Part shown: piece after piece, positions 1-64,000 of the stretch
How the letters are laid out: the number at the start of each line of letters is the position of its first letter
Numbering within the stretch: the first letter of the stretch is position 1
Source of the DNA: an uncultured Planctomycetales bacterium
GTDB taxonomy: Bacteria > Omnitrophota > Gorgyraeia > Zapsychrales > JAHFFX01
Assembly (NCBI GenBank): GCA_964612665.1
Contig: CAZTCI010000004.1
Coordinates: 270,376 to 334,375 of the forward strand
Direction of reading: 5' to 3'
DNA length: 64,000 nucleotides
The notes under the pieces: generated by a model
The model's database searches: none
What the model was told of the DNA's origin: nothing
Seen by the model: the letters and a program-made list of their open reading frames with translations, nothing else
Made by a program: the position numbers and the translations under genes

Positions 1-115
1 GTAATATAATTCCCTGTTATATCCCCGTCGGTAGAGACGGCCCTCTGGACCGTCTCTAGTCGAATTCTCCCCTGATTTTTCGTTATTCCTAATTTTTTGA
101 TTTGCAAAGAGCCAA

Positions 116-463
116 ATGTTCAATTTGACCAAACAAGAACGCCTCGTTTTGATTTTTTTAGCTTCCGTTTATTTGACCGGAATTTGTTTGCAAATTATTT
201 TTAAAATAAACCCGCGTTTAAAAGATTCCATCAGTTTGATCGACAGCGGTGAGGTTTATCATCAGGTTGATATTAATCGTGTCAGCATCCAGGAGCTCGA
301 ACAAATTCCTGGCATTGGATCATTGTGGGCCCAAAAGATTGTGGCGTTTAGGGATCAGACAGGGAAGATTCAGTCGCTTGAAGAATTAAAAGGTGGCACC
401 AATATGGATAAGAAAAGATTTCAAACGGTTCAAAAGTTCTTAAAGATTGCCAGAGAAGAATGA
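116..463 (+). CDS. comEA: ComEA-like competence protein with helix-hairpin-helix DNA-binding domain
   Basis: N-terminal TM anchor plus C-terminal HhH motif (DINRVSIQELEQIPGIGSLWAQKIVAFRDQTG..SLEEL). Its stop overlaps the start of a ComEC-like gene. Confidence 0.6.
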   Translation: MFNLTKQERLVLIFLASVYLTGICLQIIFKINPRLKDSISLIDSGEVYHQVDINRVSIQELEQIPGIGSLWAQKIVAFRDQTGKIQSLEELKGGTNMDKKRFQTVQKFLKIAREE

Positions 464-2115
464 TTCAAACGCATCGTCCGATAGGCCAAGTCGTTTTGTT
501 TTTCATCGGCGGCATTGTGATTGGAATACAGATTCCATCGAGCTTGGCATTTTTAATAGCTGCCGGCATTTTGATTTTACTTTTCTCGGCGTTGAGCTTG
601 TTGTTTTTGCGCCGGCAGGAATTTTCGTGTGTGTTTTTGTTAATAGCTTTTAGTTTTTTAGGAATGCTGGCCGTTGGCAATGCCCGCATGTTGAGCGTGG
701 ATGATATTGCGCACAACATTGAGCACCCGGTTTATGCGTCGGTTATAGTTGAAGGCGTTATTGTTTCGGATGTTCGGCATAGTTTTTTCCGGAATACGCG
801 GAAAACTAGTTTTACGCTGGTGGTGATGGGCGAAAGAGAGCCGGGCGGCCCTGTACCGAGTTCTGGTACAGGGCCGCCCGCGCCGGAATCAGCTCTCTTC
901 GCAAAACGCTCCGGCAAAATTATCGTAGACATCTTCCGCGACGTGAATCTCAACTACGGCGATCGTATTCAAGTGGAAGGACGCCTGCACCGGCCGTTTC
1001 GTTTCTCAAATGATTCCAGATTTTCCTACGAAAATTATTTGCGCCAGCGCGGCATCTGGCTCATTTTAAGCGTTAAAAAGATAACACCGGTTACAGTATT
1101 AAATTCAAATCAAGCTAACTTTTTACAAACTGTTGCCTTAAAATTAAGACAGCGCGCCCAGAAAATTCTCACAGAATATCTTTCAGTGAATGCGGCAGGC
1201 ATTGTCAACGCTCTTATTCTGGGTGAACGTTATGACATCGCCAAAGAGATTAAGAATTTATTTGTTCAAACCGGTACCGCGCATATCCTGGCGATCAGCG
1301 GTTTTAATGTCGGCATCGCTGCTTTCTTGATTTTTTTGATGCTGAAAATTATGCGCTTTTCTCGCCGCTGGCAATATATTCTAACGATGATGGTCTTAAT
1401 TGCTTATGCTTTCTTGACGGGAGGTCAGCCGCCGGTTGTGCGCGCGACCATTATGGCGGTTGTCTTTTTGTTAGGATTTTTACTTGAGAAAGAAAGCGAA
1501 CCTTTAAACGCGTTGGCTTTGGCGGCGATGGTACTTTTGCTGGGGAATCCTTTTAATCTCTTTGATGTTGGATTCCAGCTTTCTTTTATCAGTGTCTTTT
1601 TTATTATACGGTTTTACTCACGCGTATGGGCCAAAATAGCGCGGACGATTCACGACAATACGCCTAAAATTTTGATTTACATTCTACAATCACTCATTGT
1701 TTCAATTATTGCGTATGGTGGAGTGGCGGGATTGATTGCTTATTATTTTAATATCGTAACACCCATTACCATCTTAGCTAATGTGATTATCATTCCTTTA
1801 ACTTCTTTGATCACAGTTTTAGGGATTGGATTACTAGTGATTGGGATGATGTTTCCTTATGGTGCTGGCTTCTTTGCGATTTGTCTGAAAGCCAGTTTAA
1901 GCGGGCTTATTGGTGTCGCATGGCTGTTTAGCCAAGTGCCGGGCGCTTATTTTTATATTCGGCTAATAACTTTGTGGCAGGTTTTAGCTTACTATTTAAG
2001 TATAGGAATTGGTATTGGGATTTATTCTTGTTTAAAAATTTACTACACGCATACGAATCAATTATGGCCGCAAATTTTGCAAAAAAGCCCGTTACATCCT
2101 CGGAGCGGCGATTGA
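460..2115 (+). CDS. comEC: ComEC/Rec2-family DNA internalization channel (short form with no metallo-beta-lactamase domain)
   Basis: Polytopic membrane protein with the competence-domain motif ILAISGFNVGIAAFLIF. Only 551 aa, so the C-terminal MBL nuclease domain seems absent. Sits in a comEA-comEC operon arrangement. Confidence 0.7.
   Translation: MIQTHRPIGQVVLFFIGGIVIGIQIPSSLAFLIAAGILILLFSALSLLFLRRQEFSCVFLLIAFSFLGMLAVGNARMLSVDDIAHNIEHPVYASVIVEGVIVSDVRHSFFRNTRKTSFTLVVMGEREPGGPVPSSGTGPPAPESALFAKRSGKIIVDIFRDVNLNYGDRIQVEGRLHRPFRFSNDSRFSYENYLRQRGIWLILSVKKITPVTVLNSNQANFLQTVALKLRQRAQKILTEYLSVNAAGIVNALILGERYDIAKEIKNLFVQTGTAHILAISGFNVGIAAFLIFLMLKIMRFSRRWQYILTMMVLIAYAFLTGGQPPVVRATIMAVVFLLGFLLEKESEPLNALALAAMVLLLGNPFNLFDVGFQLSFISVFFIIRFYSRVWAKIARTIHDNTPKILIYILQSLIVSIIAYGGVAGLIAYYFNIVTPITILANVIIIPLTSLITVLGIGLLVIGMMFPYGAGFFAICLKASLSGLIGVAWLFSQVPGAYFYIRLITLWQVLAYYLSIGIGIGIYSCLKIYYTHTNQLWPQILQKSPLHPRSGD
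843..879. repeat. Perfect 15-bp GC-rich inverted repeat (GGGCGGCCCTGTACC-gagttct-GGTACAGGGCCGCCC) embedded in-frame in comEC
   Basis: Read directly from sequence. The arms are exact reverse complements. The element is about 80% GC in an AT-rich gene and encodes a Pro/Gly-rich insert (EPGGPVPSSGTGPPAPE). Confidence 0.8.
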
Positions 2116-2149
2116 CAAAGGAAATCAACTATGCTAGAGTTAACCCCAT

Positions 2150-3118
2150 ATGTTAAAGAGAAAATTTTTTTTATTATCCTTCCTTATATTAAGCTTTGGC
2201 TTGGGATTTTTTGTGACGAACGTTTCGGCGTTTTGGATGTGGACACCCGAAACCAACAAATGGGTCAACCCCAAATATGCTGTCAAAGACACGCCTAAAG
2301 CCCAACTGCAATACGCCAAAACCTTTTACAACTCCAAAAATTATAAAAAGGCAATCGATGAGTTTAACAAACTCCTCAATACTTATCCACGGGCTCGTGA
2401 AGCACCCGAAGCTCAGTTTTACATTGGAATGAGTTTAGAGAATCAGGATAAATTGTACGAAGCCTTTAAAGCCTACCAAAAGGTCGTTGAACGCTATCCG
2501 TTCAGCGAACGTTCACCGGAAATTGTTGAAAAACAATATCACATTGGCGAAAAATTATTAGAAGGTTCCACTAAGCATAAAACTATATTACAAACCGTCT
2601 CCGGCGGCGATTATGATGTCGTTGATATCTTCCGTAATGTCATTAAAAATGCTCCTTATGGACAATACGCCGCGCCGTCCCAATACAAAATCGGTTTGTA
2701 TCTTCAAGAAAAAGAGATGTACCAAGAATCCCGTGATGAATTCGAAAAAGTTGTGAATGATTATCCGGATAGCGAATGGGCCAAGGCCGCGCAATTCCAA
2801 ATTGCTCAAGTGGACGCTAGACGTTCTTCCAGCTCACAGTATGATCAAAAAGTAACCAAGGCGGCGGTTGATGAATTTTCCGATTTCGTCAAAGAGAATC
2901 CCGACGCTGAGTTATCGCATAAAGCGCAGAATCAAATCCATGATTTGCGGGAAAAGGAAGCGCACAACAGTTTCCTCATTGCTAATTTTTATGAAAAACA
3001 AAAAAATTTTAAGGCGGCTAAGATATACTATGCAGCTGTCGTTGATAAATACAAAAATACAAAATGGGCGGTCAAGGCCTTGACCAAAATACAACAATTG
3101 GAAGGTAAAATGAAATGA
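2150..3118 (+). CDS. Periplasmic TPR-repeat protein (BamD/YbgF-like)
   Basis: Signal peptide ending VSA, then several TPR-like repeats (YNSKNYKKAIDEFNKLL, FYIGMSLENQDKLYEAFKAYQKVV). Upstream of lptE. Confidence 0.4.
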   Translation: MLKRKFFLLSFLILSFGLGFFVTNVSAFWMWTPETNKWVNPKYAVKDTPKAQLQYAKTFYNSKNYKKAIDEFNKLLNTYPRAREAPEAQFYIGMSLENQDKLYEAFKAYQKVVERYPFSERSPEIVEKQYHIGEKLLEGSTKHKTILQTVSGGDYDVVDIFRNVIKNAPYGQYAAPSQYKIGLYLQEKEMYQESRDEFEKVVNDYPDSEWAKAAQFQIAQVDARRSSSSQYDQKVTKAAVDEFSDFVKENPDAELSHKAQNQIHDLREKEAHNSFLIANFYEKQKNFKAAKIYYAAVVDKYKNTKWAVKALTKIQQLEGKMK

Positions 3119-3648
3119 GAAGACAGTTTGTGAGTGTATTTTTAACGGTGTGTTGTGCGGCGATTGTTTTAAACGGCTGTGGATATTCGACCCGTTCGTT
3201 GCTCCCGAGAAATTTAAAAACAATTTATATCGCCCCTTTTAAAAATAACATTACCTATTCCACTGAATCCAACCATAATACTTATTTTCCTTTACTCGAA
3301 ACAAAAATTCAAAATGCGGTCGCGGACCGGTTTTTGTTCGACGGGAATTTGCGTGTGGCCGAAAGTGGTAACGCAGATTTAACGCTCAAAGGTGAGCTGA
3401 TTTCTTATCAAAGAGACGCATTGCGTTATACTGATAATAACGATGTCCAGGAATACCGTATTCAGATCGCTGTTTTGTTGAAATTGTATAATGCCAGCGG
3501 TGATATTGTTTGGCAGGAACCGAATTTTGTCGGCGATACGACCTATTTTGTAACGGGTTCTTTGGCTAAGTCAGAAGATACCGCTGTTCAAGATGCTGTT
3601 ACCGATCTTGCAAAACGGATTGTTGAAAGAACTATTGAGGATTGGTAA
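3115..3648 (+). CDS. lptE: LPS-assembly lipoprotein LptE-like
   Basis: Lipobox LNGC followed by GYSTRSLLPRNLKTIYIAPFKN, typical of the LptE N-terminus. Placed just upstream of holA as in the leuS-lptE-holA arrangement of proteobacteria. Confidence 0.5.
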   Translation: MRRQFVSVFLTVCCAAIVLNGCGYSTRSLLPRNLKTIYIAPFKNNITYSTESNHNTYFPLLETKIQNAVADRFLFDGNLRVAESGNADLTLKGELISYQRDALRYTDNNDVQEYRIQIAVLLKLYNASGDIVWQEPNFVGDTTYFVTGSLAKSEDTAVQDAVTDLAKRIVERTIEDW

Positions 3649-3697
3649 AGCCGCCGGGCGCCCCGGAGACGATGTTATGGCGGCGCCGGGGCGCCCA
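3649..3697 (+). other. GC-rich structured element at the lptE/holA junction with two interleaved complementary segment pairs (gccgcc/ggcggc and gggcgcccc/ggggcgccc)
   Basis: Read from sequence. Pair a is 3650-3655 with 3679-3684. Pair b is 3656-3664 with 3688-3696. The order a-b-a'-b' is pseudoknot-compatible. The element overlaps candidate holA start codons at 3672 and 3677. Confidence 0.4.
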
Positions 3698-4403
3698 CAT
3701 TCTATTTCGCCTCTGTTACGTTACAGGCTGTTCTTCCAAAGCTCTAACCAATATGATTTACCTTCTATTCGGCGATAACCCATCCGCCCAAGACGCCAAA
3801 ATTGAAGACCTTAAAAAAAAGATTCTGCCTCAAGCACAAGCTGCTTATTTTGATTTAGAAAGTTTTTCCGCACACAAATTAACTCCTGAAAATTTCAAAA
3901 AATCTCTTATCAGTTTACCGGCCGTCGCGCCTAAACGTTTGCTTATCCTCCGAGACGCTGACCGGCTTAGTCCAGCTAACCAGGAAATCTTAGAAGAATT
4001 TATTCATTCCTCGCCGAAACATGTAGACGTTATTTTGTCTTTTGAAGAAGCACCTAAAGAAACTTTTCTTAAAAAAATAAAAGGCCCTGGCGTTCAAATT
4101 TTTGATTTCTCATCCGGCCCTAAACTAAATGTTTTTGATATGACCCGCGCGATTGAAATGAATAAAAAAGCAGAGGCCTTAAGAATTCTCAGTGAATTAT
4201 TTGAACAAGGAATTCATCCCTTGCAAATTATGGGTGGTTTGATTTGGTTTTGGGGAAAAAGAAGAGAAAGGGTGTCACCAGGTGCTTTTGAAAAAGGCCT
4301 CCTTGCGCTTCAGGAGGCCGATTTAAATATTAAGCGGAGCCGTTTGGCGCCGGAACATGCACTGGAAATTGTTGTGGTTAAACTTTGTTCACCCTTGAAT
4401 TAG
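3672..4403 (+). CDS. holA: DNA polymerase III delta subunit (HolA-like), short form; start uncertain
   Basis: IYLLFGDNP followed by LLILRDADRLSPANQEILEEFI, a HolA-like N-domain pattern. Synteny after lptE. The ORF-track start at 3642 is a TTG inside the lptE stop. An ATG at 3672 with a GGAG Shine-Dalgarno is chosen here. An ATG at 3757 (MIYLLFG) is also possible. Confidence 0.45.
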   Translation: MLWRRRGAHILFRLCYVTGCSSKALTNMIYLLFGDNPSAQDAKIEDLKKKILPQAQAAYFDLESFSAHKLTPENFKKSLISLPAVAPKRLLILRDADRLSPANQEILEEFIHSSPKHVDVILSFEEAPKETFLKKIKGPGVQIFDFSSGPKLNVFDMTRAIEMNKKAEALRILSELFEQGIHPLQIMGGLIWFWGKRRERVSPGAFEKGLLALQEADLNIKRSRLAPEHALEIVVVKLCSPLN

Positions 4404-4420
4404 ATGAATAGGTGTTGCGG

Positions 4421-4461
4421 AAAAAATAAATGCTGCGTAATGGAGTTTACTTACGCAGCAT
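4421..4461 (-). terminator. rpsT intrinsic terminator: 11-bp perfect stem (atgctgcgtaa / ttacgcagcat) overlapping the stop codon, then a U-run on the minus strand
   Basis: Arms at 4430-4440 and 4451-4461 are exact reverse complements. The A-run at 4421-4429 on plus equals a T-run downstream on minus. Confidence 0.6.
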
Positions 4462-4714
4462 GAAGAAATTGTCGGCTGAAAACCGATTTACGTCGGGCAG
4501 CGGTATTTTTATGCAGGAGATTACGCTTGGCGGCTTTATCGATCTTTTTATAAAGAAGCTTTAGTGTTGATTGCGCTTCATTTTTATCTTTGGCTTCAAG
4601 CGCCGCCTTAAATTTCTTGATTGTCTTTTTAAGGTCGGTTTTAACATCCAAATTGTGTAAATGTTTTTTGCGATTGATACGAAGTGCTTTAATCGCGTTT
4701 CGTCTTTGCGGCAA
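4451..4714 (-). CDS. rpsT: 30S ribosomal protein S20
   Basis: MPQRRNAIKALRINRKK...KRNLLHKNTAARRKSV matches the S20 family. A TTG start at 4712-4714 is preceded by AAGGAGGTG and gives the expected 87 aa. The longer ORF-track start at 4789 is also a TTG with no Shine-Dalgarno. Confidence 0.7.
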   Translation of the reverse strand: MPQRRNAIKALRINRKKHLHNLDVKTDLKKTIKKFKAALEAKDKNEAQSTLKLLYKKIDKAAKRNLLHKNTAARRKSVFSRQFLHAA

Positions 4715-4782
4715 TGATATCACCTCCTTATGGCGCGAATTGTCGCGAAATGAGGCCATAATATACCAAAAGAGCCCCGAGA

Positions 4783-6375
4783 ATGTCAATCGATAAATCT
4801 TCCGTCCACGATTCCCACCGTTTTATCGTTAAATCTGCCTTTATCATCGCGTTAGGCACGCTGTTTTCCCGGATATTGGGATTTATCCGCGATATTATCT
4901 TGGCGAAATTTTTTGGAACAGCCTTTCGCGCTGATGCTTTCTTTGTCGCTTTTCGTCTTCCTAATCTTCTACGCGATTTAATGGGGGAAGGCGCGACCAA
5001 TTCCGCGGTGGTGCCGGTTTTTTCTGAATACATCAATAAAAAAAATCCCGAAGGCATGTGGCATTTTGTGAATGTGGTTTTGGTTTGGTTTTTTATCATT
5101 TTAACCGGTGCCTCTATTTTAGGAATTGTTTTAGCGCCGTGGATTGTTCCGCTCATTGCGCCTGGGTTTAAAGCTGACGCGCAAAAGATGCACCTTACGG
5201 TCCAATTAACTCAATTACTTTTTCCATATTTAATTTTTATTGGACTGACTGCCTACAGCATGGGCATTTTATATACGTTTCGATCGTTTGTTTGGCCGGC
5301 GCTCAGTCCGTGTCTGCTGAATATCGCGATGATTATTAGCGTTGCTTTCGCGGTTAAAAAAATGGATGAACCCGCCGTCGGGCTGGCCGTTGGTGTTTTG
5401 GTTGGAGGTTTTTTGCAGTTAGGGTTGCAGTTATGGGCTCTAAAGCGGATGGGAATGACCTTTACGATTCCCCGTGTTTTAAAACATCCTGGCGCCGAAA
5501 AAATTGGCAGACTGCTTTTGCCGCGGCTGTTCGGATCAGGTGTTTATCAGTTAAATGTTTTTATCGATACGTTGTGTGCTTCGTTGTCATCGATTGTTGG
5601 GCCCGGCGGAATTTCGGCGATTTATTATGCCAACCGGCTGATTCAATTTCCCCAAGGGATTTTTGGAATTGCTATGGTATCGGCGCTATTGCCGACTTTA
5701 TCCAGCTTTGTGGTTAAAAAAGATTATGAATCTCTTCGAAATACACTTTTGTTTTCTTTACGCAATATGTTCTTAGTGATGGTTCCAGTTTCTGTTATTA
5801 CGGGCGTCTTGGCAACGCCCATTGTCCGGGTTCTTTTTGAGCGGGGAGAATTTAATCAGGAATCAACCGCGATCACAGCCTGGGCGCTTTTTTGGTTTGC
5901 CCCTGGTCTTTTATTTTACGGTGTGACTCGGATCATGGTAAGCACCTTTCATGCCCTGCAAGATACGGTGACTCCGGTTAAAACCGCGGGAAGATGTCTT
6001 TTTATTAACGCCATTTTGAATTTTTGTTTAATGGTTCCTCTAAAAGTCGGCGGCATTGCGCTGGCCAGTTCAATTTCGGTTTTTGTAAACTTTACGATTC
6101 TATTTTGTTTAATGGATAAAAGGCTGGATGGGCTTAAAAGACCGCTTGTTGAATACGTAAAACGTTTAGGCATTGCCGGATTAATAATGGGTTTAGGCAT
6201 GTGGGCATTATGGAATCTTTTGAATTCCTCGTCGGAATCTATTAAAATAGCAATCGACTCTTTGTTTGGGTTAGCCTTATTTGTTGGCATGTGTTTAATG
6301 TTAGGCATTGAAGATATGAAAAAAATTTTAACCGAAACTTTACAGCGTTTAACGAAGATCTTTTCCAGCCTATGA
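4783..6375 (+). CDS. murJ: Lipid II flippase MurJ (MviN)
   Basis: N-terminus FIIALGTLFSRILGFIRDIILAKFFG...DAFFVAFRLPNLLR is the MurJ signature. About 14 TM segments. Adjacent to rpsT, as in many bacteria. Confidence 0.85.
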   Translation: MSIDKSSVHDSHRFIVKSAFIIALGTLFSRILGFIRDIILAKFFGTAFRADAFFVAFRLPNLLRDLMGEGATNSAVVPVFSEYINKKNPEGMWHFVNVVLVWFFIILTGASILGIVLAPWIVPLIAPGFKADAQKMHLTVQLTQLLFPYLIFIGLTAYSMGILYTFRSFVWPALSPCLLNIAMIISVAFAVKKMDEPAVGLAVGVLVGGFLQLGLQLWALKRMGMTFTIPRVLKHPGAEKIGRLLLPRLFGSGVYQLNVFIDTLCASLSSIVGPGGISAIYYANRLIQFPQGIFGIAMVSALLPTLSSFVVKKDYESLRNTLLFSLRNMFLVMVPVSVITGVLATPIVRVLFERGEFNQESTAITAWALFWFAPGLLFYGVTRIMVSTFHALQDTVTPVKTAGRCLFINAILNFCLMVPLKVGGIALASSISVFVNFTILFCLMDKRLDGLKRPLVEYVKRLGIAGLIMGLGMWALWNLLNSSSESIKIAIDSLFGLALFVGMCLMLGIEDMKKILTETLQRLTKIFSSL

Positions 6376-7649
6376 AAACGCAAACTTCTCTTTTAACCAA
6401 AATCGCTTTACTTCCTTTATCGAGCGGCGTTTATTTTATGAAAGACACTGAAGGGCGAGTCATTTATGTCGGCAAGGCGGTTTCAATCCGTAAACGTGTT
6501 CAATCTTATTTTAACCGCTCGGATAAGATTCTTTCCAAGACAGATCTATTGGTTTCCAACATTCAAGACGTAGATTATGTCTTGACGAGCTCTGAGGCCG
6601 AGGCGTTGATTCTAGAAGCCAGTTTGATTAAAGAATATCAGCCAAAGTTTAATATTGATTTGAGAGATGATAAAAGTTATCCGTACATTCAAATCACGAA
6701 CGACAAGTATCCACGCATCGCGGTTGTCCGCCCGGCGGTTAAACCAACAGCGCAGATCAATAAAAAAGATCCCAAACATACATACTATGGCCCATATGTG
6801 AACGCCCAGTTAATCCGCGAAGCCCTTGGAATTATTCGCAAAATTTTTCATTTTCGTACTTGTGAGCCTTTGCCCAAAAAAGCTTGTCTCGATTTTCATA
6901 TCGGGCTGTGCGATGCGCCGTGCATTGGGAACATTAATCAAGAAGAGTACCAAAAGATTATCAACCATGTCTGCTTAATTCTCGAGGGGAAGAAGGATGA
7001 GCTGTATCAGAACCTGCGCGCTGAAATGGAAGCCCACGCCAACGCGAACCGTTTCGAAGAAGCGGCCAAGGTGCGCGACCAGATTCGCGCAATTGGCGCG
7101 TTATATTCCGGAACGAAGGACATTAATTATTATAAGGAAGCCGAACAACTTCAGCGTCTTTTAAATCTACCTCGCCGCCCAGAACGCATTGAGGCGTTTG
7201 ACATTTCCAATATATTCGGGAATCAAGCGGTCGGTTCCATGGTTTCATTCTTAAATGGAAAGCCTGATAAAAATAATTACCGTCGTTTCCGCATCCGTGA
7301 AGTGGAAGGCATTGATGATTTTAAAATGATCGCAGAAGTGGTCCGCCGACGCTACCGGCGGTTGAAAGAGGAGCACCTGATTTTTCCAGATTTAATTTTA
7401 ATCGACGGGGGAAAAGGTCAATTGTCCGCGGCCGTTGAGCAATTAAATGCACTCGAAGTTAAAATTCCAATTATTTCATTGGCAAAACAAGAAGAAGAAA
7501 TTTTTGTCCCGTATAAACGCAATTCAATCCGGTTAGCGCATGATTCCCTAGGACTTCAATTATTGCAGCGTGTCCGCGATGAGGCGCATCGATTTGCCTT
7601 GAGTTATCACCGGAAATTGCGCAGCAAAAAAGTTTTTGAGCATAAATGA
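6372..7649 (+). CDS. uvrC: Excinuclease ABC subunit C (UvrC), short form with no C-terminal (HhH)2 domain
   Basis: GIY-YIG motif GVYFMKDTEGRVIYVGKA..KRVQSYF. Cys-rich region and UVR domain (FEEAAKVRDQIRAI). C-terminal endonuclease domain (ILIDGGKGQL, RDEAHRFA). Only 425 aa. Confidence 0.75.
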   Translation: MKTQTSLLTKIALLPLSSGVYFMKDTEGRVIYVGKAVSIRKRVQSYFNRSDKILSKTDLLVSNIQDVDYVLTSSEAEALILEASLIKEYQPKFNIDLRDDKSYPYIQITNDKYPRIAVVRPAVKPTAQINKKDPKHTYYGPYVNAQLIREALGIIRKIFHFRTCEPLPKKACLDFHIGLCDAPCIGNINQEEYQKIINHVCLILEGKKDELYQNLRAEMEAHANANRFEEAAKVRDQIRAIGALYSGTKDINYYKEAEQLQRLLNLPRRPERIEAFDISNIFGNQAVGSMVSFLNGKPDKNNYRRFRIREVEGIDDFKMIAEVVRRRYRRLKEEHLIFPDLILIDGGKGQLSAAVEQLNALEVKIPIISLAKQEEEIFVPYKRNSIRLAHDSLGLQLLQRVRDEAHRFALSYHRKLRSKKVFEHK

Positions 7650-7666
7650 TTTCTTTCTGCTGCATA

Positions 7667-7703
7667 CCTCAAGTTGTAGTTTGTGGCCTGTAGCTTGCAG
7701 GCC
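7667..7703. repeat. REP-like intergenic palindromic element, copy 1 (contains ttgtagtttg and the hairpin ggcctg-tagcttg-caggcc)
   Basis: Read from sequence. Related copies lie at 10741-10810 and 32569-32608. Confidence 0.45.
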
Positions 7704-7769
7704 AATCGCTCTTAAAAAATATCGATTTACTTTATGCGTTTCAAAAAATTTCGGTAGAATATTAACACT

Positions 7770-8849
7770 ATGCGTATCACTCATTTGTTCATGCAAATGG
7801 TCGCTCACGGGGCGTCGGATTTATTCCTGCGTATCAATTCCATGCCTAAGGCCCGTATCCACGGGAGGGTACGAATTATAGACACCCAACCGGTAACGCC
7901 TGAAGAAATGACCGCGATTACTAATTTTCTTTTAAGTACCGAAGAACGCAAGAAATTTTTTGCGAACAATATGGATATTGATTTTCTTTACAATGAGCCA
8001 GAGGTTGGACGTTTTCGCATTAATATTTTTCGCCAGCGCGGTACCCCCGCGATTGTGGCGAGGCATATTTATAGTCAAATCCGTTCTTTTGAACAATTGA
8101 ATCTGCCGTTGGATTTTCTAAAGAAGGTCTGTGAAGAATCGAGCGGCTTATTTTTAGTGTGCGGCCCGGCGGGCAGCGGTAAATCCACGGCAATCGCCAG
8201 TATGCTTGAATATATTAACCTGACCAGCGAAAAACATATCGTGACCATTGAAGATCCAATTGAATTTTTGTTTCAGGATAAAAAAAGTATTATTAATCAA
8301 AGAGAAATGGGATTGGATGTCCATTCGTATCCTGTTGCTTTAAGACAAGTAACCCAGCAAAGTCCGGACATTATTTTTATTGGCAACACGCGTGATAAAG
8401 AAACGATGGAAGCGGTTATAAACGCGACTGAATTGGGCGCTTTTACCGTGACGACGTTTCATACCGTTAACGCCGTGCAGTCGCTCCATCGGATTATTAA
8501 TTTTTTCCCGCCGCATCTGCATGATGAAATCCGGATTCAACTGTCTTTGCTTTTGAAAGGTATCATTTCGCTTCGATTAGTTCCGCTTAAAGACGGTTCT
8601 GGCCGTATTCCTGCCTATGAAACCGTTTATATCACACCCACCATCGCCCGTCTGATCCGTGAGGGGACGACCAAAGAAATCCAAGCCTATATTGATGAAG
8701 GTGAGCTTTTCGGCATGCGCTCTTTTAAACAATCGCTCGTGCGTCTGGTTAACGAAGGATGGGTTGATGAAGAAGATGCGCGCAAAGTTTCCGACAGCAA
8801 AGACGAATTCAATTTGGAACTTAAAGGCATCAGACGGTTTAACAAATAA
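7770..8849 (+). CDS. pilT: Type IV pilus retraction ATPase PilT
   Basis: Walker A GPAGSGKST. Motifs IVTIEDPIEF and the PilT/PilU-family C-terminus. About 360 aa. Confidence 0.8.
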   Translation: MRITHLFMQMVAHGASDLFLRINSMPKARIHGRVRIIDTQPVTPEEMTAITNFLLSTEERKKFFANNMDIDFLYNEPEVGRFRINIFRQRGTPAIVARHIYSQIRSFEQLNLPLDFLKKVCEESSGLFLVCGPAGSGKSTAIASMLEYINLTSEKHIVTIEDPIEFLFQDKKSIINQREMGLDVHSYPVALRQVTQQSPDIIFIGNTRDKETMEAVINATELGAFTVTTFHTVNAVQSLHRIINFFPPHLHDEIRIQLSLLLKGIISLRLVPLKDGSGRIPAYETVYITPTIARLIREGTTKEIQAYIDEGELFGMRSFKQSLVRLVNEGWVDEEDARKVSDSKDEFNLELKGIRRFNK

Positions 8850-8880
8850 ATCCTGCCCAGATTTTTTTCCTAAATAATTT

Positions 8881-9567
8881 ATGAATAAAAATGCGCAGAA
8901 AATTGTCATTGCGGGTCTTTTGATTGGATCGACTTTGATTTTTTATATGACAGCGATTCATTTTAAAAAGAAGTCAGCAAAATTAATTCCTGAAAACACT
9001 CGGGCTCTTTTGAAGTCGGCCCTTGTGAATTTGCATAATCAAAATAAACAGCAGGCTTTGAGGGACTTGGAGCAGGCTTTAAAAATAAGTCCTGACAGCG
9101 ATGAGATAAACCATTTTTTAGGAATGATTTATTATCAGGAAGGAAATTTTGCGCAGAGCTATCCATTTTTTCAGACCGCTTATGCGCATAACCCAGATGA
9201 CATCGACAATCTTCTCTATTTGGCGCTGACAACTTTTTTGGCCAAAAGCCAAGCGGAAGGTGAAAAACTTTTTGATAAGGCGATTGCTGAATCACCTAAT
9301 GACAGTTTTGCAGTCCGATTCATCGCTGCCGAATTATATGGACATGGCCATCCTAACGAAGCGCTCAGCTACTTAAATCCAGGCGCACAGTTTTTTGACA
9401 AAGATGCTGAGACCTGGATTCTTTTAGGGAAGATGTACGCGAATCTAGGTCAATATACCAAAGCCATACAATGCTGGCATTACGTGCTGACTTTTGCACC
9501 AGATCAAAAAGAAGTGCATCAATTACTCGCAGAAAATAAAGACCGTCCTGTTGTCCTAAATTATTAA
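8881..9567 (+). CDS. Membrane-anchored TPR-repeat protein
   Basis: N-terminal TM helix, then TPR-like repeats (ALRDLEQALKISPDSDEINHFLGMIYYQEGNF...). Confidence 0.4.
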   Translation: MNKNAQKIVIAGLLIGSTLIFYMTAIHFKKKSAKLIPENTRALLKSALVNLHNQNKQQALRDLEQALKISPDSDEINHFLGMIYYQEGNFAQSYPFFQTAYAHNPDDIDNLLYLALTTFLAKSQAEGEKLFDKAIAESPNDSFAVRFIAAELYGHGHPNEALSYLNPGAQFFDKDAETWILLGKMYANLGQYTKAIQCWHYVLTFAPDQKEVHQLLAENKDRPVVLNY

Positions 9568-9644
9568 ACGTATTTTTACGGCTTATGTTATAATGTCCCT
9601 CCATCAGTTTTGTTCTCGAGGGAAAAAGGCACGCACAGAAAATT

Positions 9645-10737
9645 ATGATAGACACAATTAAGAAGCAAATTGATCTTTTAGAGGCGAAGTTAGAGCACCT
9701 CAGGGGGTTTCTTTGACCTGCCCAAGAAAATAGAAACTATCGCGGTCATTCAGGCTAAAATGAATGAATCTTCTTTTTGGGATGACTCAGCGAAAGCCAA
9801 TAAAGCCATGCAGGACTTGAAGGCGCTTAAATCTTTAGTTGAACCTTTTGAAAGCAACACCAAGAAAGTTTTAGAATTAAAAGAACTCATTGATCTTTCT
9901 GATATTGAGCCTGAATTTGTTTCGCAAATCGAAGAAGAAGTAAAGATTTTAGAAAAAGAAATCGGCCAGCTCGAAATCCAAACGATTTTAGCTGGACCGT
10001 TTGACCGCAACCACGCGCTGTTGAGCATAAATGCCGGCGCTGGCGGGACCGAATCCTGCGACTGGGCGCAAATGCTCTTGCGAATGTATACGCGTTTTGC
10101 GGAGCAGAAAAACTTTAAAGTGAAAGCGCTCGACGTACTGCAAGGCGAAGAAGCCGGCATCAAAAACGCCACGATCCGTATTGAAGGCCCGATGGCGTAC
10201 GGTTTATTGAAAAGCGAAAAAGGTGTTCACCGTTTGGTGCGCATCTCGCCGTTTGACGCGAATAAAAGACGGCACACGTCGTTTGCTTCCGTCGATGTCA
10301 TTCCGGAAATTGAAGATGATATCGAAGTTGAAATCAAACCGGATGATTTGCGCATTGATGTCTATCGTTCTTCCGGGCCGGGCGGTCAGAGTGTTAATAC
10401 GACTGATTCAGCCGTACGCATTACGCATATTCCAACGGGAATCGTTGTTCAATGTCAAAACGAACGTTCTCAATTACAAAACCGCCAAACCGCGATGAAA
10501 GTTTTGCGCGCCAAACTCTATGAGCTTAAAACCAAAGAGCAAGAAGAGCGGATGCAAAGCGAGTATGGTGCGAAACAAAAAATTGAGTGGGGCAGCCAAA
10601 TCCGCTCTTATGTTCTTTTTCCTTATCAATTAGTCAAAGATCACCGCACCTACGTTGAAACCTCGCAGGTTGAAAGTGTGTTGGACGGTGATCTGGATTT
10701 GTTTATTGAGGCGTTTCTTAAAAGAAAACCTGCATAA
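9645..10737 (+). CDS. prfB: Peptide chain release factor 2, with programmed +1 ribosomal frameshift at CTT TGA C (9711-9717)
   Basis: A frame-0 ORF from the ATG at 9645 encodes MIDTIKKQIDLLEAKLEHLRGFL, then an in-frame TGA at 9714. This is preceded by a Shine-Dalgarno-like AGGGGG and followed by C, the classic RF2 shift cassette. The +1 frame continues into the 9760 ORF, which carries SPFDANKRRHTSFA and the GGQ motif. Confidence 0.85.
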
Positions 10738-10740
10738 GCC

Positions 10741-10810
10741 ACAGGCTACAAGCTTCAGGCCGCATTCGGAAAGTAGTCTATTGTAGTTTGAAGCCTGAGA
10801 CACTGAAGCC
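10741..10810. repeat. REP-like intergenic palindromic element, copy 2 (ggctacaagcttcaggcc ... ttgtagtttgaagcctgag)
   Basis: Shares ttgtagtttg and ggcctg(t/a)agcttg(c/t)ag(g)cc with the element at 7667-7703. Confidence 0.45.
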
Positions 10811-10834
10811 ATAAAGGAATTTCAAAAAGGAACC

Positions 10835-13834
10835 ATGATCGACTTCATCATTCGAAAACCAATCGTTCAAAGTGCCCAGGGATTTGTTAACGGATTAAAT
10901 CCCAAGGTTAAAATTCATATCCCGCCAGATTTACCTTTACCATCGGTAGGTATCATCAAACGCATGGCCGCGGTTGTTTCGCGCATTAACGCGTTAGAAC
11001 CTACAATTAGCGCGATGACCGACGAGCAATTGCGCGCCAAGACTCCTGAATTCAAAATAAAAATCAAACAAACGCTTGATCCTTTACGTGAAGAAATTTC
11101 CCGCGTCGAAAAATCGCTCAACGAAGCCGCGACCAATGAGGAACGCGATCCACTTTTAAACGAACTCACCAGCCTCAAAGAAAATTTTAAGAAAACCCGC
11201 CAGGCTGTTCTTGATGAAACTCTTCCTGAAGCTTTCGCGGTTGTCCGCGAAGTCGGCAAACGGATTTTAAACATGCGGCATTTCGATGTTCAAATGGTTG
11301 GCGGCATGGTGCTTCATGAAGGGAAAATCGCCGAAATGACGACAGGTGAAGGTAAGACGTTGGTCGCAACCCTTCCTGCCTATCTTAACGCTTTAACCGG
11401 AAGCGGCGTGCATGTTGTTACGGTCAACGATTATTTGGCCAAACGCGACCGCCAATGGATGGGGCCGGTTTACGAATTTTTGGGACTTTCCGTCGGTGTC
11501 ATTCAACATGACATGAATGCCGAAGCCCGTCAGCAGGCTTATGGTTGTGATATCACTTACGGGACGAACAATGAGTTCGGGTTTGATTATCTGCGCGACA
11601 ACATGGTGAACTTTAGAGAAGAAATGGTCCAGCGGGGACATCATTTCGCGATTGTGGATGAGGTCGACAGTATTTTGATTGATGAAGCCCGGACGCCGCT
11701 CATTATTTCCGGTCCGGCGGAAGAATCCACCGATAAATATTACCGAGCCAATGATATTGTCCGGCAGCTTAAAGGCCGTCGGGTCACGGACAAAGAAGAG
11801 ATCGACGCCAAATACCGCAATGAAGATCTGGGCAAAGGTTTTGATTATGTTGCGGATGAAAAAGCGAAGTCCGTTTCTTTAACGGAAGACGGCGAGCATA
11901 AAGCCGCCCGGCTTTTTGGCATCGATAATCTTCATGAAATGGAAACGGTTGAATACCGTCATCACGTTTTGCAGGCGCTGCGCGCCAAAGAATTTTTTAA
12001 ATTGGATGTCGATTACGTGATCCGCGACGGGCATGTGATTATCGTCGATGAGTTTACCGGCCGCATGATGCCAGGCCGCCGCTGGTCCGATGGTTTACAT
12101 CAAGCGGTCGAAGCCAAAGAAGGCATAAAAATTGAACGCGAAAATCAAACGCTCGCCACGATCACCTTTCAAAATTATTTTAGAATGTATGAAAAACTCG
12201 CCGGGATGACCGGTACCGCTTACACTGAAGCGAATGAGTTTAAACAAATTTATAATTTAGACTGCGTTGTGATTCCCACCAACCGCCCGCTTAGCCGCAT
12301 CAACAATTCCGATTGCGTTTATAAAAGCGTGCGCGAAAAATTTAACGCGGTCGTTGAAGAGATTTCTCAGCTCAATCAAAAAGGTCAGCCTGTTCTCGTC
12401 GGTACAATCTCGATTGAGAAATCCGAACTGCTTTCCCGACTTTTGAAAGCCAAAGGCATTCCTCACCAAGTATTAAACGCCAAATATCATGACCTCGAAG
12501 CCCATATCATCGCCCAAGCTGGACGACACAAAGCGGTCACCATCGCCACCAACATGGCCGGCCGCGGTACAGATATTATGCTGGGCGGTAATGCCGAACA
12601 TCTGGCCAAGAATCTGGTTGAACAAAAAGCCAAAGAGTCTTCCGACTCGCCTAACGTTTCTTCACCCGACGAGCAAATCGCTAAATTTATTCAACAATTT
12701 AAAGTCCAGGTGGATGAAGAACACAAAAAAGTAGTTCAAGTCGGTGGGTTGCATGTCTTGGGTACGGAACGTCACGAATCTCGTCGGATCGACAACCAGT
12801 TGCGTGGGCGTTCGGGCCGTCAGGGCGATCCCGGCTCATCGCGTTTTTATGTTTCACTGGAAGATGATTTGATGCGGTTATTTGCTTCTGACCGGATTGT
12901 CAGCATCATGGATAAACTTGGTATGGAAGAAGGCCAGGTCATTGAACATCCGCTCGTCACGCGGGCGATTGAAGTTGCGCAAAAGCGCGTCGAGGCGCAC
13001 AACTTTGAAATCCGTAAACAGCTTTTGGAATACGATAATGTCATGAACAAACAGCGCGAGGCCATTTATAGTCTGCGCAAAAATGTTTTGGAATCGGATA
13101 ACGTCAAGCCGCGGATTTTGGAAGCGTTTGAAGAAACCATCGTCCAAAATGTTCAGCTGTTTATGAATACAACCGTCGAGGAAGGCGGGTGGGACGCGCC
13201 CGGGCTGATTGAATTCTTGAAAACCAAATTTAATTTAGATTTGCAGTTGAATCCAGATCAACTTCGGGAAGCCAAACAAGAAGAGCTGGTTGAAATTATT
13301 TTAAAAGCACTCAACGAACTTTATGATCAAAAAGAAAAAGAGATGGATCCCAAAGAATTGCGGTTCCTGGAGCGCATGATTCTTTTGCATACGATTGATT
13401 CCAAATGGAAAGATCATCTGTACGCGATGGATCAATTGAAAGACGGCATCAGCCTGCGGGCGTTTGCGCAGCGTGATCCGTTGATCGAATATAAACGCGA
13501 AGGGTTTTCGATGTTTACTTTGATGTATGAATCGATTTCGCAGGAAGTCGCTGAAACGATCTTCCGAGTGCAAGGAACGAAGAAACCAGAAATGATGAAA
13601 GGCGTTTTTAGTTCTTTGCCGCAGCAGTTGGTCCATAATGAATTTACCAGCCTTCCCGCTGGCGGCGCACCGGTTGCTCCCGCTTCCGTTGGAGAAATGA
13701 TCCGCCCGCGTCCTCAAGAACCTGCAGAAACCCCTGCCGCTAAACCCTATCAAAAAGAAGGCCCCAAAGTCGGACGAAACGATCCGTGCCCTTGCGGCAG
13801 CGGCAAAAAATATAAAAAATGTTGCGGTCAGTAA
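10835..13834 (+). CDS. secA: Preprotein translocase ATPase SecA
   Basis: INALEPTISAMTDEQLRAKT. DEAD-like motor motifs. C-terminal zinc-binding tail CPCGSGKKYKKCCG. The N-terminus is about 20 aa longer than usual, so the true start may be internal. Confidence 0.9.
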   Translation: MIDFIIRKPIVQSAQGFVNGLNPKVKIHIPPDLPLPSVGIIKRMAAVVSRINALEPTISAMTDEQLRAKTPEFKIKIKQTLDPLREEISRVEKSLNEAATNEERDPLLNELTSLKENFKKTRQAVLDETLPEAFAVVREVGKRILNMRHFDVQMVGGMVLHEGKIAEMTTGEGKTLVATLPAYLNALTGSGVHVVTVNDYLAKRDRQWMGPVYEFLGLSVGVIQHDMNAEARQQAYGCDITYGTNNEFGFDYLRDNMVNFREEMVQRGHHFAIVDEVDSILIDEARTPLIISGPAEESTDKYYRANDIVRQLKGRRVTDKEEIDAKYRNEDLGKGFDYVADEKAKSVSLTEDGEHKAARLFGIDNLHEMETVEYRHHVLQALRAKEFFKLDVDYVIRDGHVIIVDEFTGRMMPGRRWSDGLHQAVEAKEGIKIERENQTLATITFQNYFRMYEKLAGMTGTAYTEANEFKQIYNLDCVVIPTNRPLSRINNSDCVYKSVREKFNAVVEEISQLNQKGQPVLVGTISIEKSELLSRLLKAKGIPHQVLNAKYHDLEAHIIAQAGRHKAVTIATNMAGRGTDIMLGGNAEHLAKNLVEQKAKESSDSPNVSSPDEQIAKFIQQFKVQVDEEHKKVVQVGGLHVLGTERHESRRIDNQLRGRSGRQGDPGSSRFYVSLEDDLMRLFASDRIVSIMDKLGMEEGQVIEHPLVTRAIEVAQKRVEAHNFEIRKQLLEYDNVMNKQREAIYSLRKNVLESDNVKPRILEAFEETIVQNVQLFMNTTVEEGGWDAPGLIEFLKTKFNLDLQLNPDQLREAKQEELVEIILKALNELYDQKEKEMDPKELRFLERMILLHTIDSKWKDHLYAMDQLKDGISLRAFAQRDPLIEYKREGFSMFTLMYESISQEVAETIFRVQGTKKPEMMKGVFSSLPQQLVHNEFTSLPAGGAPVAPASVGEMIRPRPQEPAETPAAKPYQKEGPKVGRNDPCPCGSGKKYKKCCGQ

Positions 13835-15354
13835 AAACAGCTGGGCTGTGTTTCCTAACGCCCCTGCTTTTAATTCTTTCTTTTCCGTTGTGGGACTGGT
13901 GGCTGTGCGTATGGATAGCCTTGGTCCCACTTTTTTTTGTGCTCGACGGAAAATCAGGCCGTGCCGCTTTTGGCTGGGGTTATTTATGCGGGCTTATTTT
14001 TTTTGGCGGAACACTTTGGTGGTTTGTCCATGTTACGCTGCCGGGCGCCGTTCTTTTAATCATGTATCTGGCCGTTTATTTTGGATTATTCGGCTGGGGC
14101 TATGCGCTGTTTTCTCGTCATAAATTGCTTTTAAAATTATTTTTGCTGCCGTGTCTTTGGGTTGTGTTGGAATATACTAGGGCAAATTTTTTGACAGGTT
14201 TTGGCTGGGTCTGCTTGGGGCATTCGCAGTATAAAAATCTCGCCATGATTCAAATCGCTGATATCACGGGTGTCTATGGCGTTTCGTTTTTAATTGTACT
14301 GGTGAACTTTTTTATAAAGAAGGCCGTTGAAATTTTTTGGCTTAAGCGCGAGCAAATTTCGCGTGAATTTATGTTTGCGAGTCTGTGGGTTTTTAAAATA
14401 ACGGCTTTATGTTTTTTGTATGGTTTGATTTGTTTGTTTTTTACGAAGACAGAGCCGGGACTTACCGTCGCTGTTATTCAAGCGAATATCGCCCAGTCCG
14501 ATAAATGGGAACCCAGCCAGTGGCCCGCCATCATGGAAAAATATATGCGGTTAACGAGAGAGGCCGCCCGTCAAAAGCCTGATGTGATCATTTGGCCTGA
14601 GACCGCTTTCCCGGGATTTGAGTGGCAGGCGCCGGAGCTTTTTTCCAACTTAAAAGATATGGTGCGTGACATTAAGATCCCGCTCATCTTTGGGCTGGTA
14701 ACGACGGGAGAAGGGCAATATTACAATTCCGCGCTTTTAATGTCTAAAGAAGGCGAGAAGGTACAGCAATACGATAAATTGCATTTGGTTCCTTTTGGTG
14801 AATATGTCCCTTTGCGCAAAGTTTTTCCTTTTTTATCTGACATCGTTCCAATTGGTGACTTCAACGAAGGGAAGGAACATACTATTTTTAATGTAACTCC
14901 GGCGAATGAAACTCAAGCTTACCGTTTGGCGCTTTTAATTTGTTTTGAAGACACGTTGCCTTATATCGCCAGGGATTTTGTTAGGCTCGGTACCAATATT
15001 TTGGTTAATATTACAAACGACGCCTGGTTTTTGGATACGGCGGCGCCGTTTATGCATTTGCAGGCGGCGGTTTTTCGTACGATTGAAAACCGGCGCAGTT
15101 TGGTGCGCGCCGCTAACACCGGCGTGAGCGCTTTTATTGATCCTTTAGGAAAAATTCGGCAGACATTTCATAATACAGCTGGGAAAATGACTTTCATTGA
15201 AGGCTCAGCAATCGGACGTCTTCAAATCAGCCAACAAAATACCGTCTACACAAAATTGGGAGATATTTTTACATATCTTTGTTTTGGAGGTATACTAGTC
15301 GCGCTGTTATTCACGGCGAATAAGAAATTTTTCGTGGGTAAACGTTTGCATTAG
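13819..15354 (+). CDS. lnt: Apolipoprotein N-acyltransferase (Lnt)
   Basis: N-terminal polytopic membrane region plus C-terminal CN-hydrolase domain (IWPETAFP, YDKLHLVPFGEYVP). Confidence 0.75.
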   Translation: MLRSVKTAGLCFLTPLLLILSFPLWDWWLCVWIALVPLFFVLDGKSGRAAFGWGYLCGLIFFGGTLWWFVHVTLPGAVLLIMYLAVYFGLFGWGYALFSRHKLLLKLFLLPCLWVVLEYTRANFLTGFGWVCLGHSQYKNLAMIQIADITGVYGVSFLIVLVNFFIKKAVEIFWLKREQISREFMFASLWVFKITALCFLYGLICLFFTKTEPGLTVAVIQANIAQSDKWEPSQWPAIMEKYMRLTREAARQKPDVIIWPETAFPGFEWQAPELFSNLKDMVRDIKIPLIFGLVTTGEGQYYNSALLMSKEGEKVQQYDKLHLVPFGEYVPLRKVFPFLSDIVPIGDFNEGKEHTIFNVTPANETQAYRLALLICFEDTLPYIARDFVRLGTNILVNITNDAWFLDTAAPFMHLQAAVFRTIENRRSLVRAANTGVSAFIDPLGKIRQTFHNTAGKMTFIEGSAIGRLQISQQNTVYTKLGDIFTYLCFGGILVALLFTANKKFFVGKRLH

Positions 15355-15390
15355 GGCTTGAGAATTAAATGCTTTTCTTAATAATTATTA

Positions 15391-15873
15391 ATGAAGGAAA
15401 TAGCTATGCCCCAAAAATCCAAACGCACATCGCACAAAAAGACATCAACTTCAAAGACTAAGCTGAATAAATGGAACAGGAGGTTAACGATGCACAATTC
15501 CCTCGGCAAAAAAATTTTAATTGTCGACGATGATAAAACACTTTTGAAAATGGTCAGATCCGGTCTCATGTTTAACGGGTTTGATGTGGTGACGGCAGAG
15601 ACAGGTGAAGAAGGTATCAAGTTAGCCGCCGCCGAAGACCCGGATTTAATCATCCTTGATGTCATCTTGCCGGGATTAAAAGGCCGGGAAGTCTGCGCGC
15701 AGCTTAAAGAAGAAGCGAAAACCAAGACGATCCCAGTGATTTTTTTGACCTCCAAGAATTCTCCAGATGATGTTCAAGCCGAAATGGCTGCCGGAGGTAT
15801 TATGCATATCACCAAACCGGTTAATATGCCAAAGCTGGTCGAGGAAGTTAAGAAAATATTAAAGGTATCATAA
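15391..15873 (+). CDS. Single-domain response regulator (CheY-like receiver) with Lys-rich N-terminal extension
   Basis: KKILIVDDDKTLLKMV...DLIILDVILPGLKGREV. Conserved receiver Asp and Lys positions are present. No output domain. Confidence 0.65.
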   Translation: MKEIAMPQKSKRTSHKKTSTSKTKLNKWNRRLTMHNSLGKKILIVDDDKTLLKMVRSGLMFNGFDVVTAETGEEGIKLAAAEDPDLIILDVILPGLKGREVCAQLKEEAKTKTIPVIFLTSKNSPDDVQAEMAAGGIMHITKPVNMPKLVEEVKKILKVS

Positions 15874-16019
15874 AGAAAACCTCATGAAAGCATTTACCTG
15901 TTTTAAATTCTAAGCGCTAAATTCAAAACAAATCTAAATTGCAAATCCCAATGTTCGAACCAACCGTTTGAAATTAAATATCCATTTAAAATTTAGGATG
16001 TCGTTCCTTAAAGGCCTAA

Positions 16020-16970
16020 TTGACTATGACCAATGAAGAAAGAATCAAAATATTTAAACGTTCACTCGCCCGCCGGGGTTTATATACTTCATCGTGGGTA
16101 CTAGACCGTTTGCCGTACGGCGCAATGCGTACTTTTTCTAATATTCTGCTCAACATAGGATTTCGTTTCACAATTAAACAAAAGCGACTCGCTCAAGAAA
16201 GTCTCCACATCGCTTTTGGGCAGGAGAAGTCCCCGAAAGAAATCGACGAAATTATCCGCCGTTGTTTTGATAATCTGGGCCGCGGCATGATAGAGCTTCT
16301 TTATTTTATGTCCCGGCCGAAGCTTGTGGCGCAAAAGGTTTCTTTTGAAGGCCGCCATCATTTGGACGCCGCCATTAAAAAAGGAAATGGGGTGATCGCT
16401 GTCACCGCGCATTTCGGTAATTTTCCTTTAATGATGCTTGTCTGTGCGCGGGAAGGTTATAAAACTAACGCCATTATTCGTCCGACGAGAGATCAGGACT
16501 TGGAAAAATTTTTGCTTCAAAAAAGAACAGTAGCCGGATTAAAAACCATTTATGCTATTCCCCGTAAACAATGCGTTGCTCAATCCTTGAAAGTTTTGCG
16601 CAACAAAGAACTTCTTTTTATTCCTTTGGATCAAAACTTCGGCAGTGACGGTGGCGTTTTTGTAGATTTTTTTGGTCAGCAGGCCGCGACCGCGACCGGT
16701 CCAATTGTCATGGCTCGACGGACTCAGTCGGTTATTTTACCAATGTTTATTATCCGTGATAAAGACGATCATCACACAATTATCATTGAGCCGCCTTTTG
16801 AAATTGAGGAAAAGTCTTCAGAAGACGAAACTATTCAATTTAATATTGCTAAAATTACCAAGCTAATCGAAAATTATATCCGCCGTCATCCGCACGAATG
16901 GGGATGGATGCATCGTCGCTGGAAAAGCCGCCCGGCCGGAGACACCCAAACTCAAATCGTCCATGCCTAA
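16020..16970 (+). CDS. Lipid A biosynthesis lauroyl/myristoyl acyltransferase (LpxL/HtrB family)
   Basis: Family length about 310 aa. C-terminal HPHEWGWMHRRWK resembles the LpxL PEQYLWxHRRFK motif. Has the acyltransferase HX4D context. Confidence 0.65.
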   Translation: MTMTNEERIKIFKRSLARRGLYTSSWVLDRLPYGAMRTFSNILLNIGFRFTIKQKRLAQESLHIAFGQEKSPKEIDEIIRRCFDNLGRGMIELLYFMSRPKLVAQKVSFEGRHHLDAAIKKGNGVIAVTAHFGNFPLMMLVCAREGYKTNAIIRPTRDQDLEKFLLQKRTVAGLKTIYAIPRKQCVAQSLKVLRNKELLFIPLDQNFGSDGGVFVDFFGQQAATATGPIVMARRTQSVILPMFIIRDKDDHHTIIIEPPFEIEEKSSEDETIQFNIAKITKLIENYIRRHPHEWGWMHRRWKSRPAGDTQTQIVHA

Positions 16971-17130
16971 AAAATTAATTTTATTTATCACGGGAACATT
17001 TTTGCTCATCACAGGGATTACTCTTGTTTTAAAGGAATGGGAATATGTGGTTGGGTTTTTTAAAGGCGTCGGGGGGATGGCGCTGGCGGTTGTGGGGCTG
17101 GTTGTTTTGATGTTTATTAAAAGTGATTAA
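16963..17130 (+). CDS. Small hypothetical two-TM membrane protein (55 aa), not in the ORF track
   Basis: ATG overlaps the lpxL stop. Encodes MPKKLILFITGTFLLITGITLVLKEWEYVVGFFKGVGGMALAVVGLVVLMFIKSD. Speculative call. Confidence 0.3.
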   Translation: MPKKLILFITGTFLLITGITLVLKEWEYVVGFFKGVGGMALAVVGLVVLMFIKSD

Positions 17131-17225
17131 TCGTTGTTCGTCGTTCGTTTTTCGTGGGATTCGTATTTTAATTTTTCTAAAAACGTAAAGAACGAATTCC
17201 ACGAAAAACGAACGACGAACGACAA
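17131..17225. repeat. Long near-perfect hairpin (about 28-bp stem, core ttcgtcgttcgtttttcgtgg / ccacgaaaaacgaacgacgaa, about 24-nt AT loop)
   Basis: Read from sequence. The left arm (17137-17157) is the exact reverse complement of 17199-17219. Additional flanking pairs exist. A related hairpin lies at 25008-25048. Confidence 0.75.
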
Positions 17226-17236
17226 TAAAGTTACCT

Positions 17237-17830
17237 ATGCTAGCTAAATTACGACGCTATTTCATCTCAGGGCTGATTGTCTTTCTGCCGTTGGCCTTAA
17301 CAATTAATCTTTTTATCTTAACAATCCAATTTGCCGACGGAATTTTGGGCCGGTATATTCAGCCTTATTTTTCACGTGAGTTTGGTTTTTATTTCCGCGG
17401 GTTAAGTATTCTTATCGCGGTTTTTATCATTTTGATAATGGGTGTGATTGTGACCAATTTTGGTCAGTCATTTTTCGCCCGCCTTGAACGATTTCTGCTC
17501 ACACTTCCCTTTTTTAAACAGGTTTATCCGGCCATCAAAGAGATGGCGGTTTTTCTGTTCAGCCGTGAAAAAATTACTTTTCAAAAAGTGGTTTTGATTG
17601 AATATCCTCGCAAAGGCGCTTACTCGATTGGGTTTTTAACCAATGATTCTCCGGCCAAGATAAATGCAAAGTTAAACCAAGAATTATGTAATGTATTTGT
17701 GCCCAGCACCCCGAGCCCGGTCACGGGATTTTTGGTTTTAGTTAATAAGAGTGAACTGATTTTCCCTGAGATCACTATTGAAGAAGCCCTGAAAATGGTT
17801 GTCTCCGGCGGAGTTATTGCACCGGCGTAA
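17237..17830 (+). CDS. DUF502-family membrane protein
   Basis: N-terminus FISGLIVFLPLALTINLFILTIQFADGIL is typical of the DUF502 (COG2928) family. Confidence 0.55.
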   Translation: MLAKLRRYFISGLIVFLPLALTINLFILTIQFADGILGRYIQPYFSREFGFYFRGLSILIAVFIILIMGVIVTNFGQSFFARLERFLLTLPFFKQVYPAIKEMAVFLFSREKITFQKVVLIEYPRKGAYSIGFLTNDSPAKINAKLNQELCNVFVPSTPSPVTGFLVLVNKSELIFPEITIEEALKMVVSGGVIAPA

Positions 17831-17859
17831 CAGTTCTTCGAGAGAAGAAAATTTTTTCA

Positions 17860-18525
17860 ATGAAATTGAAGCCTGCTTATCACCCCAAATTGCAATTGAT
17901 TATCTTTGATTTAGACGGAACTTTGGTCGATGCTTATCCAGCGGTCGCAAGCAGTGTGAATTTTACATTACAGGCGCTGGGTTTTGTGAAGAAAGATAAA
18001 GAGACAATCCGCCGCGCGGTAGGCTGGGGCGACCGGCAGCTGCTGACCACGTTTGTCGGTGAAAAGCTTGTCGACAAAGCTTTGAAAATTTACCGGCGCC
18101 ATCACGCGCAGGCGCTTAAAACCGGTACGCATTTTTTGCCCGGGGCTTTAAAAGTTTTAAAGACGCTTAAAAAACAGAAGTACAAACTCGCGATTGCCAG
18201 CAACCGTCCGACGCGATACACGCTGATTATTTTAAAGATTTTAGAAATCCGAGATTATTTTAATTACGTATTGTGTGCGGATAAATTAAAAAAAGGTAAA
18301 CCTGACCCGCAAATCCTTCTGAAAATTTTAGAACGAATGAAGGTGCCGGCTGACGAGGCCTTGTATGCAGGTGATATGACAATCGATGTCCAGACGGGAA
18401 AAAGGGCTAAGGTTAAGACAGTGGCAGTCACGACGGGTTCGAGTGAGTTCCAGGAACTAAATGCATTAAAACCGCTTTGTATTATTCCGCGCATCGATGA
18501 TTTAATAAAGGTCATCAAAAAGTAA
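17860..18525 (+). CDS. HAD-superfamily hydrolase (phosphoglycolate phosphatase-like)
   Basis: Motif I IIFDLDGTLVD. Motif IV at the C-terminus GDMTIDVQTGKRA. Confidence 0.65.
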   Translation: MKLKPAYHPKLQLIIFDLDGTLVDAYPAVASSVNFTLQALGFVKKDKETIRRAVGWGDRQLLTTFVGEKLVDKALKIYRRHHAQALKTGTHFLPGALKVLKTLKKQKYKLAIASNRPTRYTLIILKILEIRDYFNYVLCADKLKKGKPDPQILLKILERMKVPADEALYAGDMTIDVQTGKRAKVKTVAVTTGSSEFQELNALKPLCIIPRIDDLIKVIKK

Positions 18526-18567
18526 ACCTGTTAAGTTATAATTTGATTTCAAAAAAAGGAGACGACG

Positions 18568-18648
18568 ATGAGTAAAAGAAAAAGAAGAGGAAAATTAAAC
18601 TGGCGTTCGAAAAAAGCCAACCATGGCAAAGCGCCGGCACGAGGTTAG
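18568..18648 (+). CDS. 26-aa highly basic peptide, possible ribosomal protein bTHX-like
   Basis: Strong Shine-Dalgarno AAAGGAG 7 nt upstream. Peptide MSKRKRRGKLNWRSKKANHGKAPARG resembles Thx (..[20 protein letters not shown]). Too short to be in the ORF track. Confidence 0.3.
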   Translation: MSKRKRRGKLNWRSKKANHGKAPARG

Positions 18649-18750
18649 TGAGCGCATTCTTTCCTCCGTAAAGGAATAAGACGGGGTAAAGAGAAGCGCG
18701 AATTAAGGTTAAATTTCCCTAACTCGCTCGTAGGGTTAAGCATTCTAATT

Positions 18751-19149
18751 ATGTATCCACTGATTAAATCAAAGAAAATTCATGCGGTTATCTTAGCGCT
18801 TTCGCTGTCATTAAGCGGTTGTGTTTTTTTGGTCGCGGGCGGCATCGGCGCACTGGGCGGGTTGGCGATCAGTTCTGATACCGTTCAAGGGACCATTCAA
18901 AAGAATTATGATGACGTTTGGGAAGAAGCCATTTCAGTTGTCACAATCATGGGCCGGATCACAAAACAATCTCAAAACCAAGGGCGGCTGGAGGCGATCG
19001 TGAATAACACGCGCGTGACAGTAACCGTCGCGCAATTCACGCCGAAAATTGTGCGCCTGACCGTTAAAGCGCGTAAATCATTTTTTCCAAGCATTTCGAC
19101 CGCGCAGGATGTTTACATTAAGATTGTGAGTCATTTTAAAGATGAGTAA
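18751..19149 (+). CDS. Hypothetical lipoprotein
   Basis: Signal peptide with lipobox LSGC and a Gly-zipper segment. No family recognized. Confidence 0.4.
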   Translation: MYPLIKSKKIHAVILALSLSLSGCVFLVAGGIGALGGLAISSDTVQGTIQKNYDDVWEEAISVVTIMGRITKQSQNQGRLEAIVNNTRVTVTVAQFTPKIVRLTVKARKSFFPSISTAQDVYIKIVSHFKDE

Positions 19150-19326
19150 TCGAGCCTTTTACCAGGGAAGAATCTGTTGACTTTTCAAATGGTATTCAAT
19201 AAAATGGCTCCCTGAATTTTCCACACCTGAAAAAATTTGCTTTGAATGAGATCCCTCGCTGAAAAAAATAATATGAAGCTCGGGATATCAGCATTAACCT
19301 TTCTAAAAGGTATTAAGGTAGTTAAT

Positions 19327-19399
19327 GCCGAGATAGCTCAGGTAGTAGAGCGCAGGCCTGAAAAGCCTGGCGTCGCCAGTGCAAGTCTGGCTCTCGGCA
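19327..19399 (+). tRNA. tRNA-Phe (GAA), with an unusual T-loop (G instead of the near-universal U at position 55)
   Basis: Cloverleaf folded by hand. Acceptor gccgaga/tctcggc. D-arm gctc-aggtagta-gagc. Anticodon stem caggc/gcctg with loop ctGAAaa. T-stem gccag/ctggc with loop tgcaagt. Confidence 0.8.
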
Positions 19400-19496
19400 C
19401 TCTACTTCGCTCTAATACTTTCGTGTTGGAGCTTCGTAGCAGTAAACTCTTAAGAACTCTACTTCGCACCCAAGCAAATCTCATTCTATCCAAGAT

Positions 19497-19569
19497 GCCG
19501 ACGTAGCTCAGTTGGTAGAGCAGCGCATTCGTAATGCGCGGGTCGTAGGTTCAATTCCTATCGTCGGCT
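19497..19569 (+). tRNA. tRNA-Thr (CGT)
   Basis: Acceptor gccgacg/cgtcggc. D-arm gctc-agttggta-gagc. Anticodon stem gcgca/tgcgc with loop ttCGTaa. T-arm gtagg-ttcaatt-cctat. Discriminator t. Confidence 0.9.
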
Positions 19570-19607
19570 TTTATTTAGTGTTGAGAAATCTTTAGCTTAA
19601 CGAAGAA

Positions 19608-20144
19608 TTGGGGTACATGACCATATTCGTACTTTTGTTGTTTATATGCTTAATAGCATTAGCGACGGTCGCCTACCTATTAGTTGTCGACAGAAAATCC
19701 CAAACTCAGCAGCATACCGTTAATCCCCACTATATCCCAGAGACAAAAGCCCAAGTAGAAGAAGGCTATCACTCCCAAGAATCCTGGACACTCTCGTCTA
19801 TCCAAGAAGAATTTAACGACGTTAAGAATCAAATTCATCACTTTGATGAAATTCAACAAAAACCATCAAAGGGAGAGGCTTTAAAAGGATTTTTCTCTTA
19901 TGTTTGGTATTCTTTAAGACTTATGTTTAGAGAGAAAGCAATATTTACATTCGCTTTATTGCAATGGGCGGCGATAGGTACAGGATATTATTTGTGGGTT
20001 CAGATTATTGGGTGGATTCCTCGGGAAGTTTGGGAGAGCACGGAACATTCCCATAGTGGCTCAATTGCAGATATTTTTTTATTGTTGTGGTCTTTTGTTT
20101 GCGTAGGGATTGTAGCCTTTCCCTTAAGTATATTTTCTGCTTGA
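19608..20144 (+). CDS. Hypothetical membrane protein (3 predicted TM segments) in the tRNA-Thr-linked islet
   Basis: ORF with an N-terminal TM, a hydrophilic region of about 70 aa, then two C-terminal TMs. No recognizable family. Confidence 0.4.
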   Translation: MGYMTIFVLLLFICLIALATVAYLLVVDRKSQTQQHTVNPHYIPETKAQVEEGYHSQESWTLSSIQEEFNDVKNQIHHFDEIQQKPSKGEALKGFFSYVWYSLRLMFREKAIFTFALLQWAAIGTGYYLWVQIIGWIPREVWESTEHSHSGSIADIFLLLWSFVCVGIVAFPLSIFSA

Positions 20145-20248
20145 ACCCAGAATTAGAACAAGAGATTACAGCCCGCAAGCGCTCAATATTAAGGAGGTAA
20201 TCTACGTTTCTTTCTATCTTTGCTATTATTGTTTCAGTAGCTATTCCA

Positions 20249-20719
20249 TTGTGTTTTCAAGCTATTAGAGTATATGAAGTGCTCGATGTACGGAGCCCTA
20301 TTATTTATTCGCTATGGTGCAGTCTTCCCGTATTCATAATTTTTGCCATTGTACTGATTCAAAATTTTAGATCAAAGCCATTTCCCCATCGTCAATTAAT
20401 AGCAGGACTGATATTAGGTCTTATAAGCATTTCCGTGTTGACGTATACTGCCATTGCAACTTACAATGCAAAATGTGATAAGGGTATTATTAGTGAACAT
20501 GAGGCTTTAGTTGTTGATAAAACAATAGAGACGAGTAGCAAAGGCAATCGCAGCTACTATATTCACGTACCATCGTGGGGAAAGAGAAAGAAGTTTGAAG
20601 AATTTGAAGTTTCAAACGATGGTTACTCTACAATTACGGTTGGTTCGACAATGATGCGCATTCTAACCAAACCTGGAAAATTTGGATTTGAATGGCTGGT
20701 AAGAATAGAAAAAATCTAA
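20249..20719 (+). CDS. Hypothetical membrane protein (2 TM segments plus a soluble C-terminal domain of about 85 aa) in the islet; start codon uncertain
   Basis: The ORF-track start is a TTG. An AAGGAGG Shine-Dalgarno lies upstream at about 20193 with no in-frame ATG. No recognizable family. Confidence 0.35.
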   Translation: MCFQAIRVYEVLDVRSPIIYSLWCSLPVFIIFAIVLIQNFRSKPFPHRQLIAGLILGLISISVLTYTAIATYNAKCDKGIISEHEALVVDKTIETSSKGNRSYYIHVPSWGKRKKFEEFEVSNDGYSTITVGSTMMRILTKPGKFGFEWLVRIEKI

Positions 20720-20855
20720 CGGCAAACGACTTTCTGAAGGAGCACCGGATTTTTACACCGCTGCCCAGGTTTTTAAATCAATTTTTGGGAACTTTTACGC
20801 CAATTTAGTGCCTTGCACACGTCCCCAGGTTATTTTTTGAGTACGTTATAAAATG

Positions 20856-20906
20856 GAGCAGCGCATTCGTAATGCGCAGGTCGGGGTTCAATTCCCTTCG
20901 CCAGCT
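20856..20906 (+). repeat. Degenerate direct repeat of the 3' half of tRNA-Thr (putative att remnant)
   Basis: gagcagcgcattcgtaatgcgcaggtcggggttcaattcccttcgccagct matches tRNA-Thr 19517-19569 at about 43 of 51 positions. The anticodon arm is identical and the T-arm and acceptor diverge. The 5' acceptor and D-arm are missing. Confidence 0.6.
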
Positions 20907-21008
20907 TTCTATCATTCTTCAGGAATTCCTTTTTTTTACTTCCTTTCCAGGTAAAATAAACTTCAAAAGATTTATATCCTTGCAATCTTCCCTAAAAAGG
21001 ATTATTAC

Positions 21009-22859
21009 TTGGAAATGTCATTACATAATCAAACCATATCATCCCAATCCTCAAGCTTCCTGAAATCTTCTTTGTGTCAAATCCTCATTATCATCACCCT
21101 CACCTTCAGCGCTTATTCGTTTATGGTCAGCGATTCGTTTAAGACGATGGATGATTATTATTCTATTATTGACGATCCTGATATCAGAAGTTTTGATAAT
21201 TTAGAAAAGGTTTTTCACCGGGGATTTTTTCGTGATCAATCATATTATCGTCCGCTGGTGATCACGAGTTTTATGCTTGAGTATCATTGTTTCGGTTTGA
21301 ATCCTTTTTTTTATTACCTAACGAATATTTTTCTACATATCTCAAGCGCGGTCGTGGTTCTTTACATCGCGCGGATGCTTTTGAATAATTCTTGGCAGAG
21401 TTTTAATGCCGCGCTTTTGTTCGGCATTCATCCGGTTCAAACTGAAGCGGTCGCTAACATTGCCGGGCGGTCGATTCTTTTGTGCGGTCTTTTTTCTTTG
21501 TTTGCGTTTTGGTTTTTCTTACTTTTTTTAAAACAGCGTCGGAAGATTCTCTATTTAAGTTCTTTGGGATTTTTTATCCTGGCGCTTTTATCCAAGGAGG
21601 CGGCCGTGATGCTGCCGGTTCTGATCTTCAGCTATTTGTTAATTATTTCTTCAACACAACAAAAACGGAATCGAGTGTTTGAAGCCTGTCTGCCGCTCTG
21701 GCCGTTTGCCGTTGTTTTGGGCGGTTATTTTTTTGTCCGTCATCACTTGGGAATTACCCATCTTTTTTATTGGCCGTCGCTGTCGGATTGGACCTTGGGC
21801 GTGCTAACGTTTGCTCGAGGAGTCATAACCTACTTGCGGCTTTTTATTTTTCCCGTTGATCTTCACTTTGACCGTTCACGCGTTGTCTTCCAAAGTTTTT
21901 ATAATATTGAAATTGGGGGAACCTTGCTTTTTTGGCTGCTTATTTTTATTTTGATAAGGCGGAAAAAATTGTCCCGGGAGATTTTATTTTCATTGAGCTG
22001 GTTTTTTATCGGGCTCTTTCCTGTTTCGCAGATAATAAGCTCCATTGGCGTTCAACCCGGGTCCATTTCGCTGGCCGAACATTTTCTTTATTTACCGTCG
22101 GTGGGCATCTTTATTTTAATGAGTGTGGTTTTTAAAGATGTTGATGCGTCTTGTTTGCGAAGACAGGTGATCCCACGGATTTCTTTATGGATTGTTGCCA
22201 TAAGTTTCGGCCTGTTTTTATTTTTAACAACCGTTCAAAACAATATCGCGATGCGGGATGAGAAAACAATGGTCGCCAGATCACTTGCGTTTGATCCGAA
22301 TAACAGCCGTCTGCTTTATGCGTTAGGCATGCTTGAGGTGAAAGACGCCCATTTTAATAAGGCGCAGAATATTTTCGCTAAAATTTTAACCTTGGATCCG
22401 GACAACGTTCGGGCGCGCATCGCGTTGGGCAAGAGTCTTTGTGATCAAGGAAAGTATTGGGAAGGTTTGCAGGAATATGACAAAGTTGGGCCAACGGATC
22501 CGCATTTACAAAAATTGTTGGATGATAACCGCTCGCGGACTTACGCGCTTTTAATTAAAAGATATGAAGACATCGTGAAGAACGATCCGCAAAATGCAAA
22601 AGCATATTACAGTTTGGGCGTCATCTATACTAAAATGAATCAATTGCCAGAGGCGATCGCTTATTATGAGAAGGCGGCCAATATCGACGCGCATTTCACA
22701 AACGCTTTATTTAATTTAGCTTCAACCTTGGAAGGCGTTGGCCGGCGGGAAGAGGCTAAGGTTTATTATGAACAGATTATGAATCAGCCTGACGTTGATC
22801 AATTTCAGAAGAATTATGCGACCGCTCATTTGCAAGCGTTAAACAAGCAAGGCCAGTAA
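21009..22859 (+). CDS. PMT/ArnT-like (TMTC-type) polytopic membrane glycosyltransferase with C-terminal TPR repeats
   Basis: About 11 N-terminal TM helices, then at least 4 TPR repeats in the last 200 aa (YALGMLEVKDAHFNKAQNIFAKILTLDPDN ..., AYYSLGVIYTKMNQLPEAIAYYEKA). This is the domain architecture of PMT_2/TMTC-like protein O-glycosyltransferases. Confidence 0.5.
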   Translation: MEMSLHNQTISSQSSSFLKSSLCQILIIITLTFSAYSFMVSDSFKTMDDYYSIIDDPDIRSFDNLEKVFHRGFFRDQSYYRPLVITSFMLEYHCFGLNPFFYYLTNIFLHISSAVVVLYIARMLLNNSWQSFNAALLFGIHPVQTEAVANIAGRSILLCGLFSLFAFWFFLLFLKQRRKILYLSSLGFFILALLSKEAAVMLPVLIFSYLLIISSTQQKRNRVFEACLPLWPFAVVLGGYFFVRHHLGITHLFYWPSLSDWTLGVLTFARGVITYLRLFIFPVDLHFDRSRVVFQSFYNIEIGGTLLFWLLIFILIRRKKLSREILFSLSWFFIGLFPVSQIISSIGVQPGSISLAEHFLYLPSVGIFILMSVVFKDVDASCLRRQVIPRISLWIVAISFGLFLFLTTVQNNIAMRDEKTMVARSLAFDPNNSRLLYALGMLEVKDAHFNKAQNIFAKILTLDPDNVRARIALGKSLCDQGKYWEGLQEYDKVGPTDPHLQKLLDDNRSRTYALLIKRYEDIVKNDPQNAKAYYSLGVIYTKMNQLPEAIAYYEKAANIDAHFTNALFNLASTLEGVGRREEAKVYYEQIMNQPDVDQFQKNYATAHLQALNKQGQ

Positions 22860-22959
22860 TTAATGCCAGCGAGCGGATCACCGCGGTAGGACCCGCTGCT
22901 TTCGACTAATTTATGAGATAAGTTCTAGATTTATGAATGTTGAAAAAATAAAATAATTT

Positions 22960-24210
22960 ATGCCACGCTTTCTTGAAAGTTTCAAAAATAAAGACTTCAG
23001 CTGTCTATGGCTCGCGCAAATCATTTCGCAGTTCGGCGACCGTATAAACCAAATGGCTTTAATTGGTCTGATTGCCAGCCGCACGCCCGGATCTGCTTTT
23101 GATTTAGCTAAGGTGATGAGCTTTACAATTATTCCGGTTTTTGTCATCGGGCCGATCGCCGGAGTTTATGTGGACCGGTGGGACAGGCGGCGGACGCTTT
23201 TTGTCTGTGATTTTTTACGCGGGATTTTGATATTGCTAATCCCCTTTGTTTTTATTCCCAAGAATTCCATGATCTTGATTTATCTCGCTGTGTTTCTGGC
23301 CTTTTGTTTAAGCCGTTTTTATGTCCCGGCTAAAATGTCGATCATTCCTGATATCGTTAAAGAAGAAGATCTTTTAATCGCGAATTCGCTTGTGTCAGTG
23401 ACCGGGATGATTGCTTTTGTCTTGGGATGCGCTTTAGGCGGTTATATCGTCGAGAAATTTGGGGCGCGAGGTGGATTTATTTGGGATGCGGTCACGTTTT
23501 TTATCTCAGGATTGCTTGTTTTTAATATCCGGCCGAAGTTTTCATGGCGGTTTAACCGGAAAAGATTTTTAGTCACCGGGCGGGTTCTTATAAAAAAGAT
23601 CCGTCATTCGGTCATTGGTGAAGTGAAAGAAGGCATCAGTTATTTAGGTAAGCATCCGGATATTCGGTTTATTATGAATATGCTTTTTATTTTGTTTGCC
23701 GCGGCCGGCGCTGTTTATGTTGTGATTATTGTTTTTGTGCAAGAAGCTTTTAATAGTGTCGTGCGGGATTTAGCGGTGTTGGCTGTTGTTCTTGGACTTG
23801 GATTGTTTAGCGGCGCGATTTTATATGGGCGTTTCGGTGAGAAGGCTTCAAAATTTCAGACGATCTTTGTGTGTTTGGTTATCGGCGGGCTTATGCTGGC
23901 TAGTTTTGCCGTGATCATTCAGCACACGCACAATATTCTGACGGCGATTGGAATGTCGTTTTTATTAGGATTGATCGTCGGGCCGATTGTGATTGCGGCG
24001 AACACGGTCATTCATGAAGTCAGTCATAGCGAAATGCGCGGAAAAGTTTTTAGCAGTATCGAAATCGTCATCCATTTCGCGTTTTTGGTCGCGATGCTTT
24101 TAAGTTCGTTTCTTTCTAAATTTGTTCCGCCCTTCACAATCTTGGTTAGCGTTGGGGGAATCTTTGCGGTCGTGGGATTGGTGGGATTGGTGCGGTTTAA
24201 TTCGAAATAA
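22960..24210 (+). CDS. MFS transporter
   Basis: 12 TM-like segments. MFS motif region GPIAGVYVDRWDRRRTLF. Confidence 0.75.
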   Translation: MPRFLESFKNKDFSCLWLAQIISQFGDRINQMALIGLIASRTPGSAFDLAKVMSFTIIPVFVIGPIAGVYVDRWDRRRTLFVCDFLRGILILLIPFVFIPKNSMILIYLAVFLAFCLSRFYVPAKMSIIPDIVKEEDLLIANSLVSVTGMIAFVLGCALGGYIVEKFGARGGFIWDAVTFFISGLLVFNIRPKFSWRFNRKRFLVTGRVLIKKIRHSVIGEVKEGISYLGKHPDIRFIMNMLFILFAAAGAVYVVIIVFVQEAFNSVVRDLAVLAVVLGLGLFSGAILYGRFGEKASKFQTIFVCLVIGGLMLASFAVIIQHTHNILTAIGMSFLLGLIVGPIVIAANTVIHEVSHSEMRGKVFSSIEIVIHFAFLVAMLLSSFLSKFVPPFTILVSVGGIFAVVGLVGLVRFNSK

Positions 24211-24324
24211 AGTATATGATGGATATACCATAAGCAAATTTCCCGACGAAAGGCCAATGTTTGACAATCTTACTCATGAATGTTATTCTTCAGTTATTTC
24301 AACTTGAAACGAGAGGAACTAATT

Positions 24325-24606
24325 ATGATTAAAATACATGACGATGTGACCATGGTTGGCATTTCTGAATTACAAATGCATCCTGAAAAAATTCTTCAAG
24401 AAATCAAGAAGCATAAAGTTATTATCGGAAAACGTAATAAACCGGTTGCTGTTTTGTTGAATATGAAAAAGTATCGTCAAATGGAGACTACCTTGGACCT
24501 CTTGGAGAATTTTGCCCTAGGTTATTTGGCGAAGGACAGAGAAGTCCGTACGAAGAAATCTTATGTTGACATCAAAGACGCTTTGAAAAAAATTAAACAT
24601 CAGTAA
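24325..24606 (+). CDS. Type II antitoxin, Phd/YefM family
   Basis: MIKIHDDVTMVGISELQMHPEKILQEI..KPVAVLLNMKKYRQMETTLDLLEN fits the Phd/YefM fold pattern. An ATG at 24325 with a GAGAGGA Shine-Dalgarno is preferred over the longer ORF-track start. Confidence 0.6.
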   Translation: MIKIHDDVTMVGISELQMHPEKILQEIKKHKVIIGKRNKPVAVLLNMKKYRQMETTLDLLENFALGYLAKDREVRTKKSYVDIKDALKKIKHQ

Positions 24607-24612
24607 CCATTC

Positions 24613-24915
24613 ATGTGGCAAATCAAAATAAACCCGCTAGTTCTTCTTGAAGATTTTAAAAATATCGATTTACCTCAACAAAGAAACATTCTTAGGACCA
24701 TCCACAAAAAATTATCTGTTAATCCTAAAGCTTATGGCAAGCCGCTGACCGGTGAATTTTCAGGTTACTGGCGTCTTCGTATTGGCGATTACAGAGTTGT
24801 TTACCGTATCCTCAATGACCAAGTTGTTGTGCTTGTTATTAAGGTTGGTATCCGCAAAGATGACAGAGTTTATCGGGAATTATTTTCTAGATTGCGTCGA
24901 TTGAGCCGTCCTTAA
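24613..24915 (+). CDS. Type II toxin, RelE/ParE family mRNA interferase
   Basis: WRLRIGDYRVVYRILNDQVVVLVIKVGIRKDDRVY is the RelE/ParE signature. Sits 6 nt downstream of the antitoxin. Confidence 0.7.
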   Translation: MWQIKINPLVLLEDFKNIDLPQQRNILRTIHKKLSVNPKAYGKPLTGEFSGYWRLRIGDYRVVYRILNDQVVVLVIKVGIRKDDRVYRELFSRLRRLSRP

Positions 24916-24936
24916 TCGTAGACTAAGGGACTCAAA

Positions 24937-25005
24937 ATGAATTTTGCAGTTTTAGCGTTGGGCGTTCTTTCAGTCGTGGGATTGGTGCGGTTTAATTCGA
25001 AGTAA
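24937..25005 (+). other. Chimeric junction scar: 22-codon mini-ORF fusing the purN 5' end (MNFAVLA) to the MFS gene 3' end (..SVVGLVRFNSK*)
   Basis: atgaattttgcagttttagcg mimics the purN start at 25064 (atgaatttcgcagtgctcgca). cagtcgtgggattggtgcggtttaattcgaagtaa duplicates the MFS 3' end at 24168-24210, minus one 9-bp tandem unit. Confidence 0.6.
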
Positions 25006-25007
25006 TT

Positions 25008-25048
25008 TCGTCGTTCGTGCTTCGTCGAAAAACGAACAACGAACGACG
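25008..25048. repeat. Hairpin of the cgtcgttcgt family (ttcgtcgttcgtgcttcg-tcgaaaaa-cgaacaacgaacgacg), between the junction scar and purN
   Basis: Imperfect 16-bp stem. Shares the 12-mer ttcgtcgttcgt with the long hairpin at 17131-17225. Confidence 0.55.
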
Positions 25049-25063
25049 CTAAAGGAGAACCCA

Positions 25064-25666
25064 ATGAATTTCGCAGTGCTCGCATCCGGATATGGATCGA
25101 ACCTTCAGGCCATTATTACGGCAGTTAAACAAAAGAAGATTAGAGCGGATTTAAAATTAGTTTTATCAGATAAGAAGGAAGCGGTCGCGTTAGAACGGGC
25201 CCGCAAAGTCAAAATCAGAGCGGTTTTTGTGGATCCGTCGATGTTTACGGATCGGGAAAGTTTTGACCGCGAACTCATTCAACATTTGACGGCTGAGAAG
25301 ATTGATTTTATTGTGCTCGCCGGATTTATGCGGATTTTGAGCGCGCATTTTATCCAGCAATATCCTGATAAAATTCTCAATATCCATCCGTCACTGCTTC
25401 CAGCTTTTAAAGGCGCGAAAGCGATCAAAGACGCTTATGAATCTGGAGGAAGGCTGACCGGTGTAACGGTCCATTTTGTCGAGGAGAAAGTGGATGGCGG
25501 GCCCATTATTATTCAGGAAGCGGTTGCGATTAAACCGAATGATACGTTATTGTCATTAGAAGCACGGATTCACAATGTAGAGCACAGACTTTACCCGAAG
25601 GCGATCGATGCGTTTGCGCGGGGGAAGTTGAAGATTGTTGGGAGGAAAGTGATCGTTGGTTCGTAG
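25064..25666 (+). CDS. purN: Phosphoribosylglycinamide formyltransferase
   Basis: NIHPSLLPAFKG and the folate-binding region. About 200 aa. Confidence 0.85.
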   Translation: MNFAVLASGYGSNLQAIITAVKQKKIRADLKLVLSDKKEAVALERARKVKIRAVFVDPSMFTDRESFDRELIQHLTAEKIDFIVLAGFMRILSAHFIQQYPDKILNIHPSLLPAFKGAKAIKDAYESGGRLTGVTVHFVEEKVDGGPIIIQEAVAIKPNDTLLSLEARIHNVEHRLYPKAIDAFARGKLKIVGRKVIVGS

Positions 25667-25688
25667 TCGACGGGCTAAATAAAAACAC

Positions 25689-25740
25689 GGGCGGCTGCGC
25701 TGGAAATTTTACGGTCCGGCGCAGCCGCCCGGCGTTTTTA
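25689..25740. terminator. Convergent-gene terminator: perfect 12-bp GC stem (gggcggctgcgc / gcgcagccgccc) with flanking T/A runs
   Basis: Arms at 25689-25700 and 25719-25730 are exact reverse complements. A T-run follows on the plus strand and an A-run precedes it. Confidence 0.7.
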
Positions 25741-25774
25741 GTTTCATTCTAACCCCTAAAACCTGACCCCTGCC

Positions 25775-26770
25775 TTATTCCACCATCCGCTGAATTTGTT
25801 CCTTATCAAAAAGATATTCTTTCCCCGTCGCCAAATTATGCAGCCGCACACCGGCGAAATTGTTAATGACTTCCTGGGGGGGCGCAGACTGCGGCGCGGC
25901 AGGGACTTGAAAATGTTTAGGCGCGGCATTTTGAAAATTCTCCGGCTGATACCCTTTCACGGTGTCGTTGACAGTTTTGAGAATTTCGATTTCCGGATCG
26001 TCGGCAGGCTTAAAATCGCTTTGCTGGTATTTAAAGCGAATGCGGTTTAAAATTTGTTTCGTTAAGAATTCCATCCAGGTCACATCGTGATAATCCACAT
26101 GCTGGCCCAGTTTATCGCCAATCATTTTTTCTTCACCCGTAAATTCTGAAATGCTCCGCTGTGCTAATTCTTCAAGAGGAAACGCCCCCAGCGCCGAATA
26201 TTTGAAATCCTGAAAAGCCATATAATTCCGAACCACGACGCCGGTTTTAACATTTGCCACCACCAGCACGATAAAGTCCGGCGGCGCCTCGGCTGTTTTT
26301 TTGCCATACTTTTCGCCTAAATCCGTATAGGAACGGTACAGCGTCGTTGCGATATCATTTTGCTTTTTGCGAAAGCTTTCCGTATAAGTTGGATTGAGTC
26401 CTTTATCATCCAGGTATTTGGCTTCTTTACGGATGTCGTATTCGATGTCGAACAAAGTTTTATCCGGGCGCCCGTCTAAGTAACGGATATTTAAACTGTC
26501 CGTCGGCGTACTGGAACGCCGCGGCCCGTCGGGCGTAGATTTATAATCCAGAATCGGTTCTTCAACCGGTAAATAAATCCACAACGTATGCCCGACAACT
26601 CGAATTAAAGGATTGAGCTTGTATTCTTCCCGAATGGTTTTAAGAAACTTTTTGTTGGCTTCGTTAAGCGTTTGGACAGGTGGAGTTGGTTTGACACAGC
26701 CCGCGTTCCCAAAAGAAAGGAAGGCGAGAAGGAGAATGATTCTTAAAGAAATTTTTTGGGTGAGTTCCAT
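25775..26770 (-). CDS. Hypothetical lipoprotein co-transcribed downstream of ftsH
   Basis: Signal peptide with Cys (FGNAGC). Its start codon overlaps the ftsH stop in an ATGA arrangement. No family recognized. Confidence 0.4.
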   Translation of the reverse strand: MELTQKISLRIILLLAFLSFGNAGCVKPTPPVQTLNEANKKFLKTIREEYKLNPLIRVVGHTLWIYLPVEEPILDYKSTPDGPRRSSTPTDSLNIRYLDGRPDKTLFDIEYDIRKEAKYLDDKGLNPTYTESFRKKQNDIATTLYRSYTDLGEKYGKKTAEAPPDFIVLVVANVKTGVVVRNYMAFQDFKYSALGAFPLEELAQRSISEFTGEEKMIGDKLGQHVDYHDVTWMEFLTKQILNRIRFKYQQSDFKPADDPEIEILKTVNDTVKGYQPENFQNAAPKHFQVPAAPQSAPPQEVINNFAGVRLHNLATGKEYLFDKEQIQRMVE

Positions 26771-28452
26771 TAGACATTGAGTGAAGGCCGGCCAGAGATA
26801 GGTTTGACATTAAATTGGTCAAAGATGGCCTGGATTTCATCGTATTCCAATTCTTCTTTTCTAAGAAGTTCTTGAGAAAAGTATTCTAGTAAGTCTTTAT
26901 GCTGTATCAAAATATCAGTTACTTCTTTCAAACAGGTTTGTAAAATATCTTGAACATCTTGATCCAAAATTTCTCGTGTCTTCATTGACACTAAATGTCC
27001 GTCGTTTTCATTATTTAATGAGCCATAATCCCCAAGTAGTCCGGATTTTCCCATGCCGTAACTCCATACCATTCCTTGAGCAATGCTCAAAGCCGTCGAG
27101 AAATCACTACCCGGTCCGCCGCCAACGCCGCTGGTCGTCGACCCGAATTTAATTCTTTCCGCCGCATAACTGGCGACTGAAATTTTAATTTGCGCCAGAA
27201 AGAATTCTTTATTACGAGAATAAAATTCTTCCTGCGGCCGGTGTGACACAAAACCCAACATACCTTTGCGGGGAACAATCGTTGCTTTTACAACGTCATC
27301 TTTAGGATGAATCAAATAAGCCAAAATCGCGTGGCCAGCTTCATGATAGGCCGTCCAGGTTTTGTCTTCCTGCGTCATGATGATGTTGGATTTATCTCCA
27401 AAGGTCACGCGGTCGTAGGCTTCAGAAAGATCTTTCATACTAATGACGGCGCGTTTGTCTCGAAGAGCAATCAATCCAGCTTCTCTAACCATGGCATCAA
27501 TTTCAGAAGGAGTAAACCAAAGTGATCGACGAGCAAGAATATTGGATTTGACATTAAGATCAGTTTTTACGCGGCCTAAGTAAAAATCAAAAAGTTCTTT
27601 GCGTTCTTTGAGATTGGGACGGGTGATATAAATTTTTCGGTCGAAACGTCCGGCGCGGGTGATAGCTTGATCAAGTAAATATTCGGAAACGTTCGTTGCG
27701 GCGAGCACGACAATATTATTTTCATGTTGTCTTAAGCCATCCATCTCCGTCAGGAATTGATTGATTGTGGCGTTATGACTAATGCCGCCGCCAAATCCAG
27801 TGTCCGCCATACGCGGCCGCGCGAACGAATCAATTTCATCAATAAAAATAATGCAGCCGCCTTCCATTTTCGCAAGTGCCCTGGCTTGGCGGAAAAGCGA
27901 CTTCATTTGAGAAGCGCCTTGCCCGACAAAAATCCCGACGAAGTCGCTACCCACCGCTGATAATAAAGGAAGCCCGCATTCGGTGGCGATCGCTTTGGCC
28001 AAATAAGTTTTCCCGCAGCCCGGCGGGCCGATCATCAAAGTTCCTTTGATAATTTTGCCGCCGATTGTTTTTAGAAGATGCCGGTCTTTAAGAAGTTTTA
28101 CAATTTCCCAAGCTTCTTTCTTGGCGCTTTCCATGCCAATGACTTCATCCCATTTAACATTGGTCTTCGCTTTGGTCATTTTTTCGTTGCCGAACCGACC
28201 GAAGCTTCCATACATCAAATAATATTGAGTAATAAAAATAAAAGGAAGAGATAGGAGTTGAACTAATAGAAACATTGGCAGCAGAAGTGCCATCTGCCCG
28301 GAGACTTGTTTGCGGGTATAGGCTTCGAGGTTGTAATAATTATCAACGCAGTAATAAACAAAAAAAGCACTGCCGATAACAGCAATGGTAAGGACAACAA
28401 TGGTAAGAATTTTGACCCAATGAACGCGCAAAAAAATAAAGAATTTTTTCAT
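26770..28452 (-). CDS. ftsH: ATP-dependent zinc metalloprotease FtsH
   Basis: Two N-terminal TMs. AAA Walker A GPPGCGKT and the SRH region. Zinc motif HEAGHA. Confidence 0.85.
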   Translation of the reverse strand: MKKFFIFLRVHWVKILTIVVLTIAVIGSAFFVYYCVDNYYNLEAYTRKQVSGQMALLLPMFLLVQLLSLPFIFITQYYLMYGSFGRFGNEKMTKAKTNVKWDEVIGMESAKKEAWEIVKLLKDRHLLKTIGGKIIKGTLMIGPPGCGKTYLAKAIATECGLPLLSAVGSDFVGIFVGQGASQMKSLFRQARALAKMEGGCIIFIDEIDSFARPRMADTGFGGGISHNATINQFLTEMDGLRQHENNIVVLAATNVSEYLLDQAITRAGRFDRKIYITRPNLKERKELFDFYLGRVKTDLNVKSNILARRSLWFTPSEIDAMVREAGLIALRDKRAVISMKDLSEAYDRVTFGDKSNIIMTQEDKTWTAYHEAGHAILAYLIHPKDDVVKATIVPRKGMLGFVSHRPQEEFYSRNKEFFLAQIKISVASYAAERIKFGSTTSGVGGGPGSDFSTALSIAQGMVWSYGMGKSGLLGDYGSLNNENDGHLVSMKTREILDQDVQDILQTCLKEVTDILIQHKDLLEYFSQELLRKEELEYDEIQAIFDQFNVKPISGRPSLNV

Positions 28453-28649
28453 AAAGGAATGATTTAGTTGTCTGTTTCTAGTCGAGAAATGATGTTAAAG
28501 TGTTGGCGGAAGCGGCGAAGAATAATGCTTAAAGGCTAGCATAATCATTTTTAGAAGTAAACTATAATTTAAGTGTCTTGAAAAACTCTTGGAACGCGAA
28601 TGCCCGCAAATTACACGCGAATTTTCGCGTTAAGTATAATTAATTCAAG

Positions 28650-29111
28650 CTACTCAGTACAATTCGGCGTCTGGTTCTTTTTGTAAACCAGCTGTGTCGT
28701 CACCGTTAAAGATTTATATTCTTTTTTTAAGGCATGGGGAAAAGGAGGAAAAGGCGCGGCTCTTTTGACTGCAAGGATGGTTTGATCAATAAGGGCTTGG
28801 GTGGCTTGAGTGCGTTCATAATCAATGTCAACTTTTTTTAACCGGCCATTCGATTTTACTTCGAGGGTGACTAAGACAGTACCGGTTTGATCAGCGTGGG
28901 AATATCTAAGCGCACTTTTATTGATTTTATTACGGATTGTTTTTAAATAGTCTTGATAGTCCGCGCTTCCTTTATCGACGGTGGGTTCGGGACCGCAGTT
29001 CTGCACAGGCAAAATAGGAGTTAGGACTTTTCGAACAAAATTGCAGCCGCCCATTACAAAGCAAAGGACAATAATCAATAAAGTTCGCCATCTCATTTTT
29101 ATTTTTTCCAT
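28650..29111 (-). CDS. Small membrane-anchored protein with a TonB/TolA C-terminal-like domain
   Basis: N-terminal TM/signal segment. C-terminal GTVLVTLEVKSNGRLKKVDIDYE...ILAVKRAAPFPPFP resembles the TonB_C fold pattern. Confidence 0.4.
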   Translation of the reverse strand: MEKIKMRWRTLLIIVLCFVMGGCNFVRKVLTPILPVQNCGPEPTVDKGSADYQDYLKTIRNKINKSALRYSHADQTGTVLVTLEVKSNGRLKKVDIDYERTQATQALIDQTILAVKRAAPFPPFPHALKKEYKSLTVTTQLVYKKNQTPNCTE

Positions 29112-29272
29112 AGAAGCCCTCCCAAGAAGTTTTTTTGATCAATAAATATCCTAGCATACAAACATAATCGGTCAATGGGACAAACCTGGACTGATCTCAA
29201 ATGAACGGTTGACTTTAAAAATCTTCTATGTTATTTTGATGCACCATTGGGACAAACCACACCCAATACTTC

Positions 29273-29304
29273 AATCCCTAAAATCCGGATGGATTTTAGG
29301 GATT
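29273..29304 (+). promoter_or_regulatory. Perfect 14-bp stem / 4-nt loop hairpin (aatccctaaaatcc-ggat-ggattttagggatt) in the eno leader, 47 nt upstream of the ATG
   Basis: Read from sequence. The arms are exact reverse complements. No U-run follows, so it is not a canonical terminator. Possibly an operator, a processing site or a stabilizing hairpin. Confidence 0.6.
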
Positions 29305-29311
29305 TGTTTAG

Positions 29312-30622
<1,311 letters not shown>

Positions 30623-30691
30623 GTGTTAGGTGTTTGGTCTTAGGGGTTAGAAGTGCCTAAAACCTAACACCCAAAACCTAAGACCTAAGAG

Positions 30692-31075
30692 ATGATAAAA
30701 AACGCCCTAGGTTTATTTATTGTCGCGATTATTGTGCTCGTCATTTTCTTGCCGTCTTATACGAAGCTTCAAGATTTGAAACAAAAAAATTTGGATTACC
30801 AGAACCAGATTGAGCAGTTGACGAAGAAAAATGAGGAGCTGCGGGAAGAAAAACGTCGTCTAGAAGAAGACCCTGTATATCTAGAGAAAGTGGCCCGCGA
30901 AAAAATGGGCTTGATTCGGCAGGGGGAAGTGATGTATAAGATAACTCCAGAGGCAACTTCGGGCCCGGCCGTTGTAACATCTCAGCCGGTTAAAGCTCAA
31001 ACAACACCGACCGTAGCGCCGAAAAAAGTCTCAACAGTAACATCAACAAAAAGCTCGACTAAGAAAACGCAATAA
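30692..31075 (+). CDS. ftsB: Cell division protein FtsB/DivIC family
   Basis: N-terminal TM then a coiled-coil (KLQDLKQKNLDYQNQIEQLTKKNEELREE) and PVYLEKVAREKMGL. eno-ftsB synteny as in E. coli. Ser/Thr-rich tail. Confidence 0.6.
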   Translation: MIKNALGLFIVAIIVLVIFLPSYTKLQDLKQKNLDYQNQIEQLTKKNEELREEKRRLEEDPVYLEKVAREKMGLIRQGEVMYKITPEATSGPAVVTSQPVKAQTTPTVAPKKVSTVTSTKSSTKKTQ

Positions 31076-31110
31076 TAGTGCAACAATGATACGGCAACTT
31101 GGAAAGTTTA

Positions 31111-31339
31111 ATGTTTTTCGTTTATCTTTTGTTAAGCCAAAAGGACAAAAAATTTTATATTGGATATAGTGAAGATGTGAGCCGTAGAGTTGAGGATCAT
31201 AACGCAGGTAAAGTAAACTCAACTGCTCATCGAAGACCACTGGATTTAATACGAAGCCTATACTAATCAGCGTGATGCCCAAGGGCGTGAGAAGTTTTTA
31301 AAGAGTGGGTCTGGCATAGATATATTAAGCATCAACTGA
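31111..31339 (+). pseudogene. GIY-YIG (COG2827/UPF0213) small nuclease gene, disrupted by a frameshift
   Basis: MFFVYLLLSQKDKKFYIGYSEDVSRRVEDHNAGKVNSTAHRRPLDLI then a premature stop at 31264. The family C-terminus (..QGREKFLKSGSG..) continues in the +1 frame from 31268 to a TGA at 31337. Confidence 0.45.
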
Positions 31340-31509
31340 AATATTTTTTATCCGAAAATTGCGCGGTTCCCGTAGAGCCCGGTTAATGACATAAAGGCAT
31401 ACTCCCGGGCCACGGGTCTTCCGCGTAAAATGAAATTCTTACTACAAAGTGTACATAAGCGCGGCAAAGCCGCGTGATGAAATTTTTATGAAATAAAAAT
31501 TTCATTTTA

Positions 31510-31583
31510 CGCGGGGTGGAGCAGGCTGGTAGCTCGTCAGGCTCATAACCTGAAGGCCGCAGGTTCAAATCCTGCCCCCGCAA
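31510..31583 (+). tRNA. tRNA-Met (CAT), initiator-like (C1-A72 mismatch; near-identical to E. coli tRNA-fMet)
   Basis: cgcggggtggagcaggctggtagctcgtcaggctcataacctgaaggccgcaggttcaaatcctgcccccgcaa. An inverted-repeat-rich promoter region lies upstream (ccgcgtaaaatgaaat ... atttcattttacgcgg). Confidence 0.85.
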
Positions 31584-31596
31584 CTCTAACAAACGA

Positions 31597-31639
31597 AAGC
31601 CAGTCAGTGAGTTACATCATTGGCTGGCTTTTTTGTTTT
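31597..31639 (+). terminator. Intrinsic terminator after tRNA-Met (agccagtcagtga...tcattggctggc followed by ttttttgtttt)
   Basis: Stem-loop plus U-run. A closely related motif recurs at 38111-38148. Confidence 0.6.
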
Positions 31640-31686
31640 GTACTAAAATGGCTGCATGCTAATGCGGTGCTAATGTTCGCGTCAGA

Positions 31687-32357
31687 TTATTTTAAGTTTT
31701 CCCAAAAAAGTCCATAACGGGAAAGCAATTTTTTTAACCGGTTCGCATCATTGATGTTTGTTCTGCGTTGTCTTGAAGCTGAGTAGAGAATCCGTCCGGC
31801 CTCGGATAGGCTTCTTGATTTGCGGCATATTTTAATCACTTCTGCTAATTCAACCTTTTCTATATGGTCCATTGCCTCAATTGAGGCAGTGCTTAAGATT
31901 TCTTCTAATAAACTTGAGTCGTTACTTTCTTGAGATTTTTTTCATAGATTAAGAAGTCGTTGGATTTCTTGTTCGACGATATCGACGTCAATTCTTCCAC
32001 CGGCGGCTAATGTTGCCATTCGCGTAATGGCAGCATTCAGGTCTCGGAAGTTCGCGGTCCACGCTACTTTTTCTGATTTGGCGAATTTTAAGAATTTTTC
32101 CTTTGCTTCTTTGTTAAAAGTAATATTGAGTCCGTGATCTTTGGCGAATTTGTCTAATTCATATTGTAAATTAGCCTCGATGTCTTCCCATCTTTCTTTA
32201 AGGGCCGGCAAATAAAACGTCCATAAATTTATTCTGGTATACAGGTCCTCTCTAAAATTACCTTTCTGAACTTCTAACCCAAGATCGCGATTAGTTCCCG
32301 CAATCAGTTGAAAATCACTTTTAATTTCTTTATCAGCTTCGATTAGAGCATTTAATC
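31687..32357 (-). pseudogene. Remnant of a sigma54-dependent (NtrC/RtcR-like) transcriptional activator: C-terminal AAA+ half and Fis-type HTH, frame-disrupted and N-terminally truncated
   Basis: Manual translation gives ..IAGTNRDLGLEVQKGNFREDLYTRINLWTFYLPALKERWEDI.. (the sigma54 activator AAA+ signature), bounded upstream by an in-frame TAA. A separate ORF at 31687-31872 carries the HTH tail (SEAGRILYSASRQRRTNINDANRLKKLLSRYGL). No Walker A or N-terminal domain was found. Confidence 0.5.
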
Positions 32358-32568
32358 GCTTCAGATTTCCGTGTTAACACTCCTGCTGACACCTGCCTGC
32401 CGACGGGCAGGAGGTAAGCTTAAGTAGGGCACAAGCGATAATAGCAAATGGGTTTATTCTTCGGAGAGAGACAGCAAAAAGTTAGCTGGTTATTTGAGTC
32501 AGAATTAAGTAGAATAAAAGAAGTTTTTATTTTATTAAAAATTACAATTGCTGAGTAACTTATAAGGA

Positions 32569-32608
32569 ATCCGTTAGGCTTCAAGTTGTGTCGGCTAGCG
32601 GATTTTTA
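32569..32608 (+). repeat. REP-like element, copy 3 / terminator-like hairpin (atccgttag...ctagcggat followed by tttttattttt), containing aggcttcaagttgtg
   Basis: Read from sequence. Shares aggcttcaa and caagttgt with the elements at 7667 and 10741. Confidence 0.4.
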
Positions 32609-32638
32609 TTTTTAGGTTATAAAATGGGGCCGATTTAA

Positions 32639-32965
32639 ATGCACGAAATGGCTTATAAAGTGAAAGCGGATTTTTTGAGAGTTTTGAGTCATCCTGTTCG
32701 TTTGAAATTAATTGAAGAACTTAAAACAGGCGAAAAAAGTGTGGGGCATCTTGTCGCCAAATTAAAGATGGGGCAATCGAATATTTCCCGTCATCTTTTG
32801 GCTTTACGCAATGCCGGAATATTATCGTCCCGCCAGGAAAAGACAGTTGTTTACTACGATATCGCTGACCACGATATTTTTCATGTTTTACGTCCTATCG
32901 CCGTCATGCTTCGCAAAAAGTTTAAAGAATCAGAAAAGGTGTTTAGGACTTTAGGCAAAGACTAA
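32639..32965 (+). CDS. ArsR/SmtB-family transcriptional regulator
   Basis: Winged-helix motif LSHPVRLKLIEELKTGEKSVGHLVAKLKMGQSNISRHLLALRNAGIL. Confidence 0.7.
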   Translation: MHEMAYKVKADFLRVLSHPVRLKLIEELKTGEKSVGHLVAKLKMGQSNISRHLLALRNAGILSSRQEKTVVYYDIADHDIFHVLRPIAVMLRKKFKESEKVFRTLGKD

Positions 32966-33101
32966 TCTTTTCATTCCCGCCACAGGATCCTCTTGTCTCT
33001 ATTTTGATCCCCAATATTTTTAGTGTTTATTCTTGACATGAGAATAATGTATATACTAATATGCAAATATTAGAATATTTAAATAAAATAAAGGAATATC
33101 T

Positions 33102-34445
33102 TTGCGGAATCTATTTTGCAATCCGGGGACCTATTTAGCTCTTTTTCTTTTAACTCCCACCACTTCATTTGCCGAGATTAACCACAAAGAATTTCTCTCC
33201 ACCGACTTCATCCAATCTTTTCAGAAACAAGAATACGAAAAAGCTATACAAGAAAGCGATGCACTTCTTAAAAAGTATCCCAATGATCCTCTTGTCCTGC
33301 GTTATCGGGCGCTTACTTTAGAAAAACTTCATCATCCTGATCAAGCCATAAATCTCTACCATGAAATTTTAGCGGCTCATCCTAACGATGAGCCGACACG
33401 TTTATTCTTAGGGTTGACTTATATAAGGGAAGGGGAAAATCACAAAGCCGCTGAAGAACTGCATCAGGTCGTTGAGCATAGCCACTTGCCAGAATACCGG
33501 CATTGGGCGCAGGAGCAATTAGACCGTTTGCATTCATACGAAATTTCCGTCGGCAAGTCTATCCATAAGAAAGCTTATTTTGTTGGGAAAACAGGAATTA
33601 TTTATGACAGCAATCCTTTGCTTATTCCCGATAATCAAAGTTTGTCGTCGACAGAAAAGAATCCTGCGGCGCTGTATGAATTTGAATTGAGCGCCGGATA
33701 TCCGTTGCGGTTGGAAAAAGATTTTCGTTTGGATGCTTTGTATATCGGCGAAACATATCAGCATAGTCATGGCGCTCAGAGTGTTGATTTCACATCTCAG
33801 GGCTTTGCTTTGGATGCTAAAAAACGAACCTTTGCTGGCAGGCGTCCATTTTTGTTGAGTGGCCGATATGATTTTCGCGCGAACTTTTTAAGAAGTGACC
33901 TGTTTTCGATCGTTAATCGGTTTTATGTCAGCGCGGACACATCTTTCTGGCACAAAACGCTCACCAATTTCTTTGCGCGTTTTGCTGTTTCCAATTACGG
34001 TCCCGATGGCGCTAATCCCGATCAATCCTCGCGTGATGGCATTCGCGAAGGCATTGGTGTAACGCAATATTTTTATACCAAAAATCGTAAAAGCTTTTTC
34101 TTCATCAAGGGCGAAGGTGATTTCAATCAAACCCGCGGAGAGAATTTTAATCGTGAAGGTGCGCTCGCCACTATCGGTCTTCATACACCATTTTTTTATA
34201 AAACTGATTTGGATGTGTCTAGTTCATTTAATTGGGGCGTTTATCCGGACTTTACATCGTTATCGTCATTGGATCCGAGCGAACGGCGTGATAAAGGCTG
34301 GGATGCTTACGTCGGCGTGACGCATCATTGGAAGCCAAGTCTTGCGACACGGGTTTTTTATCGTTTTATCAATTCGGATAATAGCAATAATTTATTGGAC
34401 AGTAGCCGGCATCTGGCTGGTTGGGAAGTCATCTTCTTATTTTAA
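33102..34445 (+). CDS. Outer-membrane protein with N-terminal TPR domain and C-terminal beta-barrel (Slam/DUF560-like or PgaA/BcsC-like architecture)
   Basis: Signal peptide ending SFA. TPR repeats over about 120 aa. C-terminal half has alternating-hydrophobic strands and the canonical beta-signal ...GWEVIFLF (terminal Phe, hydrophobics at -1, -3, -5, -7). Confidence 0.45.
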   Translation: MRNLFCNPGTYLALFLLTPTTSFAEINHKEFLSTDFIQSFQKQEYEKAIQESDALLKKYPNDPLVLRYRALTLEKLHHPDQAINLYHEILAAHPNDEPTRLFLGLTYIREGENHKAAEELHQVVEHSHLPEYRHWAQEQLDRLHSYEISVGKSIHKKAYFVGKTGIIYDSNPLLIPDNQSLSSTEKNPAALYEFELSAGYPLRLEKDFRLDALYIGETYQHSHGAQSVDFTSQGFALDAKKRTFAGRRPFLLSGRYDFRANFLRSDLFSIVNRFYVSADTSFWHKTLTNFFARFAVSNYGPDGANPDQSSRDGIREGIGVTQYFYTKNRKSFFFIKGEGDFNQTRGENFNREGALATIGLHTPFFYKTDLDVSSSFNWGVYPDFTSLSSLDPSERRDKGWDAYVGVTHHWKPSLATRVFYRFINSDNSNNLLDSSRHLAGWEVIFLF

Positions 34446-34446
34446 T

Positions 34447-37275
34447 ATGCCTAACAAAATAAAAAATATAGAAGCGATCATCTTTTGCGGGATTTTATTG
34501 TGTATGTTTCTTTCTGTTTCTTCGGTATCGGCTGAGGACAGGAATGTTGCGGTCGACCAGAAGATAGGCGGCATGGAACAAGGACGGCGGATTCAATCGC
34601 CAGGGAATTACAATAATAAGGGGATAACCTCTGGTGAACCAGGAAGTACAACAACACCGGCGCATGATATCCATACGCTTTCGCAAGAATCCCAAAAAGC
34701 GGAAAGCTCTCAAGGAAGGAATATTTCCAATGGTGGGAATCATGGATTTCTTTATGTTCAGGGGCAAGCGAGCAATTCTGCGGACAATCAAAATGGGACT
34801 AATCAAGCCAGCCGCGAACAAACAAATGGCCTGCCTGCCGGACAGGCAGGTTCAACAAGTGCCAATACAAGCCAATCCCCGACGGGACAAGAAAATAGTT
34901 CTCCCAATGTAGGGAGCAGTCAGTCTGGGACTGGGCAATCCAACGGATCGGCAACTGTTAATACTGGTGAAACGCCGACGGGACAAACTGGCTCAGCGCA
35001 TGTGAGTACGGGTGAAACGTCGAGTGGGCAGACAGGTGGATCGGTCAACGTAAATGCGGGACAAACGGGCGGATCATCTGAAGTCAATGTCCCCTCGACG
35101 GGAACTGAACAAACCAGTGGCTCTGTTGGAACTGGAACAGTCCAAACAACAACCGGGCAGATTACGAATCCTGTCAATACAGGATCTCCTGGTACTACAG
35201 CTCCGACAGAAACATCTCCGACGGGACAAATTGAGACCGGAGAAACTCAAACGGGAAGCGGGAATTCAGGAACGAACACGGAATCGTCGGGAACTTCGAA
35301 TAATCCGATCGTTAGTGTTGATGCCAATGTCAATCCGAATTCGGGAGCAGCTGATACGAGTGTTCATACCGATACCAGCGGCCAGTTGGAAGATCGACAA
35401 ATCATTGATGCTGGTGCGACAACCGGACAAACATCGACTCAAACAGAAACAGGCAGTGCGAGTGGAATTACTGGATCCGAAATGGTTCACCAAACTGATA
35501 TAACGATACAACCAGTTGCCCAAACTACACAACAATTTGGAACAACAACTCCCAACACAACGGAAACAAATGTAGGAGCCGGCAATGGTGGAATTATCGT
35601 CGGAGGAGAAACGTCTCCGACCGGCCAAGTCGGAATAGGAGAAACTCAAACGGGAAGCGGCACTTCGCCGACAACAACAGAATCATCGGAAAGTTCAAGT
35701 AATCCGATTGTAGGCGTTGATGTGAATGCCAATCCGAATACAGGAGAAGTTAGTACCGGCATTCGCACAGATACCAGCGGCCAACTGGAAGATCGACAGA
35801 TTATTGATGCAGGCGTTGCTACCGGGCAAACAGAATCAACAGGAACTCAAACAGGCAGTGCGTCACAAATTACCGGGTCGGAAACGATCCATCAAGCGGA
35901 TGTAACAACACAACCAGTTGCCGACGCTGCCGGTCAAACGGGAGACACGACAACAAATGTTGGAACGGGCAACGGCGGAGTTTTGGTTGGCGGAGAGACA
36001 TCGCCGACGGGACAAGTTGAAGCTGGAGAAACTCAAACAGGAAACGGCCCTTCGCAGACAACCACAGAGTCATCCGGAACTTCAAATAATCCCATTGTGG
36101 CTGTCGATGTAAATGCAAATCCGAATTCGGGAGCAGTTGATACTGGCGTTCATACGGATACGAGTGGTCAGTTGGAAGACAGGCAAATCATCGACGCTGG
36201 TGCAACGGGAGAACATACGGGGTCGACTGGAGTTCAAACCGGCAGTGCATCACAGATAACCGGATCCGAAACGGTTCACCAAACTGATCTAACGACACAA
36301 CCTGTTACCGAAGCCACTGGACAAACAGGAACAGGGGAAGTGACAACGAGTACCGGCAATGGTGGAATTCTCATCGGTGGAGAAACATCACCGACGGGAC
36401 AAGTGGGCACGCAAGAAAATATCGGAGGCAGTTCAAGGACAACGCAAGAATCTTCGTCGGGAACTTCTAACCCAATTGTTGATGTTGAAGCTGGTGTCGA
36501 TCAAAATTCAGGAATGCCTCATGCCGAAGTCACTCTTGACACCAGCGGTGAGCTTGAAGAAAGACAAATTCTTGACGCAGACTTAACAGGAGAAACGACG
36601 GGTTCGACGGGCGCGGAAATAGGCGGCGCGACCGATATTACAGATGCAGATCTCGTTGAAGAAGCAGATATAACAACAGAAGTAGTGGGTGGCACAATAG
36701 GTCAAACTGTCCCAGATCAGATCAGCGGTTCAACAAATGGCGGAACTAGTTCTGGTTCTCAAACGCATACCGAAGAATCTTCCAGTACTTCAAGTAATCC
36801 TATCGTTGATATTGGAACAAATATCAATCCCGAATCCGGCACAGCTGATGTCAACGTCGGTGTAGATACAAGCGGTGAACTTGAAGACAGACAAATTTTA
36901 CAATTGGATTTAGCCGCAGACGGCGTTGGTTCCGGAGTAGAAACAGGCAGCGCCTCAGGTATGACGGGATCAGAGACTGTTCATGATGCCAATGTCACAA
37001 CAACACATGTCGCGACGACAGAACAAACGGTTAGCAGAACTTCAGAAACTCAAACGGGAACGAGTGGGATTTCCTCCGAAACACAAACGAGTGGCACCGT
37101 CGAAAGTATAATTTCGGCTCCCGCGGATTTCGGTGCAGAAATCGACACGACCGGTCAGACGGCCGGTGGAGAAGCCGATGTCGGAATAGCGGCTGAGGTT
37201 GATGGTGTTGGTGAAGGTGCTGATGTTGCGAGCGATCCTGCCGACGGACTTTCTACAGGTGGTCCCGGTCTTTAG
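34447..37275 (+). CDS. Large secreted Ser/Thr/Gly/Gln-rich repetitive protein (about 942 aa) with about 5 tandem 125-130-aa modules
   Basis: Signal peptide MPNKIKNIEAIIFCGILLCMFLSVSSVSA (start at 34447 preferred over the ORF-track 34342, which overlaps the upstream gene). Repeat module: GETSPTGQ..GETQTGSG..SNNPIV.VD.N.NPNSG..DT.VHTDTSGQLEDRQIIDAGAT..QTGSASQITGSETVHQTD.TTQPV. Confidence 0.6.
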   Translation: MPNKIKNIEAIIFCGILLCMFLSVSSVSAEDRNVAVDQKIGGMEQGRRIQSPGNYNNKGITSGEPGSTTTPAHDIHTLSQESQKAESSQGRNISNGGNHGFLYVQGQASNSADNQNGTNQASREQTNGLPAGQAGSTSANTSQSPTGQENSSPNVGSSQSGTGQSNGSATVNTGETPTGQTGSAHVSTGETSSGQTGGSVNVNAGQTGGSSEVNVPSTGTEQTSGSVGTGTVQTTTGQITNPVNTGSPGTTAPTETSPTGQIETGETQTGSGNSGTNTESSGTSNNPIVSVDANVNPNSGAADTSVHTDTSGQLEDRQIIDAGATTGQTSTQTETGSASGITGSEMVHQTDITIQPVAQTTQQFGTTTPNTTETNVGAGNGGIIVGGETSPTGQVGIGETQTGSGTSPTTTESSESSSNPIVGVDVNANPNTGEVSTGIRTDTSGQLEDRQIIDAGVATGQTESTGTQTGSASQITGSETIHQADVTTQPVADAAGQTGDTTTNVGTGNGGVLVGGETSPTGQVEAGETQTGNGPSQTTTESSGTSNNPIVAVDVNANPNSGAVDTGVHTDTSGQLEDRQIIDAGATGEHTGSTGVQTGSASQITGSETVHQTDLTTQPVTEATGQTGTGEVTTSTGNGGILIGGETSPTGQVGTQENIGGSSRTTQESSSGTSNPIVDVEAGVDQNSGMPHAEVTLDTSGELEERQILDADLTGETTGSTGAEIGGATDITDADLVEEADITTEVVGGTIGQTVPDQISGSTNGGTSSGSQTHTEESSSTSSNPIVDIGTNINPESGTADVNVGVDTSGELEDRQILQLDLAADGVGSGVETGSASGMTGSETVHDANVTTTHVATTEQTVSRTSETQTGTSGISSETQTSGTVESIISAPADFGAEIDTTGQTAGGEADVGIAAEVDGVGEGADVASDPADGLSTGGPGL
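35200..36950 (+). repeat. Coding tandem repeat array (period about 330-390 bp, about 5 units) inside the Ser/Thr-rich protein gene
   Basis: DTSGQLEDRQIIDAG-encoding segments recur at about 35371, 35772, 36153, 36539 and 36867. Confidence 0.7.
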
Positions 37276-37362
37276 GAAATATCACCAATAGAATAAATTT
37301 TCGTGCTAGCACTGTGCTAGCAAAATAAGCCGCAACTAGGGTAAAAACGGTAAACCACCAAC

Positions 37363-37405
37363 GCTCATAACCTGAAGGCCGTTGGTTCAAATCCCACCCC
37401 CGCAA
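37363..37405 (+). repeat. Direct repeat of the 3' half of tRNA-Met (putative att remnant of a 5.8-kb island)
   Basis: gctcataacctgaaggccgttggttcaaatcccacccccgcaa versus tRNA-Met 31541-31583. The anticodon loop through the variable region is 19/19 identical, the T-loop 9/9 and the acceptor 3' end 7/7. The 5' half of the tRNA is absent. Confidence 0.65.
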
Positions 37406-37631
37406 CCTTAATAAAGCTGCCGATAGGCAGCCATCCAAGAAAAGTCCCGTATACCTCTTAAGAATATTTTAGAAAGTGCGGGGGGCAACCAATATAAAAC
37501 CCGATTTCTCGACGAGTAATCGGGTTTTATAGTCTGTTTCGATGAGGTATGTAATTGAATACCTGTCCCAGAAAATTCAGACCATTTCCTTGGGCAGTAT
37601 TGAGAATGAGACAACCTAAGAGGAGGCATCC

Positions 37632-38022
37632 ATGAAGAATTACTTATTCTTGATTATGTTATTGTTAGTTTTCTTGCCGATAAGAGCAGAAGCGGATTCC
37701 AGCATTGATGTTGATTAACAGGAAATGAAGTCGTCCTCGCTCATGATTTTCCCTATTTGAATACTAATGTTTATCAAGGACTTGGATTAGGACAATCGAT
37801 GGTCAGAACAGTCGAAATTATTCAGGTTTTGAGATTCCGTTTGAAACGGAATTAACACCTGGGAAGAAATATTGGATATGGGCAGAAGATCCGCAGTTCA
37901 GCGGCGTGACGTTTAATTACAATACCGCGTTTGTTGGTCATGTTGTCCCCGAACCTGCCACGTTGTTGCTTTTAGGTCCAGCTATCCTGGGGATGGCTGG
38001 GTTGAGAAGAAATAGGGGATGA
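37632..38022 (+). pseudogene. Decayed PEP-CTERM sorting-signal protein gene (signal peptide, body and PEP-CTERM tail in three different frames)
   Basis: Strong Shine-Dalgarno (AGGAGG) then an ATG at 37632 encoding the signal peptide MKNYLFLIMLLLVFLPIRAEA, then a stop at 37716. The 3' end in another frame encodes ..VGHVVPEPATLLLLGPAILGMAGLRRNRG*, the classic PEP-CTERM motif. Multiple stops lie between. Confidence 0.45.
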
Positions 38023-38110
38023 CGGGACCAGAAGCGGGGAGCTCTTGTGTGTTGTTTAGAATTTTAAAAGTTGAGAAATTGGAATGCCTAGACAATGCGG
38101 GCAACTATTT

Positions 38111-38148
38111 AGCCAGTCAGTGACTTTCGTCGTTGGCTGGTTTTTTTG
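38111..38148 (+). terminator. Terminator-like hairpin plus T-run (agccagtcagtga...ttggctgg then tttttttgtttt), paralog of the motif at 31597
   Basis: Read from sequence. Confidence 0.5.
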
Positions 38149-38192
38149 TTTTACTTTCCCTTTTACTTTTCTGAAATGATTTTATTGCATTA

Positions 38193-38597
38193 TTACTTCT
38201 TCAGACTAATCTTCCCATCCGCGCTGGAACTCAATTCAATCTCCTTATTCTGATTCGTGTGCACATTCAACAGCACAACGGAGTTCTCTTTAATTTCTAA
38301 AAGTTTATAATCTCCGAACGCTGCTCCGATTTCATAAATCATTCCATTAATCAACGCCAAAGCCTTGTTGTCTTGGTGCGTAATGCCTTGGAGCTTGACT
38401 GAGGCGTCGGCATTTGGGTTGGCTTTCATTTTTGCAACCATTTCTTTTTCCTTTTGGACTCTTTTCAAGGTCGCCATTTGGTTCTGTTTATAATTAAAGA
38501 GAAGGAAAACGGTAGTAAGCAGAAGCAATAAAATAACCGCTTGAATCTGAAATCTTCCGTCGGACAATAAAAAGGATAAATATTTTGAGTTTTTCAT
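38193..38597 (-). CDS. PilP/GspC-like pilus/secretion assembly protein (N-terminal TM plus HR-like beta domain)
   Basis: C-terminal SVKLQGITHQDNKALALINGMIYEIGAAFGDYKLLEIKENSVVLL fits the PilP/GspC HR-domain pattern. Last gene of the pilus operon. Confidence 0.4.
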   Translation of the reverse strand: MKNSKYLSFLLSDGRFQIQAVILLLLLTTVFLLFNYKQNQMATLKRVQKEKEMVAKMKANPNADASVKLQGITHQDNKALALINGMIYEIGAAFGDYKLLEIKENSVVLLNVHTNQNKEIELSSSADGKISLKK

Positions 38598-39532
38598 TTT
38601 TGGCCTTTCGTTAAACGTTTTGCGTATTCGTAATCCGATTTTGTATAAGAGTTCGCGATTTTCTGGGTTTGGGCTTTAAGTTGGGCGATATTGGCTGTCA
38701 GATAAATGCAAGTTAACATGACGATCAATAAGAGGCCTTGCATTGCTAACATAATTTTTTGCCGTTCTTGAGCTGAGATAGAGTGCCCTCGCATAAAATC
38801 GAGATTCAAAAAAGCTGGCAACGATTCCTGTGCCGGCGCATCGGGCATGGTTGTCAGGTCGCCGCCATTTTTCTTGATGTCTTCTTTCAACTGCTCAATC
38901 AGATCTCCTTTGATATTCCCCGTCGTGAAAAACTGTCCCCAATTTTTATCCGCGCTTTTGGCGGTCACGCTTCGTAAGGATTGAATGACCTCATCGCGGG
39001 CTTCTTTAAATCCTTCATAGCGGATCTCCCGCAAAAGTTCGCATTCACCGCCGCAGAAAATCGCCACATGCAGACGGTTATCTGAATCAAAATAAATCAC
39101 ACACCAACGTCCGGTTTGTTTTTCTTGCTGCTGTATAAATGTATCTATTTTCATCAATATCGCAGAAGTGACACGGGCTGGGGTGATTCCGGATTTGTGA
39201 GCCGCTTTAAGATATTCCTGTAAAACTGATTTTGGTATGCACATAAAAATCCCTTTAAGCTCGTCTTTGTCGTTTACCAAAACTTGATAATCTAACTCAA
39301 TCTCACTGGATGGTAAAGATAAAAGCCCTACCGCTTCAAACATTAACCTGGCCCGCAAATCTTTCAAACCAATCGTGCTTACATTAAAAGGATAGACCAG
39401 GCATTTTGGATCAGATAATGCCAGCGCAATCGGGTTTTTCGACGATAAATCGGCCAATGTGATTTCGTGTAATGACTGGCCTAAATCTAAAGGAGATGAT
39501 GCGGTTAGCGTTGATAAAGATGCGATAGTCAT
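38594..39532 (-). CDS. PilM/GspL-like assembly protein (cytoplasmic actin-like domain plus C-terminal TM)
   Basis: Position in the operon. A cytoplasmic domain of about 250 aa followed by the TM helix LLLIVMLTCIYLTANIA. Confidence 0.4.
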   Translation of the reverse strand: MTIASLSTLTASSPLDLGQSLHEITLADLSSKNPIALALSDPKCLVYPFNVSTIGLKDLRARLMFEAVGLLSLPSSEIELDYQVLVNDKDELKGIFMCIPKSVLQEYLKAAHKSGITPARVTSAILMKIDTFIQQQEKQTGRWCVIYFDSDNRLHVAIFCGGECELLREIRYEGFKEARDEVIQSLRSVTAKSADKNWGQFFTTGNIKGDLIEQLKEDIKKNGGDLTTMPDAPAQESLPAFLNLDFMRGHSISAQERQKIMLAMQGLLLIVMLTCIYLTANIAQLKAQTQKIANSYTKSDYEYAKRLTKGQK

Positions 39533-39536
39533 ATTT

Positions 39537-40763
39537 TTAAAGCTCCTGCCACTTGCGTGTGTTTGAATTGATTGTCCCTCCTAAAACCTGGTCATAATGG
39601 ATTTGACCATTTTGAAGAAGGGTTACAGTTTTTCCGACGACAGCGCCGTAATATCCATTGTTGTTACTAATTGTGACGCCCGTGCCAGGAGCGTAAACCG
39701 CGCCGTAAAAACTGCCGTTGTTGGTGATTTGAACGCCGTTGTTACCGGTATAGGTGCTGAAAATTTGAAACTTGGATGGGGTCCCGCCGTTATTGACGCT
39801 TCCGTTGTTACTTAAATTGATGGGCCCGTCGGTATAGATCGTTACACTGGCGCCGGCATTTAAAACAAATAAAAAATTATTCCCCGTTGAGACCGCTGAT
39901 GTTGTGCTGGTTAAATAAAGATTAACAGTGCCATTGAACGTAACGGTTTTGTTATTACTCAAACTAATGGCCGTATATTTGTAATTTCCGGCGGCGAGTG
40001 TTGTATTATTGGTAATGCTGCCGCTGTTTGAAAGACTGGTTAAATTTGATGGAACACTGACCGAGGGTAAAGTAATGTTGTTCGTATTGGTCGTTGATCC
40101 ATTGACTGGTGTATTCCCGACGCTGACGGTGCCTCCCGCGCCGGTGCTGACATCACCATTAACATGAGCATTGTTATCAATTGTAATGGCGTTCGCCGTT
40201 GTTCCGTCTGTACCGACGTCGCCGTTCGTTTGAATATTGGCGCCGCCGTAGGCACCGCTGTTTGAATCATAACTATTGATGAGCGTATTGTTGTTTAAGG
40301 TAATTGAATTTTGAGCAAAGGCTGCATACTTAAAAAGTGAACCGCTGTCCAATTGGATCGTGCGCGAAACTTTGTTCGCTGCCGTGCGGCTTGGGTACCA
40401 GCCTTTGGCCACGACGATCATGTTGCCGTCATCAAATGAAATATCGTAATCGCCATAGACGGTTGAAGCATCGAACTTTAATTGAGTGTTGAGAACTTTG
40501 TTCCCGCCGCCGCAATTAAGACAGCTGGTGCAATGCGTTGTTGTTCCTTCTTGAAATAAAGCCGCGCAGCTATTGTGATTGTATTCCCATAATGTTTTTT
40601 GAATGCCAGCCTCGGCGAGCCAAAAAGCCCTGTTATAAAGGACCTCTTTTTCGGCGCGTTCCTTTTGTACCATCGACAAGTACATCGATCCCAATCCTAA
40701 GAGCGTGAAGGTCAAGATAAACATTAATGTGATGACGAGAATAGATCCGCGTTCATTTCTCAT
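39537..40763 (-). CDS. Large minor pseudopilin (GspK/PilX-like) with Asn/Thr/Ser-rich beta-rich C-terminal region
   Basis: N-terminal hydrophobic prepilin-like segment MRNERGSILVITLMFILTFTLLGLG. 408 aa. Operon context. Confidence 0.45.
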   Translation of the reverse strand: MRNERGSILVITLMFILTFTLLGLGSMYLSMVQKERAEKEVLYNRAFWLAEAGIQKTLWEYNHNSCAALFQEGTTTHCTSCLNCGGGNKVLNTQLKFDASTVYGDYDISFDDGNMIVVAKGWYPSRTAANKVSRTIQLDSGSLFKYAAFAQNSITLNNNTLINSYDSNSGAYGGANIQTNGDVGTDGTTANAITIDNNAHVNGDVSTGAGGTVSVGNTPVNGSTTNTNNITLPSVSVPSNLTSLSNSGSITNNTTLAAGNYKYTAISLSNNKTVTFNGTVNLYLTSTTSAVSTGNNFLFVLNAGASVTIYTDGPINLSNNGSVNNGGTPSKFQIFSTYTGNNGVQITNNGSFYGAVYAPGTGVTISNNNGYYGAVVGKTVTLLQNGQIHYDQVLGGTINSNTRKWQEL

Positions 40764-41239
40764 GGATTTCTCCTGCGTACGGTTGTGCCTTCCACAAAAT
40801 TAATATTGTCTTTTGTCCCGGATATTTCAATCTTGACGGAATTGCTGGTTACTCCCGGAGAGGGGAATGTTAACGTAATCGTGCCAGGCTGCGGCACCGA
40901 TAAAATGGTTTGGCGTTGAACACCGTTGTCATACACTAAATCGACTGTTGAGGCGTTCGTTTGGTAAAGGCCGAAAATAGCGGCATCAATCAAAAAGTGT
41001 TTGCCGCTGATCCAAGGCGAAGGCTGATTGGTCAAAGTCAGAGTCTTCGCGACGCGGACCTTGTTTTGTAATAATTTAAATGCGTAAGAAAGATCATTAT
41101 AAATTTGCTGTTGGCTGTTTAATTTTTTATATGAACTGTTGCCGATCGTCGAGAGTGTTCCTATCGTCAAAATCAAAATAGACGCGATCATGATCGCGAG
41201 CAGAAATTCAATTAATGAGTGGCCATGCGTATTTTTCAT
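40760..41239 (-). CDS. Minor pseudopilin (prepilin-type N-terminal methylation domain)
   Basis: GHSLIEFLLAIMIASILIL class III signal-like N-terminus. Confidence 0.55.
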   Translation of the reverse strand: MKNTHGHSLIEFLLAIMIASILILTIGTLSTIGNSSYKKLNSQQQIYNDLSYAFKLLQNKVRVAKTLTLTNQPSPWISGKHFLIDAAIFGLYQTNASTVDLVYDNGVQRQTILSVPQPGTITLTFPSPGVTSNSVKIEISGTKDNINFVEGTTVRRRNP

Positions 41240-41631
41240 GGGGCTATAAAGGTTGCTAAATCAATTTCCTGATTTTGTTTGCCGGGTTCGGCCCAAGTAA
41301 ATTTCATTTCTACTAATTTTAGGGAGCCCGCTCCCGATTGATCGGTTACCCGTCGCTGTTTTTGAACAATAAAGTCAGAGCTTCCGAAGTAAATATTCTG
41401 GGCCGTTTCCCAGCTTCCCGAGGCCGGGTTCGGCAAACTGGCATAGCCATCGACTCTCATTTGTTCTATTTGCTGTGTCCCTAATTCCATGGCGATTTTT
41501 TTATGCATGTTTAACGCCATGACCTCTTGAGGATGACAATAAAATCCAATACTTCCCGCCAGGACCATAGTCAAAAGGACAATTGAAACCAAAACTTCAA
41601 CTAAGGTATAACCTTTGAAATTTTTTCTCAT
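41236..41631 (-). CDS. Minor pseudopilin (prepilin-type N-terminal methylation domain)
   Basis: KGYTLVEVLVSIVLLTMVLAG N-terminus. Confidence 0.55.
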   Translation of the reverse strand: MRKNFKGYTLVEVLVSIVLLTMVLAGSIGFYCHPQEVMALNMHKKIAMELGTQQIEQMRVDGYASLPNPASGSWETAQNIYFGSSDFIVQKQRRVTDQSGAGSLKLVEMKFTWAEPGKQNQEIDLATFIAP

Positions 41632-41654
41632 GATGAATACCCGAGATATGCAAA

Positions 41655-41739
41655 TTGTGTCATTGCGAGGAGTGCTTTTTGCGGCGAAGCCATCGAAGAG
41701 ATCGCTTCGCTAAAAAAGCGCACGCTCGCAATGACACAA
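41655..41739 (-). promoter_or_regulatory. Long imperfect hairpin just downstream of the major pilin gene (outer 15-bp perfect arms ttgtgtcattgcgag / ctcgcaatgacacaa, inner gcgaagc/gcttcgc); probable attenuating terminator
   Basis: Read from sequence. An internal U-run (gcgcttttttagcg) appears on the transcribed strand. Confidence 0.55.
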
Positions 41740-41756
41740 AATTGCACGAGCGTTTA

Positions 41757-42353
41757 TTAGTAAGCGCTCCAGTTCGTAGCCGTTCCGCAGTTTGCGTAGC
41801 AAACAAAAATACGGCCGCTGTTATCCATTTCTAATTCATAACCAGCAATTTCATCTGCATGGACTGCGCAGCTGGTATCTGTATTCGCAGCGCATTTGTA
41901 GCTGTTATCACCCTTCATACTGATTAAAAATCCGACAGGAGCTGGATTCGTGAACAGCTGTGAGCGGGTGTTGGCGTTGGTTGGCGCCGGAGCTTCGACA
42001 TAAAATGAAGCGTTGGAGAAATATTGAGACACGCCGACATTGACATCGACACCGGACGGATCAGGTGTTGGAACACCCGTCGCTGCCACAACACTTGAGG
42101 GTAATGGTTTTTGGATATTTCCGGCGGTATTTGAGAGGTTTGTGTCCTGAGCAACATCAAAGAACGTGTTGTGATTCACGTTATAGTCACGTTCGGCCTG
42201 GCGGACTAAACCGGCCGTGGCCACTGCTTCTGACATTTTTGATTTCTTGGTGTTGGCCAAATAGATCGGTGTGGCGACCGCTGCCAAAATGGCGACGATG
42301 ATCAACACGACCAATAATTCGACCATGGTAAAACCTTGCTTGTTGTTTAACAT
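41757..42353 (-). CDS. Major type IV pilin / pseudopilin
   Basis: Class III prepilin leader MLNNKQGFTMVELLVVLIIVAILAAVATP (G-F/T-MVE cleavage/methylation motif). 198 aa. Strong AAGGAGA Shine-Dalgarno. Followed by the long hairpin. Confidence 0.65.
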   Translation of the reverse strand: MLNNKQGFTMVELLVVLIIVAILAAVATPIYLANTKKSKMSEAVATAGLVRQAERDYNVNHNTFFDVAQDTNLSNTAGNIQKPLPSSVVAATGVPTPDPSGVDVNVGVSQYFSNASFYVEAPAPTNANTRSQLFTNPAPVGFLISMKGDNSYKCAANTDTSCAVHADEIAGYELEMDNSGRIFVCYANCGTATNWSAY

Positions 42354-42518
42354 TGCTGTTTCTCCTTGTTGTTTGTTTTTCTTGTTGCTTGCTGTTTATT
42401 TATACTGATGTCCATCAAATGATGTGATTTCAGTGCTTATTATTAACGGCGCTTTTTTTTCAGTGAAGTGTTCAACTCAAAGAATTAAAAAGACTAGCTC
42501 CCCCAAAGGAGCGTCACT

Positions 42519-43727
42519 TCACCTCAAAGCTCCGGAAATTTTAAAAATTGGCAGATACAACGCCAAAACTACAACCAATACAATCCCGCCGATAAAAATA
42601 ATCAGCGCGGGTTCCAACAAAACTGTTAAGCGGCTTAATGTATTATCAAGTTCATCATCATAATAGTCGGCGGTGCGTTTGAGCATCTCAGAGACCTTGC
42701 CGGTTTTTTCTCCGACGGCAACCATTTTTTTAACCATGCCTGAGAAAATTTTCTGCCCACGGATTTCTGAGGTCAAATCTGAACCGGCCACGACCCGTTG
42801 GCGTACATTCATAATTGCTTCGGCAAGAGGGCGATGATTGACGACCTGGGCGGTAATTTCGAGCGACGTGGATAAACCTACGCTCCCTTCGATTAGGACA
42901 CTCAATGTCCGGCAGAAACTTGAAATGCAACCTTTATAAATGACATTTTTACCGACGATGGGAATTTTGAATTTGGCATAGTCAACAGCATGGCGGAATT
43001 TAGGATTCTTTAGCGCAATCCAAAATGCGAAGAAAGCCGCCACGATTCCTAAAAGAACAATAGGGAACGCATGGATCATTGTTTCGCTTATACCGACCAC
43101 AATCCTTGTTAAAAGCGGTAATTGTCCTCCAGCGCTTTCAAACATGCTTTTAAATTTCGGAATCAAAAATAGAACAATGATAAGCACCACAGCAATGGCA
43201 AAACCAATGACGAATAACGGATAACGAAGGGCAGTGACAACTTTTTCTTTCATCCGTTCGGAATTTTCTATATATCTAGCCAGCTCGTTTGTTGTCCTGT
43301 CCAGGCGGCCGGTCGCTTCTCCCGATTTGATGATTGCGGTGTAGGTTTTTGGAAAAATCCTTGGGTATTTTAGAAGTGTCGTCGAGAAATCAGCCCCGCC
43401 GCGGATGTCTTTGGCGATTGAGAGGATGACCGTTTGAAAATATTTATTTTCCACATCTTCGGCAATTGTTTCCAAAGCATCTGTCAAAAGTAATCCCGAA
43501 GCCAAGGTTGCTGCCAGCTGGCGCGTGAAAACAACCAACTCCTTGCTTTTAACGCGGCCTGCCGTCAAAAAGCCTTTAGGCAATTGTTCTTTGTTTTGAA
43601 TGGCTTTGATTTTGATGGGCAGTAGCCCTTCTTTACTTAGACGAAAGACAACACTACTGACGTCATCAGCGTGGATTGTTCCAGTTATGTTGCGTCCATC
43701 TTTTTGGGCCGTGTATTTGAATATCAT
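42519..43727 (-). CDS. Type IV pilus / T2SS platform protein (GspF/PilC family)
   Basis: Two T2SSF domains and 3 TM segments. About 400 aa. Confidence 0.85.
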   Translation of the reverse strand: MIFKYTAQKDGRNITGTIHADDVSSVVFRLSKEGLLPIKIKAIQNKEQLPKGFLTAGRVKSKELVVFTRQLAATLASGLLLTDALETIAEDVENKYFQTVILSIAKDIRGGADFSTTLLKYPRIFPKTYTAIIKSGEATGRLDRTTNELARYIENSERMKEKVVTALRYPLFVIGFAIAVVLIIVLFLIPKFKSMFESAGGQLPLLTRIVVGISETMIHAFPIVLLGIVAAFFAFWIALKNPKFRHAVDYAKFKIPIVGKNVIYKGCISSFCRTLSVLIEGSVGLSTSLEITAQVVNHRPLAEAIMNVRQRVVAGSDLTSEIRGQKIFSGMVKKMVAVGEKTGKVSEMLKRTADYYDDELDNTLSRLTVLLEPALIIFIGGIVLVVVLALYLPIFKISGALR

Positions 43728-43736
43728 AGGCGTTCC

Positions 43737-45425
43737 TTAAAATTCTATGGTTTGTTGAGTCACTCTTAAAAGTTCTTCGGCTGTTGTGATGCCTTCTTTA
43801 AGTTTTTCAATTCCGGCTTCACGCAGGGTTTTCATCCCGCCTTTTTTGGCGAGAGCTAAGACTTCGTCAGCTGAGCTTCGTTGTAAAATTAATTGGCGGA
43901 TGGAATCATCTGGAATTAAAAGCTCATAAATAGCGACGCGGCCTTTATAACCACTGTTGAAACATTTTGAACATCCTGAACCGCGGGAAAAAGTTTTGAT
44001 TTGTCCGTCGAGCGCTAATTTTTCGAGGACATCGCGCGAAGGACGATAAGTTTGCTGGCAGTCGGGACAAATCGTGCGGATTAAACGCTGGGCCACGACG
44101 CACAAAAGTGAAGAAGTGATTAAATAGGGTTCGACTCCCATATTGGCCAAACGTACAGCGGCGCCGCAGGCATCGTTCGTATGAAGTGTTGTAAAAACCA
44201 AGTGGCCGGTTAAGGCGGCGTGAGTGGCGATTTCGGCGGTTTCGCGGTCACGGATTTCACCGACCATGATGACATCGGGATCTTGCCGGAGAATCGAACG
44301 TAATCCGCGGGCGAAATCAAAACCAATTTGAGTGTTCACTTGAGATTGTTGAATGAAAGGCAATCGATATTCGACGGGATCTTCTAAGGTAATAATATTT
44401 TTTTCATCGGATTTGATGGCGTTAAGCGCTGTATACAAAGTGGTCGTCTTTCCGCTTCCCGTCGGGCCAGTGACCAAGATCATGCCGTAAGAAGAAAGAA
44501 TGAGGCTGTTAATTTTCTGTAAGTCGCAAGCCGAAAAACCCAAAGCATCTAAGCCAAGCAAAGGATGCGACGTGTCCAAAAGGCGCATGACAATGCTTTC
44601 GCCATAGATCGTCGGAAAACAAGAGGTCCGGATGTCAATTTCTTTGCGGCCGATATTTATTTTGAAACGGCCGTCCTGGGGCAATCGCCGTTCAGCAATG
44701 TCGAGTCCGGCCATGATCTTAATGCGGGCCGTGATGGCCGAGAGCATCTCTTTGGGCGGTGGATCGATTGGATGTAAAACGCCGTCGATCCGCAGCCGCA
44801 ATTCGACGCGTTCTTGTTTAGGCTGGATATGAATGTCGCTCGCTGATTTCGTCATCGCCTCCACAATCAGATCGCGGACATATTGGACGACTGGCTGGTC
44901 GTCGGCTTCAAAAATCTTTTCTTCCTGGACTACAGCGGCTGGCTGTTCGGTGCGCGTCTCTGAATCGATAAAATCCTCGACGTGCTTTTTTAAACGCGGC
45001 AGGTGCTGGTAACAATATTCAATGGCTTCGATGATTTCATCTTCGTTGGCGACGACGTATTGGATTTTAAATCCAGTTCTGAGGCGAAGTGTATCGATAG
45101 CTAACAGGTCAAGCGGATCAAACATCGCGACCGTCAGCGTTTTATCTTTAAGATCAATAGGAAGAGTGCTAAACCGGTGAGCCAGTTCCCGGGGAATCGC
45201 TGCAATGACATCGTGTTTAATGTCTTTATAAATGTCTTTAAGGGGGATATAAGGAATATGAAAATATTTGGCAAGAAAGGGAGCCATCTTTTGCGGCGTA
45301 ATGTATCCCATTTTCAAAAGAATATCGCCGAGACGGTCGTGAGTCCGTTCCTGCTCGGTTAAAGCAATCTTTAATTCTTGGGCCGTAATGAGTCCTTCAC
45401 GCGTCAAAGATTCGCCGATTCTCAT
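43737..45425 (-). CDS. Type IV pilus / T2SS assembly ATPase (GspE/PilB/MshE family) with tandem MshEN-like N-terminal motifs
   Basis: Walker A GPTGSGKTT, Asp box, His box and the tetracysteine CPDC..C..C. The N-terminus has two RxGxxLxxxGxI..xxL repeats (RIGESLTREGLITAQELKIAL; RLGDILLKMGYITPQKMAPFL) resembling the c-di-GMP-binding MshEN domain. Confidence 0.85.
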   Translation of the reverse strand: MRIGESLTREGLITAQELKIALTEQERTHDRLGDILLKMGYITPQKMAPFLAKYFHIPYIPLKDIYKDIKHDVIAAIPRELAHRFSTLPIDLKDKTLTVAMFDPLDLLAIDTLRLRTGFKIQYVVANEDEIIEAIEYCYQHLPRLKKHVEDFIDSETRTEQPAAVVQEEKIFEADDQPVVQYVRDLIVEAMTKSASDIHIQPKQERVELRLRIDGVLHPIDPPPKEMLSAITARIKIMAGLDIAERRLPQDGRFKINIGRKEIDIRTSCFPTIYGESIVMRLLDTSHPLLGLDALGFSACDLQKINSLILSSYGMILVTGPTGSGKTTTLYTALNAIKSDEKNIITLEDPVEYRLPFIQQSQVNTQIGFDFARGLRSILRQDPDVIMVGEIRDRETAEIATHAALTGHLVFTTLHTNDACGAAVRLANMGVEPYLITSSLLCVVAQRLIRTICPDCQQTYRPSRDVLEKLALDGQIKTFSRGSGCSKCFNSGYKGRVAIYELLIPDDSIRQLILQRSSADEVLALAKKGGMKTLREAGIEKLKEGITTAEELLRVTQQTIEF

Positions 45426-45661
45426 GACGCACCTCTCTGAGATTTGGCCGATTTATATAGGGAAGATAATAATTCTTGTTTGTTGATCCGGTAATGACCG
45501 CCCGGTGTGCGGATGGTGGGGATTTTACCGCCGGCAATCAGTTTTTTTAAAGTGCCTAAACTGATGTGCAATAATTTTGCTGCTTCGGTTGAAGTTAAAA
45601 AAACGGAGTCCTGTTGTCTAATCACGTTGTCGGTCTTTCTTCGGAGGTCATCAATTGGCAA
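45422..45661 (-). CDS. Small HTH DNA-binding protein (excisionase/MerR-like HTH_17) at the head of the pilus operon
   Basis: LTSTEAAKLLHISLGTLKKLIAGGKIPTIRTPGGHYRINKQEL. Its stop overlaps the ATPase start. Confidence 0.5.
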   Translation of the reverse strand: MPIDDLRRKTDNVIRQQDSVFLTSTEAAKLLHISLGTLKKLIAGGKIPTIRTPGGHYRINKQELLSSLYKSAKSQRGAS

Positions 45662-45886
45662 AATCGAACAAAATCGACTAAATTCAGTCTATATGACATA
45701 AATCAGCAATAAATATGCCAAAACTGTTTCCGACGGGAACTCTTTGTACTATCAGGAGTTAAGAAATAGAATATCGACGAGGGAAGGCGAAGTTTGATTA
45801 GATTTCTAAACGAAGTTGAGTTTCATTCAAATTTCTCAACAGCGCATTAAATTACGATCAAAAGGAATCATTCGTTATATTAAATC

Positions 45887-45915
45887 TTGACAACATCCTC
45901 AGCGTCGATTATATT
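45887..45915 (+). promoter_or_regulatory. Near-consensus sigma70 promoter (TTGACA-17 nt-TATATT)
   Basis: -35 at 45887-45892 and -10 at 45910-45915. The ORF-track 'start codon' of the 45887 ORF is the TTG of this -35 box. Confidence 0.6.
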
Positions 45916-45925
45916 TGAAACGTCT

Positions 45926-46022
45926 TTACTGACTTTTGCACTGCAAAAGTCTAGTACTAGGCCTTTTCTCTTCGATAACGAAAAGAACGGCTTATCTTGG
46001 GAAAGGAAAAGGCCAGTAAACG
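45926..46022 (+). promoter_or_regulatory. Conserved leader/operator element, copy A. A 21-bp perfect palindrome (GACTTTTGCA-c-TGCAAAAGTC) starts 8 nt after the predicted TSS. A second helix follows (ggccttttctc...g(g/a)gaaaaggcc)
   Basis: Read from sequence. Copy B at 60676-60777 shares the first 45 bp almost identically and the closing aaaaggcca(g/a)taaa. Confidence 0.6.
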
Positions 46023-46059
46023 GTGGCGCTGAAGCCGCCAAAATTTTATCAGGCAAAGA

Positions 46060-46096
46060 GGCCCTGAACCGAAAACGGTTCGGGGTTTTTTATTTT
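46060..46096 (+). terminator. Intrinsic terminator-like hairpin (ccctgaaccg-aaaa-cggttcgggg followed by ttttttatttt) abutting the ATG of the PAS-LuxR gene
   Basis: 9/10-bp stem and an 11-nt U-rich tract. Lies between the promoter/leader and the CDS, suggesting attenuation control. Confidence 0.55.
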
Positions 46097-46990
46097 ATGG
46101 TGAATAAAAATCCCATGGCCAGCAAATTACCTTCCCAAAATTACCAACACGATCTACTTTTATCCGACGAAGAATTCTTAAGGGATTTTTTTGAAAACTC
46201 GCCCATTGGTTTCCATGTTTTCGGACCTGATAAAATTATTCAGGCCATTAATCAAGCCGAATTGAATATGCTGGGCTATCTTCGCGAGGAAATTATTGGG
46301 CGTAAAAAATGGTCAGATCTAATCATTCCACAACAGCGCGCTCAATTTGAACAGCATTGGAAAGATATTTTAAAGGTGGGGCGGGTCATTGACCTGCGTT
46401 ATACATTGCGTACAAAAACCGGTGGGTCGATCGACGTCATGTTAAACGCCTCGGCGCGGTTTAGCCCGTCGGGAAATCTTCTGAACACCCGCGGCACGGT
46501 TTTGGAAATCAGTCATTTTAATAAAGCTTATCAGGCCTTGCAGAATTCTGTCATTTCTTTAAAACAGCAAAAACAATTGCTGGAACAGCAGAACCAAGCG
46601 CTTAATGTTCTGCTCGCCAATCTTGAGATTGAAAAACAGACGCTTAAAAACAATGTGAATGCGAATTTAGAAAAATTGATCCTGCCGCTTTTAAAGAAAC
46701 TCAAACACCGCTCCAACACGTCGGATGAACAGTATCTAGAACTTTTAGAAAAGAATTTTTTAGGGCTCACATCCGGTTTCGGCCATAAGCTGCTTAATCC
46801 GCGCTGGAAACTCAGCCCGCGGGAAATTGAAATCTGTAATATGATCAAAAGCGGACTGTCAACCAAGGCGATCGCCGATACACTATGCGTCTCGGAACGG
46901 ACGATCGAGCATCACCGTAATCATATCCGTAAAAAACTGGCGTTAACGAAAAATCGGATGAACTTGGTTAGTTATTTGCAATCTTTATAG
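46097..46990 (+). CDS. PAS-domain transcriptional regulator with C-terminal LuxR/FixJ-type HTH
   Basis: PAS-like N-terminal region (FFENSPIGFHVFGPD..). C-terminal LSPREIEICNMIKSGLSTKAIADTLCVSERTIEHHRNHIRKKL. The 5' extension to 45887 is rejected. Confidence 0.6.
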   Translation: MVNKNPMASKLPSQNYQHDLLLSDEEFLRDFFENSPIGFHVFGPDKIIQAINQAELNMLGYLREEIIGRKKWSDLIIPQQRAQFEQHWKDILKVGRVIDLRYTLRTKTGGSIDVMLNASARFSPSGNLLNTRGTVLEISHFNKAYQALQNSVISLKQQKQLLEQQNQALNVLLANLEIEKQTLKNNVNANLEKLILPLLKKLKHRSNTSDEQYLELLEKNFLGLTSGFGHKLLNPRWKLSPREIEICNMIKSGLSTKAIADTLCVSERTIEHHRNHIRKKLALTKNRMNLVSYLQSL

Positions 46991-47179
46991 AGAATAAAAT
47001 ACCTAGTGATATAGGTGTTTTGTAGGCGATTGAAGTTTTTAAGCTAACCGGTGCTCTTGTCTTTCCGTCGGAGATCTAAAAATGTGTGTGGTCTTTTACA
47101 ATTTAAAAAGCAGCCAGGTCGTCTTGAGGTTAACTTTCCCGACGAGATTAATCTCAAATAGATTTTAGAAGAATGGGTA

Positions 47180-47375
47180 TTGACGACAAACGCGGATGAA
47201 ATATACTTAGACCGCTAATAGATTTTAAGGTAAGCGCAGACGGTTACCTTAAGTAAGTTTCGGTGAAGAAACATTTTGGACAATGAAGCCCAATATCCCT
47301 CGAGGGGGAAATTGGGGTTTTTGTTTATGGGCAATGAAGCCTTGAACCACGTTTGGTTCAGGGCTTTTTGTTTTT
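47180..47375 (+). promoter_or_regulatory. nirB leader: sigma70-like promoter (TTGACG-16-TATACT, 47180-47207), a 9-bp perfect hairpin (47225-47252), then an intrinsic terminator (47338-47375) about 125 nt before nirB
   Basis: Read from sequence. The terminator stem is agccttgaacc/ggttcagggct plus ttttgttttt. A GC-rich nested-palindrome tract (47420-47460) follows. Confidence 0.45.
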
Positions 47376-47498
47376 ACATCACCCCGCTACTCCGCTGCTT
47401 CCTTGCTAACTACAAGAGCGTGATACCCGCGGGGGGATTGATCCACCCCCGGCGGGTGGGGTGATTTTAGGAAAATGACATTTGAATTGGGAGTGAGA

Positions 47499-49991
47499 AT
47501 GAAAAAATTAGTTGTCATCGGAAACGGCATGGCGGGGGCGCGCGTGGTTGAAGAAATTTTGGGACGGGCGCCGGATAAGTTTGAAATCGTTATGTTCGGC
47601 GCTGAACCTTACGGCAATTATAACCGTATCCTGCTCAGTAACGTGTTGAATCAAACTCAAGAGCCCGACGACATTTTTATTAATCCTTTAAGCTGGTATA
47701 AAGAAAACCGCATTACCCTGCACGCGGGCGTGAAAGCGGTCAAGATTGATACCGAACGCCGTGTGGTTATTGGTCGTCCACTTCAGCCGCGCGCCGCGGC
47801 CTATGCGGTACATGATGACAATGCTTTTGTCTTTGAGAAGATTGAGGAACCTTATGACTATCTTATTATCGCGACGGGTTCCCGGCCTTTTGTTCCGCCG
47901 ATGGAAGGATTTTCCGGACAAGGAACATTTTTGTTTAGGACAATTGACGATTGTGAACGCATCGCCTCTTACGCGAAAAATTGCCGCAAAGCGGTTGTGA
48001 TCGGCGGCGGATTGTTGGGGCTGGAAGCTGCCCGGGGGTTAATGACCCATCATGTGGACGTAGCAATTGTGGAAGCTGCCGCGCAGTTAATGCCGGCTCA
48101 GTTAGATGTCGAATCCGCGCAGATTTTAAGACGCACTATGGAGGGTATGGGATTAACGATCTTGACCGACCGTAAGACGGCGCGCATTCATAAAGTGGAT
48201 AGTAAGATTCATTCATTGATTTTTGCCGACGGATCAACGCTGCCTGCCGATATGGTCGTGGTCAGCGCTGGCATCCGTCCGATTACTGAGGTGGCTCAAG
48301 ATTCAGGCTTAAAAATCAACAAAGGCATTGTGTGCAACGATCAAATGCAGACGAGTGATCCAAACATTTTTGCGGTCGGCGAATGCGTTGAACACCGCGG
48401 CAAATTATACGGATTGGTTGAACCGATTTGGGAGCAGGCGCGGATGATTGCGGATATCTTAAGTGACTTTAATCCTAAAGCAGCTTATCAGGGTTCGAAG
48501 ACCGGGACCAAATTAAAAGTGATGGGCGTTGATTTAATTTCTTTAGGTGAAAAAGAACCGGGAATGGATAGCGACGAGGTTGTGGTGTATCGCGAACCCA
48601 ATCGTGGCATTTATAAAAAGTTAATCATCCGCGACAATAAATTGTACGGCGCGATTCTGCTTGGTGATGCCGCCGCGTCGGATGCATTAATACAGATGTT
48701 TCTTAATGAACAAGTTGTTCCAGAAAATCGTTCCAATCTCTTGTTCGGCGAAGTTAAAGGAACCGCGTTTGTTGAAGCGGCGGATTTGCCGGACCACGCG
48801 CAGATCTGCAATTGTAACGGTGTTTCAAAAAGTAAAATTCTAAACGCGATCGACAGCGGCTGCGAGACTGTCGCCAGCGTCGGGGCCAGGACCAAGGCTG
48901 GTAAAGGCTGCGGATCATGCCGTGATTTAATCGCCCAGATCATTGAATCAAAATTAGGCAAGGTAGCTTACGATCCAAGCGAGCATTATTACGCGCCTGG
49001 AATTCCTTTGGAAAAATCACAATTGGTCGCGGAAATAAAAGCGAAAAATTTGAAATCGGTCAGCGCTGTTTTTCAAGCTTTGGCCGATGGAAAAGAAGAC
49101 CCGGACAGCAAAACTGGACTGGCGTCTTTATTAAAAACGATTTGGCCGAAAGATTATGAAGACGAACGCGACGCGCGTTTTATTAACGACCGCGTGCATG
49201 CGAATATTCAAAAAGACGGGACGTATTCGGTTGTGCCCCGGATCTACGGCGGTGTCACAACGCCCGATGAGTTAATGCGCATCGCCCAGGCCGCGGTCAA
49301 ATACAAAGTCAAGATGGTCAAAATCACCGGCGGGCAGCGGATTGATTTGCTCGGTATCAAAAAAGCGGATTTACCTTCCATTTGGAAAGAACTCGGGATG
49401 CCAAGCGGCCACGCGTACACAAAAGCGTTTCGCACCTGCAAAAGTTGCGTGGGCACAGATTTTTGCCGCTATGGTTTGGGCGATTCAATCAGCCTCGCCC
49501 AGAAAATCGAATACCGTTTTCAAGGGATTGAATCCCCGCACAAAATGAAATTAGCGACGGCCGGTTGTCCGCGCAATTGTTCAGAAGCTTATGTCAAGGA
49601 CATCGGGGCGGTCGCGATCGGCGATGATAAATGGGAAATTTATATTGGCGGTGCCGCAGGTAGTTCGGTGCGCAAAGGCGATCTTCTTTACACGGCGACC
49701 GGTCATGACGAAACATTGAAGATCGTCGGGCGGTTCATTCAATACTACCGTGAACATGGAAAATATTTGGAGCGCACTTACGCGTTTGCGGAACGGATCG
49801 GGATCAATGTTTTAAAAAGTATTCTGATCGAGGATTCTTTAGGAATCTGCGGTCAATTGGATGAACGCATTCAAGAAGCGGTTGATGCTTATAAAGATCC
49901 ATGGAAAGAAGCCGAGCTGCCGTTTTATCCGTCTCAGTTTGAAGGGCCGCAATTAGTCGAAGTTCTTAAGGAAGCTGAAAATAATGGTTAA
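47499..49991 (+). CDS. nirB: Assimilatory NAD(P)H nitrite reductase large subunit
   Basis: N-terminal FAD/NAD fold (KKLVVIGNGMAG). Central BFD-like [2Fe-2S] Cys pairs. C-terminal siroheme/[4Fe-4S] motifs (TCKSCVGTDFC...AGCPRNC). The ATG at 47499 with a GGAG Shine-Dalgarno is preferred. The ORF-track start is 47475. Confidence 0.85.
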   Translation: MKKLVVIGNGMAGARVVEEILGRAPDKFEIVMFGAEPYGNYNRILLSNVLNQTQEPDDIFINPLSWYKENRITLHAGVKAVKIDTERRVVIGRPLQPRAAAYAVHDDNAFVFEKIEEPYDYLIIATGSRPFVPPMEGFSGQGTFLFRTIDDCERIASYAKNCRKAVVIGGGLLGLEAARGLMTHHVDVAIVEAAAQLMPAQLDVESAQILRRTMEGMGLTILTDRKTARIHKVDSKIHSLIFADGSTLPADMVVVSAGIRPITEVAQDSGLKINKGIVCNDQMQTSDPNIFAVGECVEHRGKLYGLVEPIWEQARMIADILSDFNPKAAYQGSKTGTKLKVMGVDLISLGEKEPGMDSDEVVVYREPNRGIYKKLIIRDNKLYGAILLGDAAASDALIQMFLNEQVVPENRSNLLFGEVKGTAFVEAADLPDHAQICNCNGVSKSKILNAIDSGCETVASVGARTKAGKGCGSCRDLIAQIIESKLGKVAYDPSEHYYAPGIPLEKSQLVAEIKAKNLKSVSAVFQALADGKEDPDSKTGLASLLKTIWPKDYEDERDARFINDRVHANIQKDGTYSVVPRIYGGVTTPDELMRIAQAAVKYKVKMVKITGGQRIDLLGIKKADLPSIWKELGMPSGHAYTKAFRTCKSCVGTDFCRYGLGDSISLAQKIEYRFQGIESPHKMKLATAGCPRNCSEAYVKDIGAVAIGDDKWEIYIGGAAGSSVRKGDLLYTATGHDETLKIVGRFIQYYREHGKYLERTYAFAERIGINVLKSILIEDSLGICGQLDERIQEAVDAYKDPWKEAELPFYPSQFEGPQLVEVLKEAENNG

Positions 49992-50013
49992 CTTCTTTCA
50001 AAAGGGATGAGCC

Positions 50014-50391
50014 ATGGAAAAAATTTTACAAATCAATTTGGGCGCGGTGGGACAAATTCCTCTTGGCCAAGGACGTTGTTATGTGGTCAACGGCCATGAT
50101 ATCGCGGTATTCTGCAGCCGTAACCGTAAATTTTTTGCCGTTGAGAATCGTTGTCCGCACCGCGGCGGCCCTTTATCCGACGGAGTAATAGGTGAAGACC
50201 GGGTGGTCTGTCCATTGCATGGCCATAAATTTGATTTAACAACTGGTAAAGGCAGTGAACCGCATGAATGTATTCAAGTATTTCGCGTGCGTGAAGAAAA
50301 TGGTGATCTTTGGATCGAGTACCCAATGTCGCTTTTAAATTTTTCATCTCAGTCTAAAGCTGATATTACAGATTTGATGAAAGAAAATTAA
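50014..50391 (+). CDS. nirD: Nitrite reductase small subunit (Rieske-type)
   Basis: CPHRGGPLSDG...CPLHGHKFDLTTG Rieske motifs. 125 aa. Confidence 0.8.
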   Translation: MEKILQINLGAVGQIPLGQGRCYVVNGHDIAVFCSRNRKFFAVENRCPHRGGPLSDGVIGEDRVVCPLHGHKFDLTTGKGSEPHECIQVFRVREENGDLWIEYPMSLLNFSSQSKADITDLMKEN

Positions 50392-50423
50392 TTCCAAGAA
50401 CAAGCCCTGGGTTATCCAGCGAA

Positions 50424-51815
50424 TTGAACTACAGGCAAAAACGAAGGGGGTTGGTCATGCGCAGATTGTTGACAAGATGTTTGATACCGACGAAATTTTG
50501 GTTTTATGTGATGGTGGTTGGAAGTTTGCTGTGCGGGTCTATCATTCAAAGCCATGCAGCGAATTTGGAAAAGGATGAACTGACCATAGGGTTCATCAAG
50601 CTCGCTGATTGTGTCCCGTTAGTGGTGGCTAAGGAAAAAGGTTTTTTTGAAGAAGAAGGCCTTTTTGTCACGCTTCAACCCCAGGCGAATTGGAAAGTTT
50701 TGATGGACCGGGTCATTGACGGCCAGCTCGACGGAGCGCACATGTTAGCTGCCGCGCCGTTGGGCCACACGATCGGTCTTTTAACTAAAGCTCATATCAT
50801 TATTCCCTATGTGTTAAGTGTCAACGGCGCTGGTATCACGGTTTCGAATGAGGTCTGGCAAAAAATGAAACCGCATGTGAAACAAGAAGACGGCAAGCCC
50901 GTTCATCCGATTAGTGCTGAAGCTTTGAAACCAGTCGTCGATGAATTTAAAGGAGAAGGAAAAAGTTTTAAGATGGCGATCACTTATCCCATCGGAACGC
51001 ACAATTATGTGGAAAGGTATTGGCTGGCCGCCGGCGGTATTAATCCGGGTATGTATACGGCAACAGATAGTTCGGGGATGACGGATGCCGATGTTCAACT
51101 TTCCGTAACGCCGCCGCCGCAGATGGCGGCGACCCTTGAGTCGGGCACGATTCATGGTTTTTGCGTCGGAGAGCCATGGAACCAGCAATGCGTTTTTAAA
51201 GGAATTGGTGTCCCGGTCACCTCAAGTTATTTTGTGAACCGGGGAATCCCGGATAAAGCTTTTGGTGTCACTAAACAATGGGCGGATGAACACCCGAACA
51301 CGCTTAAAGCTTTAGTAAAAGCGCTCATTCGCGCCGGTCAATGGCTCGACGAAGATAACGGCAAAAACCGTGATGAAGCCGCGAACCTTTTGTCCAAACC
51401 CGAATACGTCGGCGCTGATTATAAAGTCATTCGGCAAATGATGACGGGTAATTTCGAATATGAAAAAGGTGATAAACGCTCTGAACCGGATTGGGATTTG
51501 TTTTTCCGGGACAATGCTTCCTATCCTTTTTACAGCGGTGCGATTTGGTATTTAACTCAAATGCGTCGCTGGGGGCAAATCGCGGAGCCCAAGCCGGATA
51601 AATGGTACGACGACACGGCAAAAAAAGTTTACCGGCCCGACATTTGGCTGGCCGCGGCCCAAGAATTGGTGAAGGAAAAAAAGTTAAGCGAAGCCGATAT
51701 TCCTCAAACCGAAGGCTACAAAGCCCCGGCTTCAGAATTTATCGACGGGTTTACTTATGACGGGCGTAAACCTAATGAATATCTTAAGAATTTTAAAATC
51801 GGTAATAACAATTAA
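50424..51815 (+). CDS. nrtA: Nitrate ABC transporter substrate-binding protein (NrtA/CmpA family)
   Basis: Signal peptide plus an NMT1/NrtA-like periplasmic domain. Operon with the permease and two ATPases. Confidence 0.75.
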   Translation: MNYRQKRRGLVMRRLLTRCLIPTKFWFYVMVVGSLLCGSIIQSHAANLEKDELTIGFIKLADCVPLVVAKEKGFFEEEGLFVTLQPQANWKVLMDRVIDGQLDGAHMLAAAPLGHTIGLLTKAHIIIPYVLSVNGAGITVSNEVWQKMKPHVKQEDGKPVHPISAEALKPVVDEFKGEGKSFKMAITYPIGTHNYVERYWLAAGGINPGMYTATDSSGMTDADVQLSVTPPPQMAATLESGTIHGFCVGEPWNQQCVFKGIGVPVTSSYFVNRGIPDKAFGVTKQWADEHPNTLKALVKALIRAGQWLDEDNGKNRDEAANLLSKPEYVGADYKVIRQMMTGNFEYEKGDKRSEPDWDLFFRDNASYPFYSGAIWYLTQMRRWGQIAEPKPDKWYDDTAKKVYRPDIWLAAAQELVKEKKLSEADIPQTEGYKAPASEFIDGFTYDGRKPNEYLKNFKIGNNN

Positions 51816-51837
51816 ACAAGCTAATTAAGGAAACACA

Positions 51838-52851
51838 ATGTTATTAAAAAAGCAAATTTTAAAAAATTCCAAAGGGCAGGTATCCATAAGTTCAGCCCAG
51901 GCTTTTTCCGGAGGAATAAATAAAGATCTGCGTTTCTTTTTAAAATCTTTATGGCTAACGCTGGGCATTCCTTTTATAGCGATTGCTATTTTTTTAATGA
52001 TCTGGTCGGCGACCGCGCAGAACATTCATACAAGTTTAGGGAGCCTGCCTGGTCCGCGTGATGTTTTTGCTCAGGCCAAAACATTGTGGCAGGAACACTG
52101 GCAGGAACAGGAGAAGCAGAAAGAATTTTATCAAAAACAAAAAGACGCGAACGCCAAAAAATTAGCGGAAGACCCGACGGCAAAAGTCAAAATCCGCAAG
52201 TATACAGGCAAGCCGACATACTTTGATCAAATCTTAAGAAGCTTGCTCACTGTTTTCACCGGATTTTTGATCGCCTCGGCCGTTGCTATTCCGCTGGGCA
52301 TTGTCTGCGGACTTAACCGCACAATACTGGCGGCGTTGAATCCTTTTATTCAGATCTTTCGTCCAATCTCACCGCTGGCGTGGCTGCCTTTGGTGACCAT
52401 GGTTGTGAGCGCGGTCTATACAACCTCGAACGGACCGGTTGAAAAATGTTTTATTATTTCGGCAGTTACAGTTTCATTGTGTTCATTGTGGCCGACGCTG
52501 ATTAATACGGCGCAAGGTGTCGCGTCGGTAGATAAGGATATCGTGAATGTCTCACGCGTTCTTCGCTTGGGGCCGATGACGCATGTTTTAAAAATTATTT
52601 TGCCCGCTTCACTGCCTTTGGTCTTTACGGGTTTACGCATTTCACTTGGCGTCGGATGGATGGTTTTGATCGCTTCCGAAATGCTCGCGCAAAATCCAGG
52701 TTTGGGAAAATTTGTTTGGGATGAATTTCAAAACGGCAGCAGTGAATCGCTGGCGCGGATAATGGTCGCGGTTTTAACGATCGGGCTCATCGGTTTTGTT
52801 TTGGACCGCGTTATGGTCCTTCTGCAGAAGACGGCAAGCTTTAATAGATAA
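51838..52851 (+). CDS. nrtB: Nitrate ABC transporter permease
   Basis: BPD-transport permease with the EAA-like loop ([16 protein letters not shown]). Confidence 0.8.
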
Positions 52852-52861
52852 GGAGAGAGCG

Positions 52862-53725
52862 TTGGCTTTTTTAGAGTTAATTGAGGTCGATAAAGGATAC
52901 GGCGAAGGCAACAGCCGCAGTGAGGTTTTAAAAGGCATCAATCTTACCGTCGAGAAAGGCGAGTTTGTCGCGATTATCGGTTTTTCCGGAAGCGGAAAAA
53001 CGACTTTGATTAATTTGATCGGCGGGCTTTTGAAAGCGGATGACGGCATTGTTTTATTGCGGGGGAAACATATCGAAAAACCCGGCCCAGACCGCGGGAT
53101 GGTTTTTCAAAATTATTCTTTATTGCCGTGGCTCAGTGTTTACGGCAACATCGCGCTCGCCGTGAATAATCTGTTCCCGCAGTGGTCGAAGGAAAAACGC
53201 GACGAACATATCCGCCGTTACATTGACATGGTGCATTTGACGCCGGCGTTAGATAAAAAACCGATGGAACTTTCCGGCGGGATGCGCCAGCGCGTTTCGG
53301 TCGCCCGGGCACTCGCCATGGACCCGGAGATTCTTCTTTTAGATGAACCGTTAAGCGCGCTGGATGCTTTAACCCGCGGCACACTTCAAAAAGAAATTGA
53401 AACGATTTATCGCACCGAGAAAAAAACTGTTGTCTTGATTACCAATGATGTGGATGAAGGGTTGATATTAGCGGACCGGATTATCCCGCTTAATCCCGGT
53501 CCTCGCGCGACGTTAGGCCCTATCTTTTCAATTGATCTGCCACGTCCTCGAGATAAAGCGGCCATGAATCACAATCCTCAATATAAAAAATTACGTAACG
53601 CGATCATTGAATATCTTCTCGACGTTGGATCGAAACGAAACGTCAAGAACAATGAGATAGACTCTTTGACTCTGCCGGATCTGAACCCGATCGATGTGCG
53701 CCAGAGCCGGTATGTGAATGTATAA
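52862..53725 (+). CDS. nrtD: Nitrate ABC transporter ATP-binding protein
   Basis: Walker [10 protein letters not shown], signature LSGGMRQRV and Walker B LLLDEP. A TTG at 52862 with an AAGGAGAG Shine-Dalgarno is preferred over the ORF-track start at 52796, which lies inside nrtB. Confidence 0.8.
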
Positions 53726-53736
53726 AGAAAGGAACC

Positions 53737-54603
53737 ATGAACGATTATCTGGAATTTGCGAATCTTTCCAAAGAATACACGACGGCAAAAGGCAATTTTG
53801 TCGCTGTTGAGGGATTTCATCTTAATGTGAGCAAAGGCGAATTTGTTTCCATTATTGGTCATTCCGGATGCGGCAAATCAACCGTGCTCATGATGGCTGC
53901 CGGATTAATTGAAATCACTTCCGGCTATATTTGTTTAGCCACCCGAGAAATCGACGGGCCGGGGCCGGACCGTGGGATTGTGTTTCAATCGCCAAGTTTG
54001 TTGCCGTGGATGACGGCGCTTGAGAATGTAATGTTAGGTGTTAAACAAGTTTTTCCCCATGGAACGCAAAAGCAGCGTGAAGATATTTGTAAATACTATC
54101 TGACCCGCGTCGGGCTTGGCGACGCGTTTTATAAAAAAGCCTGCGATCTTTCTAACGGCATGAGACAACGCGTCGGTATCGCCCGGGCTTTCGCGCTTAA
54201 ACCCAAGCTGCTTCTTTTGGATGAACCGTTTGGAATGCTCGATTCGTTGACAAGGGCCGAATTGCAGGAAGTATTGCTGGAAGTCTGGAGCCGCGAACAG
54301 ATAACGGCCTTGATGGTTACTCACGACGTGGATGAAGCGTTGTTTCTTTCGGACCGCATTGTGATGATGACGAGCGGTCCCCGCGCGAAAGTTGGGAAAA
54401 TTTTGAATGTCGATTTTGAAAGGCCGCGTCACCGCAAAGATGTGATTGAACATCCACGCTATTACGACTGTCGCGGATCTTTATTGAACTTTTTAGAAGG
54501 AAGGGAATCTGAGGTCACTCACAAAGGCCAGACAAAGACGTCAGAGCCGCAGGCCCTTCGGCTCAAGACAGAACCAAAGAAGGATTATGTCAACGCCTCC
54601 TGA
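53737..54603 (+). CDS. nrtC: Nitrate ABC transporter ATP-binding protein (second ATPase)
   Basis: Walker [10 protein letters not shown], signature LSNGMRQRV and Walker B LLLDEP. Confidence 0.8.
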
Positions 54604-54681
54604 GATATCCTCTCACATCGCCACACAATGGAACGACATCTAAAAATAAAGCGTGAATAATGCGAGAAATGGAATCTCTCT

Positions 54682-56019
54682 ATGACTAATCGAAAATCTT
54701 TGATGGCGGTTTTGGCTGTTTTATTGATGGGAACGGTCAGCGAAGCTGGCGACTGGATTAATAAAAAATTACCCGATGCGATTAAAGCGGATCTTCAGGT
54801 ACGTTATCGCCTGGAGTATCGCAGTGACTTTGATTTCAATGAAAGCAAGGACGACAACGACGCTTATAATCTTTATCGCACACGTTTGAATTTAAAGTTT
54901 ACACCCATCAAACAATTGTATCTGTTCACGCAAGCGCAGGACGCGCGAATCACACATTCGCAATTCATTGATAAATCCCCGTATGAAAATTTTATGGATA
55001 CCCGCCAGCTATATCTTAATTACGAAGATGAAGTGCAGTTTGAACCCTTGTCGATGAATAAAGTTTCACTTCGTGCGGGGCGTCAGGAATTTGCTTATGG
55101 TGCGGAACGGTTGATCGGCGGATTTAACTGGTCGAATGTGGCGCAAACGTTCGACGGCGGGAAAATCGGTTTTCATTTTATTCCACTGCATTTGCAAGTC
55201 GATTTTTTCGGCGGCGATAAAACTTCGATTAAATCCCCGCGGGAAGCGGACGATCTTTTTGACGGTTCATCCAAAGACAGGATGTACGCGTATTACGCGA
55301 CGGCCAAACCGTATAAAGATTTGATTGTGGAAAATTATTTAATCCGCCGTAAGACCGGCAAAAACATTTCCTTTGGTCCCAGCGGATCAGGGGCCGTCGA
55401 TGAGTTTACTTTTGGCGGGCGGCTTTTGAAGCCTGCTTCGTCGGGTCATTTTGATTATGAATTAGAAACCGCCGGGCAATGGGGCGATTTCAATGACAAG
55501 GATGTCCGCGCGGCGATGGCGGTCGGAATTATTGGCTATACGATTAAGCACCGTTTTGCGCCGCGTTTTGCTTTTGAGTATGATTACGGCACGGGTGATT
55601 CCAACCCAACGGATGGAACCCGCCGGACATTTGACAATCTTTATCCGACAAACCATCCGTTTTATGGATTCATGGATTTGTTCAGCATTCAAAACCTGAA
55701 TGATTACCGGTATCAAGCGAGTTTCAAGCCGCATAGTAAATGGAAATTGCAGTCAGATTATCATTTGTTGTTTTTAGACACGCCGAAAGATTCGTTTTAT
55801 TCCGCCGGACGGGCCGTGACCCGGACAGCGTCGGCGTCGCTTTCGGATGTCAATCCGCACGTCGGTGATGAAGTCGATTTAACGGCCGAATATAAAGCAA
55901 CGCCATGGCTCAATATGTTGTTTGGCTATTCGCATTTTTTTGCCGGTAAATATTTGCAAGAAACCGGCGCCAATGATGACGCGGACTTCTTTTATCTACA
56001 AACTCAGTTTACCTTATGA
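54682..56019 (+). CDS. Outer-membrane porin (alginate-export/OprO-P-like family often linked to anion uptake loci)
   Basis: Signal peptide (..VSEA). About 420-aa beta-rich protein with alternating patterns and an aromatic-rich C-terminus (FFYLQTQFTL). Sits inside the nitrate gene cluster. Confidence 0.5.
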   Translation: MTNRKSLMAVLAVLLMGTVSEAGDWINKKLPDAIKADLQVRYRLEYRSDFDFNESKDDNDAYNLYRTRLNLKFTPIKQLYLFTQAQDARITHSQFIDKSPYENFMDTRQLYLNYEDEVQFEPLSMNKVSLRAGRQEFAYGAERLIGGFNWSNVAQTFDGGKIGFHFIPLHLQVDFFGGDKTSIKSPREADDLFDGSSKDRMYAYYATAKPYKDLIVENYLIRRKTGKNISFGPSGSGAVDEFTFGGRLLKPASSGHFDYELETAGQWGDFNDKDVRAAMAVGIIGYTIKHRFAPRFAFEYDYGTGDSNPTDGTRRTFDNLYPTNHPFYGFMDLFSIQNLNDYRYQASFKPHSKWKLQSDYHLLFLDTPKDSFYSAGRAVTRTASASLSDVNPHVGDEVDLTAEYKATPWLNMLFGYSHFFAGKYLQETGANDDADFFYLQTQFTL

Positions 56020-56028
56020 CGCTAAGTG

Positions 56029-56066
56029 ACCCATCTACACCTACGGGGTGTAGATGGGTAAGTTTT
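56029..56066 (+). terminator. Intrinsic terminator: perfect 13-bp stem (acccatctacacc-tacgg-ggtgtagatgggt) followed by aagttttt
   Basis: Arms at 56029-56041 and 56047-56059 are exact reverse complements. Confidence 0.7.
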
Positions 56067-56076
56067 TAAATAACTT

Positions 56077-57702
56077 ATGGATAGAAAATTGAATGAACAT
56101 AATTTTCTTGAGGGAACAGATCTCACGGCGGTCGAGAAATTTTCGTTGCAGCATGACTTCCGTCAGATTTCTAAGGGCGATAGTCTTTACGAAGATCTTA
56201 TTCCTAAAACAACACCCGGCGACGGAGAACAATACGCTTTTAATGTTGATCTCGACAAATGCACCGGCTGTAAAGCGTGCGTGGCGGGCTGTCACAGTGA
56301 AAATGGTTTAGAAGACGATGAGATTTGGCGGTCGGTTGGGATCATTCACACCATCGAGGAAACGAAGCCCGTCATTCAACATATCACCAGTGCCTGCCAT
56401 CATTGTCTGGACCCGGCCTGTTTGGAAGGCTGCCCCGTTGATGCTTATGAAAAAAATCCGAAAACCGGCGTCGTCAAACATCTGGATGACCAATGTATCG
56501 GCTGTCAGTACTGCACTTTCAAATGTCCTTACGATGTTCCGAAATACAATAAGAAAAAAGGCATCGTCCATAAATGTGACATGTGCATCAGCCGTTTAGA
56601 AGTCGGCCAAGCCCCAGCCTGCGTGCGCGCGTGTCCTAACGGCGCCATCACAATCAAAATTATTAACCAAGCACAAGTGCGCGAGAATCCGACGGCGTAT
56701 GTCAATATTCCGCGGGCGCCGGATTCAAACTACACTCTTCCTACAACCCAATACCAGACCACAAAAACCTTAAGCGCCAGCATGGTCACTGGAGATTTTA
56801 ATAAAGTGCATTTGGAACATTCGCATTGGCCGCTTATTGTGATGCTCGTCTTGACCCAGCTTTCCGTCGGGACTTTGGGGTTTAGTCTTTTGGCGCAAAT
56901 GTTTTTGCCGTTTGATTGCCAGATGACTTTTTATCCATACCATGCGCTGGTGGGATTGGGCGCGGGGATTTTGGCTTTGATCGTGAGTGTTTTTCATCTC
57001 GGCCGGCCGTTGTATGCGTTTCGGGCGGTTATTGGATTGGGACATTCCTGGTTGAGCCGGGAGATTGTGACCTTCGGCGCGTTCGCTTTTTTAGCGATCG
57101 TATTGACCTTGCGTTTGTGGATTCATCATGATTTAGAAAATGTTGTGAATATTCTAGCGGCGGCAACGGTACTCGTCGGAATTTTCGGTGTTTTTTGTTC
57201 GGTTAAAGTTTATCGGGACACGCGCCGGCCGTTTTGGGACCATCCGGTTACCGACGTGAAATTCTTTCTAACGACGACCATTTTAGGCACGGCGACGGTT
57301 TTATGTTCGAGTTTGATTTATTCGGAACTATCCGCGCTTCAAATCATGAAATGGTTCGGCGTCAGATTTTGTTGGATCATTGCGACTTGTTCCTGTGCCA
57401 AAATGATTTTAGAAGCATCCTTTTTTAAATATTTATACGATCCACAACAAACCCTTTTAAAAAAATCCGCCTGGATCATGACCGAGCCTCTAAAAAATGT
57501 GACAAGGAATCGTTTTGGATGGGGAATTGTGGGTGGAATTATTTTACCCGTGGTTTGCGCCACGCAATTTATGTCTTGGAATCTTTTGGGAATCCTTTCT
57601 TGCAGTTTATTGATTTTAATCTTATCGCTCATCGCGGAATTTTGTGAACGTTATTTATTCTTCCGTTCGGTTGTGGCCTTAAAGATGCCGGGAGGGCTTT
57701 GA
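56077..57702 (+). CDS. Fusion of a 4Fe-4S ferredoxin-type subunit (DmsB/NrfC-like, 4 Cys clusters) with a polytopic NrfD/DmsC-like membrane anchor
   Basis: [41 protein letters not shown] and CDMCISRL...CVRACP. About 8 TM helices from residue 240. The stop overlaps the start of the molybdoenzyme gene. Confidence 0.65.
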
Positions 57703-59903
57703 TGAAATCTTCCAATAATATTTGGATGCAAAAAAACGGGCCGCTTTCCGACGAGCTGGCGCTGGATCTCGTTTCTGAAGATTTAGGAAAACTGCCGCGC
57801 CGGTTAATCCCGGATAAAATTATTAACAGCGTCTGCGGTTTTTGTTCAACGGGATGCAGTTTATCCGTTCATATGAAAGGAAACCAGCCGGTCAATTTAA
57901 CGCCGAACCGAAATTATCCGGTTAACTTAGGCGAGGCGTGCCCGAAGGGGTGGGAATCGTTGACGCCTTTAAAAGCATCAGACCGCGCAACAACGCCGTA
58001 TCTTCGCGATAAAAACGGTCGCTTCATCAAAGTGAATTGGGACACCGCTTTAAGTTTTTTTGTAAGCCGGTTTAAAGCAATTCAACAGAAATACGGACCA
58101 GAGAGTCTGGCTTTCTTGAGTACGGGACAAATTTGTACCGAGGAGATGGCGTTTCTGGGAGCTCTGGCTAAATTTGGGATGGGCATTCTTCATGGCGACG
58201 GGAACACCCGTCAATGTATGGCCACCTCCGTCGTGAGTTACAAAGAGGCCTTCGGATTTGACGCGCCGCCTTTTACCTATCAGGATTTTGAAGAGTCCGA
58301 CTGCGTTATTTTTATCGGCGCCAATCCCTGCATTGCGCATCCGATCATGTGGCAGCGGGTGTGCCGTAATAAAAATGAACCGCTTATTATCGTCGTCGAT
58401 CCGCGCAAAACCGAGACCGCCATGGCCGCCACCCATCATTATGCGATTCAGCCTAAAAGCGATTTAGTTTTATTATATGGGCTGGCCTATATTTTGATTA
58501 AGAAAGGTTGGGTTGATGAAACTTACATCAAGAATCATACGCAGGGATTCGAGGCCTTTCGGCAACATGTACGTGTGTTCACCCCGATGTTTGTTTCTAG
58601 ACAGACTGGTTTATCCAAAGAAGACCTCTGCGATTTTGCGGCGATGATCCATTATGGCCGTCGGGTGTCGTTTTGGTGGACGATGGGCGTTAATCAAAGT
58701 TATGAAGGCGTGCGGACCGCGCAGGCGATTATTAATTTATGTTTAATGACCGGGAACATCGGACGTCCAGGCACCGGACCCAACTCGATTACCGGCCAAT
58801 GTAATGCGATGGGGTCGAGATTGTTCAGCAACACGACGAATCTTTTGGGCGGTCATAGTTTCTTAAAAGAAGCTGATCGACGTAAGATCGCGCAGATTTT
58901 AGGCATCGATGTTAATTTGATTCCAACGCAAGAGAGCTTAGCTTATGATCAAATTATTGACCAAATAGCTGTTGGCAAAATTAAAGGGCTGTGGGTCATT
59001 GCCACCAATCCCGCGCATTCGTGGATTGATCAAAAAGAAGTGAGAGGGATCTTGGGTAATTTAGATTTTCTGGTCGTTCAGGATATGTACACGACAACGC
59101 AGACCGCGAAGATGGCGGATTTGATTCTTCCAGCGGCGGGGTGGGGTGAAAAGGAAGGCACGGTGATTAATTCCGAACGGCGGATTGGATTGTTCAGAAA
59201 GGCCGCTCGCCCGCCGGGCGATGCCTTGAGTGATTTTGAAATTTTTAAATTGATCGCCCAGTACTGGGGATGCTCAGGGCTTTTTAAAGAATGGAATACA
59301 CCCGAGGATGTTTTTCAAAGCATGAAAAAAATTTCCAGAGGCACACCTTGCGATATCACCGGAATCAAAAATTACGCAATGTTAGAAGAGTACGGCGGTA
59401 TTCAATGGCCGTTTCCTGAAGGTGAACGCTTAAAAGACAATCAGCGGCGGCTTTTCGAAGACGGAAAATTCTTTCATGACAATAAAAAGGCACGCTTCAT
59501 TTTTGAAGATCCCAAGGAAAATCCAGAAAAACCTGATCACAAATATCCATTTATTCTTTTAACCGGCCGCGGGACATCAGCTCAGTGGCACACGCAAACG
59601 CGCACGGAAAAATCTCCGGTGCTGCGGACGATGTATCCGCCGGAAGTTTATGTGGAAGTCAATCCCAACGATGCTCAGGCGCTTGCGTTACATGATCAAC
59701 AATGGATTTATGTGACTTCTCGTCGGGCACAGATTAAAGCCCGGGCTTTTGTTGTGCCGTCAGTTCAACCAGGACAAGTGTTTATCCCGATGCATTATGA
59801 AGAAACCAACCGGCTGACGTTTTCGCTGGTTGATCCTTATTCAAGACAGCCGTCGTATAAAATATGTGCGGTGCAATTGTCGGTGAAGCCGTATTATCCA
59901 TAA
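57699..59903 (+). CDS. nasA: Molybdopterin (bis-MGD) oxidoreductase, assimilatory nitrate reductase-like catalytic subunit, no Tat signal
   Basis: N-terminal [4Fe-4S] motif [11 protein letters not shown]...C. About 730 aa with typical MopB-superfamily spacing. No RR twin-arginine motif, so it is cytoplasmic. Nitrate-assimilation context. Confidence 0.75.
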
Positions 59904-59941
59904 ATTTGAAGGGTCACCAAGTCACCCGTCACAAAGTCACC

Positions 59942-60430
59942 ATGATACAGAACAATCCAGAAGTTCTTGCTGTTTGCACTTCCAATGGAGGAATTCCGAA
60001 AATTCCTCGAGCCTTCGCTTACGTCTTTAAAACCGGTTTGGCCGGTGACGGACATAATCATGATAAACACAAAACACCATTACAGGCGGTTTGTTTACAG
60101 GATGTTGAATTTTTGGAAGAGTTAATGCGAGAGGGTTTTCCTTTGACCTTGGGAACAATTGGGGAAAATGTCACGGTGCGGGATTTATTCGTCCAGAAAC
60201 TTCCGATTGGAACGGTTCTCGAATTTTCCGGCGGCGTTGTCATTGAATTAACAAAAGTTCGCAAACCGTGTTATGTGTTAGATGCCATTGACCCAAAATT
60301 AAAAGAAGTGATTATGGGACGCTGTGGTTATTATGCCAGAGTGATTCGTGAAGGTGTCATTAAGCCGGGCGACAAAATTATTTTACATAAAGAGTGTTGT
60401 TCAAATTTAAGTTATGTCCATGTAATTTAA
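59942..60430 (+). CDS. MOSC-domain protein (YiiM/YcbX-like)
   Basis: GENVTVRDL...GGVVIELTKVRKPCYVLD...GVIKPGDKIIL is the MOSC beta-barrel signature with the conserved Cys. The ATG at 59942 is preferred over the ORF-track start at 59864, which lies inside nasA. Confidence 0.6.
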   Translation: MIQNNPEVLAVCTSNGGIPKIPRAFAYVFKTGLAGDGHNHDKHKTPLQAVCLQDVEFLEELMREGFPLTLGTIGENVTVRDLFVQKLPIGTVLEFSGGVVIELTKVRKPCYVLDAIDPKLKEVIMGRCGYYARVIREGVIKPGDKIILHKECCSNLSYVHVI

Positions 60431-60675
60431 GCCGGCAAAATTACCCGCGGCGAAAATTTTAGATTTGCCTTTGCCCGCCTAATAATATTTAATCCCGCCT
60501 GCCAGCCTTTGCCTTGCTTCGCCAGCATGACAACGGAGCCGCCAAACCTGCCGCCAGTCAAACACGCGCCAATAATGTCCGGTTCCTTTGCCGATTCAAT
60601 GACGAGCCAATCGATTTCCGGAATCGAAACGGCAAAGTCGTCGCGTAAGGAATCATGTGACGCATAAAATAATTC
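60427..60675 (-). pseudogene. galK: C-terminal 85-aa remnant of a galactokinase-like GHMP kinase, truncated at the palindromic element copy B
   Basis: ..LFYASHDSLRDDFAVSIPEIDWLV..IIGACLTGGRFGGSVVML.. matches the GalK C-terminal region (SHxSxRDDxEVSxPExDxLV; GxRMTGGGFGGC). Homology starts exactly where element B ends. No N-terminal 300 aa lies upstream. Confidence 0.5.
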
Positions 60676-60777
60676 TCTTACTGACTTTTGCATTGCAAAA
60701 GTCTAGTATTAGGCCTTTTCTCCACGAGAATAATAGAACAACCTTATCTTTGGGAGAGAAAAGGCCAATAAAGCGTT
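60676..60777 (+). promoter_or_regulatory. Conserved leader/operator element, copy B. Palindrome GACTTTTGCA-t-TGCAAAAGTC at 60683-60703. Helix ggccttttctc...gagaaaaggcc. Lies 180 nt upstream of the FMN reductase gene
   Basis: Aligned by eye with copy A. Differences fall in loops or are compensatory (the palindrome centre is c in A and t in B). Confidence 0.6.
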
Positions 60778-60955
60778 GAGGTTTTCGCTTCTAAGCGCTT
60801 GAACGGTTTTAATCACCCGTTCATTCTCACCAACCCGATGAGAAAAATTTGTGAAGAAAACTAAAAACAGTTGAAGTTCATGGTCATGAAATTGTATGAT
60901 GGAAGTCCTCATTGTTATTGTTTGATTGTTTTGTAAATTGAGAAAGGAGTTTGTT

Positions 60956-61537
60956 ATGGCCGAGCCAAAAATTGTTGCGTTTGCCGGAAGCACGCGGACG
61001 GATTCTTACAATAAGAAACTCATCAGAGTAGCCGTTGAAGCGGCTAAGAACGCGGGAGCGGAAGTCACGCTTATTGATTTGCGGGATATTCCAATGCCGC
61101 TTTACGACGGAGATCTTGAAAAAGAGAAGGGACTGCCAGATAACGCCAAGAAATTTAAGAAGCTCTTGATTGAACATCCAGGTTTTCTTATTTCAACGCC
61201 GGAATACAATAGTTCCATTCCGGGTGTTTTAAAGAATGCGATTGATTGGGCATCACGGGCGGAAAAACCAGATGAACCGCCGCTGGTTTGTTTTGCCAAC
61301 AAAGTCGTTGGACTCATGTCTGCTTCTCCCGGTGGATTAGGCGGTTTGCGGAGTTTAACTCATGTCCGCGCCATTTTAGAAAACATCGGCGCACTTGTGA
61401 TCCCGCAACAGATCGCCATCTCTAAAGCCCACGAAGCTTTTGACGCTAACGGGAAGCTCAAGGATGCTAAACAGCAAAGCGCCGTCGAGAATGTTAGCAA
61501 ACGACTGGTTCAAATTTTAACTAAACTTTCACAATAA
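60956..61537 (+). CDS. NAD(P)H-dependent FMN reductase (SsuE/flavodoxin-like fold)
   Basis: KIVAFAGSTRTDSYNKKL...ISTPEYNSSIPGVLKNAIDW. ATG at 60956 with an AAGGAG Shine-Dalgarno. Confidence 0.75.
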   Translation: MAEPKIVAFAGSTRTDSYNKKLIRVAVEAAKNAGAEVTLIDLRDIPMPLYDGDLEKEKGLPDNAKKFKKLLIEHPGFLISTPEYNSSIPGVLKNAIDWASRAEKPDEPPLVCFANKVVGLMSASPGGLGGLRSLTHVRAILENIGALVIPQQIAISKAHEAFDANGKLKDAKQQSAVENVSKRLVQILTKLSQ

Positions 61538-61557
61538 ATTTTTCAAAGGAAACAAAT

Positions 61558-62190
61558 ATGATTTTAAGAAAATTATTGTCAAAATTCAGTTGGGCAGCGG
61601 TTATCCTTTTGACATTGATTGCTAGCTGGACCAGCAATGGTTTTGCCGAAGTGCCGCACTTGGAGACCGCCACATTTGCAGGTGGATGTTTTTGGTGCAT
61701 GGAGCCGTTTTTGGCACATCTTAAAGGTGTTAAAAGCGTGACCGTCGGCTATACTGGCGGTCAAAAAGCCAATCCCACGTATGAAGAAGTTTCCAGCGGC
61801 ACAACCGGCCACGCCGAATCGATTCAAGTTGTTTTTGATCCAACCATCATTTCTTATGCACGTCTTTTAAAAATTTATTGGCACAATATTGATCCAACCA
61901 TGGTTAATGGCCAATTCGCTGATCAAGGCACACAATATCGCACGGCAATTTTTTATCGTAACGACGAGCAAAAGCGTTTGGCTGAAGAATCGAAGAAAGA
62001 ACTCGCAGCCTCTGGCAAATTTGACAGAGCCATTGTGACGGAAATTGTGCCCGCTTCAACGTTTTATCCCGCGGAAGATTATCATCAGCACTATTATAAA
62101 ACGCATGCTTTACAATATAATCTGTATCACGCCGCGTCGGGACGCGATCAATTTTTAAAGCGTATTTGGGGTAATGAAAAGCCTGAATAG
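61558..62190 (+). CDS. msrA: Peptide methionine sulfoxide reductase MsrA, secreted/periplasmic form
   Basis: Signal peptide, then the active site ATFAGGCFWCME. Confidence 0.85.
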   Translation: MILRKLLSKFSWAAVILLTLIASWTSNGFAEVPHLETATFAGGCFWCMEPFLAHLKGVKSVTVGYTGGQKANPTYEEVSSGTTGHAESIQVVFDPTIISYARLLKIYWHNIDPTMVNGQFADQGTQYRTAIFYRNDEQKRLAEESKKELAASGKFDRAIVTEIVPASTFYPAEDYHQHYYKTHALQYNLYHAASGRDQFLKRIWGNEKPE

Positions 62191-62274
62191 CAATTTGCTT
62201 TTTGATGAGAAATAGATTATGTTTGTTGAGCATTAAATAAATTCTTAAATAGTTCATGGAAACAAATTATAAGC

Positions 62275-63027
62275 ATGTATCCCAAACTCGAAGCTATCCG
62301 CAAACAAAACGTCATTCTCGCGAAGCAATCGCCTTACAACCACTGTGACCGGTGGTGTGAGCGTTGTCCCGTCGATATTCAAAAAAATTGCACGCTTTAT
62401 CTTGATGAGATGGGCCGGCAGGCGTTTAACATCGCTCACGGCCGTGAACCTGATGATTTGGAAGTTTTAAAAGAAGATCTTGAAAAAATGGCCGAAGAAC
62501 TGGAAACAGCGATAGATGTCTCTGACCACGAAGAGTTTCTTGAAGATCTTGACCCTCAAGAAGAGCAATCGATGATTGATGAACTCAATTTACTCCGTCA
62601 AAAAGTTAATCAGCATCCTTTGATGAAGGCCGTGGACCAATACTCGGTTAAATCTGGAGAGTTTTTAAAAAAGGTTGGATTTCCTCAATCAAAATTTGAC
62701 GGATCAATCCTTTGCCATTTGAATACGGTCGCCTGGTATCATACGCTTCTCGTCGCTAAAATGAACCGGATGCTGATGGGATTTTATGAAATGGATAATC
62801 AACGACGACATAGTGACTTTGCTCCTTATGATACCGTAGCCCAGCTCGATGTTTGCAAAAAAGGAACAAATGAATCGTTAAAAGCATTTAAAGTCTTAGT
62901 TGATCTCTTGCCCAACATGCCCGCCGCGACTCCTTTTGTCGCGATGTTAAATAATATCAATGACCAAATTGGTATTATTGAACAAGACATCGAAGACAAA
63001 CTGCAACCCTCTTCTCCTACTTTTTAG
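62275..63027 (+). CDS. Hypothetical protein with N-terminal Cys cluster (CDRWCERC) and acidic coiled-coil region
   Basis: ORF only. No family recognized. Confidence 0.35.
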   Translation: MYPKLEAIRKQNVILAKQSPYNHCDRWCERCPVDIQKNCTLYLDEMGRQAFNIAHGREPDDLEVLKEDLEKMAEELETAIDVSDHEEFLEDLDPQEEQSMIDELNLLRQKVNQHPLMKAVDQYSVKSGEFLKKVGFPQSKFDGSILCHLNTVAWYHTLLVAKMNRMLMGFYEMDNQRRHSDFAPYDTVAQLDVCKKGTNESLKAFKVLVDLLPNMPAATPFVAMLNNINDQIGIIEQDIEDKLQPSSPTF

Positions 63028-63193
63028 TTTTACTTAATGAAAATTTTTTAATTCTTTTTTAATCCTCCAATAATCCCTGTCTTATTAAAATTACTCTTGA
63101 AAAACTTACCTACATTTAGTTCAGCGACTAAAAGTGGCGTCCATCAATCAAATAATCAAATCCAAAATTTGCTTTAAATAACAGGAGGCTATC

Positions 63194-64000
63194 ATGAAAA
63201 AGATACTCATTTTAATAATGGGGGGATCGGTTTTTCTCATTTCAAATGCGCTTTGTTACAGTTTTGATCAATTTGCTGTCGACAGCAGCCGTCTGGCCCA
63301 AGCTGCCGGCGGATCAACCGGAACTTCATCGGGAGCCACTACGGGAACTTCTACTTCTACAGGAAGTCCAACGGGCACAGGCACAACGACAGGCAGCAGT
63401 AACGGGAGTTTTGGCAACACAGGTACGGGAAAAAGTTCTTCCGATACGACGGGAATAATGAGCGGGACCGGTTCCGGCCTTGATATTTCGACGAGCGGGA
63501 CTGGGACGACAACTTCGGGCAGTACTGGAATCACGGACGGCAGTGGTATGGGAACTTCAACAGAAACAACAACTGGCACAGGTTCAACTTCTGGCATGTC
63601 TGGTTCGTTGACAAATCCTTCTGATGTAGGTGTTGGTACAATTGGGTCGTCTCCTTCAAATCGATTTGGTCCGATCGATGCGAATGGCACAGGTTCTAAC
63701 ACAAGCAGTTCGAGTGGAACCTCAGGAAACACTATGCCAGGATCAACTGATTCTACGACGAACACAGATTTTGGGAACACGAGGAGCACGGGTTCTTTTT
63801 CCGCATCTTCGACGGAATCTTCATCATCGCAAGGCGGACCGTCGAGCTCTTCAGGTATGAGAATATTTCGTGTCGGTTCGGGAACATCACTTCCTATCGG
63901 TACAAATATCCTTTCGCAAGGAACTATTACGAATATTGACCGCAGTCAACGGCAGATTTCAGTTAAGAATTCAGACACTGGCAATGTTACGACCTACAGA
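63194..64000 (+). CDS. Secreted Ser/Thr/Gly-rich low-complexity protein (partial; runs off the window end)
   Basis: AGGAGG Shine-Dalgarno then an ATG at 63194. Signal peptide MKKILILIMGGSVFLISNA, then more than 230 aa of GS/T-rich sequence (TGTSTSTGSPTGTGTTTGSS...). Confidence 0.55.
   Translation, partial: MKKILILIMGGSVFLISNALCYSFDQFAVDSSRLAQAAGGSTGTSSGATTGTSTSTGSPTGTGTTTGSSNGSFGNTGTGKSSSDTTGIMSGTGSGLDISTSGTGTTTSGSTGITDGSGMGTSTETTTGTGSTSGMSGSLTNPSDVGVGTIGSSPSNRFGPIDANGTGSNTSSSSGTSGNTMPGSTDSTTNTDFGNTRSTGSFSASSTESSSSQGGPSSSSGMRIFRVGSGTSLPIGTNILSQGTITNIDRSQRQISVKNSDTGNVTTYR

Follow-up and report, generated by a model that had tools for sequence, protein, structure and literature searches.

The DNA between the tRNA-Thr(CGT) gene of an uncultured Omnitrophota-like bacterium and a partial tRNA-Thr copy further downstream in the window (the whole 64-kb stretch of DNA that was analysed) is a lineage-specific insertion. 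We consider it probable, at roughly 0.6, that DNA once integrated site-specifically into the 3′ part of tRNA-Thr(CGT) and that this islet is its decayed remnant, no longer mobile. It is an ordinary kind of feature. Its only contents are two ORFs, which had been read from the sequence alone as a compact two-gene membrane cassette; ORF1, however, is truncated, and ORF2 has no canonical start codon for its first helix. The features of the locus are as follows.

19327..19400, plus strand: tRNA-Phe(GAA), conserved on the left side of the hot spot (ARAGORN and Rfam)
19497..19569, plus strand: intact tRNA-Thr(CGT), attL side (ARAGORN and Rfam, 71 bits)
19570..20855, no strand: inserted DNA of 1,286 bp that the syntenic loci of relatives lack
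19617..20144 (alternative start 19608), plus strand: ORF1, a 5′ gene fragment with codons 1–175 of family A (410–425 aa; 64.6% identity to P0027)
20144..20203, plus strand: junction and leader region, with AAGGAGG at 20191–20197 and an in-frame TAA at 20198–20200
20204..20719, plus strand: ORF2, a short-form member of family B with three predicted TM helices and a C-terminal OB-like beta barrel (homologues and model)
20753..20834, plus strand: a 22-nt motif, TTRCACNNNTSCCCAGGTTWTT, present twice at a distance of 60 nt with 73% identity, non-coding, before the tRNA fragment
20856..20906, plus strand: partial tRNA-Thr copy, positions 22–73, attR side (alignment and blastn-short)
21009..22859, plus strand: native downstream gene, encoding a TPR-repeat membrane protein of 616 aa; in the related locus L007, its homologue comes directly after tRNA-Thr

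The tRNA-Thr gene and its partial copy

The islet has the layout by which tRNA-linked islands are recognised: one boundary is formed by an intact tRNA gene, the far boundary by a direct repeat of the 3′ part of this gene. The degenerate repeat of the tRNA-Thr 3′ end that had been noticed by eye was confirmed: aligned with the 3′ 52 nt of the gene, it has 45 matches, six mismatches and one 1-nt gap, and a blastn-short search with its first 41 nt against the whole 64-kb window yielded E = 3e-9, so that the repeat is not a chance match. The identity, previously said to cover the anticodon arm, extends over the opening 22 nt of the fragment, that is, the 3′ strand of the D stem and most of the anticodon arm. 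All changes lie within the variable loop, the T stem or the acceptor strand. Beyond the two 3′ ends, 12 of 21 nt still match in register (shuffle p ~0.008). An Rfam search over the fragment region gave no tRNA match even at E ≤ 1, as expected of a dead partial copy.

The two copies stem from different tRNA-Thr sequences. The resident tRNA-Thr has the acceptor stem GCCGACG/CGTCGGC and the T stem GTAGG/CCTAT. The acceptor strand of the fragment, CGCCAGC, cannot pair with the resident 5′ strand; it is the strand found in the tRNA-Thr genes of relatives. In the T stem, pair 51:63 shows a compensated change (A-U in the resident gene versus G-C in the fragment), and the stem of the fragment is self-consistent if one G was lost from a run of Gs. 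Moreover, the fragment differs at seven positions from the resident tRNA and at five to six from those of relatives. Taken together, the acceptor strand, the T stem and these counts indicate that the fragment was derived from a tRNA-Thr sequence other than the resident gene and is not its drifted copy. The proposal of an att site of foreign origin is thereby borne out as far as the differing origins are concerned, but the relatives' acceptor strand sits in the fragment and not in the working tRNA, so that either copy may be the foreign one. The locus provides a small natural example of a dead tRNA fragment that keeps the strand of the relatives beside a working gene with a different, fully compensated stem.

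Empty sites in related loci

Two related loci are colinear with the window, L007 over 12 genes and L006 over 8 of those 12, and both have the order tRNA-Phe, tRNA-Thr. Neither contains ORF1 or ORF2. In L007, the end of tRNA-Thr is followed after 146 nt by the homologue of the 616-aa gene, and in L006, 61 nt separate tRNA-Thr from the next gene, with an extra 618-aa ORF preceding the homologue of the 616-aa gene. It is this colinearity, with tRNA-Thr upstream of native genes and both ORFs absent, that identifies the islet as an insertion. The two relatives compared are fairly distant, with 41–44% identity in the neighbouring protein, which weakens the case for a decayed insertion. A search for islet-free variants in the population gave none, as all Logan contigs were identical to the window and merely broke inside the conserved tRNA core.

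The islet is flanked by syntenic housekeeping genes, and its GC content (0.36–0.39) deviates little from that of the flanks (0.40–0.47). The spacer between tRNA-Phe and tRNA-Thr measures 96 nt in the window versus 604 nt in L007. The islet marks the tRNA-Phe/tRNA-Thr region of Omnitrophota-like genomes as a hot spot of variation. At tRNA-Met, the same 64-kb window has a second islet that lacks an integrase and holds a gene fragment.

ORF1 and family A

ORF1 belongs to a family of uncharacterised membrane proteins of 355–435 aa with at least 424 clusters (family A). Its identity to the 420-aa protein P0027 extends across residues 1–175, and nucleotide homology to the locus L086, which harbors one of the closest full-length family-A genes, ends abruptly at position 20143. 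The stop codon of ORF1 (TGA, 20142–20144) is made by the rearrangement junction itself and sits at the conserved Cys codon of the family, in the CMGAxH motif. Full-length members have a core with this motif and a conserved C-terminal half; ORF1 ends after residue 175 and lacks the conserved C-terminal 245 residues, and the C-terminal half was not found anywhere in the 64-kb window. ORF1 is a 3′-truncated stub amounting to 42% of a 420-aa protein, and it is almost certainly non-functional. Insertion of selenocysteine at the TGA, which aligns with the family Cys, was rejected because homology is lost after this codon and a TAG follows three codons on. The ORF1 junction (TTGAACCCAGA) is complementary over 11 nt to the T arm of the tRNA fragment, which was judged to be a chance match.

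Family A shows a distant resemblance to PF10110 (GPDPase_memb, the membrane domain of glycerophosphodiester phosphodiesterases), with sub-threshold matches in 15 of 51 full-length proteins (best E = 2.5e-5), although every score that was compared with the curated cut-off falls below it. These matches map to the C-terminal half, exactly the part that is missing from ORF1. Relatives of solved structure were not found by sequence for family A, nor for family B (see below).

Elsewhere, family A is clearly a horizontally mobile accessory gene. No conserved gene neighbourhood surrounds it; one member is found in an islet at tRNA-Arg whose att repeat measures 57 nt (L005), another between 5′ tRNA-Ser fragments (L004) and a third forms a single-gene cassette between clear attC-like repeats (L033). 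In three contexts that are otherwise unrelated, a family-A gene is the sole segment in common. The closest full-length genes (L086 and L087) do not adjoin tRNA-Thr. A quite improbable extension of these observations would be that family A, and perhaps family B with its three TM helices and OB-like barrel, represent an uncharacterised class of single-gene mobile cargo that travels both as integron-type cassettes and in tiny integrase-less islets bounded by tRNA fragments (the one in the window and those at tRNA-Ser in L004 and tRNA-Arg in L005). Such islets would be mobilised in trans by resident recombinases, the membrane protein would confer phage exclusion or another envelope benefit, and the window would hold a dead copy. 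Family A could be worth studying in its intact members; like family B, it is a large family of membrane proteins outside all curated libraries.

ORF2 and family B

ORF2 comprises 171 codons when counted from an ACG at 20204–20206, which is preceded by the in-frame TAA and, at a distance of 6 nt, by the strong Shine-Dalgarno-like AAGGAGG. No ATG, GTG or TTG is present ahead of helix 1, and the only canonical starts, TTG at 20249 (156 aa) and GTG at 20279 (146 aa), both lie past this helix. To our knowledge, ACG is not recognised as a start codon in bacteria. A tblastn match with the homologue P0125 continues through the leader region from position 20177.

The C-terminal ~160 residues of 564 representative homologues (E ≤ 1e-3; family B) match ORF2, and the open frame from 20201 has the features that mark this family, namely three helices, a barrel, the invariant N, W and G residues and the motif TKPGxxGFEW. 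The invariant residues N89, W126 and G159 are kept together with most of the nearly invariant ones, and the structural model is confident (pLDDT 95.2, pTM 0.83), with helix 1 as part of the fold. Short forms of family B occur naturally, and the closest homologue of ORF2 (P0124, 48% identity) is an intact short ORF. Its locus (L084) adjoins an IS transposase; a 5′ boundary common to ORF2 and L084 was considered and dismissed, as the nucleotide sequences upstream show no significant resemblance (p = 0.54).

In the superposition of the model, the barrel matches the OB fold of DUF2500 (PF10694; solved domains 3q6c and 3rd4) with a Foldseek probability of 1.0 and a target TM-score of ~0.6, and both proteins are anchored to the membrane through helices. 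The sequence scores of 13–17 bits (12.9–13.8 in the comparison with the gathering threshold) remain far under the Pfam cut-off of 33.5, however, and ORF2 differs by its three helices and by its motifs (TKPGxxGFEW).

ORF2 has probably been inactivated recently or is at best weakly expressed. Nevertheless, the retained family residues and the intact short form of its closest homologue suggest that it may still function, and both count against full decay of the islet. A rather unlikely alternative is that only ORF2 is alive, as an accessory gene whose translation begins at the ACG or further on, at the TTG or GTG, and which is kept because the protein is useful, the rest of the islet being junk. 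Such a gene would fit the conserved residues, the pLDDT of 95, the ribosome-binding-like site and the 48% identity to P0124, but it would have to start at ACG or forgo helix 1, which belongs to the confident fold, and the TAA in frame just upstream also speaks against it.

Two ORFs, but hardly a module

The sequence-only reading was right that two ORFs are present (19608/19617–20144 and 20249–20719). It had found no recognizable family for either protein, which holds for curated libraries only; both proteins are members of large uncharacterised families, and structural matches show the DUF2500-like fold of the ORF2 barrel. Its further suggestion that the pair is a defence, abortive-infection or toxin-immunity module was not supported; neither protein resembles known proteins of defence, abortive-infection or toxin-antitoxin systems. 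We regard a working module of this kind, with ORF1 and ORF2 acting together in their short forms, as very improbable. The small, tRNA-linked format with two co-oriented membrane ORFs does agree with it, as does the finding that family A travels as a cassette of one gene both in tRNA islets and in integron-like arrays, which are a frequent setting of defence genes. Furthermore, short-form family-B genes are natural, and one family-A sequence (L016) also has a TGA at exactly the position of the ORF1 stop codon, on a contig that ends 2 nt past this TGA. These points are opposed by the end of ORF1 at a homology breakpoint, with loss of the C-terminal 245 residues including the only PF10110-like part, and by the lack of a usable start codon before helix 1 of ORF2. 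In addition, the two families do not travel together: the gene pair was looked for in other genomes, but among ~70 family-A loci there was no family-B match, and 5.8 billion clusters contained no second example of the pair, which was seen in this genome only. Finally, ORF1, ORF2 and the full-length homologues P0027, P0126 and P0124 had no match in PADLOC-DB, even with the cut-off relaxed to E ≤ 0.1.

Searches for other content were negative as well. Neither ORF matched recombinase families, PADLOC, PHROGs or NCBIfam, and neither the islet nor the flanks contained an integrase, an excisionase or an integrase fragment. Families A and B are both absent from IMG/VR, and an origin from a virus or prophage was rejected; the 3′ end of the tRNA has a single viral match, to a tRNA-Thr(TGT) gene of a phage, which is irrelevant, and the fragment-type tRNA sequence had no viral match. 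Promoter and terminator scans yielded nothing over the shuffled expectation. Inspection of the sequence and repeats in 20717–20855 revealed no attC-like palindrome, in disagreement with an integron cassette. The two copies of TTRCACNNNTSCCCAGGTTWTT may be leftover arm-type recombinase sites. The locus that resembles a compact defence or toxin cassette, and in which gene callers annotate two hypothetical proteins, is accordingly read here as a scar of gene remnants, and its value lies mostly in being a clean negative.

Origin of the islet

The following course of events would account for the locus. An element with a copy of the 3′ portion of the tRNA would have recombined with the tRNA-Thr gene, so that the tRNA stayed intact at one end while a partial copy came to lie beside the native downstream gene. 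Later deletions or rearrangements might then have removed the recombinase and most of the cargo, so that a family-A stub of 175 codons, cut at 20143, and a short-form family-B gene with ACG in the start position were left over. The repeat, the insertion relative to related loci, the truncation of ORF1 and the missing start codon of ORF2 were seen directly, whereas entry by an integrase, the sequence of the decay steps and the loss of function are deduced. This decayed insertion is supported by the repeat geometry, the empty sites, the fragment that is not a drifted copy, the truncation of ORF1 and the start defect of ORF2. The lack of any known defence, phage or curated family and of matches to viral contigs was also counted in its favor, as were the mobility of both genes elsewhere (L005, L004 and L033 for family A, the IS transposase at L084 for family B) and the islet at tRNA-Met.

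Several points argue against entry by an integrase. As none is encoded in the islet or flanks, the recombination mechanism is deduced from the geometry. In many tRNA islands the integrase adjoins the tRNA, whereas here a cargo-type gene does so. Furthermore, both acceptor strands differ between the resident tRNA and the one implied by the fragment (positions 3:70 and 5:68). Had the crossover taken place in the anticodon loop, the acceptor stem would therefore have become a hybrid containing two G-U pairs, which two later substitutions would have had to mend; this counts against a simple crossover. Alternatively, the strands may have been exchanged at the extreme 3′ end of the tRNA.

These mismatching strands are explained without extra mutations if the islet is a recombination patch, an origin that we consider unlikely. 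The 5′ part of the native tRNA-Thr would have been replaced by a chromosomal segment of a different Omnitrophota-like donor that began with a complete tRNA-Thr of the GCCGACG type. One end would have been exchanged via homology, either in tRNA-Phe or in the conserved core of the tRNA, and the other joined illegitimately at native position 21/22, so that the native 3′ 52 nt were left. The fragment would then have kept both the relatives' strand and its ancestral place before the 616-aa gene, and no integrase would be missing. The start of the repeat at position 22, unlike the repeats at tRNA-Met and in L005, which begin in the anticodon loop, and the short tRNA-Phe/tRNA-Thr spacer also agree with such a replacement. 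On the other hand, no donor arrangement of tRNA-Thr followed by a family-A gene occurs in the ~70 loci, and even the closest full-length genes are not beside tRNA-Thr. The in-register similarity of the 21 nt after both 3′ ends fits the identity of att sites better, and classical islets flanked by tRNA fragments exist in the same window and in other genomes. We retain the decayed insertion as the preferred origin.

Comparison with known systems

Partial tRNA genes are a pervasive trace of integration (PMC9897764). With integrative elements and genomic islands that target tRNA genes through tyrosine-recombinase att sites (Reiter 1989, Williams 2002, as cited in PMC9897764), the islet shares the intact tRNA at one end, the 3′ direct repeat at the other and the absence of the insert from relatives, and the repeat identity appears to run slightly past the tRNA 3′ end. 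It differs from them by the lack of an integrase or excisionase, the insert of only 1.3 kb and the degenerate repeat (45/52), which begins at the D stem and not in either the anticodon or the T loop; moreover, the two copies have acceptor stems that are incompatible with each other.

The tycheposon islands of Prochlorococcus are tRNA-linked and contain degenerate remnants and scattered partial tRNAs (bioRxiv 10.1101/2020.12.28.424599). The islet belongs to another phylum, has no tycheposon-type recombinase or replication module, and nothing links it to that element family, but it resembles these islands as a tRNA-linked hot spot with partial tRNAs and element fragments, and with more than one site per region (here tRNA-Thr and tRNA-Met).

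CIMEs are ICEs or IMEs that have decayed to att-flanked elements, with attL and attR kept and the integration and transfer genes lost; they were defined in Firmicutes ICE families, and their att sites still work (PMC5704250). Unlike these, the islet has no known cognate element, and its att copy has diverged and contains an indel, which makes its mobilisation in cis doubtful. Apart from this degenerate copy, it shows the composition of a CIME, with att-like flanks on both sides, neither recombination nor transfer genes, and the decay of an integrated element as its most likely origin.

Insertion behind tRNA-Thr

The islet considered here is the DNA between a tRNA-Thr gene and a partial copy of it; the tRNA genes were predicted by ARAGORN, with Rfam in agreement. 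The locus contains:

19327-19400, tRNA-Phe(GAA)
19497-19569, tRNA-Thr(CGT)
19617-20144 (+), ORF1, family A, gene stub
20204-20719 (+), ORF2, family B, read from ACG
20856-20906, partial tRNA-Thr copy (the fragment), aligning to tRNA-Thr positions 22-73
21009-22859 (+), native downstream gene (616 aa)

The alignment of the fragment to tRNA-Thr has 45 matches, 6 mismatches and 1 gap. Over its first 22 nt, which cover the D-stem 3' strand and most of the anticodon arm, the fragment is identical to tRNA-Thr. The changes fall in the variable loop (one, G44 to A), the T stem (a 1-nt gap and one change on its 5' side, two changes on its 3' side) and the acceptor strand (two). Rfam gave the fragment no tRNA score even at E <= 1. 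A blastn-short search of the whole window recovered its first 41 nt, and the 21 bases past both 3' ends are, in register, identical at 12 positions. The degenerate 3' repeat described in the sequence-only reading is thus real, a chance match being excluded by 45/52 matching positions, the blastn E-value (3e-9) and the shuffle test of the downstream bases (p about 0.008).

When the downstream 616-aa protein was used to search species-representative genomes, two informative relatives emerged: L007, a Candidatus Omnitrophota MAG (41% identity in this protein), and L006, a MAG labelled uncultured Planctomycetales (44%). Colinearity with L007 extends over twelve window genes (13819 to 30622), eight of which are colinear with L006 as well. 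The gene order in L007 is HAD hydrolase, 133-aa protein, tRNA-Phe, tRNA-Thr(CGT), 146 nt and the homolog of the 616-aa gene; in L006 the next large gene follows 61 nt past tRNA-Thr. Since neither locus contains genes resembling ORF1 or ORF2, the islet interior (19570-20855; 1,286 bp) is a lineage-specific insertion. Its GC content is 0.36–0.39, just a little lower than in the flanks.

The interval between tRNA-Phe and tRNA-Thr is itself variable, as it measures 96 nt in the window, 604 nt in L007 and about 6 kb in L006, where the separating DNA includes a 1326-aa ORF (L006 2105-8020). An exact 12-nt direct repeat, ACTCTACTTCGC, occurs at 19399-19410, abutting the 3' end of tRNA-Phe, and 57 nt further on at 19456-19467, within the spacer that leads up to tRNA-Thr; it could stem from a further small insertion or be due to chance. 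An 86-aa ORF (19246-19506), listed as a gene in the Logan annotation, spans tRNA-Phe into tRNA-Thr and is almost certainly spurious.

Other differences were seen in the neighborhood. The DUF502 gene (17237-17830) is not at the same position in L007, whose sole similar gene (26% identity) is located after tRNA-Met, which points to a local rearrangement. A Phd/YefM-ParE toxin-antitoxin pair (24325-24915) inserted between the MFS transporter and formyltransferase genes was not found in the colinear L007 and L006 loci. A second tRNA-anchored islet extends over 31510-37406: positions 32–75 of tRNA-Met (31510-31584) are copied at 37363-37406 (44 nt, 91% identity, E = 6e-11). Its 5.8 kb contain an 89-aa AAA_lid_14 gene fragment on the minus strand, an ArsR-type HTH gene and genes for a 447-aa TPR protein and a 977-aa ORF without Pfam match; no integrase was detected among the five ORFs scanned with Pfam.

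Coding content of the islet

Both proteins had been regarded as lacking any recognizable family, which applies to curated libraries only: each is a member of a large uncharacterized family. A word-based search with ORF1 retrieved longer homologs only, and profile searches placed it in a family of at least 424 clusters (E <= 1e-5) and 66 metagenome loci. The core proteins of this family A have 350–365 aa, or 410–435 aa with an N-terminal extension, and members from cultured Gammaproteobacteria and Planctomycetota are annotated as hypothetical proteins. The closest member, P0027 (420 aa), shares 64.6% identity with ORF1 over residues 1–175 of both. Nucleotide similarity to the homologous locus L086 (74%) ends abruptly at window position 20143, where the window reads ...GCT TGA ACC CAG AAT TAG and family A ...GCT TGC ATG GGG GC...; because nearly all family A loci have a Cys codon here, followed by MGAxH, the TGA stop was produced by a rearrangement junction. 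About 245 residues are missing, including the family's only region with Pfam-level similarity (sub-threshold PF10110, GPDPase_memb, in 15 of 51 members; residues 261–393 in P0027), and tblastn found no trace of the C-terminal halves of the homologs in the 64-kb window. ORF1 is thus a gene stub. The family A homolog on the 512-nt contig L016 also has a TGA precisely where ORF1 breaks off (L016 506-512), at a codon that reads TGC (Cys) in nearly all other members; the contig ends 2 nt past this TGA. The shared stop could be a coincidence, reflect a recombination hot spot or be an artifact of assembly.

With ORF2, the word-based search returned only ORF2 itself, and an exhaustive HMMER search returned 564 representatives (E <= 1e-3). 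Most of these family B proteins have about 385 aa, of which the last ~160 match ORF2. From the N-terminus they comprise one helix, a soluble domain (about 190 aa), a set of three helices and a beta domain with TKPGxxGFEW at its end. Natural short forms, such as P0213 (167 aa) and P0241 (192 aa), begin immediately upstream of the three-helix segment. An AlphaFold2 model of the 172 codons from 20201, based on a 94-sequence alignment (pLDDT 95.2, pTM 0.83), has helices at residues 2–24, 31–56 and 62–91 and a six-stranded barrel. Foldseek matched this barrel only to OB folds in the PDB (E-values between 1e-3 and 1e-1), including SSB, RPA and LEF-3 domains and the DUF2500 domains 3q6c and 3rd4 (target TM-score about 0.6). 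The barrel resembles DUF2500 in fold, but the DUF2500 Pfam scores are far under threshold.

In the window, no ATG, GTG or TTG stands in front of ORF2 helix 1. The frame opens past a TAA (20198-20200), and a strong AAGGAGG (20191-20197) precedes an ACG (20204) by 6 nt; canonical starts occur first at 20249 (TTG) and 20279 (GTG, the one used by the gene callers). One tblastn alignment (with P0125) reads through the TAA back to 20177. In the simplest reading, ORF2 would be a stand-alone short-form gene whose ATG mutated to ACG, which is not a sequencing error, because four independent assemblies are identical here. As ORF2 retains three of three invariant and most nearly invariant family B residues, any inactivation is recent or incomplete. 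ORF2 may still be a live gene inside a dead islet, but this is unlikely. Of the earlier interpretation as a functional membrane cassette inserted at a tRNA, the islet is supported, the insertion being absent from both relatives; the functional cassette is not, given the truncated ORF1 and an ORF2 whose helix 1 has no canonical start.

Both families as mobile cargo

Genes of both families behave as mobile cargo in other genomes, which fits a mobile-element origin of the islet. The closest ORF2 homolog, P0124 (48% identity, also a short form), directly follows an IS4/IS5-type DDE transposase gene (L084 109-1569); an upstream ATG (1063) would take in helix 1 and yield a 168-aa short form. The first 33 residues of the next gene look PurM-like. 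For family A, L005 (838-3877) has a 2.9-kb islet bounded by a minus-strand tRNA-Arg(TCG) and a near-identical copy of the 3' part of this tRNA; the copy is at least 57 nt long and reaches from the anticodon loop to beyond the tRNA 3' end. The islet contains a family A gene and a 450-aa ORF without Pfam match, and no recognizable integrase. Only the family A gene (95–96% nucleotide identity) is common to L005, L018 and L022, whose flanks are unrelated. In L004 (53-2481), two 5' fragments (17 and 39 nt) upstream of an intact tRNA-Ser(TGA) bracket a family A gene, then a RibD_C gene; this unusual arrangement suggests stacked insertions on the 5' side, on a contig with numerous split genes, possibly an error-prone one. 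L033 (195-3854; also L032) has five attC-like repeats of about 63 nt (TAACAAA...AAACGTTA), 583–1252 nt apart. Its family A gene (291-1346) is a single-gene integron-type cassette, since it is flanked by two of these repeats in an array of co-oriented small ORFs. In L087, the gene lies amid ordinary biosynthetic genes. No neighborhood is conserved across family A, and a tRNA is nearby in only a few loci.

An intact two-gene defense or toxin-immunity module, as first proposed, is very unlikely. Family B is absent from roughly 70 family A loci; PADLOC, PHROGs and NCBIfam gave no match of meaningful score for ORF1, ORF2 or their full-length relatives, and neither family occurs in IMG/VR contigs.

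Origin of the tRNA copies and history of the islet

The tRNA-Thr acceptor stem is GCTGGCG/CGCCAGC in both L006 and L007, and the acceptor strand of the fragment is CGCCAGC. The working tRNA-Thr of the window has GCCGACG/CGTCGGC, with pairs 3:70 and 5:68 altered on both strands. Assuming loss of one G from the G run, the fragment's T arm (G-GGG...CCCTT) pairs into a proper stem; compared with the resident stem (GTAGG/CCTAT), it has a compensated change at 51:63, where the A-U of the resident corresponds to G-C. Between the fragment and the resident tRNA there are 7 differences, and between the fragment and the L007 and L006 tRNAs 5–6. Together, these comparisons show that the fragment stems from a different functional tRNA-Thr and is not a drifted copy of the resident gene.

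With only two distant relatives for comparison, three histories fit. Firstly, a crossover within the tRNA (anticodon region) could have displaced the native 3' end, now the fragment, while the element supplied the 3' part of the working gene; the initial hybrid would then have contained two wobble pairs, U3-G70 and G5-U68, until two 5'-strand transitions fixed them. Secondly, the crossover could have occurred at the extreme 3' end (shared GCTTT), leaving the working tRNA all native and the fragment derived from the element. Thirdly, a recombination patch could have carried in a whole foreign tRNA. Such a patch, in place of integrase-mediated insertion, would account for an acceptor stem altered on both strands with no need of further mutations, but it finds no support in any donor arrangement, and we consider it unlikely.

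The islet is now an immobile scar, with no recombinase in the insert and flanks of syntenic housekeeping genes. As its most likely history (probability about 0.6), an element would have integrated site-specifically into the 3' part of tRNA-Thr, a deletion would then have removed the recombinase and most cargo, leaving gene A as a 5' stub fused to the gene B leader, and the non-functional tRNA copy would have drifted. We infer the integrase step solely from the geometry.

Of modest interest are a tRNA fragment with the acceptor strand of L006 and L007, the mobile behavior of family A and the 3TM-OB architecture modeled with high confidence for family B. The islet is otherwise a fresh instance of a well-known kind of feature. 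Integration pervasively gives rise to partial tRNA genes (PMC9897764), an origin that the islet matches; it likewise corresponds to the att-flanked elements without integrase to which integrated elements decay (PMC5704250), and to the degenerate remnants contained in tRNA-linked islands (bioRxiv 10.1101/2020.12.28.424599).

Follow-up and report, generated by a model that had tools for sequence, protein, structure and literature searches.

Introduction

The closest described counterparts of the cassette treated here are chromosomal type II modules that pair a Phd/YefM-family antitoxin with a RelE/ParE-superfamily toxin, such as RelBE and YefM-YoeB of Escherichia coli and RelJK (Rv3357/Rv3358) of Mycobacterium tuberculosis, in which the antitoxin gene comes first, both proteins have some 90-100 amino acids and the pair has its own promoter, as is also the case in the present locus. 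Chromosomal type II toxin-antitoxin cassettes are patchily spread by horizontal transfer, mostly without mobility genes. To our knowledge, the footprints of their insertion are rarely preserved, and in the literature on toxin-antitoxin insertion scars we found nothing directly comparable to the case below. One process that will be of importance for the discussion, homology-facilitated illegitimate recombination, is established in naturally transformable bacteria, where it was reportedly described by de Vries and Wackernagel in 2002 and by Prudhomme et al. in 2002.

In the present work, we examine a locus of an uncultured Candidatus Omnitrophota bacterium. The window, that is, the whole stretch of DNA analysed, comprises 64,000 nt of contig CAZTCI010000004.1 (GCA_964612665.1), positions 270,376-334,375 of the forward strand, and all locus coordinates refer to it. 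An initial annotation had suggested that a toxin-antitoxin pair was inserted here between an MFS transporter gene and purN, and that a chimeric copy of the MFS-purN junction was left behind. We will argue that this scar probably arose by an exchange between two versions of the junction, and that it is secondary to the capture of the cassette itself.

Results and Discussion

The features of the locus are collected in Table 1. The neighbourhood consists of genes for TPR, MFS, toxin-antitoxin, PurN, a 331-aa protein, FtsH, enolase and DivIC. The C-terminus of the MFS protein, ...IFAVVGLVGLVRFNSK, agrees with the family consensus (homologue C-termini read, for example, ...FSVVGLVGLVRLRFKQKG), and purN is an equivalog match to TIGR00639, with 240 bits against a cutoff of 150. 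The latter gene has its own Shine-Dalgarno (SD) sequence and is presumably transcribed by read-through. No integrase or recombinase gene was found in the cassette, in about 5 kb upstream or in 6 kb downstream, intI is absent from the neighbouring genes, and known RNA families gave no match across 24000-25300.

Table 1. Features of the MFS-purN locus, in window coordinates.
Feature	Position	Strand	Evidence or remark
TPR / glycosyltransferase-like gene	21009-22859	+	gene 5' of MFS
MFS (DHA3-like) transporter gene, intact	22960-24210	+	Pfam MFS_1, E=5e-38
Repeat A, native MFS 3' end	24146-24210	+	identical core 24181-24206
Intergenic cassette control region, 114 nt	24211-24324	+	5' of antitoxin
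Phd/YefM-family antitoxin, 93 aa	24325-24606	+	PF02604, E=2e-11; TIGR01552
RelE/ParE-superfamily toxin, RelE-like, 100 aa	24613-24915	+	PF05016, E=2e-10; TIGR02385 RelE_StbE
Repeat B', copy of purN ribosome-binding region and first 14 nt	24923-24950	+	secure core 24936-24950
Chimeric mini-ORF, 22 codons (69 bases), encodes MNFAVLALGVLSVVGLVRFNSK	24937-25005	+	joint at about 24950/24952
Repeat A', diverged copy of last 65 nt of MFS gene	24952-25005	+	core 24976-25005
Imperfect hairpin without U-tract	25009-25048	+	folding; palindromic intergenic repeat
Repeat B, native purN SD (AAGGAG, 25052-25057) and start codon region	25049-25077	+	
purN (phosphoribosylglycinamide formyltransferase), intact	25064-25666	+	TIGR00639

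The assignment of the two small genes to a RelE/ParE-Phd pair, made in the initial annotation, is confirmed by the family models and by an alignment with RelE. The antitoxin scores 43.9 bits with PF02604 (cutoff 29.8) and 28.6 with TIGR01552 (cutoff 20.8), and the toxin 41.3 bits with PF05016 (cutoff 23) and 39.2 with TIGR02385 (cutoff 27.9). The antitoxin gene is the first of the two, and the toxin gene follows 6 nt downstream in the same orientation. When the toxin is aligned with E. coli RelE (phmmer, 4v7k/4fxe), whose catalytic residues we take to be K52, K54, R61, R81 and Y87, equivalents of the last three are present, while K54 is replaced by arginine and K52 falls in an alignment gap.

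The control region begins, directly after the MFS stop, with a short AT-rich inverted repeat, GTATAT-N5-ATATAC. It further contains a promoter-like TTGACA (24261-24266), followed after 17 nt by TG-TATTCT (24284-24289), which together match at 10/12 positions with the TG extension in addition, and the antitoxin SD sequence GAGAGGA. Judged by its family membership, the module appears to be an ordinary type II toxin-antitoxin system, a self-contained cassette of 0.7 kb with a predicted sigma-70-like promoter. On the same basis, the antitoxin would bind and neutralise the toxin and repress the cassette promoter, and the toxin would probably act as an endonuclease that cleaves mRNA in a ribosome-dependent manner.

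That the cassette was inserted between MFS and purN, as had been suggested, is borne out by the comparison with other genomes. The order TPR-MFS-purN is kept in 11 distinct Omnitrophota relatives (MFS 55-71% amino acid identity; those listed are L004-L010, with L008 and L010 having the same sequence, L022, L023 and L025), and the cassette is found in none of them. Relative to this conserved synteny it reads as an insertion, and its GC content of 0.35-0.38, compared to 0.42-0.46 in the flanks, is in line with this. In 7 of the 11 relatives, the stop codon of the MFS gene directly adjoins the purN start codon or overlaps with it, often as ATGA, and non-coding spacers of 148-286 nt are found in three relatives. 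The junction is normally tight and would often be translationally coupled. The mini-ORF behind the toxin gene is likewise present in none of the 11, and a relative that carries it without toxin-antitoxin genes was not encountered among them.

Genome and metagenome contigs, 5.8 billion proteins and exact-protein contig look-ups yielded neither an empty-site sister strain nor a cassette-bearing donor. Beyond the same clone, which is 100% identical, the closest matches among the 5.8 billion proteins are an MFS homologue at 71% and a toxin at 73% identity.

Toxin homologues with 60-73% identity are abundant in Omnitrophota metagenomes, and the closest relatives are all from Omnitrophota. A plasmid or phage origin of the cassette was considered and rejected, the relatives there being distant (RelE/ParE toxins only 37-44% identical). 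Four other, unrelated cassette sites in Omnitrophota were examined. One lies between purH and folC, two are upstream of the gene for a PolX-type polymerase and of fabA, respectively, and the fourth is downstream of a PilZ gene. At all four, the same unit of promoter (TTGACA-N17-TATnCT), Phd and RelE is present with the same promoter-to-stop boundaries and in the same orientation as the neighbouring genes, and in two cases the toxin stop lies 0-6 nt from the next start codon. A recombinase gene was found at none of the five cassette loci (the present one and the four others). Considering the shared boundaries together with the absence of a recombinase gene at the other sites, the movement of the unit would have to rely on host recombination, and the cassette appears to be a mobile unit that depends on it. 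At the two cassette loci tested for flanking repeats or similar scars (L013 and L017), only chance-level similarities were seen. The scar is peculiar to the present locus.

We now turn our attention to the mini-ORF, which had been described as a purN start fused to an MFS end. Both repeats are significant, and the description as a chimera stands, with some adjustment of the lengths. On the MFS side, the core of A' (24976-25005) is identical to the end of the MFS gene (24181-24210) at 29 of 30 positions. Within A/A', 26 nt agree exactly (blastn, E=1.4e-8 in a search of all 64 kb of the window), and in that comparison the region showed no other significant internal repeat except for the hairpin. 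The copy had been estimated at about 35 nt, but the MFS-derived part is about 54 nt long, with gapped homology between 24952-25005 (54 nt) and 24146-24210. The gapped alignment holds the exact 11-mer TTAGCGTTGGG; A' lacks one 9-nt GTGGGATTG unit that is present in A, and there are two 1-nt gaps in addition. The 5' extension of A' taken alone has a shuffle p of about 0.001. Outside the 26-nt identical core, the adjoining stretch of about 24 nt contains three indels and several substitutions between A and A'. By our calculation, if seven differences were placed randomly over 54 nt, the probability that the last 30 nt receive at most one of them would be about 3%.

On the purN side, 24936-24950 matches 25063-25077, i.e. 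the base before the ATG and the first 14 nt of purN, at 14 of 15 positions. With the SD-like stretches included (CTAAGGGA in B' and CTAAAGGAGA before purN), the comparison is between 24923-24950 and 25049-25077, and its score was reached by 0 of 2000 shuffles. The copy is accordingly real, but the length of 21 nt given for it is too large: over the first 21 nt of the mini-ORF the agreement is 16/21, with all five differences synonymous, and bases 16-21 overlap the MFS-derived 11-mer. Their origin is therefore ambiguous, and only about 15 nt are securely derived from purN (about 28 with the SD region). A purN allele that reads GCAGTTTTAGC occurs in one relative (L005), which makes a six-base microhomology at the joint possible.

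The mini-ORF is thus best read as a recombination joint, in which about 15 nt of purN start are fused to about 54 nt of MFS end, and not as a gene. It has an SD-like sequence, AAGGGA, and its translation to a hydrophobic peptide of 22 amino acids would be possible. The options of a small membrane protein and of a third toxin-antitoxin component were rejected, as the chimera explains everything and the mini-ORF is absent from the relatives. An in-frame protein alignment of the mini-ORF with the MFS tail was also tried. The substitutions look conservative in it, but the exact 11-mer is out of frame, and the alignment was not retained; the hydrophobic similarity is probably compositional.

A hairpin of a 'cgtcgttcgt' family had been reported to follow the scar, and it is indeed found there. 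It has a folding energy of -21 kcal/mol (z=-2.6) and no U-tract. One longer relative occurs in the window, a 97-nt perfect-stem hairpin at 17131-17227 with a dG of -57.5 kcal/mol (z=-10.8), and the two have 12 nt of the left arm and 25 nt of the right arm in common. Both are located between a stop codon and the SD sequence of the next gene, the 17.1-kb copy between core genes. The hairpin appears to belong to a REP-like intergenic repeat family, and to lie on the cassette-free side of the joint without being part of the cassette. It was also considered as an integron attC site. This reading was rejected, as no RYYYAAC/GTTRRRY cores were seen when 24990-25065 was read by eye (an informal inspection, not a formal attC search), intI is missing, and the second copy stands between core genes.

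Origin of the Scar

In all relatives, the native order is MFS end before purN start. In the scar, the purN start precedes the MFS end, and this reversal identifies it as the new joint that arises when two units are placed in tandem. The 30-nt direct repeats A and A' bracket a unit of 795 nt, and the left copy completes the MFS gene. The locus can be described as two versions of the junction in tandem, A-cassette-B' followed by A'-hairpin spacer-B. The interiors of the two are unrelated, one being the cassette of 726 nt and the other a hairpin spacer of 58 nt, and a single internal duplication is for this reason insufficient, as it would give identical interiors. In addition, the copies have diverged outside the 26-nt core, which points to two alleles of the junction rather than to a fresh internal duplication; divergence of this kind is expected for alleles that recombine only where they are identical.

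The simplest account of these observations, and on balance the probable one, involves only one exchange between alleles of related strains, one with the cassette and the other without it but with the hairpin. The piece of DNA that starts 65 nt ahead of the MFS stop and ends about 15 nt inside purN would have closed on itself, with an illegitimate purN::MFS joint, and the resulting circle would have integrated Campbell-style. The crossover would have taken place within the 26-30 identical nt at the 3' end of the MFS gene.

It is important to point out that B' lies 21 nt downstream of the toxin stop and contains an SD-like stretch similar to that of purN. The cassette would hence have been joined to a purN start before the joint was formed, and the event seen in the scar would be secondary or inter-strain in nature and distinct from the primary capture of the cassette. 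The homology of B' does not extend beyond the SD stretch, and the segment from the toxin end to B' gave a p of about 0.6 in the comparison with the hairpin spacer. The earlier suggestion of acquisition by recombination, for example via a circular intermediate, is supported with refinements. A circle fits the topology, but the event would not be the acquisition itself, and linear homology-facilitated illegitimate recombination yields the same product.

Several points count against the exchange via a circle. In its 5' part, A' has indels relative to A (-1, -1, -9) that are out of frame and, as aligned, impossible in a functional donor MFS gene, and later decay or a partly spurious alignment would have to be assumed. 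Furthermore, 26-30 nt is approximately the lower limit for RecA-dependent exchange. A circular form leaves no trace that separates circular from linear routes. The scar is mechanistically ambiguous also in that either allele, with cassette or with hairpin, may have been the resident one, and the two-allele origin is proposed here from one genome.

Linear DNA from a related strain could have led to the same arrangement through homology-facilitated illegitimate recombination, a term used in PMC8116780, with no need for a circle. One side would be anchored by homology, either in MFS or in purN and downstream, and the other end would be a microhomology-level joint from purN +14 to MFS -65; the incoming allele could be the cassette-bearing or the hairpin-bearing one. 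The order that results from this route (A, cassette, B'::A', hairpin, B) is precisely the one observed, and both the diverged copies, which suit inter-strain DNA, and the missing recombinase gene are in line with it. It leaves unexplained, however, why a perfect 26-nt block of MFS end lies beside 24 nt that are much more diverged, whereas a crossover inside the block, as in the exchange via a circle, would explain its identity. Natural competence, moreover, is not established for Omnitrophota. We consider the linear route a competitor, although an unlikely one.

A stepwise internal origin appears less plausible still. Here, a tandem duplication of about 140 nt of the native junction would first have produced the series MFS-end, hairpin, purN-start::MFS-end, hairpin, purN, and an independent cassette would then have replaced the first spacer. 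In a variant, the duplication would have affected a cassette-bearing junction, and the hairpin would later have taken the place of the second cassette. A tandem duplication does produce the same reversed joint, and 24243-24262 is weakly similar to the end of the hairpin spacer (CGACG..AAAGG..CCAATG..TTT) and could be a relic of the first spacer. The best local alignment between the left intergenic region and the hairpin spacer has a p of about 0.05, however, which is not significant, and a hairpin-spacer relic in 24211-24324 was not accepted. Besides, two or three independent events are required at one 150-nt spot, the space between the MFS stop and the SD of B' is taken up exactly by the cassette with no hairpin remnant, and the divergence of the copies would demand that a useless remnant of 70 nt survived neutrally for a long time.

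It is also conceivable that A and A' are the attL and attR of a miniature site-specific element at the MFS 3' end, mobilised by an integrase in trans. The 30-nt direct repeats that bracket the 795-nt unit could be understood in this way, and a left copy that completes the gene is reminiscent of islands in gene 3' ends. But the stretch searched for an integrase, from about 5 kb upstream through the cassette to 6 kb downstream, contains none, the copy of the purN start inside the unit is not predicted, and no flanking repeats occur at the other cassette loci tested. The degraded A/A' homology also runs 24 nt further, and resembles gene sequence rather than a core site. Such an element is thus very improbable.

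Finally, chance resemblance or an assembly chimera of two co-occurring strains can be dismissed, for although imperfect repeats of 14-15 nt are common at chance level in the 5-kb region, a 26-nt exact repeat with E=1e-8 in the window is not, B' falls exactly at the ATG together with an SD stretch and with a score that no shuffle reached, the joint sequence is unique and must therefore exist in reads and cannot be a graph artefact, and three independent Logan assemblies (SRR12313477, SRR12313478 and SRR12313480) reproduce the window at 100% identity on both sides of the joint and through it, which shows that it is not an artefact of assembly.

In our interpretation, the present locus preserves a recombination footprint of a toxin-antitoxin cassette. 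The footprint suggests that the cassette had a purN start attached to it before the present arrangement came into being, that two alleles of a housekeeping junction were combined, and that either recombination by the host over very short homology or illegitimate joining sufficed for this. Neither a new mechanism nor a novel type of element is indicated by the evidence. The finding is informative rather than surprising, and is of value as a worked example from an uncultured phylum of which little is known. A more far-reaching possibility, which we regard as doubtful, is that the scar is the direct footprint of toxin-antitoxin spread without a recombinase, with the promoter-to-stop unit and a few dozen bases of both neighbouring genes excised as a small circle that homes to the same junction in related genomes via a crossover in no more than 26-30 nt of identity. 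If true, this would constitute a general route, driven by host recombination, for the exchange of such cassettes among Omnitrophota strains.

Comparison with Known Systems

The cassette resembles known Phd/YefM and RelE/ParE modules in that its Pfam and NCBIfam scores are above the curated cutoffs. In the alignment, the toxin deviates from E. coli RelE in the lack of a counterpart of K52 and in the change of K54 to arginine.

The toxin-antitoxin cassettes of Vibrio chromosomal integrons are similar in several respects: a small unit of promoter plus toxin-antitoxin genes, a circle that is invoked, and an imperfect palindrome downstream. The present locus differs from them in that it has no attC cores, as judged by eye, and no intI nearby, and in that the palindrome lies on the cassette-free side. 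In their position between a stop codon and an SD sequence, the two hairpin copies compared here are like REP-like intergenic palindromes.

With Campbell-type single-crossover integration the locus shares the direct repeats A/A' that bracket a unit and the reversed joint inside it. Here, on the other hand, the homology amounts to only 26-30 nt, the circle is hypothetical, and the interiors of the units differ, so that it is not a simple duplication. Homology-facilitated illegitimate recombination, known from Acinetobacter baylyi and Streptococcus pneumoniae, combines one homologous end with one end of little or no homology. In its classic form it usually deletes recipient DNA, whereas 65 nt have been duplicated in the present case. 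What the two have in common is that foreign DNA enters without a dedicated recombinase and that short chimeric joints are left behind.

The 3′ end of the MFS gene contains a 9-nt tandem duplication, in which two units of GTGGGATTG encode VGLVGL, whereas the copy of this end in the mini-ORF scar has only one unit. VGLVGL is likewise encoded by MFS homologues in other genomes, which indicates that the two-unit state is ancestral and that one unit was lost from the scar copy. This loss probably took place via slippage. In the left intergenic region of the Phd-RelE cassette, the segment AAATTTCCCGACGAAAGGCCAATGTTTGAC bears a loose likeness to a stem-deleted hairpin spacer followed by the purN start (CGACG..AAAGG..CCAATG..TTT). 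This assignment was rejected, as the shuffle p of ~0.05 is non-significant.

The MFS-purN junction is tight elsewhere, but in three relatives it has a non-coding spacer of 148-286 nt; the one in L007 includes GAGAAGGTC-like repeats arranged in tandem. Insertion or decay may recur at this junction. Beyond purN lies a gene for a 331-aa protein with a lipoprotein-like N-terminus and no match in Pfam; it adjoins ftsH also in four relatives (L006, L007, L009 and L025), with 29-39% amino acid identity.

Coordinates of the features discussed
Feature	Contig	Position	Strand
55-aa ORF	window	16963-17130	
17-kb hairpin	window	17131-17227	
MFS 9-nt duplication	window	24173-24197	
Left intergenic segment	window	24235-24262	
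25-kb hairpin	window	25009-25048	
331-aa protein	window	25775-26770	-
MFS-purN spacer	L007	1202-1448	
MFS-purN spacer	L009	4594-4740	
MFS-purN spacer	L023	4252-4537	
Phd-RelE cassette	L013	3522-4298	
Phd-RelE cassette	L017	312-1035	
Phd-RelE cassette	L018	3560-4411	
Phd-RelE cassette	L019	3611-4653	

The four homologous cassettes of other Omnitrophota are placed stop-to-start within strings of housekeeping genes (purH|folC, before polX, before fabA), which are left intact. The promoter ATTGACA-N17-TATnCT is conserved across them, and the AT-rich TATTCAATAT-like palindromes located 5′ of it may be operators.

Immediately 5′ of the 17-kb hairpin there is a hydrophobic 55-aa ORF, whose C-terminus ...GMALAVVGLVVLMFIKSD is similar to the MFS tail ...GGIFAVVGLVGLVRFNSK (identity ~10/18 aa; p ~0.03 for the nucleotide alignment). 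The ~20 nt preceding the 17-kb and 25-kb hairpins are likewise similar to each other. The likeness may be compositional; alternatively, a stop-proximal coding tail might be part of the hairpin repeat unit.

The 17-kb hairpin itself (97 nt) is near-perfect, with a dG of -57.5 kcal/mol (z=-10.8), and it has the outer arms TTCGTCGTTCGT ... CGAAAAACGAACGACGAACGAC..TAAAG in common with the 40-nt hairpin that follows the mini-ORF. Each is situated between a stop codon and the SD of the following gene. The two look like members of a family of REP-like or miniature palindromic repeats, within which the 25-kb copy would appear to be an internally shortened form.

Follow-up and report, generated by a model that had tools for sequence, protein, structure and literature searches.

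Elements that integrate into tRNA genes with a crossover in the anticodon loop—like mycobacteriophage L5 and SSV1—carry the tRNA 3′ half in their attP, within an identity block of ~43–46 bp. A classification of tRNA-integrating elements was reportedly given by Williams in 2002. The formation of islands at tRNA genes and the loss of their integrase are textbook mechanisms, and an integrase-less tRNA island is a known, fairly ordinary kind of genomic island. Cis-mobilizable elements (CIMEs), as defined in PMC6323972, are bounded by attL and attR, miss integration and transfer genes, and apparently derive from deletions; tandem accretion and the ICESt1-related elements of Streptococcus thermophilus, which use the 3′ end of fda, are reviewed in PMC5704250. 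Islands of Dehalococcoides integrate at the single-copy ssrA (tmRNA) gene (PMC3146451). With respect to cargo, the closest described systems are Slam or type XI secretion systems (T11SS), whose DUF560 outer-membrane proteins are encoded adjacent to a cargo gene (PMC8406197, PMC5449769) and which were so far described in Proteobacteria.

Here, we analyze a 64-kb stretch of DNA—hereafter the window—from the Omnitrophota, an uncultured phylum whose mobile elements are barely described. Very probably, the segment 31542–37362 represents a genomic island that was inserted into the initiator tRNA-Met gene through site-specific recombination of the tyrosine-integrase type and that is now decaying, being fixed or at most trans-mobilisable in a CIME-like manner; as an integrase-less tRNA island, it is well supported. 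With the Dehalococcoides islands, it shares a single-copy essential small-RNA target, an environmental lineage of the uncultivated type, and its discovery by comparative genomics, whereas target gene and cargo are different. Table 1 collects the features of the locus; L followed by a number denotes a locus used for comparison.

Table 1. Features of the island and of its borders in the window.
Feature	Position	Strand	Basis
Intact initiator-type tRNA-Met (CAT)	31510–31584	+	ARAGORN; Rfam RF00005 (end 31584/31583)
Direct-repeat copy 1: anticodon loop to tRNA 3′ end plus 9 nt	31541–31593	+	Repeat search; pairwise alignment
Terminator hairpin 3′ of the tRNA (P′ side)	31595–31639	+	Top terminator-like site in scan; repeat search
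Tandem heptads ATGCTAA-N4-GTGCTAA, candidate P′ arm-type site	31656–31673	+	Pattern scan; 114 nt from core
RtcR (sigma-54 RNA-repair activator) pseudogene	31687–32360	-	Translation; NCBIfam NF038308; Pfam Sigma54_activat, AAA_lid_14
Deletion scar / arsR upstream region	32361–32638	.	blastn
ArsR/SmtB-family HTH regulator	32639–32965	+	Pfam HTH_5 E 3.7e-12; NCBIfam NF033788 75.9 bits vs cutoff 55
Outer-membrane protein: N-terminal TPR domain and 14-stranded β-barrel, Slam/T11SS-like architecture	33102–34445	+	
942-aa secreted S/T/G/Q-rich acidic protein, ~130-aa repeats	34447–37275	+	ORF; signal peptide; repeat search
Conserved P arm with tandem heptads GTGCTAG-N4-GTGCTAG (37303–37320)	37294–37362	+	Homology to L157, L090, L096, L111; heptad scan
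Direct-repeat copy 2: non-functional, displaced 3′ half of tRNA-fMet (ends at 37406) and 9 nt beyond	37363–37415	+	Repeat search; alignment
Small PEP-CTERM protein pseudogene, two frameshifts	37632–38022	+	Three-frame translation; TIGR02595
Second copy of the tRNA-fMet terminator hairpin	38111–38152	+	Repeat search; alignment; terminator scan

Both ARAGORN and Rfam call a single tRNA-Met(CAT) at the left border, the latter at 63 bits (RF00005, gathering score 29). It bears the C1:A72 mismatch, a feature of initiator tRNAs, and lies 3′ of eno–ftsB, which is the place of tRNA-fMet in other Omnitrophota as well. An earlier note on this DNA had described a copy of the tRNA 3′ half 5.8 kb downstream that ends at 37405. 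This copy is real, but it spans 44 nt (37363–37406), 40 of which are identical to the tRNA-Met; the identical runs of 19, 11, and 10 nt, separated by two mismatches each, exceed the blocks of 19, 9, and 7 nt given there. Including the 9 nt beyond the tRNA end, the repeats reach 53 nt at 87% identity. The 19-mer of the repeat and its T-arm pattern both occur exactly twice in the 64 kb, where shuffles expect 0.00–0.01 occurrences. The tRNA 5′ half is absent from the downstream copy, and neither ARAGORN nor Rfam recognizes it as a tRNA. All four differences between the copies reside on two T-stem base pairs—a compensatory change from C-G to T-A at 50:64 and a change from A-T to T-C at 51:63—a placement with P ~7e-5 under random substitutions. 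Since only paired positions of the T-stem differ, the two copies originate from different functional alleles.

This layout is similar to that of L5/SSV1-type elements with respect to the identity block of 44–46 nt that begins in the anticodon loop and reaches the tRNA 3′ end, the restored tRNA at one end, and candidate arm repeats inside both ends. It differs from them by the lack of an integrase, by a cargo of surface proteins instead of phage genes, and by a repeat that reaches on to the terminator, interrupted by 695 nt. The compensatory T-stem change shows that the second copy once belonged to a functional tRNA, which would also fit an origin without any mobile element: former tandem tRNA-fMet genes with their terminators, the second of which lost its 5′ half to unrelated indels that also filled the resulting gap. 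Such an origin would agree with the host-like composition of the segment and with the duplication of both tRNA 3′ half and terminator, 99 nt in total. We nevertheless regard it as highly improbable, as the independent loci L161, L157, L090, L096, and L088—and L126 in its tRNA-His—share a break at the 5′ edge of the anticodon loop, and the same arm sequence precedes the fragment in genomes with different left neighbors. Moreover, near-identity between L090 and L096 is limited to the part right of the core, and two complete tRNA-fMet genes are present in no relative.

The island reading itself—an attL and an attR bracketing the segment, as the earlier note had proposed—gains support from the occupancy of this site among relatives, the nearest of which bear enolases of ~77–78% identity. 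L161 (enolase 78% identical) harbors a related 4730-bp island at the same eno–ftsB–tRNA-fMet site. It is flanked by exact 46-nt repeats, each beginning at CTCATAA, and carries heptads, described below, inside both ends. In L164, L011, L012, and L013, the site is unoccupied: tRNA-fMet is followed by at least 9.5 kb in which no 3′-half copy, heptads, or module were found. Hence, the repeat and its cargo do not accompany this tRNA in all relatives; their presence in all of them had been named in the earlier note as the observation that would favor coincidence or an ancient fixed duplication. The predicted empty site is thus seen in relatives, but not in truly isogenic form for the source organism: every Logan contig of this strain matches the window at 100% identity. 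A switch at the core is displayed by the near-isogenic pair L090/L096, whose right flanks are 96–100% identical starting exactly at the core, whereas to its left identity is ~60–69% and gene content differs. In L157, P arm, core with 3′ half, terminator, and heptads are contiguous, which is an attP-like arrangement or a tandem junction. The copy in L088 resides at a non-tRNA site with repeats of only 19 nt. In this lineage, the initiator tRNA gene thereby emerges as a hotspot of recombination at which synteny is interrupted.

In the window, L161, L157, L090, and L096, the repeat boundary lies at CTCATAA in the anticodon loop, which would place the crossover core there and make the tRNA-Met attL with a host-derived 5′ half. 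The attP of the element may have brought a replacement tRNA 3′ half together with its terminator (P′ side), and with the 3′ half supplied in this way the essential tRNA would have stayed intact at attL. The original 3′ half of the host would then have moved 5.8 kb downstream to attR, where decay seems to have begun.

Around both repeats, a candidate for the arm-site pattern that the earlier note had suggested looking for is present: tandem heptads lie just inside both ends. Tandem heptads of the form RTGCTAR-N4-GTGCTAR occur just twice in the 64-kb window, one pair inside each island end (0.06 pairs expected; single heptads total 14). The P′ heptads are 114 nt away from the core in the window, 113 nt in L161, and 110 nt in L157. 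It is because of this core spacing, conserved across loci, that we consider the heptads candidate arm sites, to which an integrase would bind. The window copy still has a core and a candidate arm at either end, with degenerate P′ heptads (ATGCTAATG/GTGCTAATG vs GTGCTAGCA) and a P arm that is ~70–80 nt shorter than in L161, L157, and L090; its heptad-to-core distance is 61 nt compared with 128–142 nt in relatives. The heptads might instead be operators for an island-borne regulator, either ArsR or the AbiEi antitoxin. This is conceivable, though rather unlikely. While TGCTAGCA is a perfect palindrome as typical of dimeric HTH operators, one copy in the window, L090, L161, and L096 is found 3′ of the last island gene, adjoining attR, which is not a promoter position. 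In L111, an mscL-like start codon follows ~70 nt downstream of the motif, and the P′ copy lies upstream of AbiEi or DUF6088 genes in L157 and L161; yet heptads are present without arsR in L161, L157, and L096, and the fixed distance of ~112 nt to the core despite unrelated terminators in between suggests a recombination geometry. Taken as arm sites, the heptads complete a clean att architecture for mobile islands of Omnitrophota, validated by comparison between loci and consisting of a core with P and P′ arms at conserved spacing.

No integrase or excisionase is found in the segment, in agreement with the earlier note: the Pfam annotation of 19.5–46 kb contains no integrase domain, and tblastn with the integrase of L126 detects no homologue anywhere in the 64-kb window. 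L126 bears a tRNA-His-linked 10.5-kb island with a 54%-identical barrel and its partner, bracketed by identical 41-nt tRNA-His 5′-half repeats that end in the anticodon loop; this island carries AbiE, Replic_Relax, and a tyrosine integrase (PF00589, E 2e-35). Replic_Relax genes are typical of mobilisable islands. An integrase-bearing element with a tRNA-fMet core was not found, and the tRNA-fMet-linked copies in the window, L161, L157, and L088 are without integrase, as is that in L096 in its visible part.

Beside attL, only the C-terminal ~216 aa of RtcR are left, with the 5′ part of the gene deleted and one in-frame TGA. The match to NF038308 covers positions 312–527 of 530 (E 1.6e-82) with 278 bits against a cutoff of 650; below this full-length cutoff and with an internal stop, it does not represent a full-length RtcR of CARF, AAA+, and HTH. 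The sigma54-activator remnant of the earlier note is therefore genuine, but it is 5′-truncated with a nonsense codon and not frame-disrupted. For the adjoining 32361–32638, blastn returns no homologue in any fetched locus, and homology to L088 begins at 32634. A deletion has cut the RtcR gene beside attL, the side where the integrase would be expected, and may have removed the integrase of the island. Lack of integrase and excisionase together with the RtcR-truncating deletion thus point to a decaying island, fixed or at most trans-mobilisable.

Like the CIMEs, the island keeps attL and attR, is devoid of integration and transfer genes, and apparently arose through deletion. Further parallels to the CIMEs are the junctions of relatives that are compatible with tandem accretion (L157, L126) and the existence of integrase-bearing cousins. 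Unlike the CIMEs and ICESt1-related elements with their fda target, the island resides in Omnitrophota and uses the initiator tRNA gene; no helper ICE or IME was identified for the window island, whose att arms are partly degenerate and whose mobilisation is putative. The CIME concept, being established (PMC6323972, PMC5704250), also accommodates an active integrase-less satellite—a hitchhiker whose excision and integration depend in trans on an integrase from another place in the genome or from a helper element. That none of these tRNA-fMet-linked copies bears an integrase, yet arms and spacing are conserved, would be accounted for by such a satellite, and so would the perfect 46-nt repeat of L161, the recent exchange in L090/L096, and the resemblance of L157 to a tandem-accretion junction. 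For the window copy, however, we consider it unlikely: its P′ heptads are degenerate and its P arm is shortened relative to L161, L157, and L090, mismatches affect 4 of 44 positions of the repeats, pseudogenes lie within the island, and no helper integrase was found in the 64 kb. In its broadest form, the idea is similarly doubtful: integrase-less, att-conserved satellites targeting the initiator tRNA of Omnitrophota, moved by an unlinked GTGCTAR-recognising integrase, would shuttle an undescribed secretion pair with a distant relation to Slam. If true, this pair would diversify the cell surface of ultra-small, possibly host-dependent bacteria.

The remaining content of the decaying island is as the earlier note had described it: an ArsR regulator, 90% identical in amino acids to its L088 counterpart, a TPR/β-barrel outer-membrane protein, and a 942-aa repetitive secreted protein. 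The gene of the latter bears three to five repeat copies at a spacing of 381–402 nt, and the protein has no Pfam or NCBIfam match. The pairing of barrel gene and repetitive partner is kept in dozens of loci, with partner proteins sharing an N-terminal GGMEEGSR-type and a C-terminal DPADGL motif. The island is a member of a family circulating among Omnitrophota with a two-gene surface module—TPR and 14-strand barrel plus repetitive acidic secreted partner—as its usual cargo, which in the window is preceded by the ArsR-type regulator. As horizontally exchanged cargo, the conserved module bears on surface variation in these nanobacteria. Integration into a tRNA gene with a 3′-half repeat is a hallmark of temperate phages too, and a degraded prophage could leave the same borders. 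We consider this most improbable, as the segment bears no phage structural or replication genes, barrel profile and arm sequences are without match in IMG/VR viral contigs, and the integrase-bearing relative L126 has Replic_Relax. By tetranucleotide composition and GC, the segment is not clearly marked as foreign, a point against an island: the repeat gene alone is a tetranucleotide outlier, and the rest shows a GC content of 38–41% compared with 43.8% for the window.

The TPR and barrel protein is remotely linked to Slam/T11SS. Both combine an N-terminal TPR domain of ~130–140 aa with a 14-stranded barrel, and both have the gene of a Sec-dependent cargo directly downstream; the barrel protein may export the neighboring secreted protein. 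A weak match to TPR_Slam is present, whereas PF04575 (DUF560) is matched neither by the full protein nor, at E<=10, by the barrel alone; five of 33 distant relatives reach this profile, with a best E of 1e-6. Different from Slam/T11SS are the host phylum outside Proteobacteria and the partner, which is acidic, repetitive, and of low complexity, has short conserved motifs at both termini, and is neither a lipoprotein nor a hemophilin-type cargo with a C-terminal barrel domain. The C terminus of this conserved adjacent partner is an acidic low-complexity motif.

Beyond the right border, two features absent from the earlier note were observed. One is a small PEP-CTERM protein pseudogene, located past attR in host DNA with copy 2 to its left and the second terminator to its right, whose reconstructed product scores 21.6 bits against a cutoff of 16 for TIGR02595. 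The other is the terminator repeat itself, with 37 of 42 positions identical between 31598–31639 and 38111–38152. The second terminator lies 695 nt past copy 2, and a simple attP × attB event does not alone account for it. The same type of terminator follows 3′ of the tRNA fragment in L090 and L096.

The island begins at a tRNA-Met(CAT) gene, one of three tRNAs called by ARAGORN in the window. Rfam confirms it with 63 bits and returns nothing else at E<=1 over 28-42 kb. The gene bears the initiator signature—C1 opposite A72—and lies directly 3' of the enolase and FtsB/DivIC genes, an order (eno-ftsB-tRNA-fMet) also present in nine other Omnitrophota genomes, which identifies the organism as a member of Candidatus Omnitrophota. 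As the earlier note had claimed, its 3' part is repeated ~5.8 kb downstream: the copy runs from the last 5' anticodon-stem base to the 3' end and matches at 40 of 44 positions: identical blocks of 19, 11, and 10 nt are separated by two mismatches each time. Similarity continues for 9 bases past the tRNA end (53 nt at 87%), and each half of the repeat pattern occurs exactly twice in the 64 kb, with 0.00-0.01 expected. The copy is without the tRNA 5' half, and neither ARAGORN nor Rfam calls a tRNA there. All four differences fall on T-stem positions 50, 51, 63, and 64, turning C50-G64 into T-A and A51-T63 into T-C; the probability that four random substitutions hit two complete T-stem pairs is ~7e-5. 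Hence, the copy descends from a different, once-functional allele rather than from a drifted local duplicate.

Features of the island and its borders, in window coordinates
Feature	Coordinates	Strand	Basis or remark
tRNA-Met(CAT), initiator	31510-31584		ARAGORN, Rfam
Terminator, strong	31595-31639	+	terminator scan
Candidate P' heptad pair	31656-31673	+	114 nt right of core
RtcR remnant	31687-32360	minus	last ~216 residues of sigma-54 RNA-repair activator
Stretch without homologue, 278 nt	between RtcR remnant and ArsR gene		blastn against all fetched loci
ArsR/SmtB regulator	32639-32965	+	Pfam, NCBIfam
Outer-membrane protein, 447 aa (barrel protein)	33102-34445	+	
Secreted repeat protein, 942 aa (partner)	34447-37275	+	ORF, internal repeats
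Candidate P heptad pair	37303-37320	+	61 nt left of second core
Copy of tRNA 3' part	37363-37406		40/44 to the tRNA
Small PEP-CTERM sorting-signal gene	37632-38022		two frameshifts
Second terminator copy	38111-38152		37/42 identical to the first

Exact-protein look-ups with the enolase, a 312-aa pilus protein, and ArsR gave no isogenic empty site, as every contig returned was 100% identical to the window; Logan contigs carrying proteins of this species are likewise all identical to it. The pilus protein has a single homologue (40% identity) among 5.8 billion proteins, and is hence useless as a synteny anchor for the right flank. An enolase search of GTDB species representatives gave relatives at <=70% identity, whose regions downstream of tRNA-fMet all differ. 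The comparison rests on the contexts of the many homologues of the barrel protein, and these are decisive for site-specific integration.

In L161/L162, the genome of a relative which shares the left-flank synteny (enolase 78% identical to that of the window), eno-ftsB-tRNA-fMet is followed by a 4730-bp island with remnants of an IS630 transposase and of AbiEi, a barrel homologue (65%) and a repeat-protein partner, an ORF of 81 aa, and MscS. At the far end of this island, the tRNA 3' part recurs without mismatch over 46 nt, starting precisely at the anticodon-loop core CTCATAA. A small ORF beside P' (the arm right of the attL core) in L161 was considered as a homologue of the RtcR HTH remnant and rejected, being an IS630-type transposase fragment. 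L164 (enolase 77%, FtsB 80%) is an unoccupied site: here, and in the more distant L011-L013, at least 9.5 kb downstream of tRNA-fMet hold neither a 3'-half copy nor the module. The right flanks of L090 and L096 are 96-100% identical over ~8 kb, and this stretch starts precisely at a decayed fragment of tRNA-fMet. Directly left of the fragment, identity drops to about 60-69% and the genes are not the same—hence, two near-isogenic genomes differ in the island variant that occupies a single att site. The bracketed island, the unoccupied sites, and this switch bear out the attL/attR reading of the earlier note. A conserved arm (CGTGCTAGCACTGTGCTAGCAAAATAAGC..., about 60-140 nt) stands before the fragment in the window, L090, L096, L157, and L161, regardless of the DNA further left. 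L157 has this arm joined without a break to the core and its complete 3' half, a terminator, and a second heptad pair, which looks like an attP or a junction between two tandem islands.

The arm-site search found heptad pairs of the pattern RTGCTAR-N4-GTGCTAR at the two positions in the table and nowhere else in the window. The expectation with one mismatch allowed is 0.06, an optimistic value as the pattern was derived from these same sites; single heptads number only 14 in 64 kb. The core-to-P' distance of 114 nt is closely kept in L161 (113) and L157 (110 nt), despite unrelated intervening terminators, and the heptads are absent from the unoccupied L164. These independent loci lend support to the pairs as candidate arm sites, which would be bound by an integrase. 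The heptads could instead be operators, as the palindromic TGCTAGCA might suggest; however, their occurrence does not follow that of arsR, and the last island gene is always followed by one copy. As arm sites, the P' heptads of the window are degenerate, and its P arm (left of the attR core) falls short of that in relatives by about 70-80 nt, both of which fit with decay.

Within the island, the RtcR remnant carries one in-frame TGA and lacks its N-terminal part. The claimed absence of an integrase or excisionase holds in the precomputed Pfam annotation for about 12 kb to each side of the island, and tblastn with a related integrase found no match in the whole window. Composition (GC, skew, tetranucleotide) is uninformative, since the internally repetitive gene is the only tetranucleotide outlier and the remaining segment is just slightly poorer in GC (38-41% versus 43.8%). 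The left flank is otherwise made up of housekeeping genes but includes a Phd/YefM antitoxin and ParE toxin pair at 24280-24915; the syntenic region of L161 lacks this pair. On the right, 38193-45625 (minus) holds a type IV pilus/T2SS-like operon with T2SSE, T2SSF, N_methyl pilins, and a PilX/DUF7305 protein, headed by a 67-aa HTH_17 gene of the excisionase-family fold; the 312-aa pilus protein belongs to this operon.

A related island with an integrase is found in L126 (5690-16278). This complete 10.5-kb island lies between identical 41-nt tRNA-His 5'-half repeats that end in the anticodon loop and are adjoined by GTGCTAA heptads. It encodes a tyrosine integrase (PF00589, E 2e-35), a 54% barrel homologue with its partner, AbiEi/AbiEii-WYL, TerB_N, NmrA/DUF2867, and Replic_Relax. 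Neither repeat lies within an intact tRNA, which suggests that the island belongs to a tandem array. Further integrase homologues adjoin the barrel gene in L137 and lie in its vicinity in L119. These tRNA-His repeats were the sole match in a search for repeats of other tRNAs; no 3'-half repeats of tRNA-Arg, -Ser, -His, -Thr, or -Asn were found upstream of barrel homologues.

The same module, with an AbiE toxin–antitoxin pair and ArsR, is also present in L088 (8218-12605), flanked by 19-nt repeats of the tRNA-fMet anticodon arm (17/19 identical) at the 3' end of an MGDG-synthase gene without a tRNA—it may be a secondary-site insertion. Divergence from the window is uneven here: the arsR DNA (window 32634-32853) is 91% identical to L088 9719-9936, the adjacent barrel gene only 76%. 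More distant barrel homologues (L102, L105, L107, L108, L133, L142, L155) often follow other tRNA genes (Arg-ACG, Ser-GGA, His, Thr) in the same orientation at a distance of 0.2-1.4 kb; a search of these loci gave no 3'-half repeats. Long direct repeats that are not tRNA-derived (114, 98, and 56 nt, 90-94% identity) flank the modules of L115, L129/L132, and L123, which hints at further insertion sites. L101/L144 and L100/L159 bear two barrel and partner modules per contig; hence, a genome can hold more than one copy of the module. Viral contigs gave no match to the heptad patterns, the arm patterns, or the barrel protein.

At its borders, the island is bracketed by the repeat of the tRNA 3' part that the earlier note described, but that account missed a second repeat: the terminator hairpin next to the tRNA recurs 695 nt past the displaced tRNA fragment, with the PEP-CTERM gene between attR and this second copy. 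A single attP x attB event leaves this duplication unexplained. The same terminator type stands 45 nt after the tRNA fragment on the host side of L090/L096, so we suspect that the terminator in the P' arm of the element was captured from a related host. With such a capture, the PEP-CTERM gene of this host would lie between the tRNA and the host's own terminator.

The most likely history comprises four steps. An element attP, consisting of the P arm, the anticodon-loop core, and P' (the tRNA 3' remainder, terminator, and heptads), would have recombined with the tRNA-fMet gene; the tRNA would have been kept intact at attL; the host 3' half would have been displaced to attR, where it has since gained one pair-breaking change; and a later deletion—the same one that truncated RtcR—would have removed the integrase along with anything else near attL. 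The repeats, their boundaries, the site polymorphism, and the lack of an integrase are direct results; transfer direction and deletion history are what we infer here. The reading as an integrase-less, tRNA-bracketed island was essentially right and now stands on comparative evidence. Cis-mobilizable elements (CIMEs) are defined by kept attL and attR with integration and transfer genes gone (PMC6323972, PMC5704250), and the island matches this definition; at most, it would be mobilisable in trans. This kind of element is already well known, and the moderate added interest lies in the att architecture seen in Omnitrophota and in a Slam-like surface module that is mobile.

For the barrel protein, evidence on the Slam relation is mixed. 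It shares the architecture of Slam/T11SS outer-membrane proteins (PMC8406197) and has a transitive sequence link: among 33 distant full-length relatives gathered by profile search, TPR_Slam is matched by 21 and PF04575 by five. Its own TPR_Slam match is below threshold, PF04575 does not match even with the barrel alone at E 10, and PDB searches gave generic 14-strand porins only and no Slam structure. Hence, it is not a demonstrable Slam/T11SS member. The partner gene is kept downstream of the barrel gene across dozens of loci, and this conserved adjacency leads us to predict that the barrel exports the partner. The partner bears a signal peptide, an N-terminal motif DR..VD.AIGGMEEGSR, a variable, repetitive, S/T/G-rich middle, and an acidic C-terminal motif EADV...DPADGL, and matches no Pfam or NCBIfam family. 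Tandem Repeats Finder reported nothing in its gene because the repeat copies are too divergent; they did emerge by another repeat search. A second signal-peptide-bearing, S/T/G-rich, low-complexity ORF at 63194-64000, running off the window end, resembles the partner in composition.
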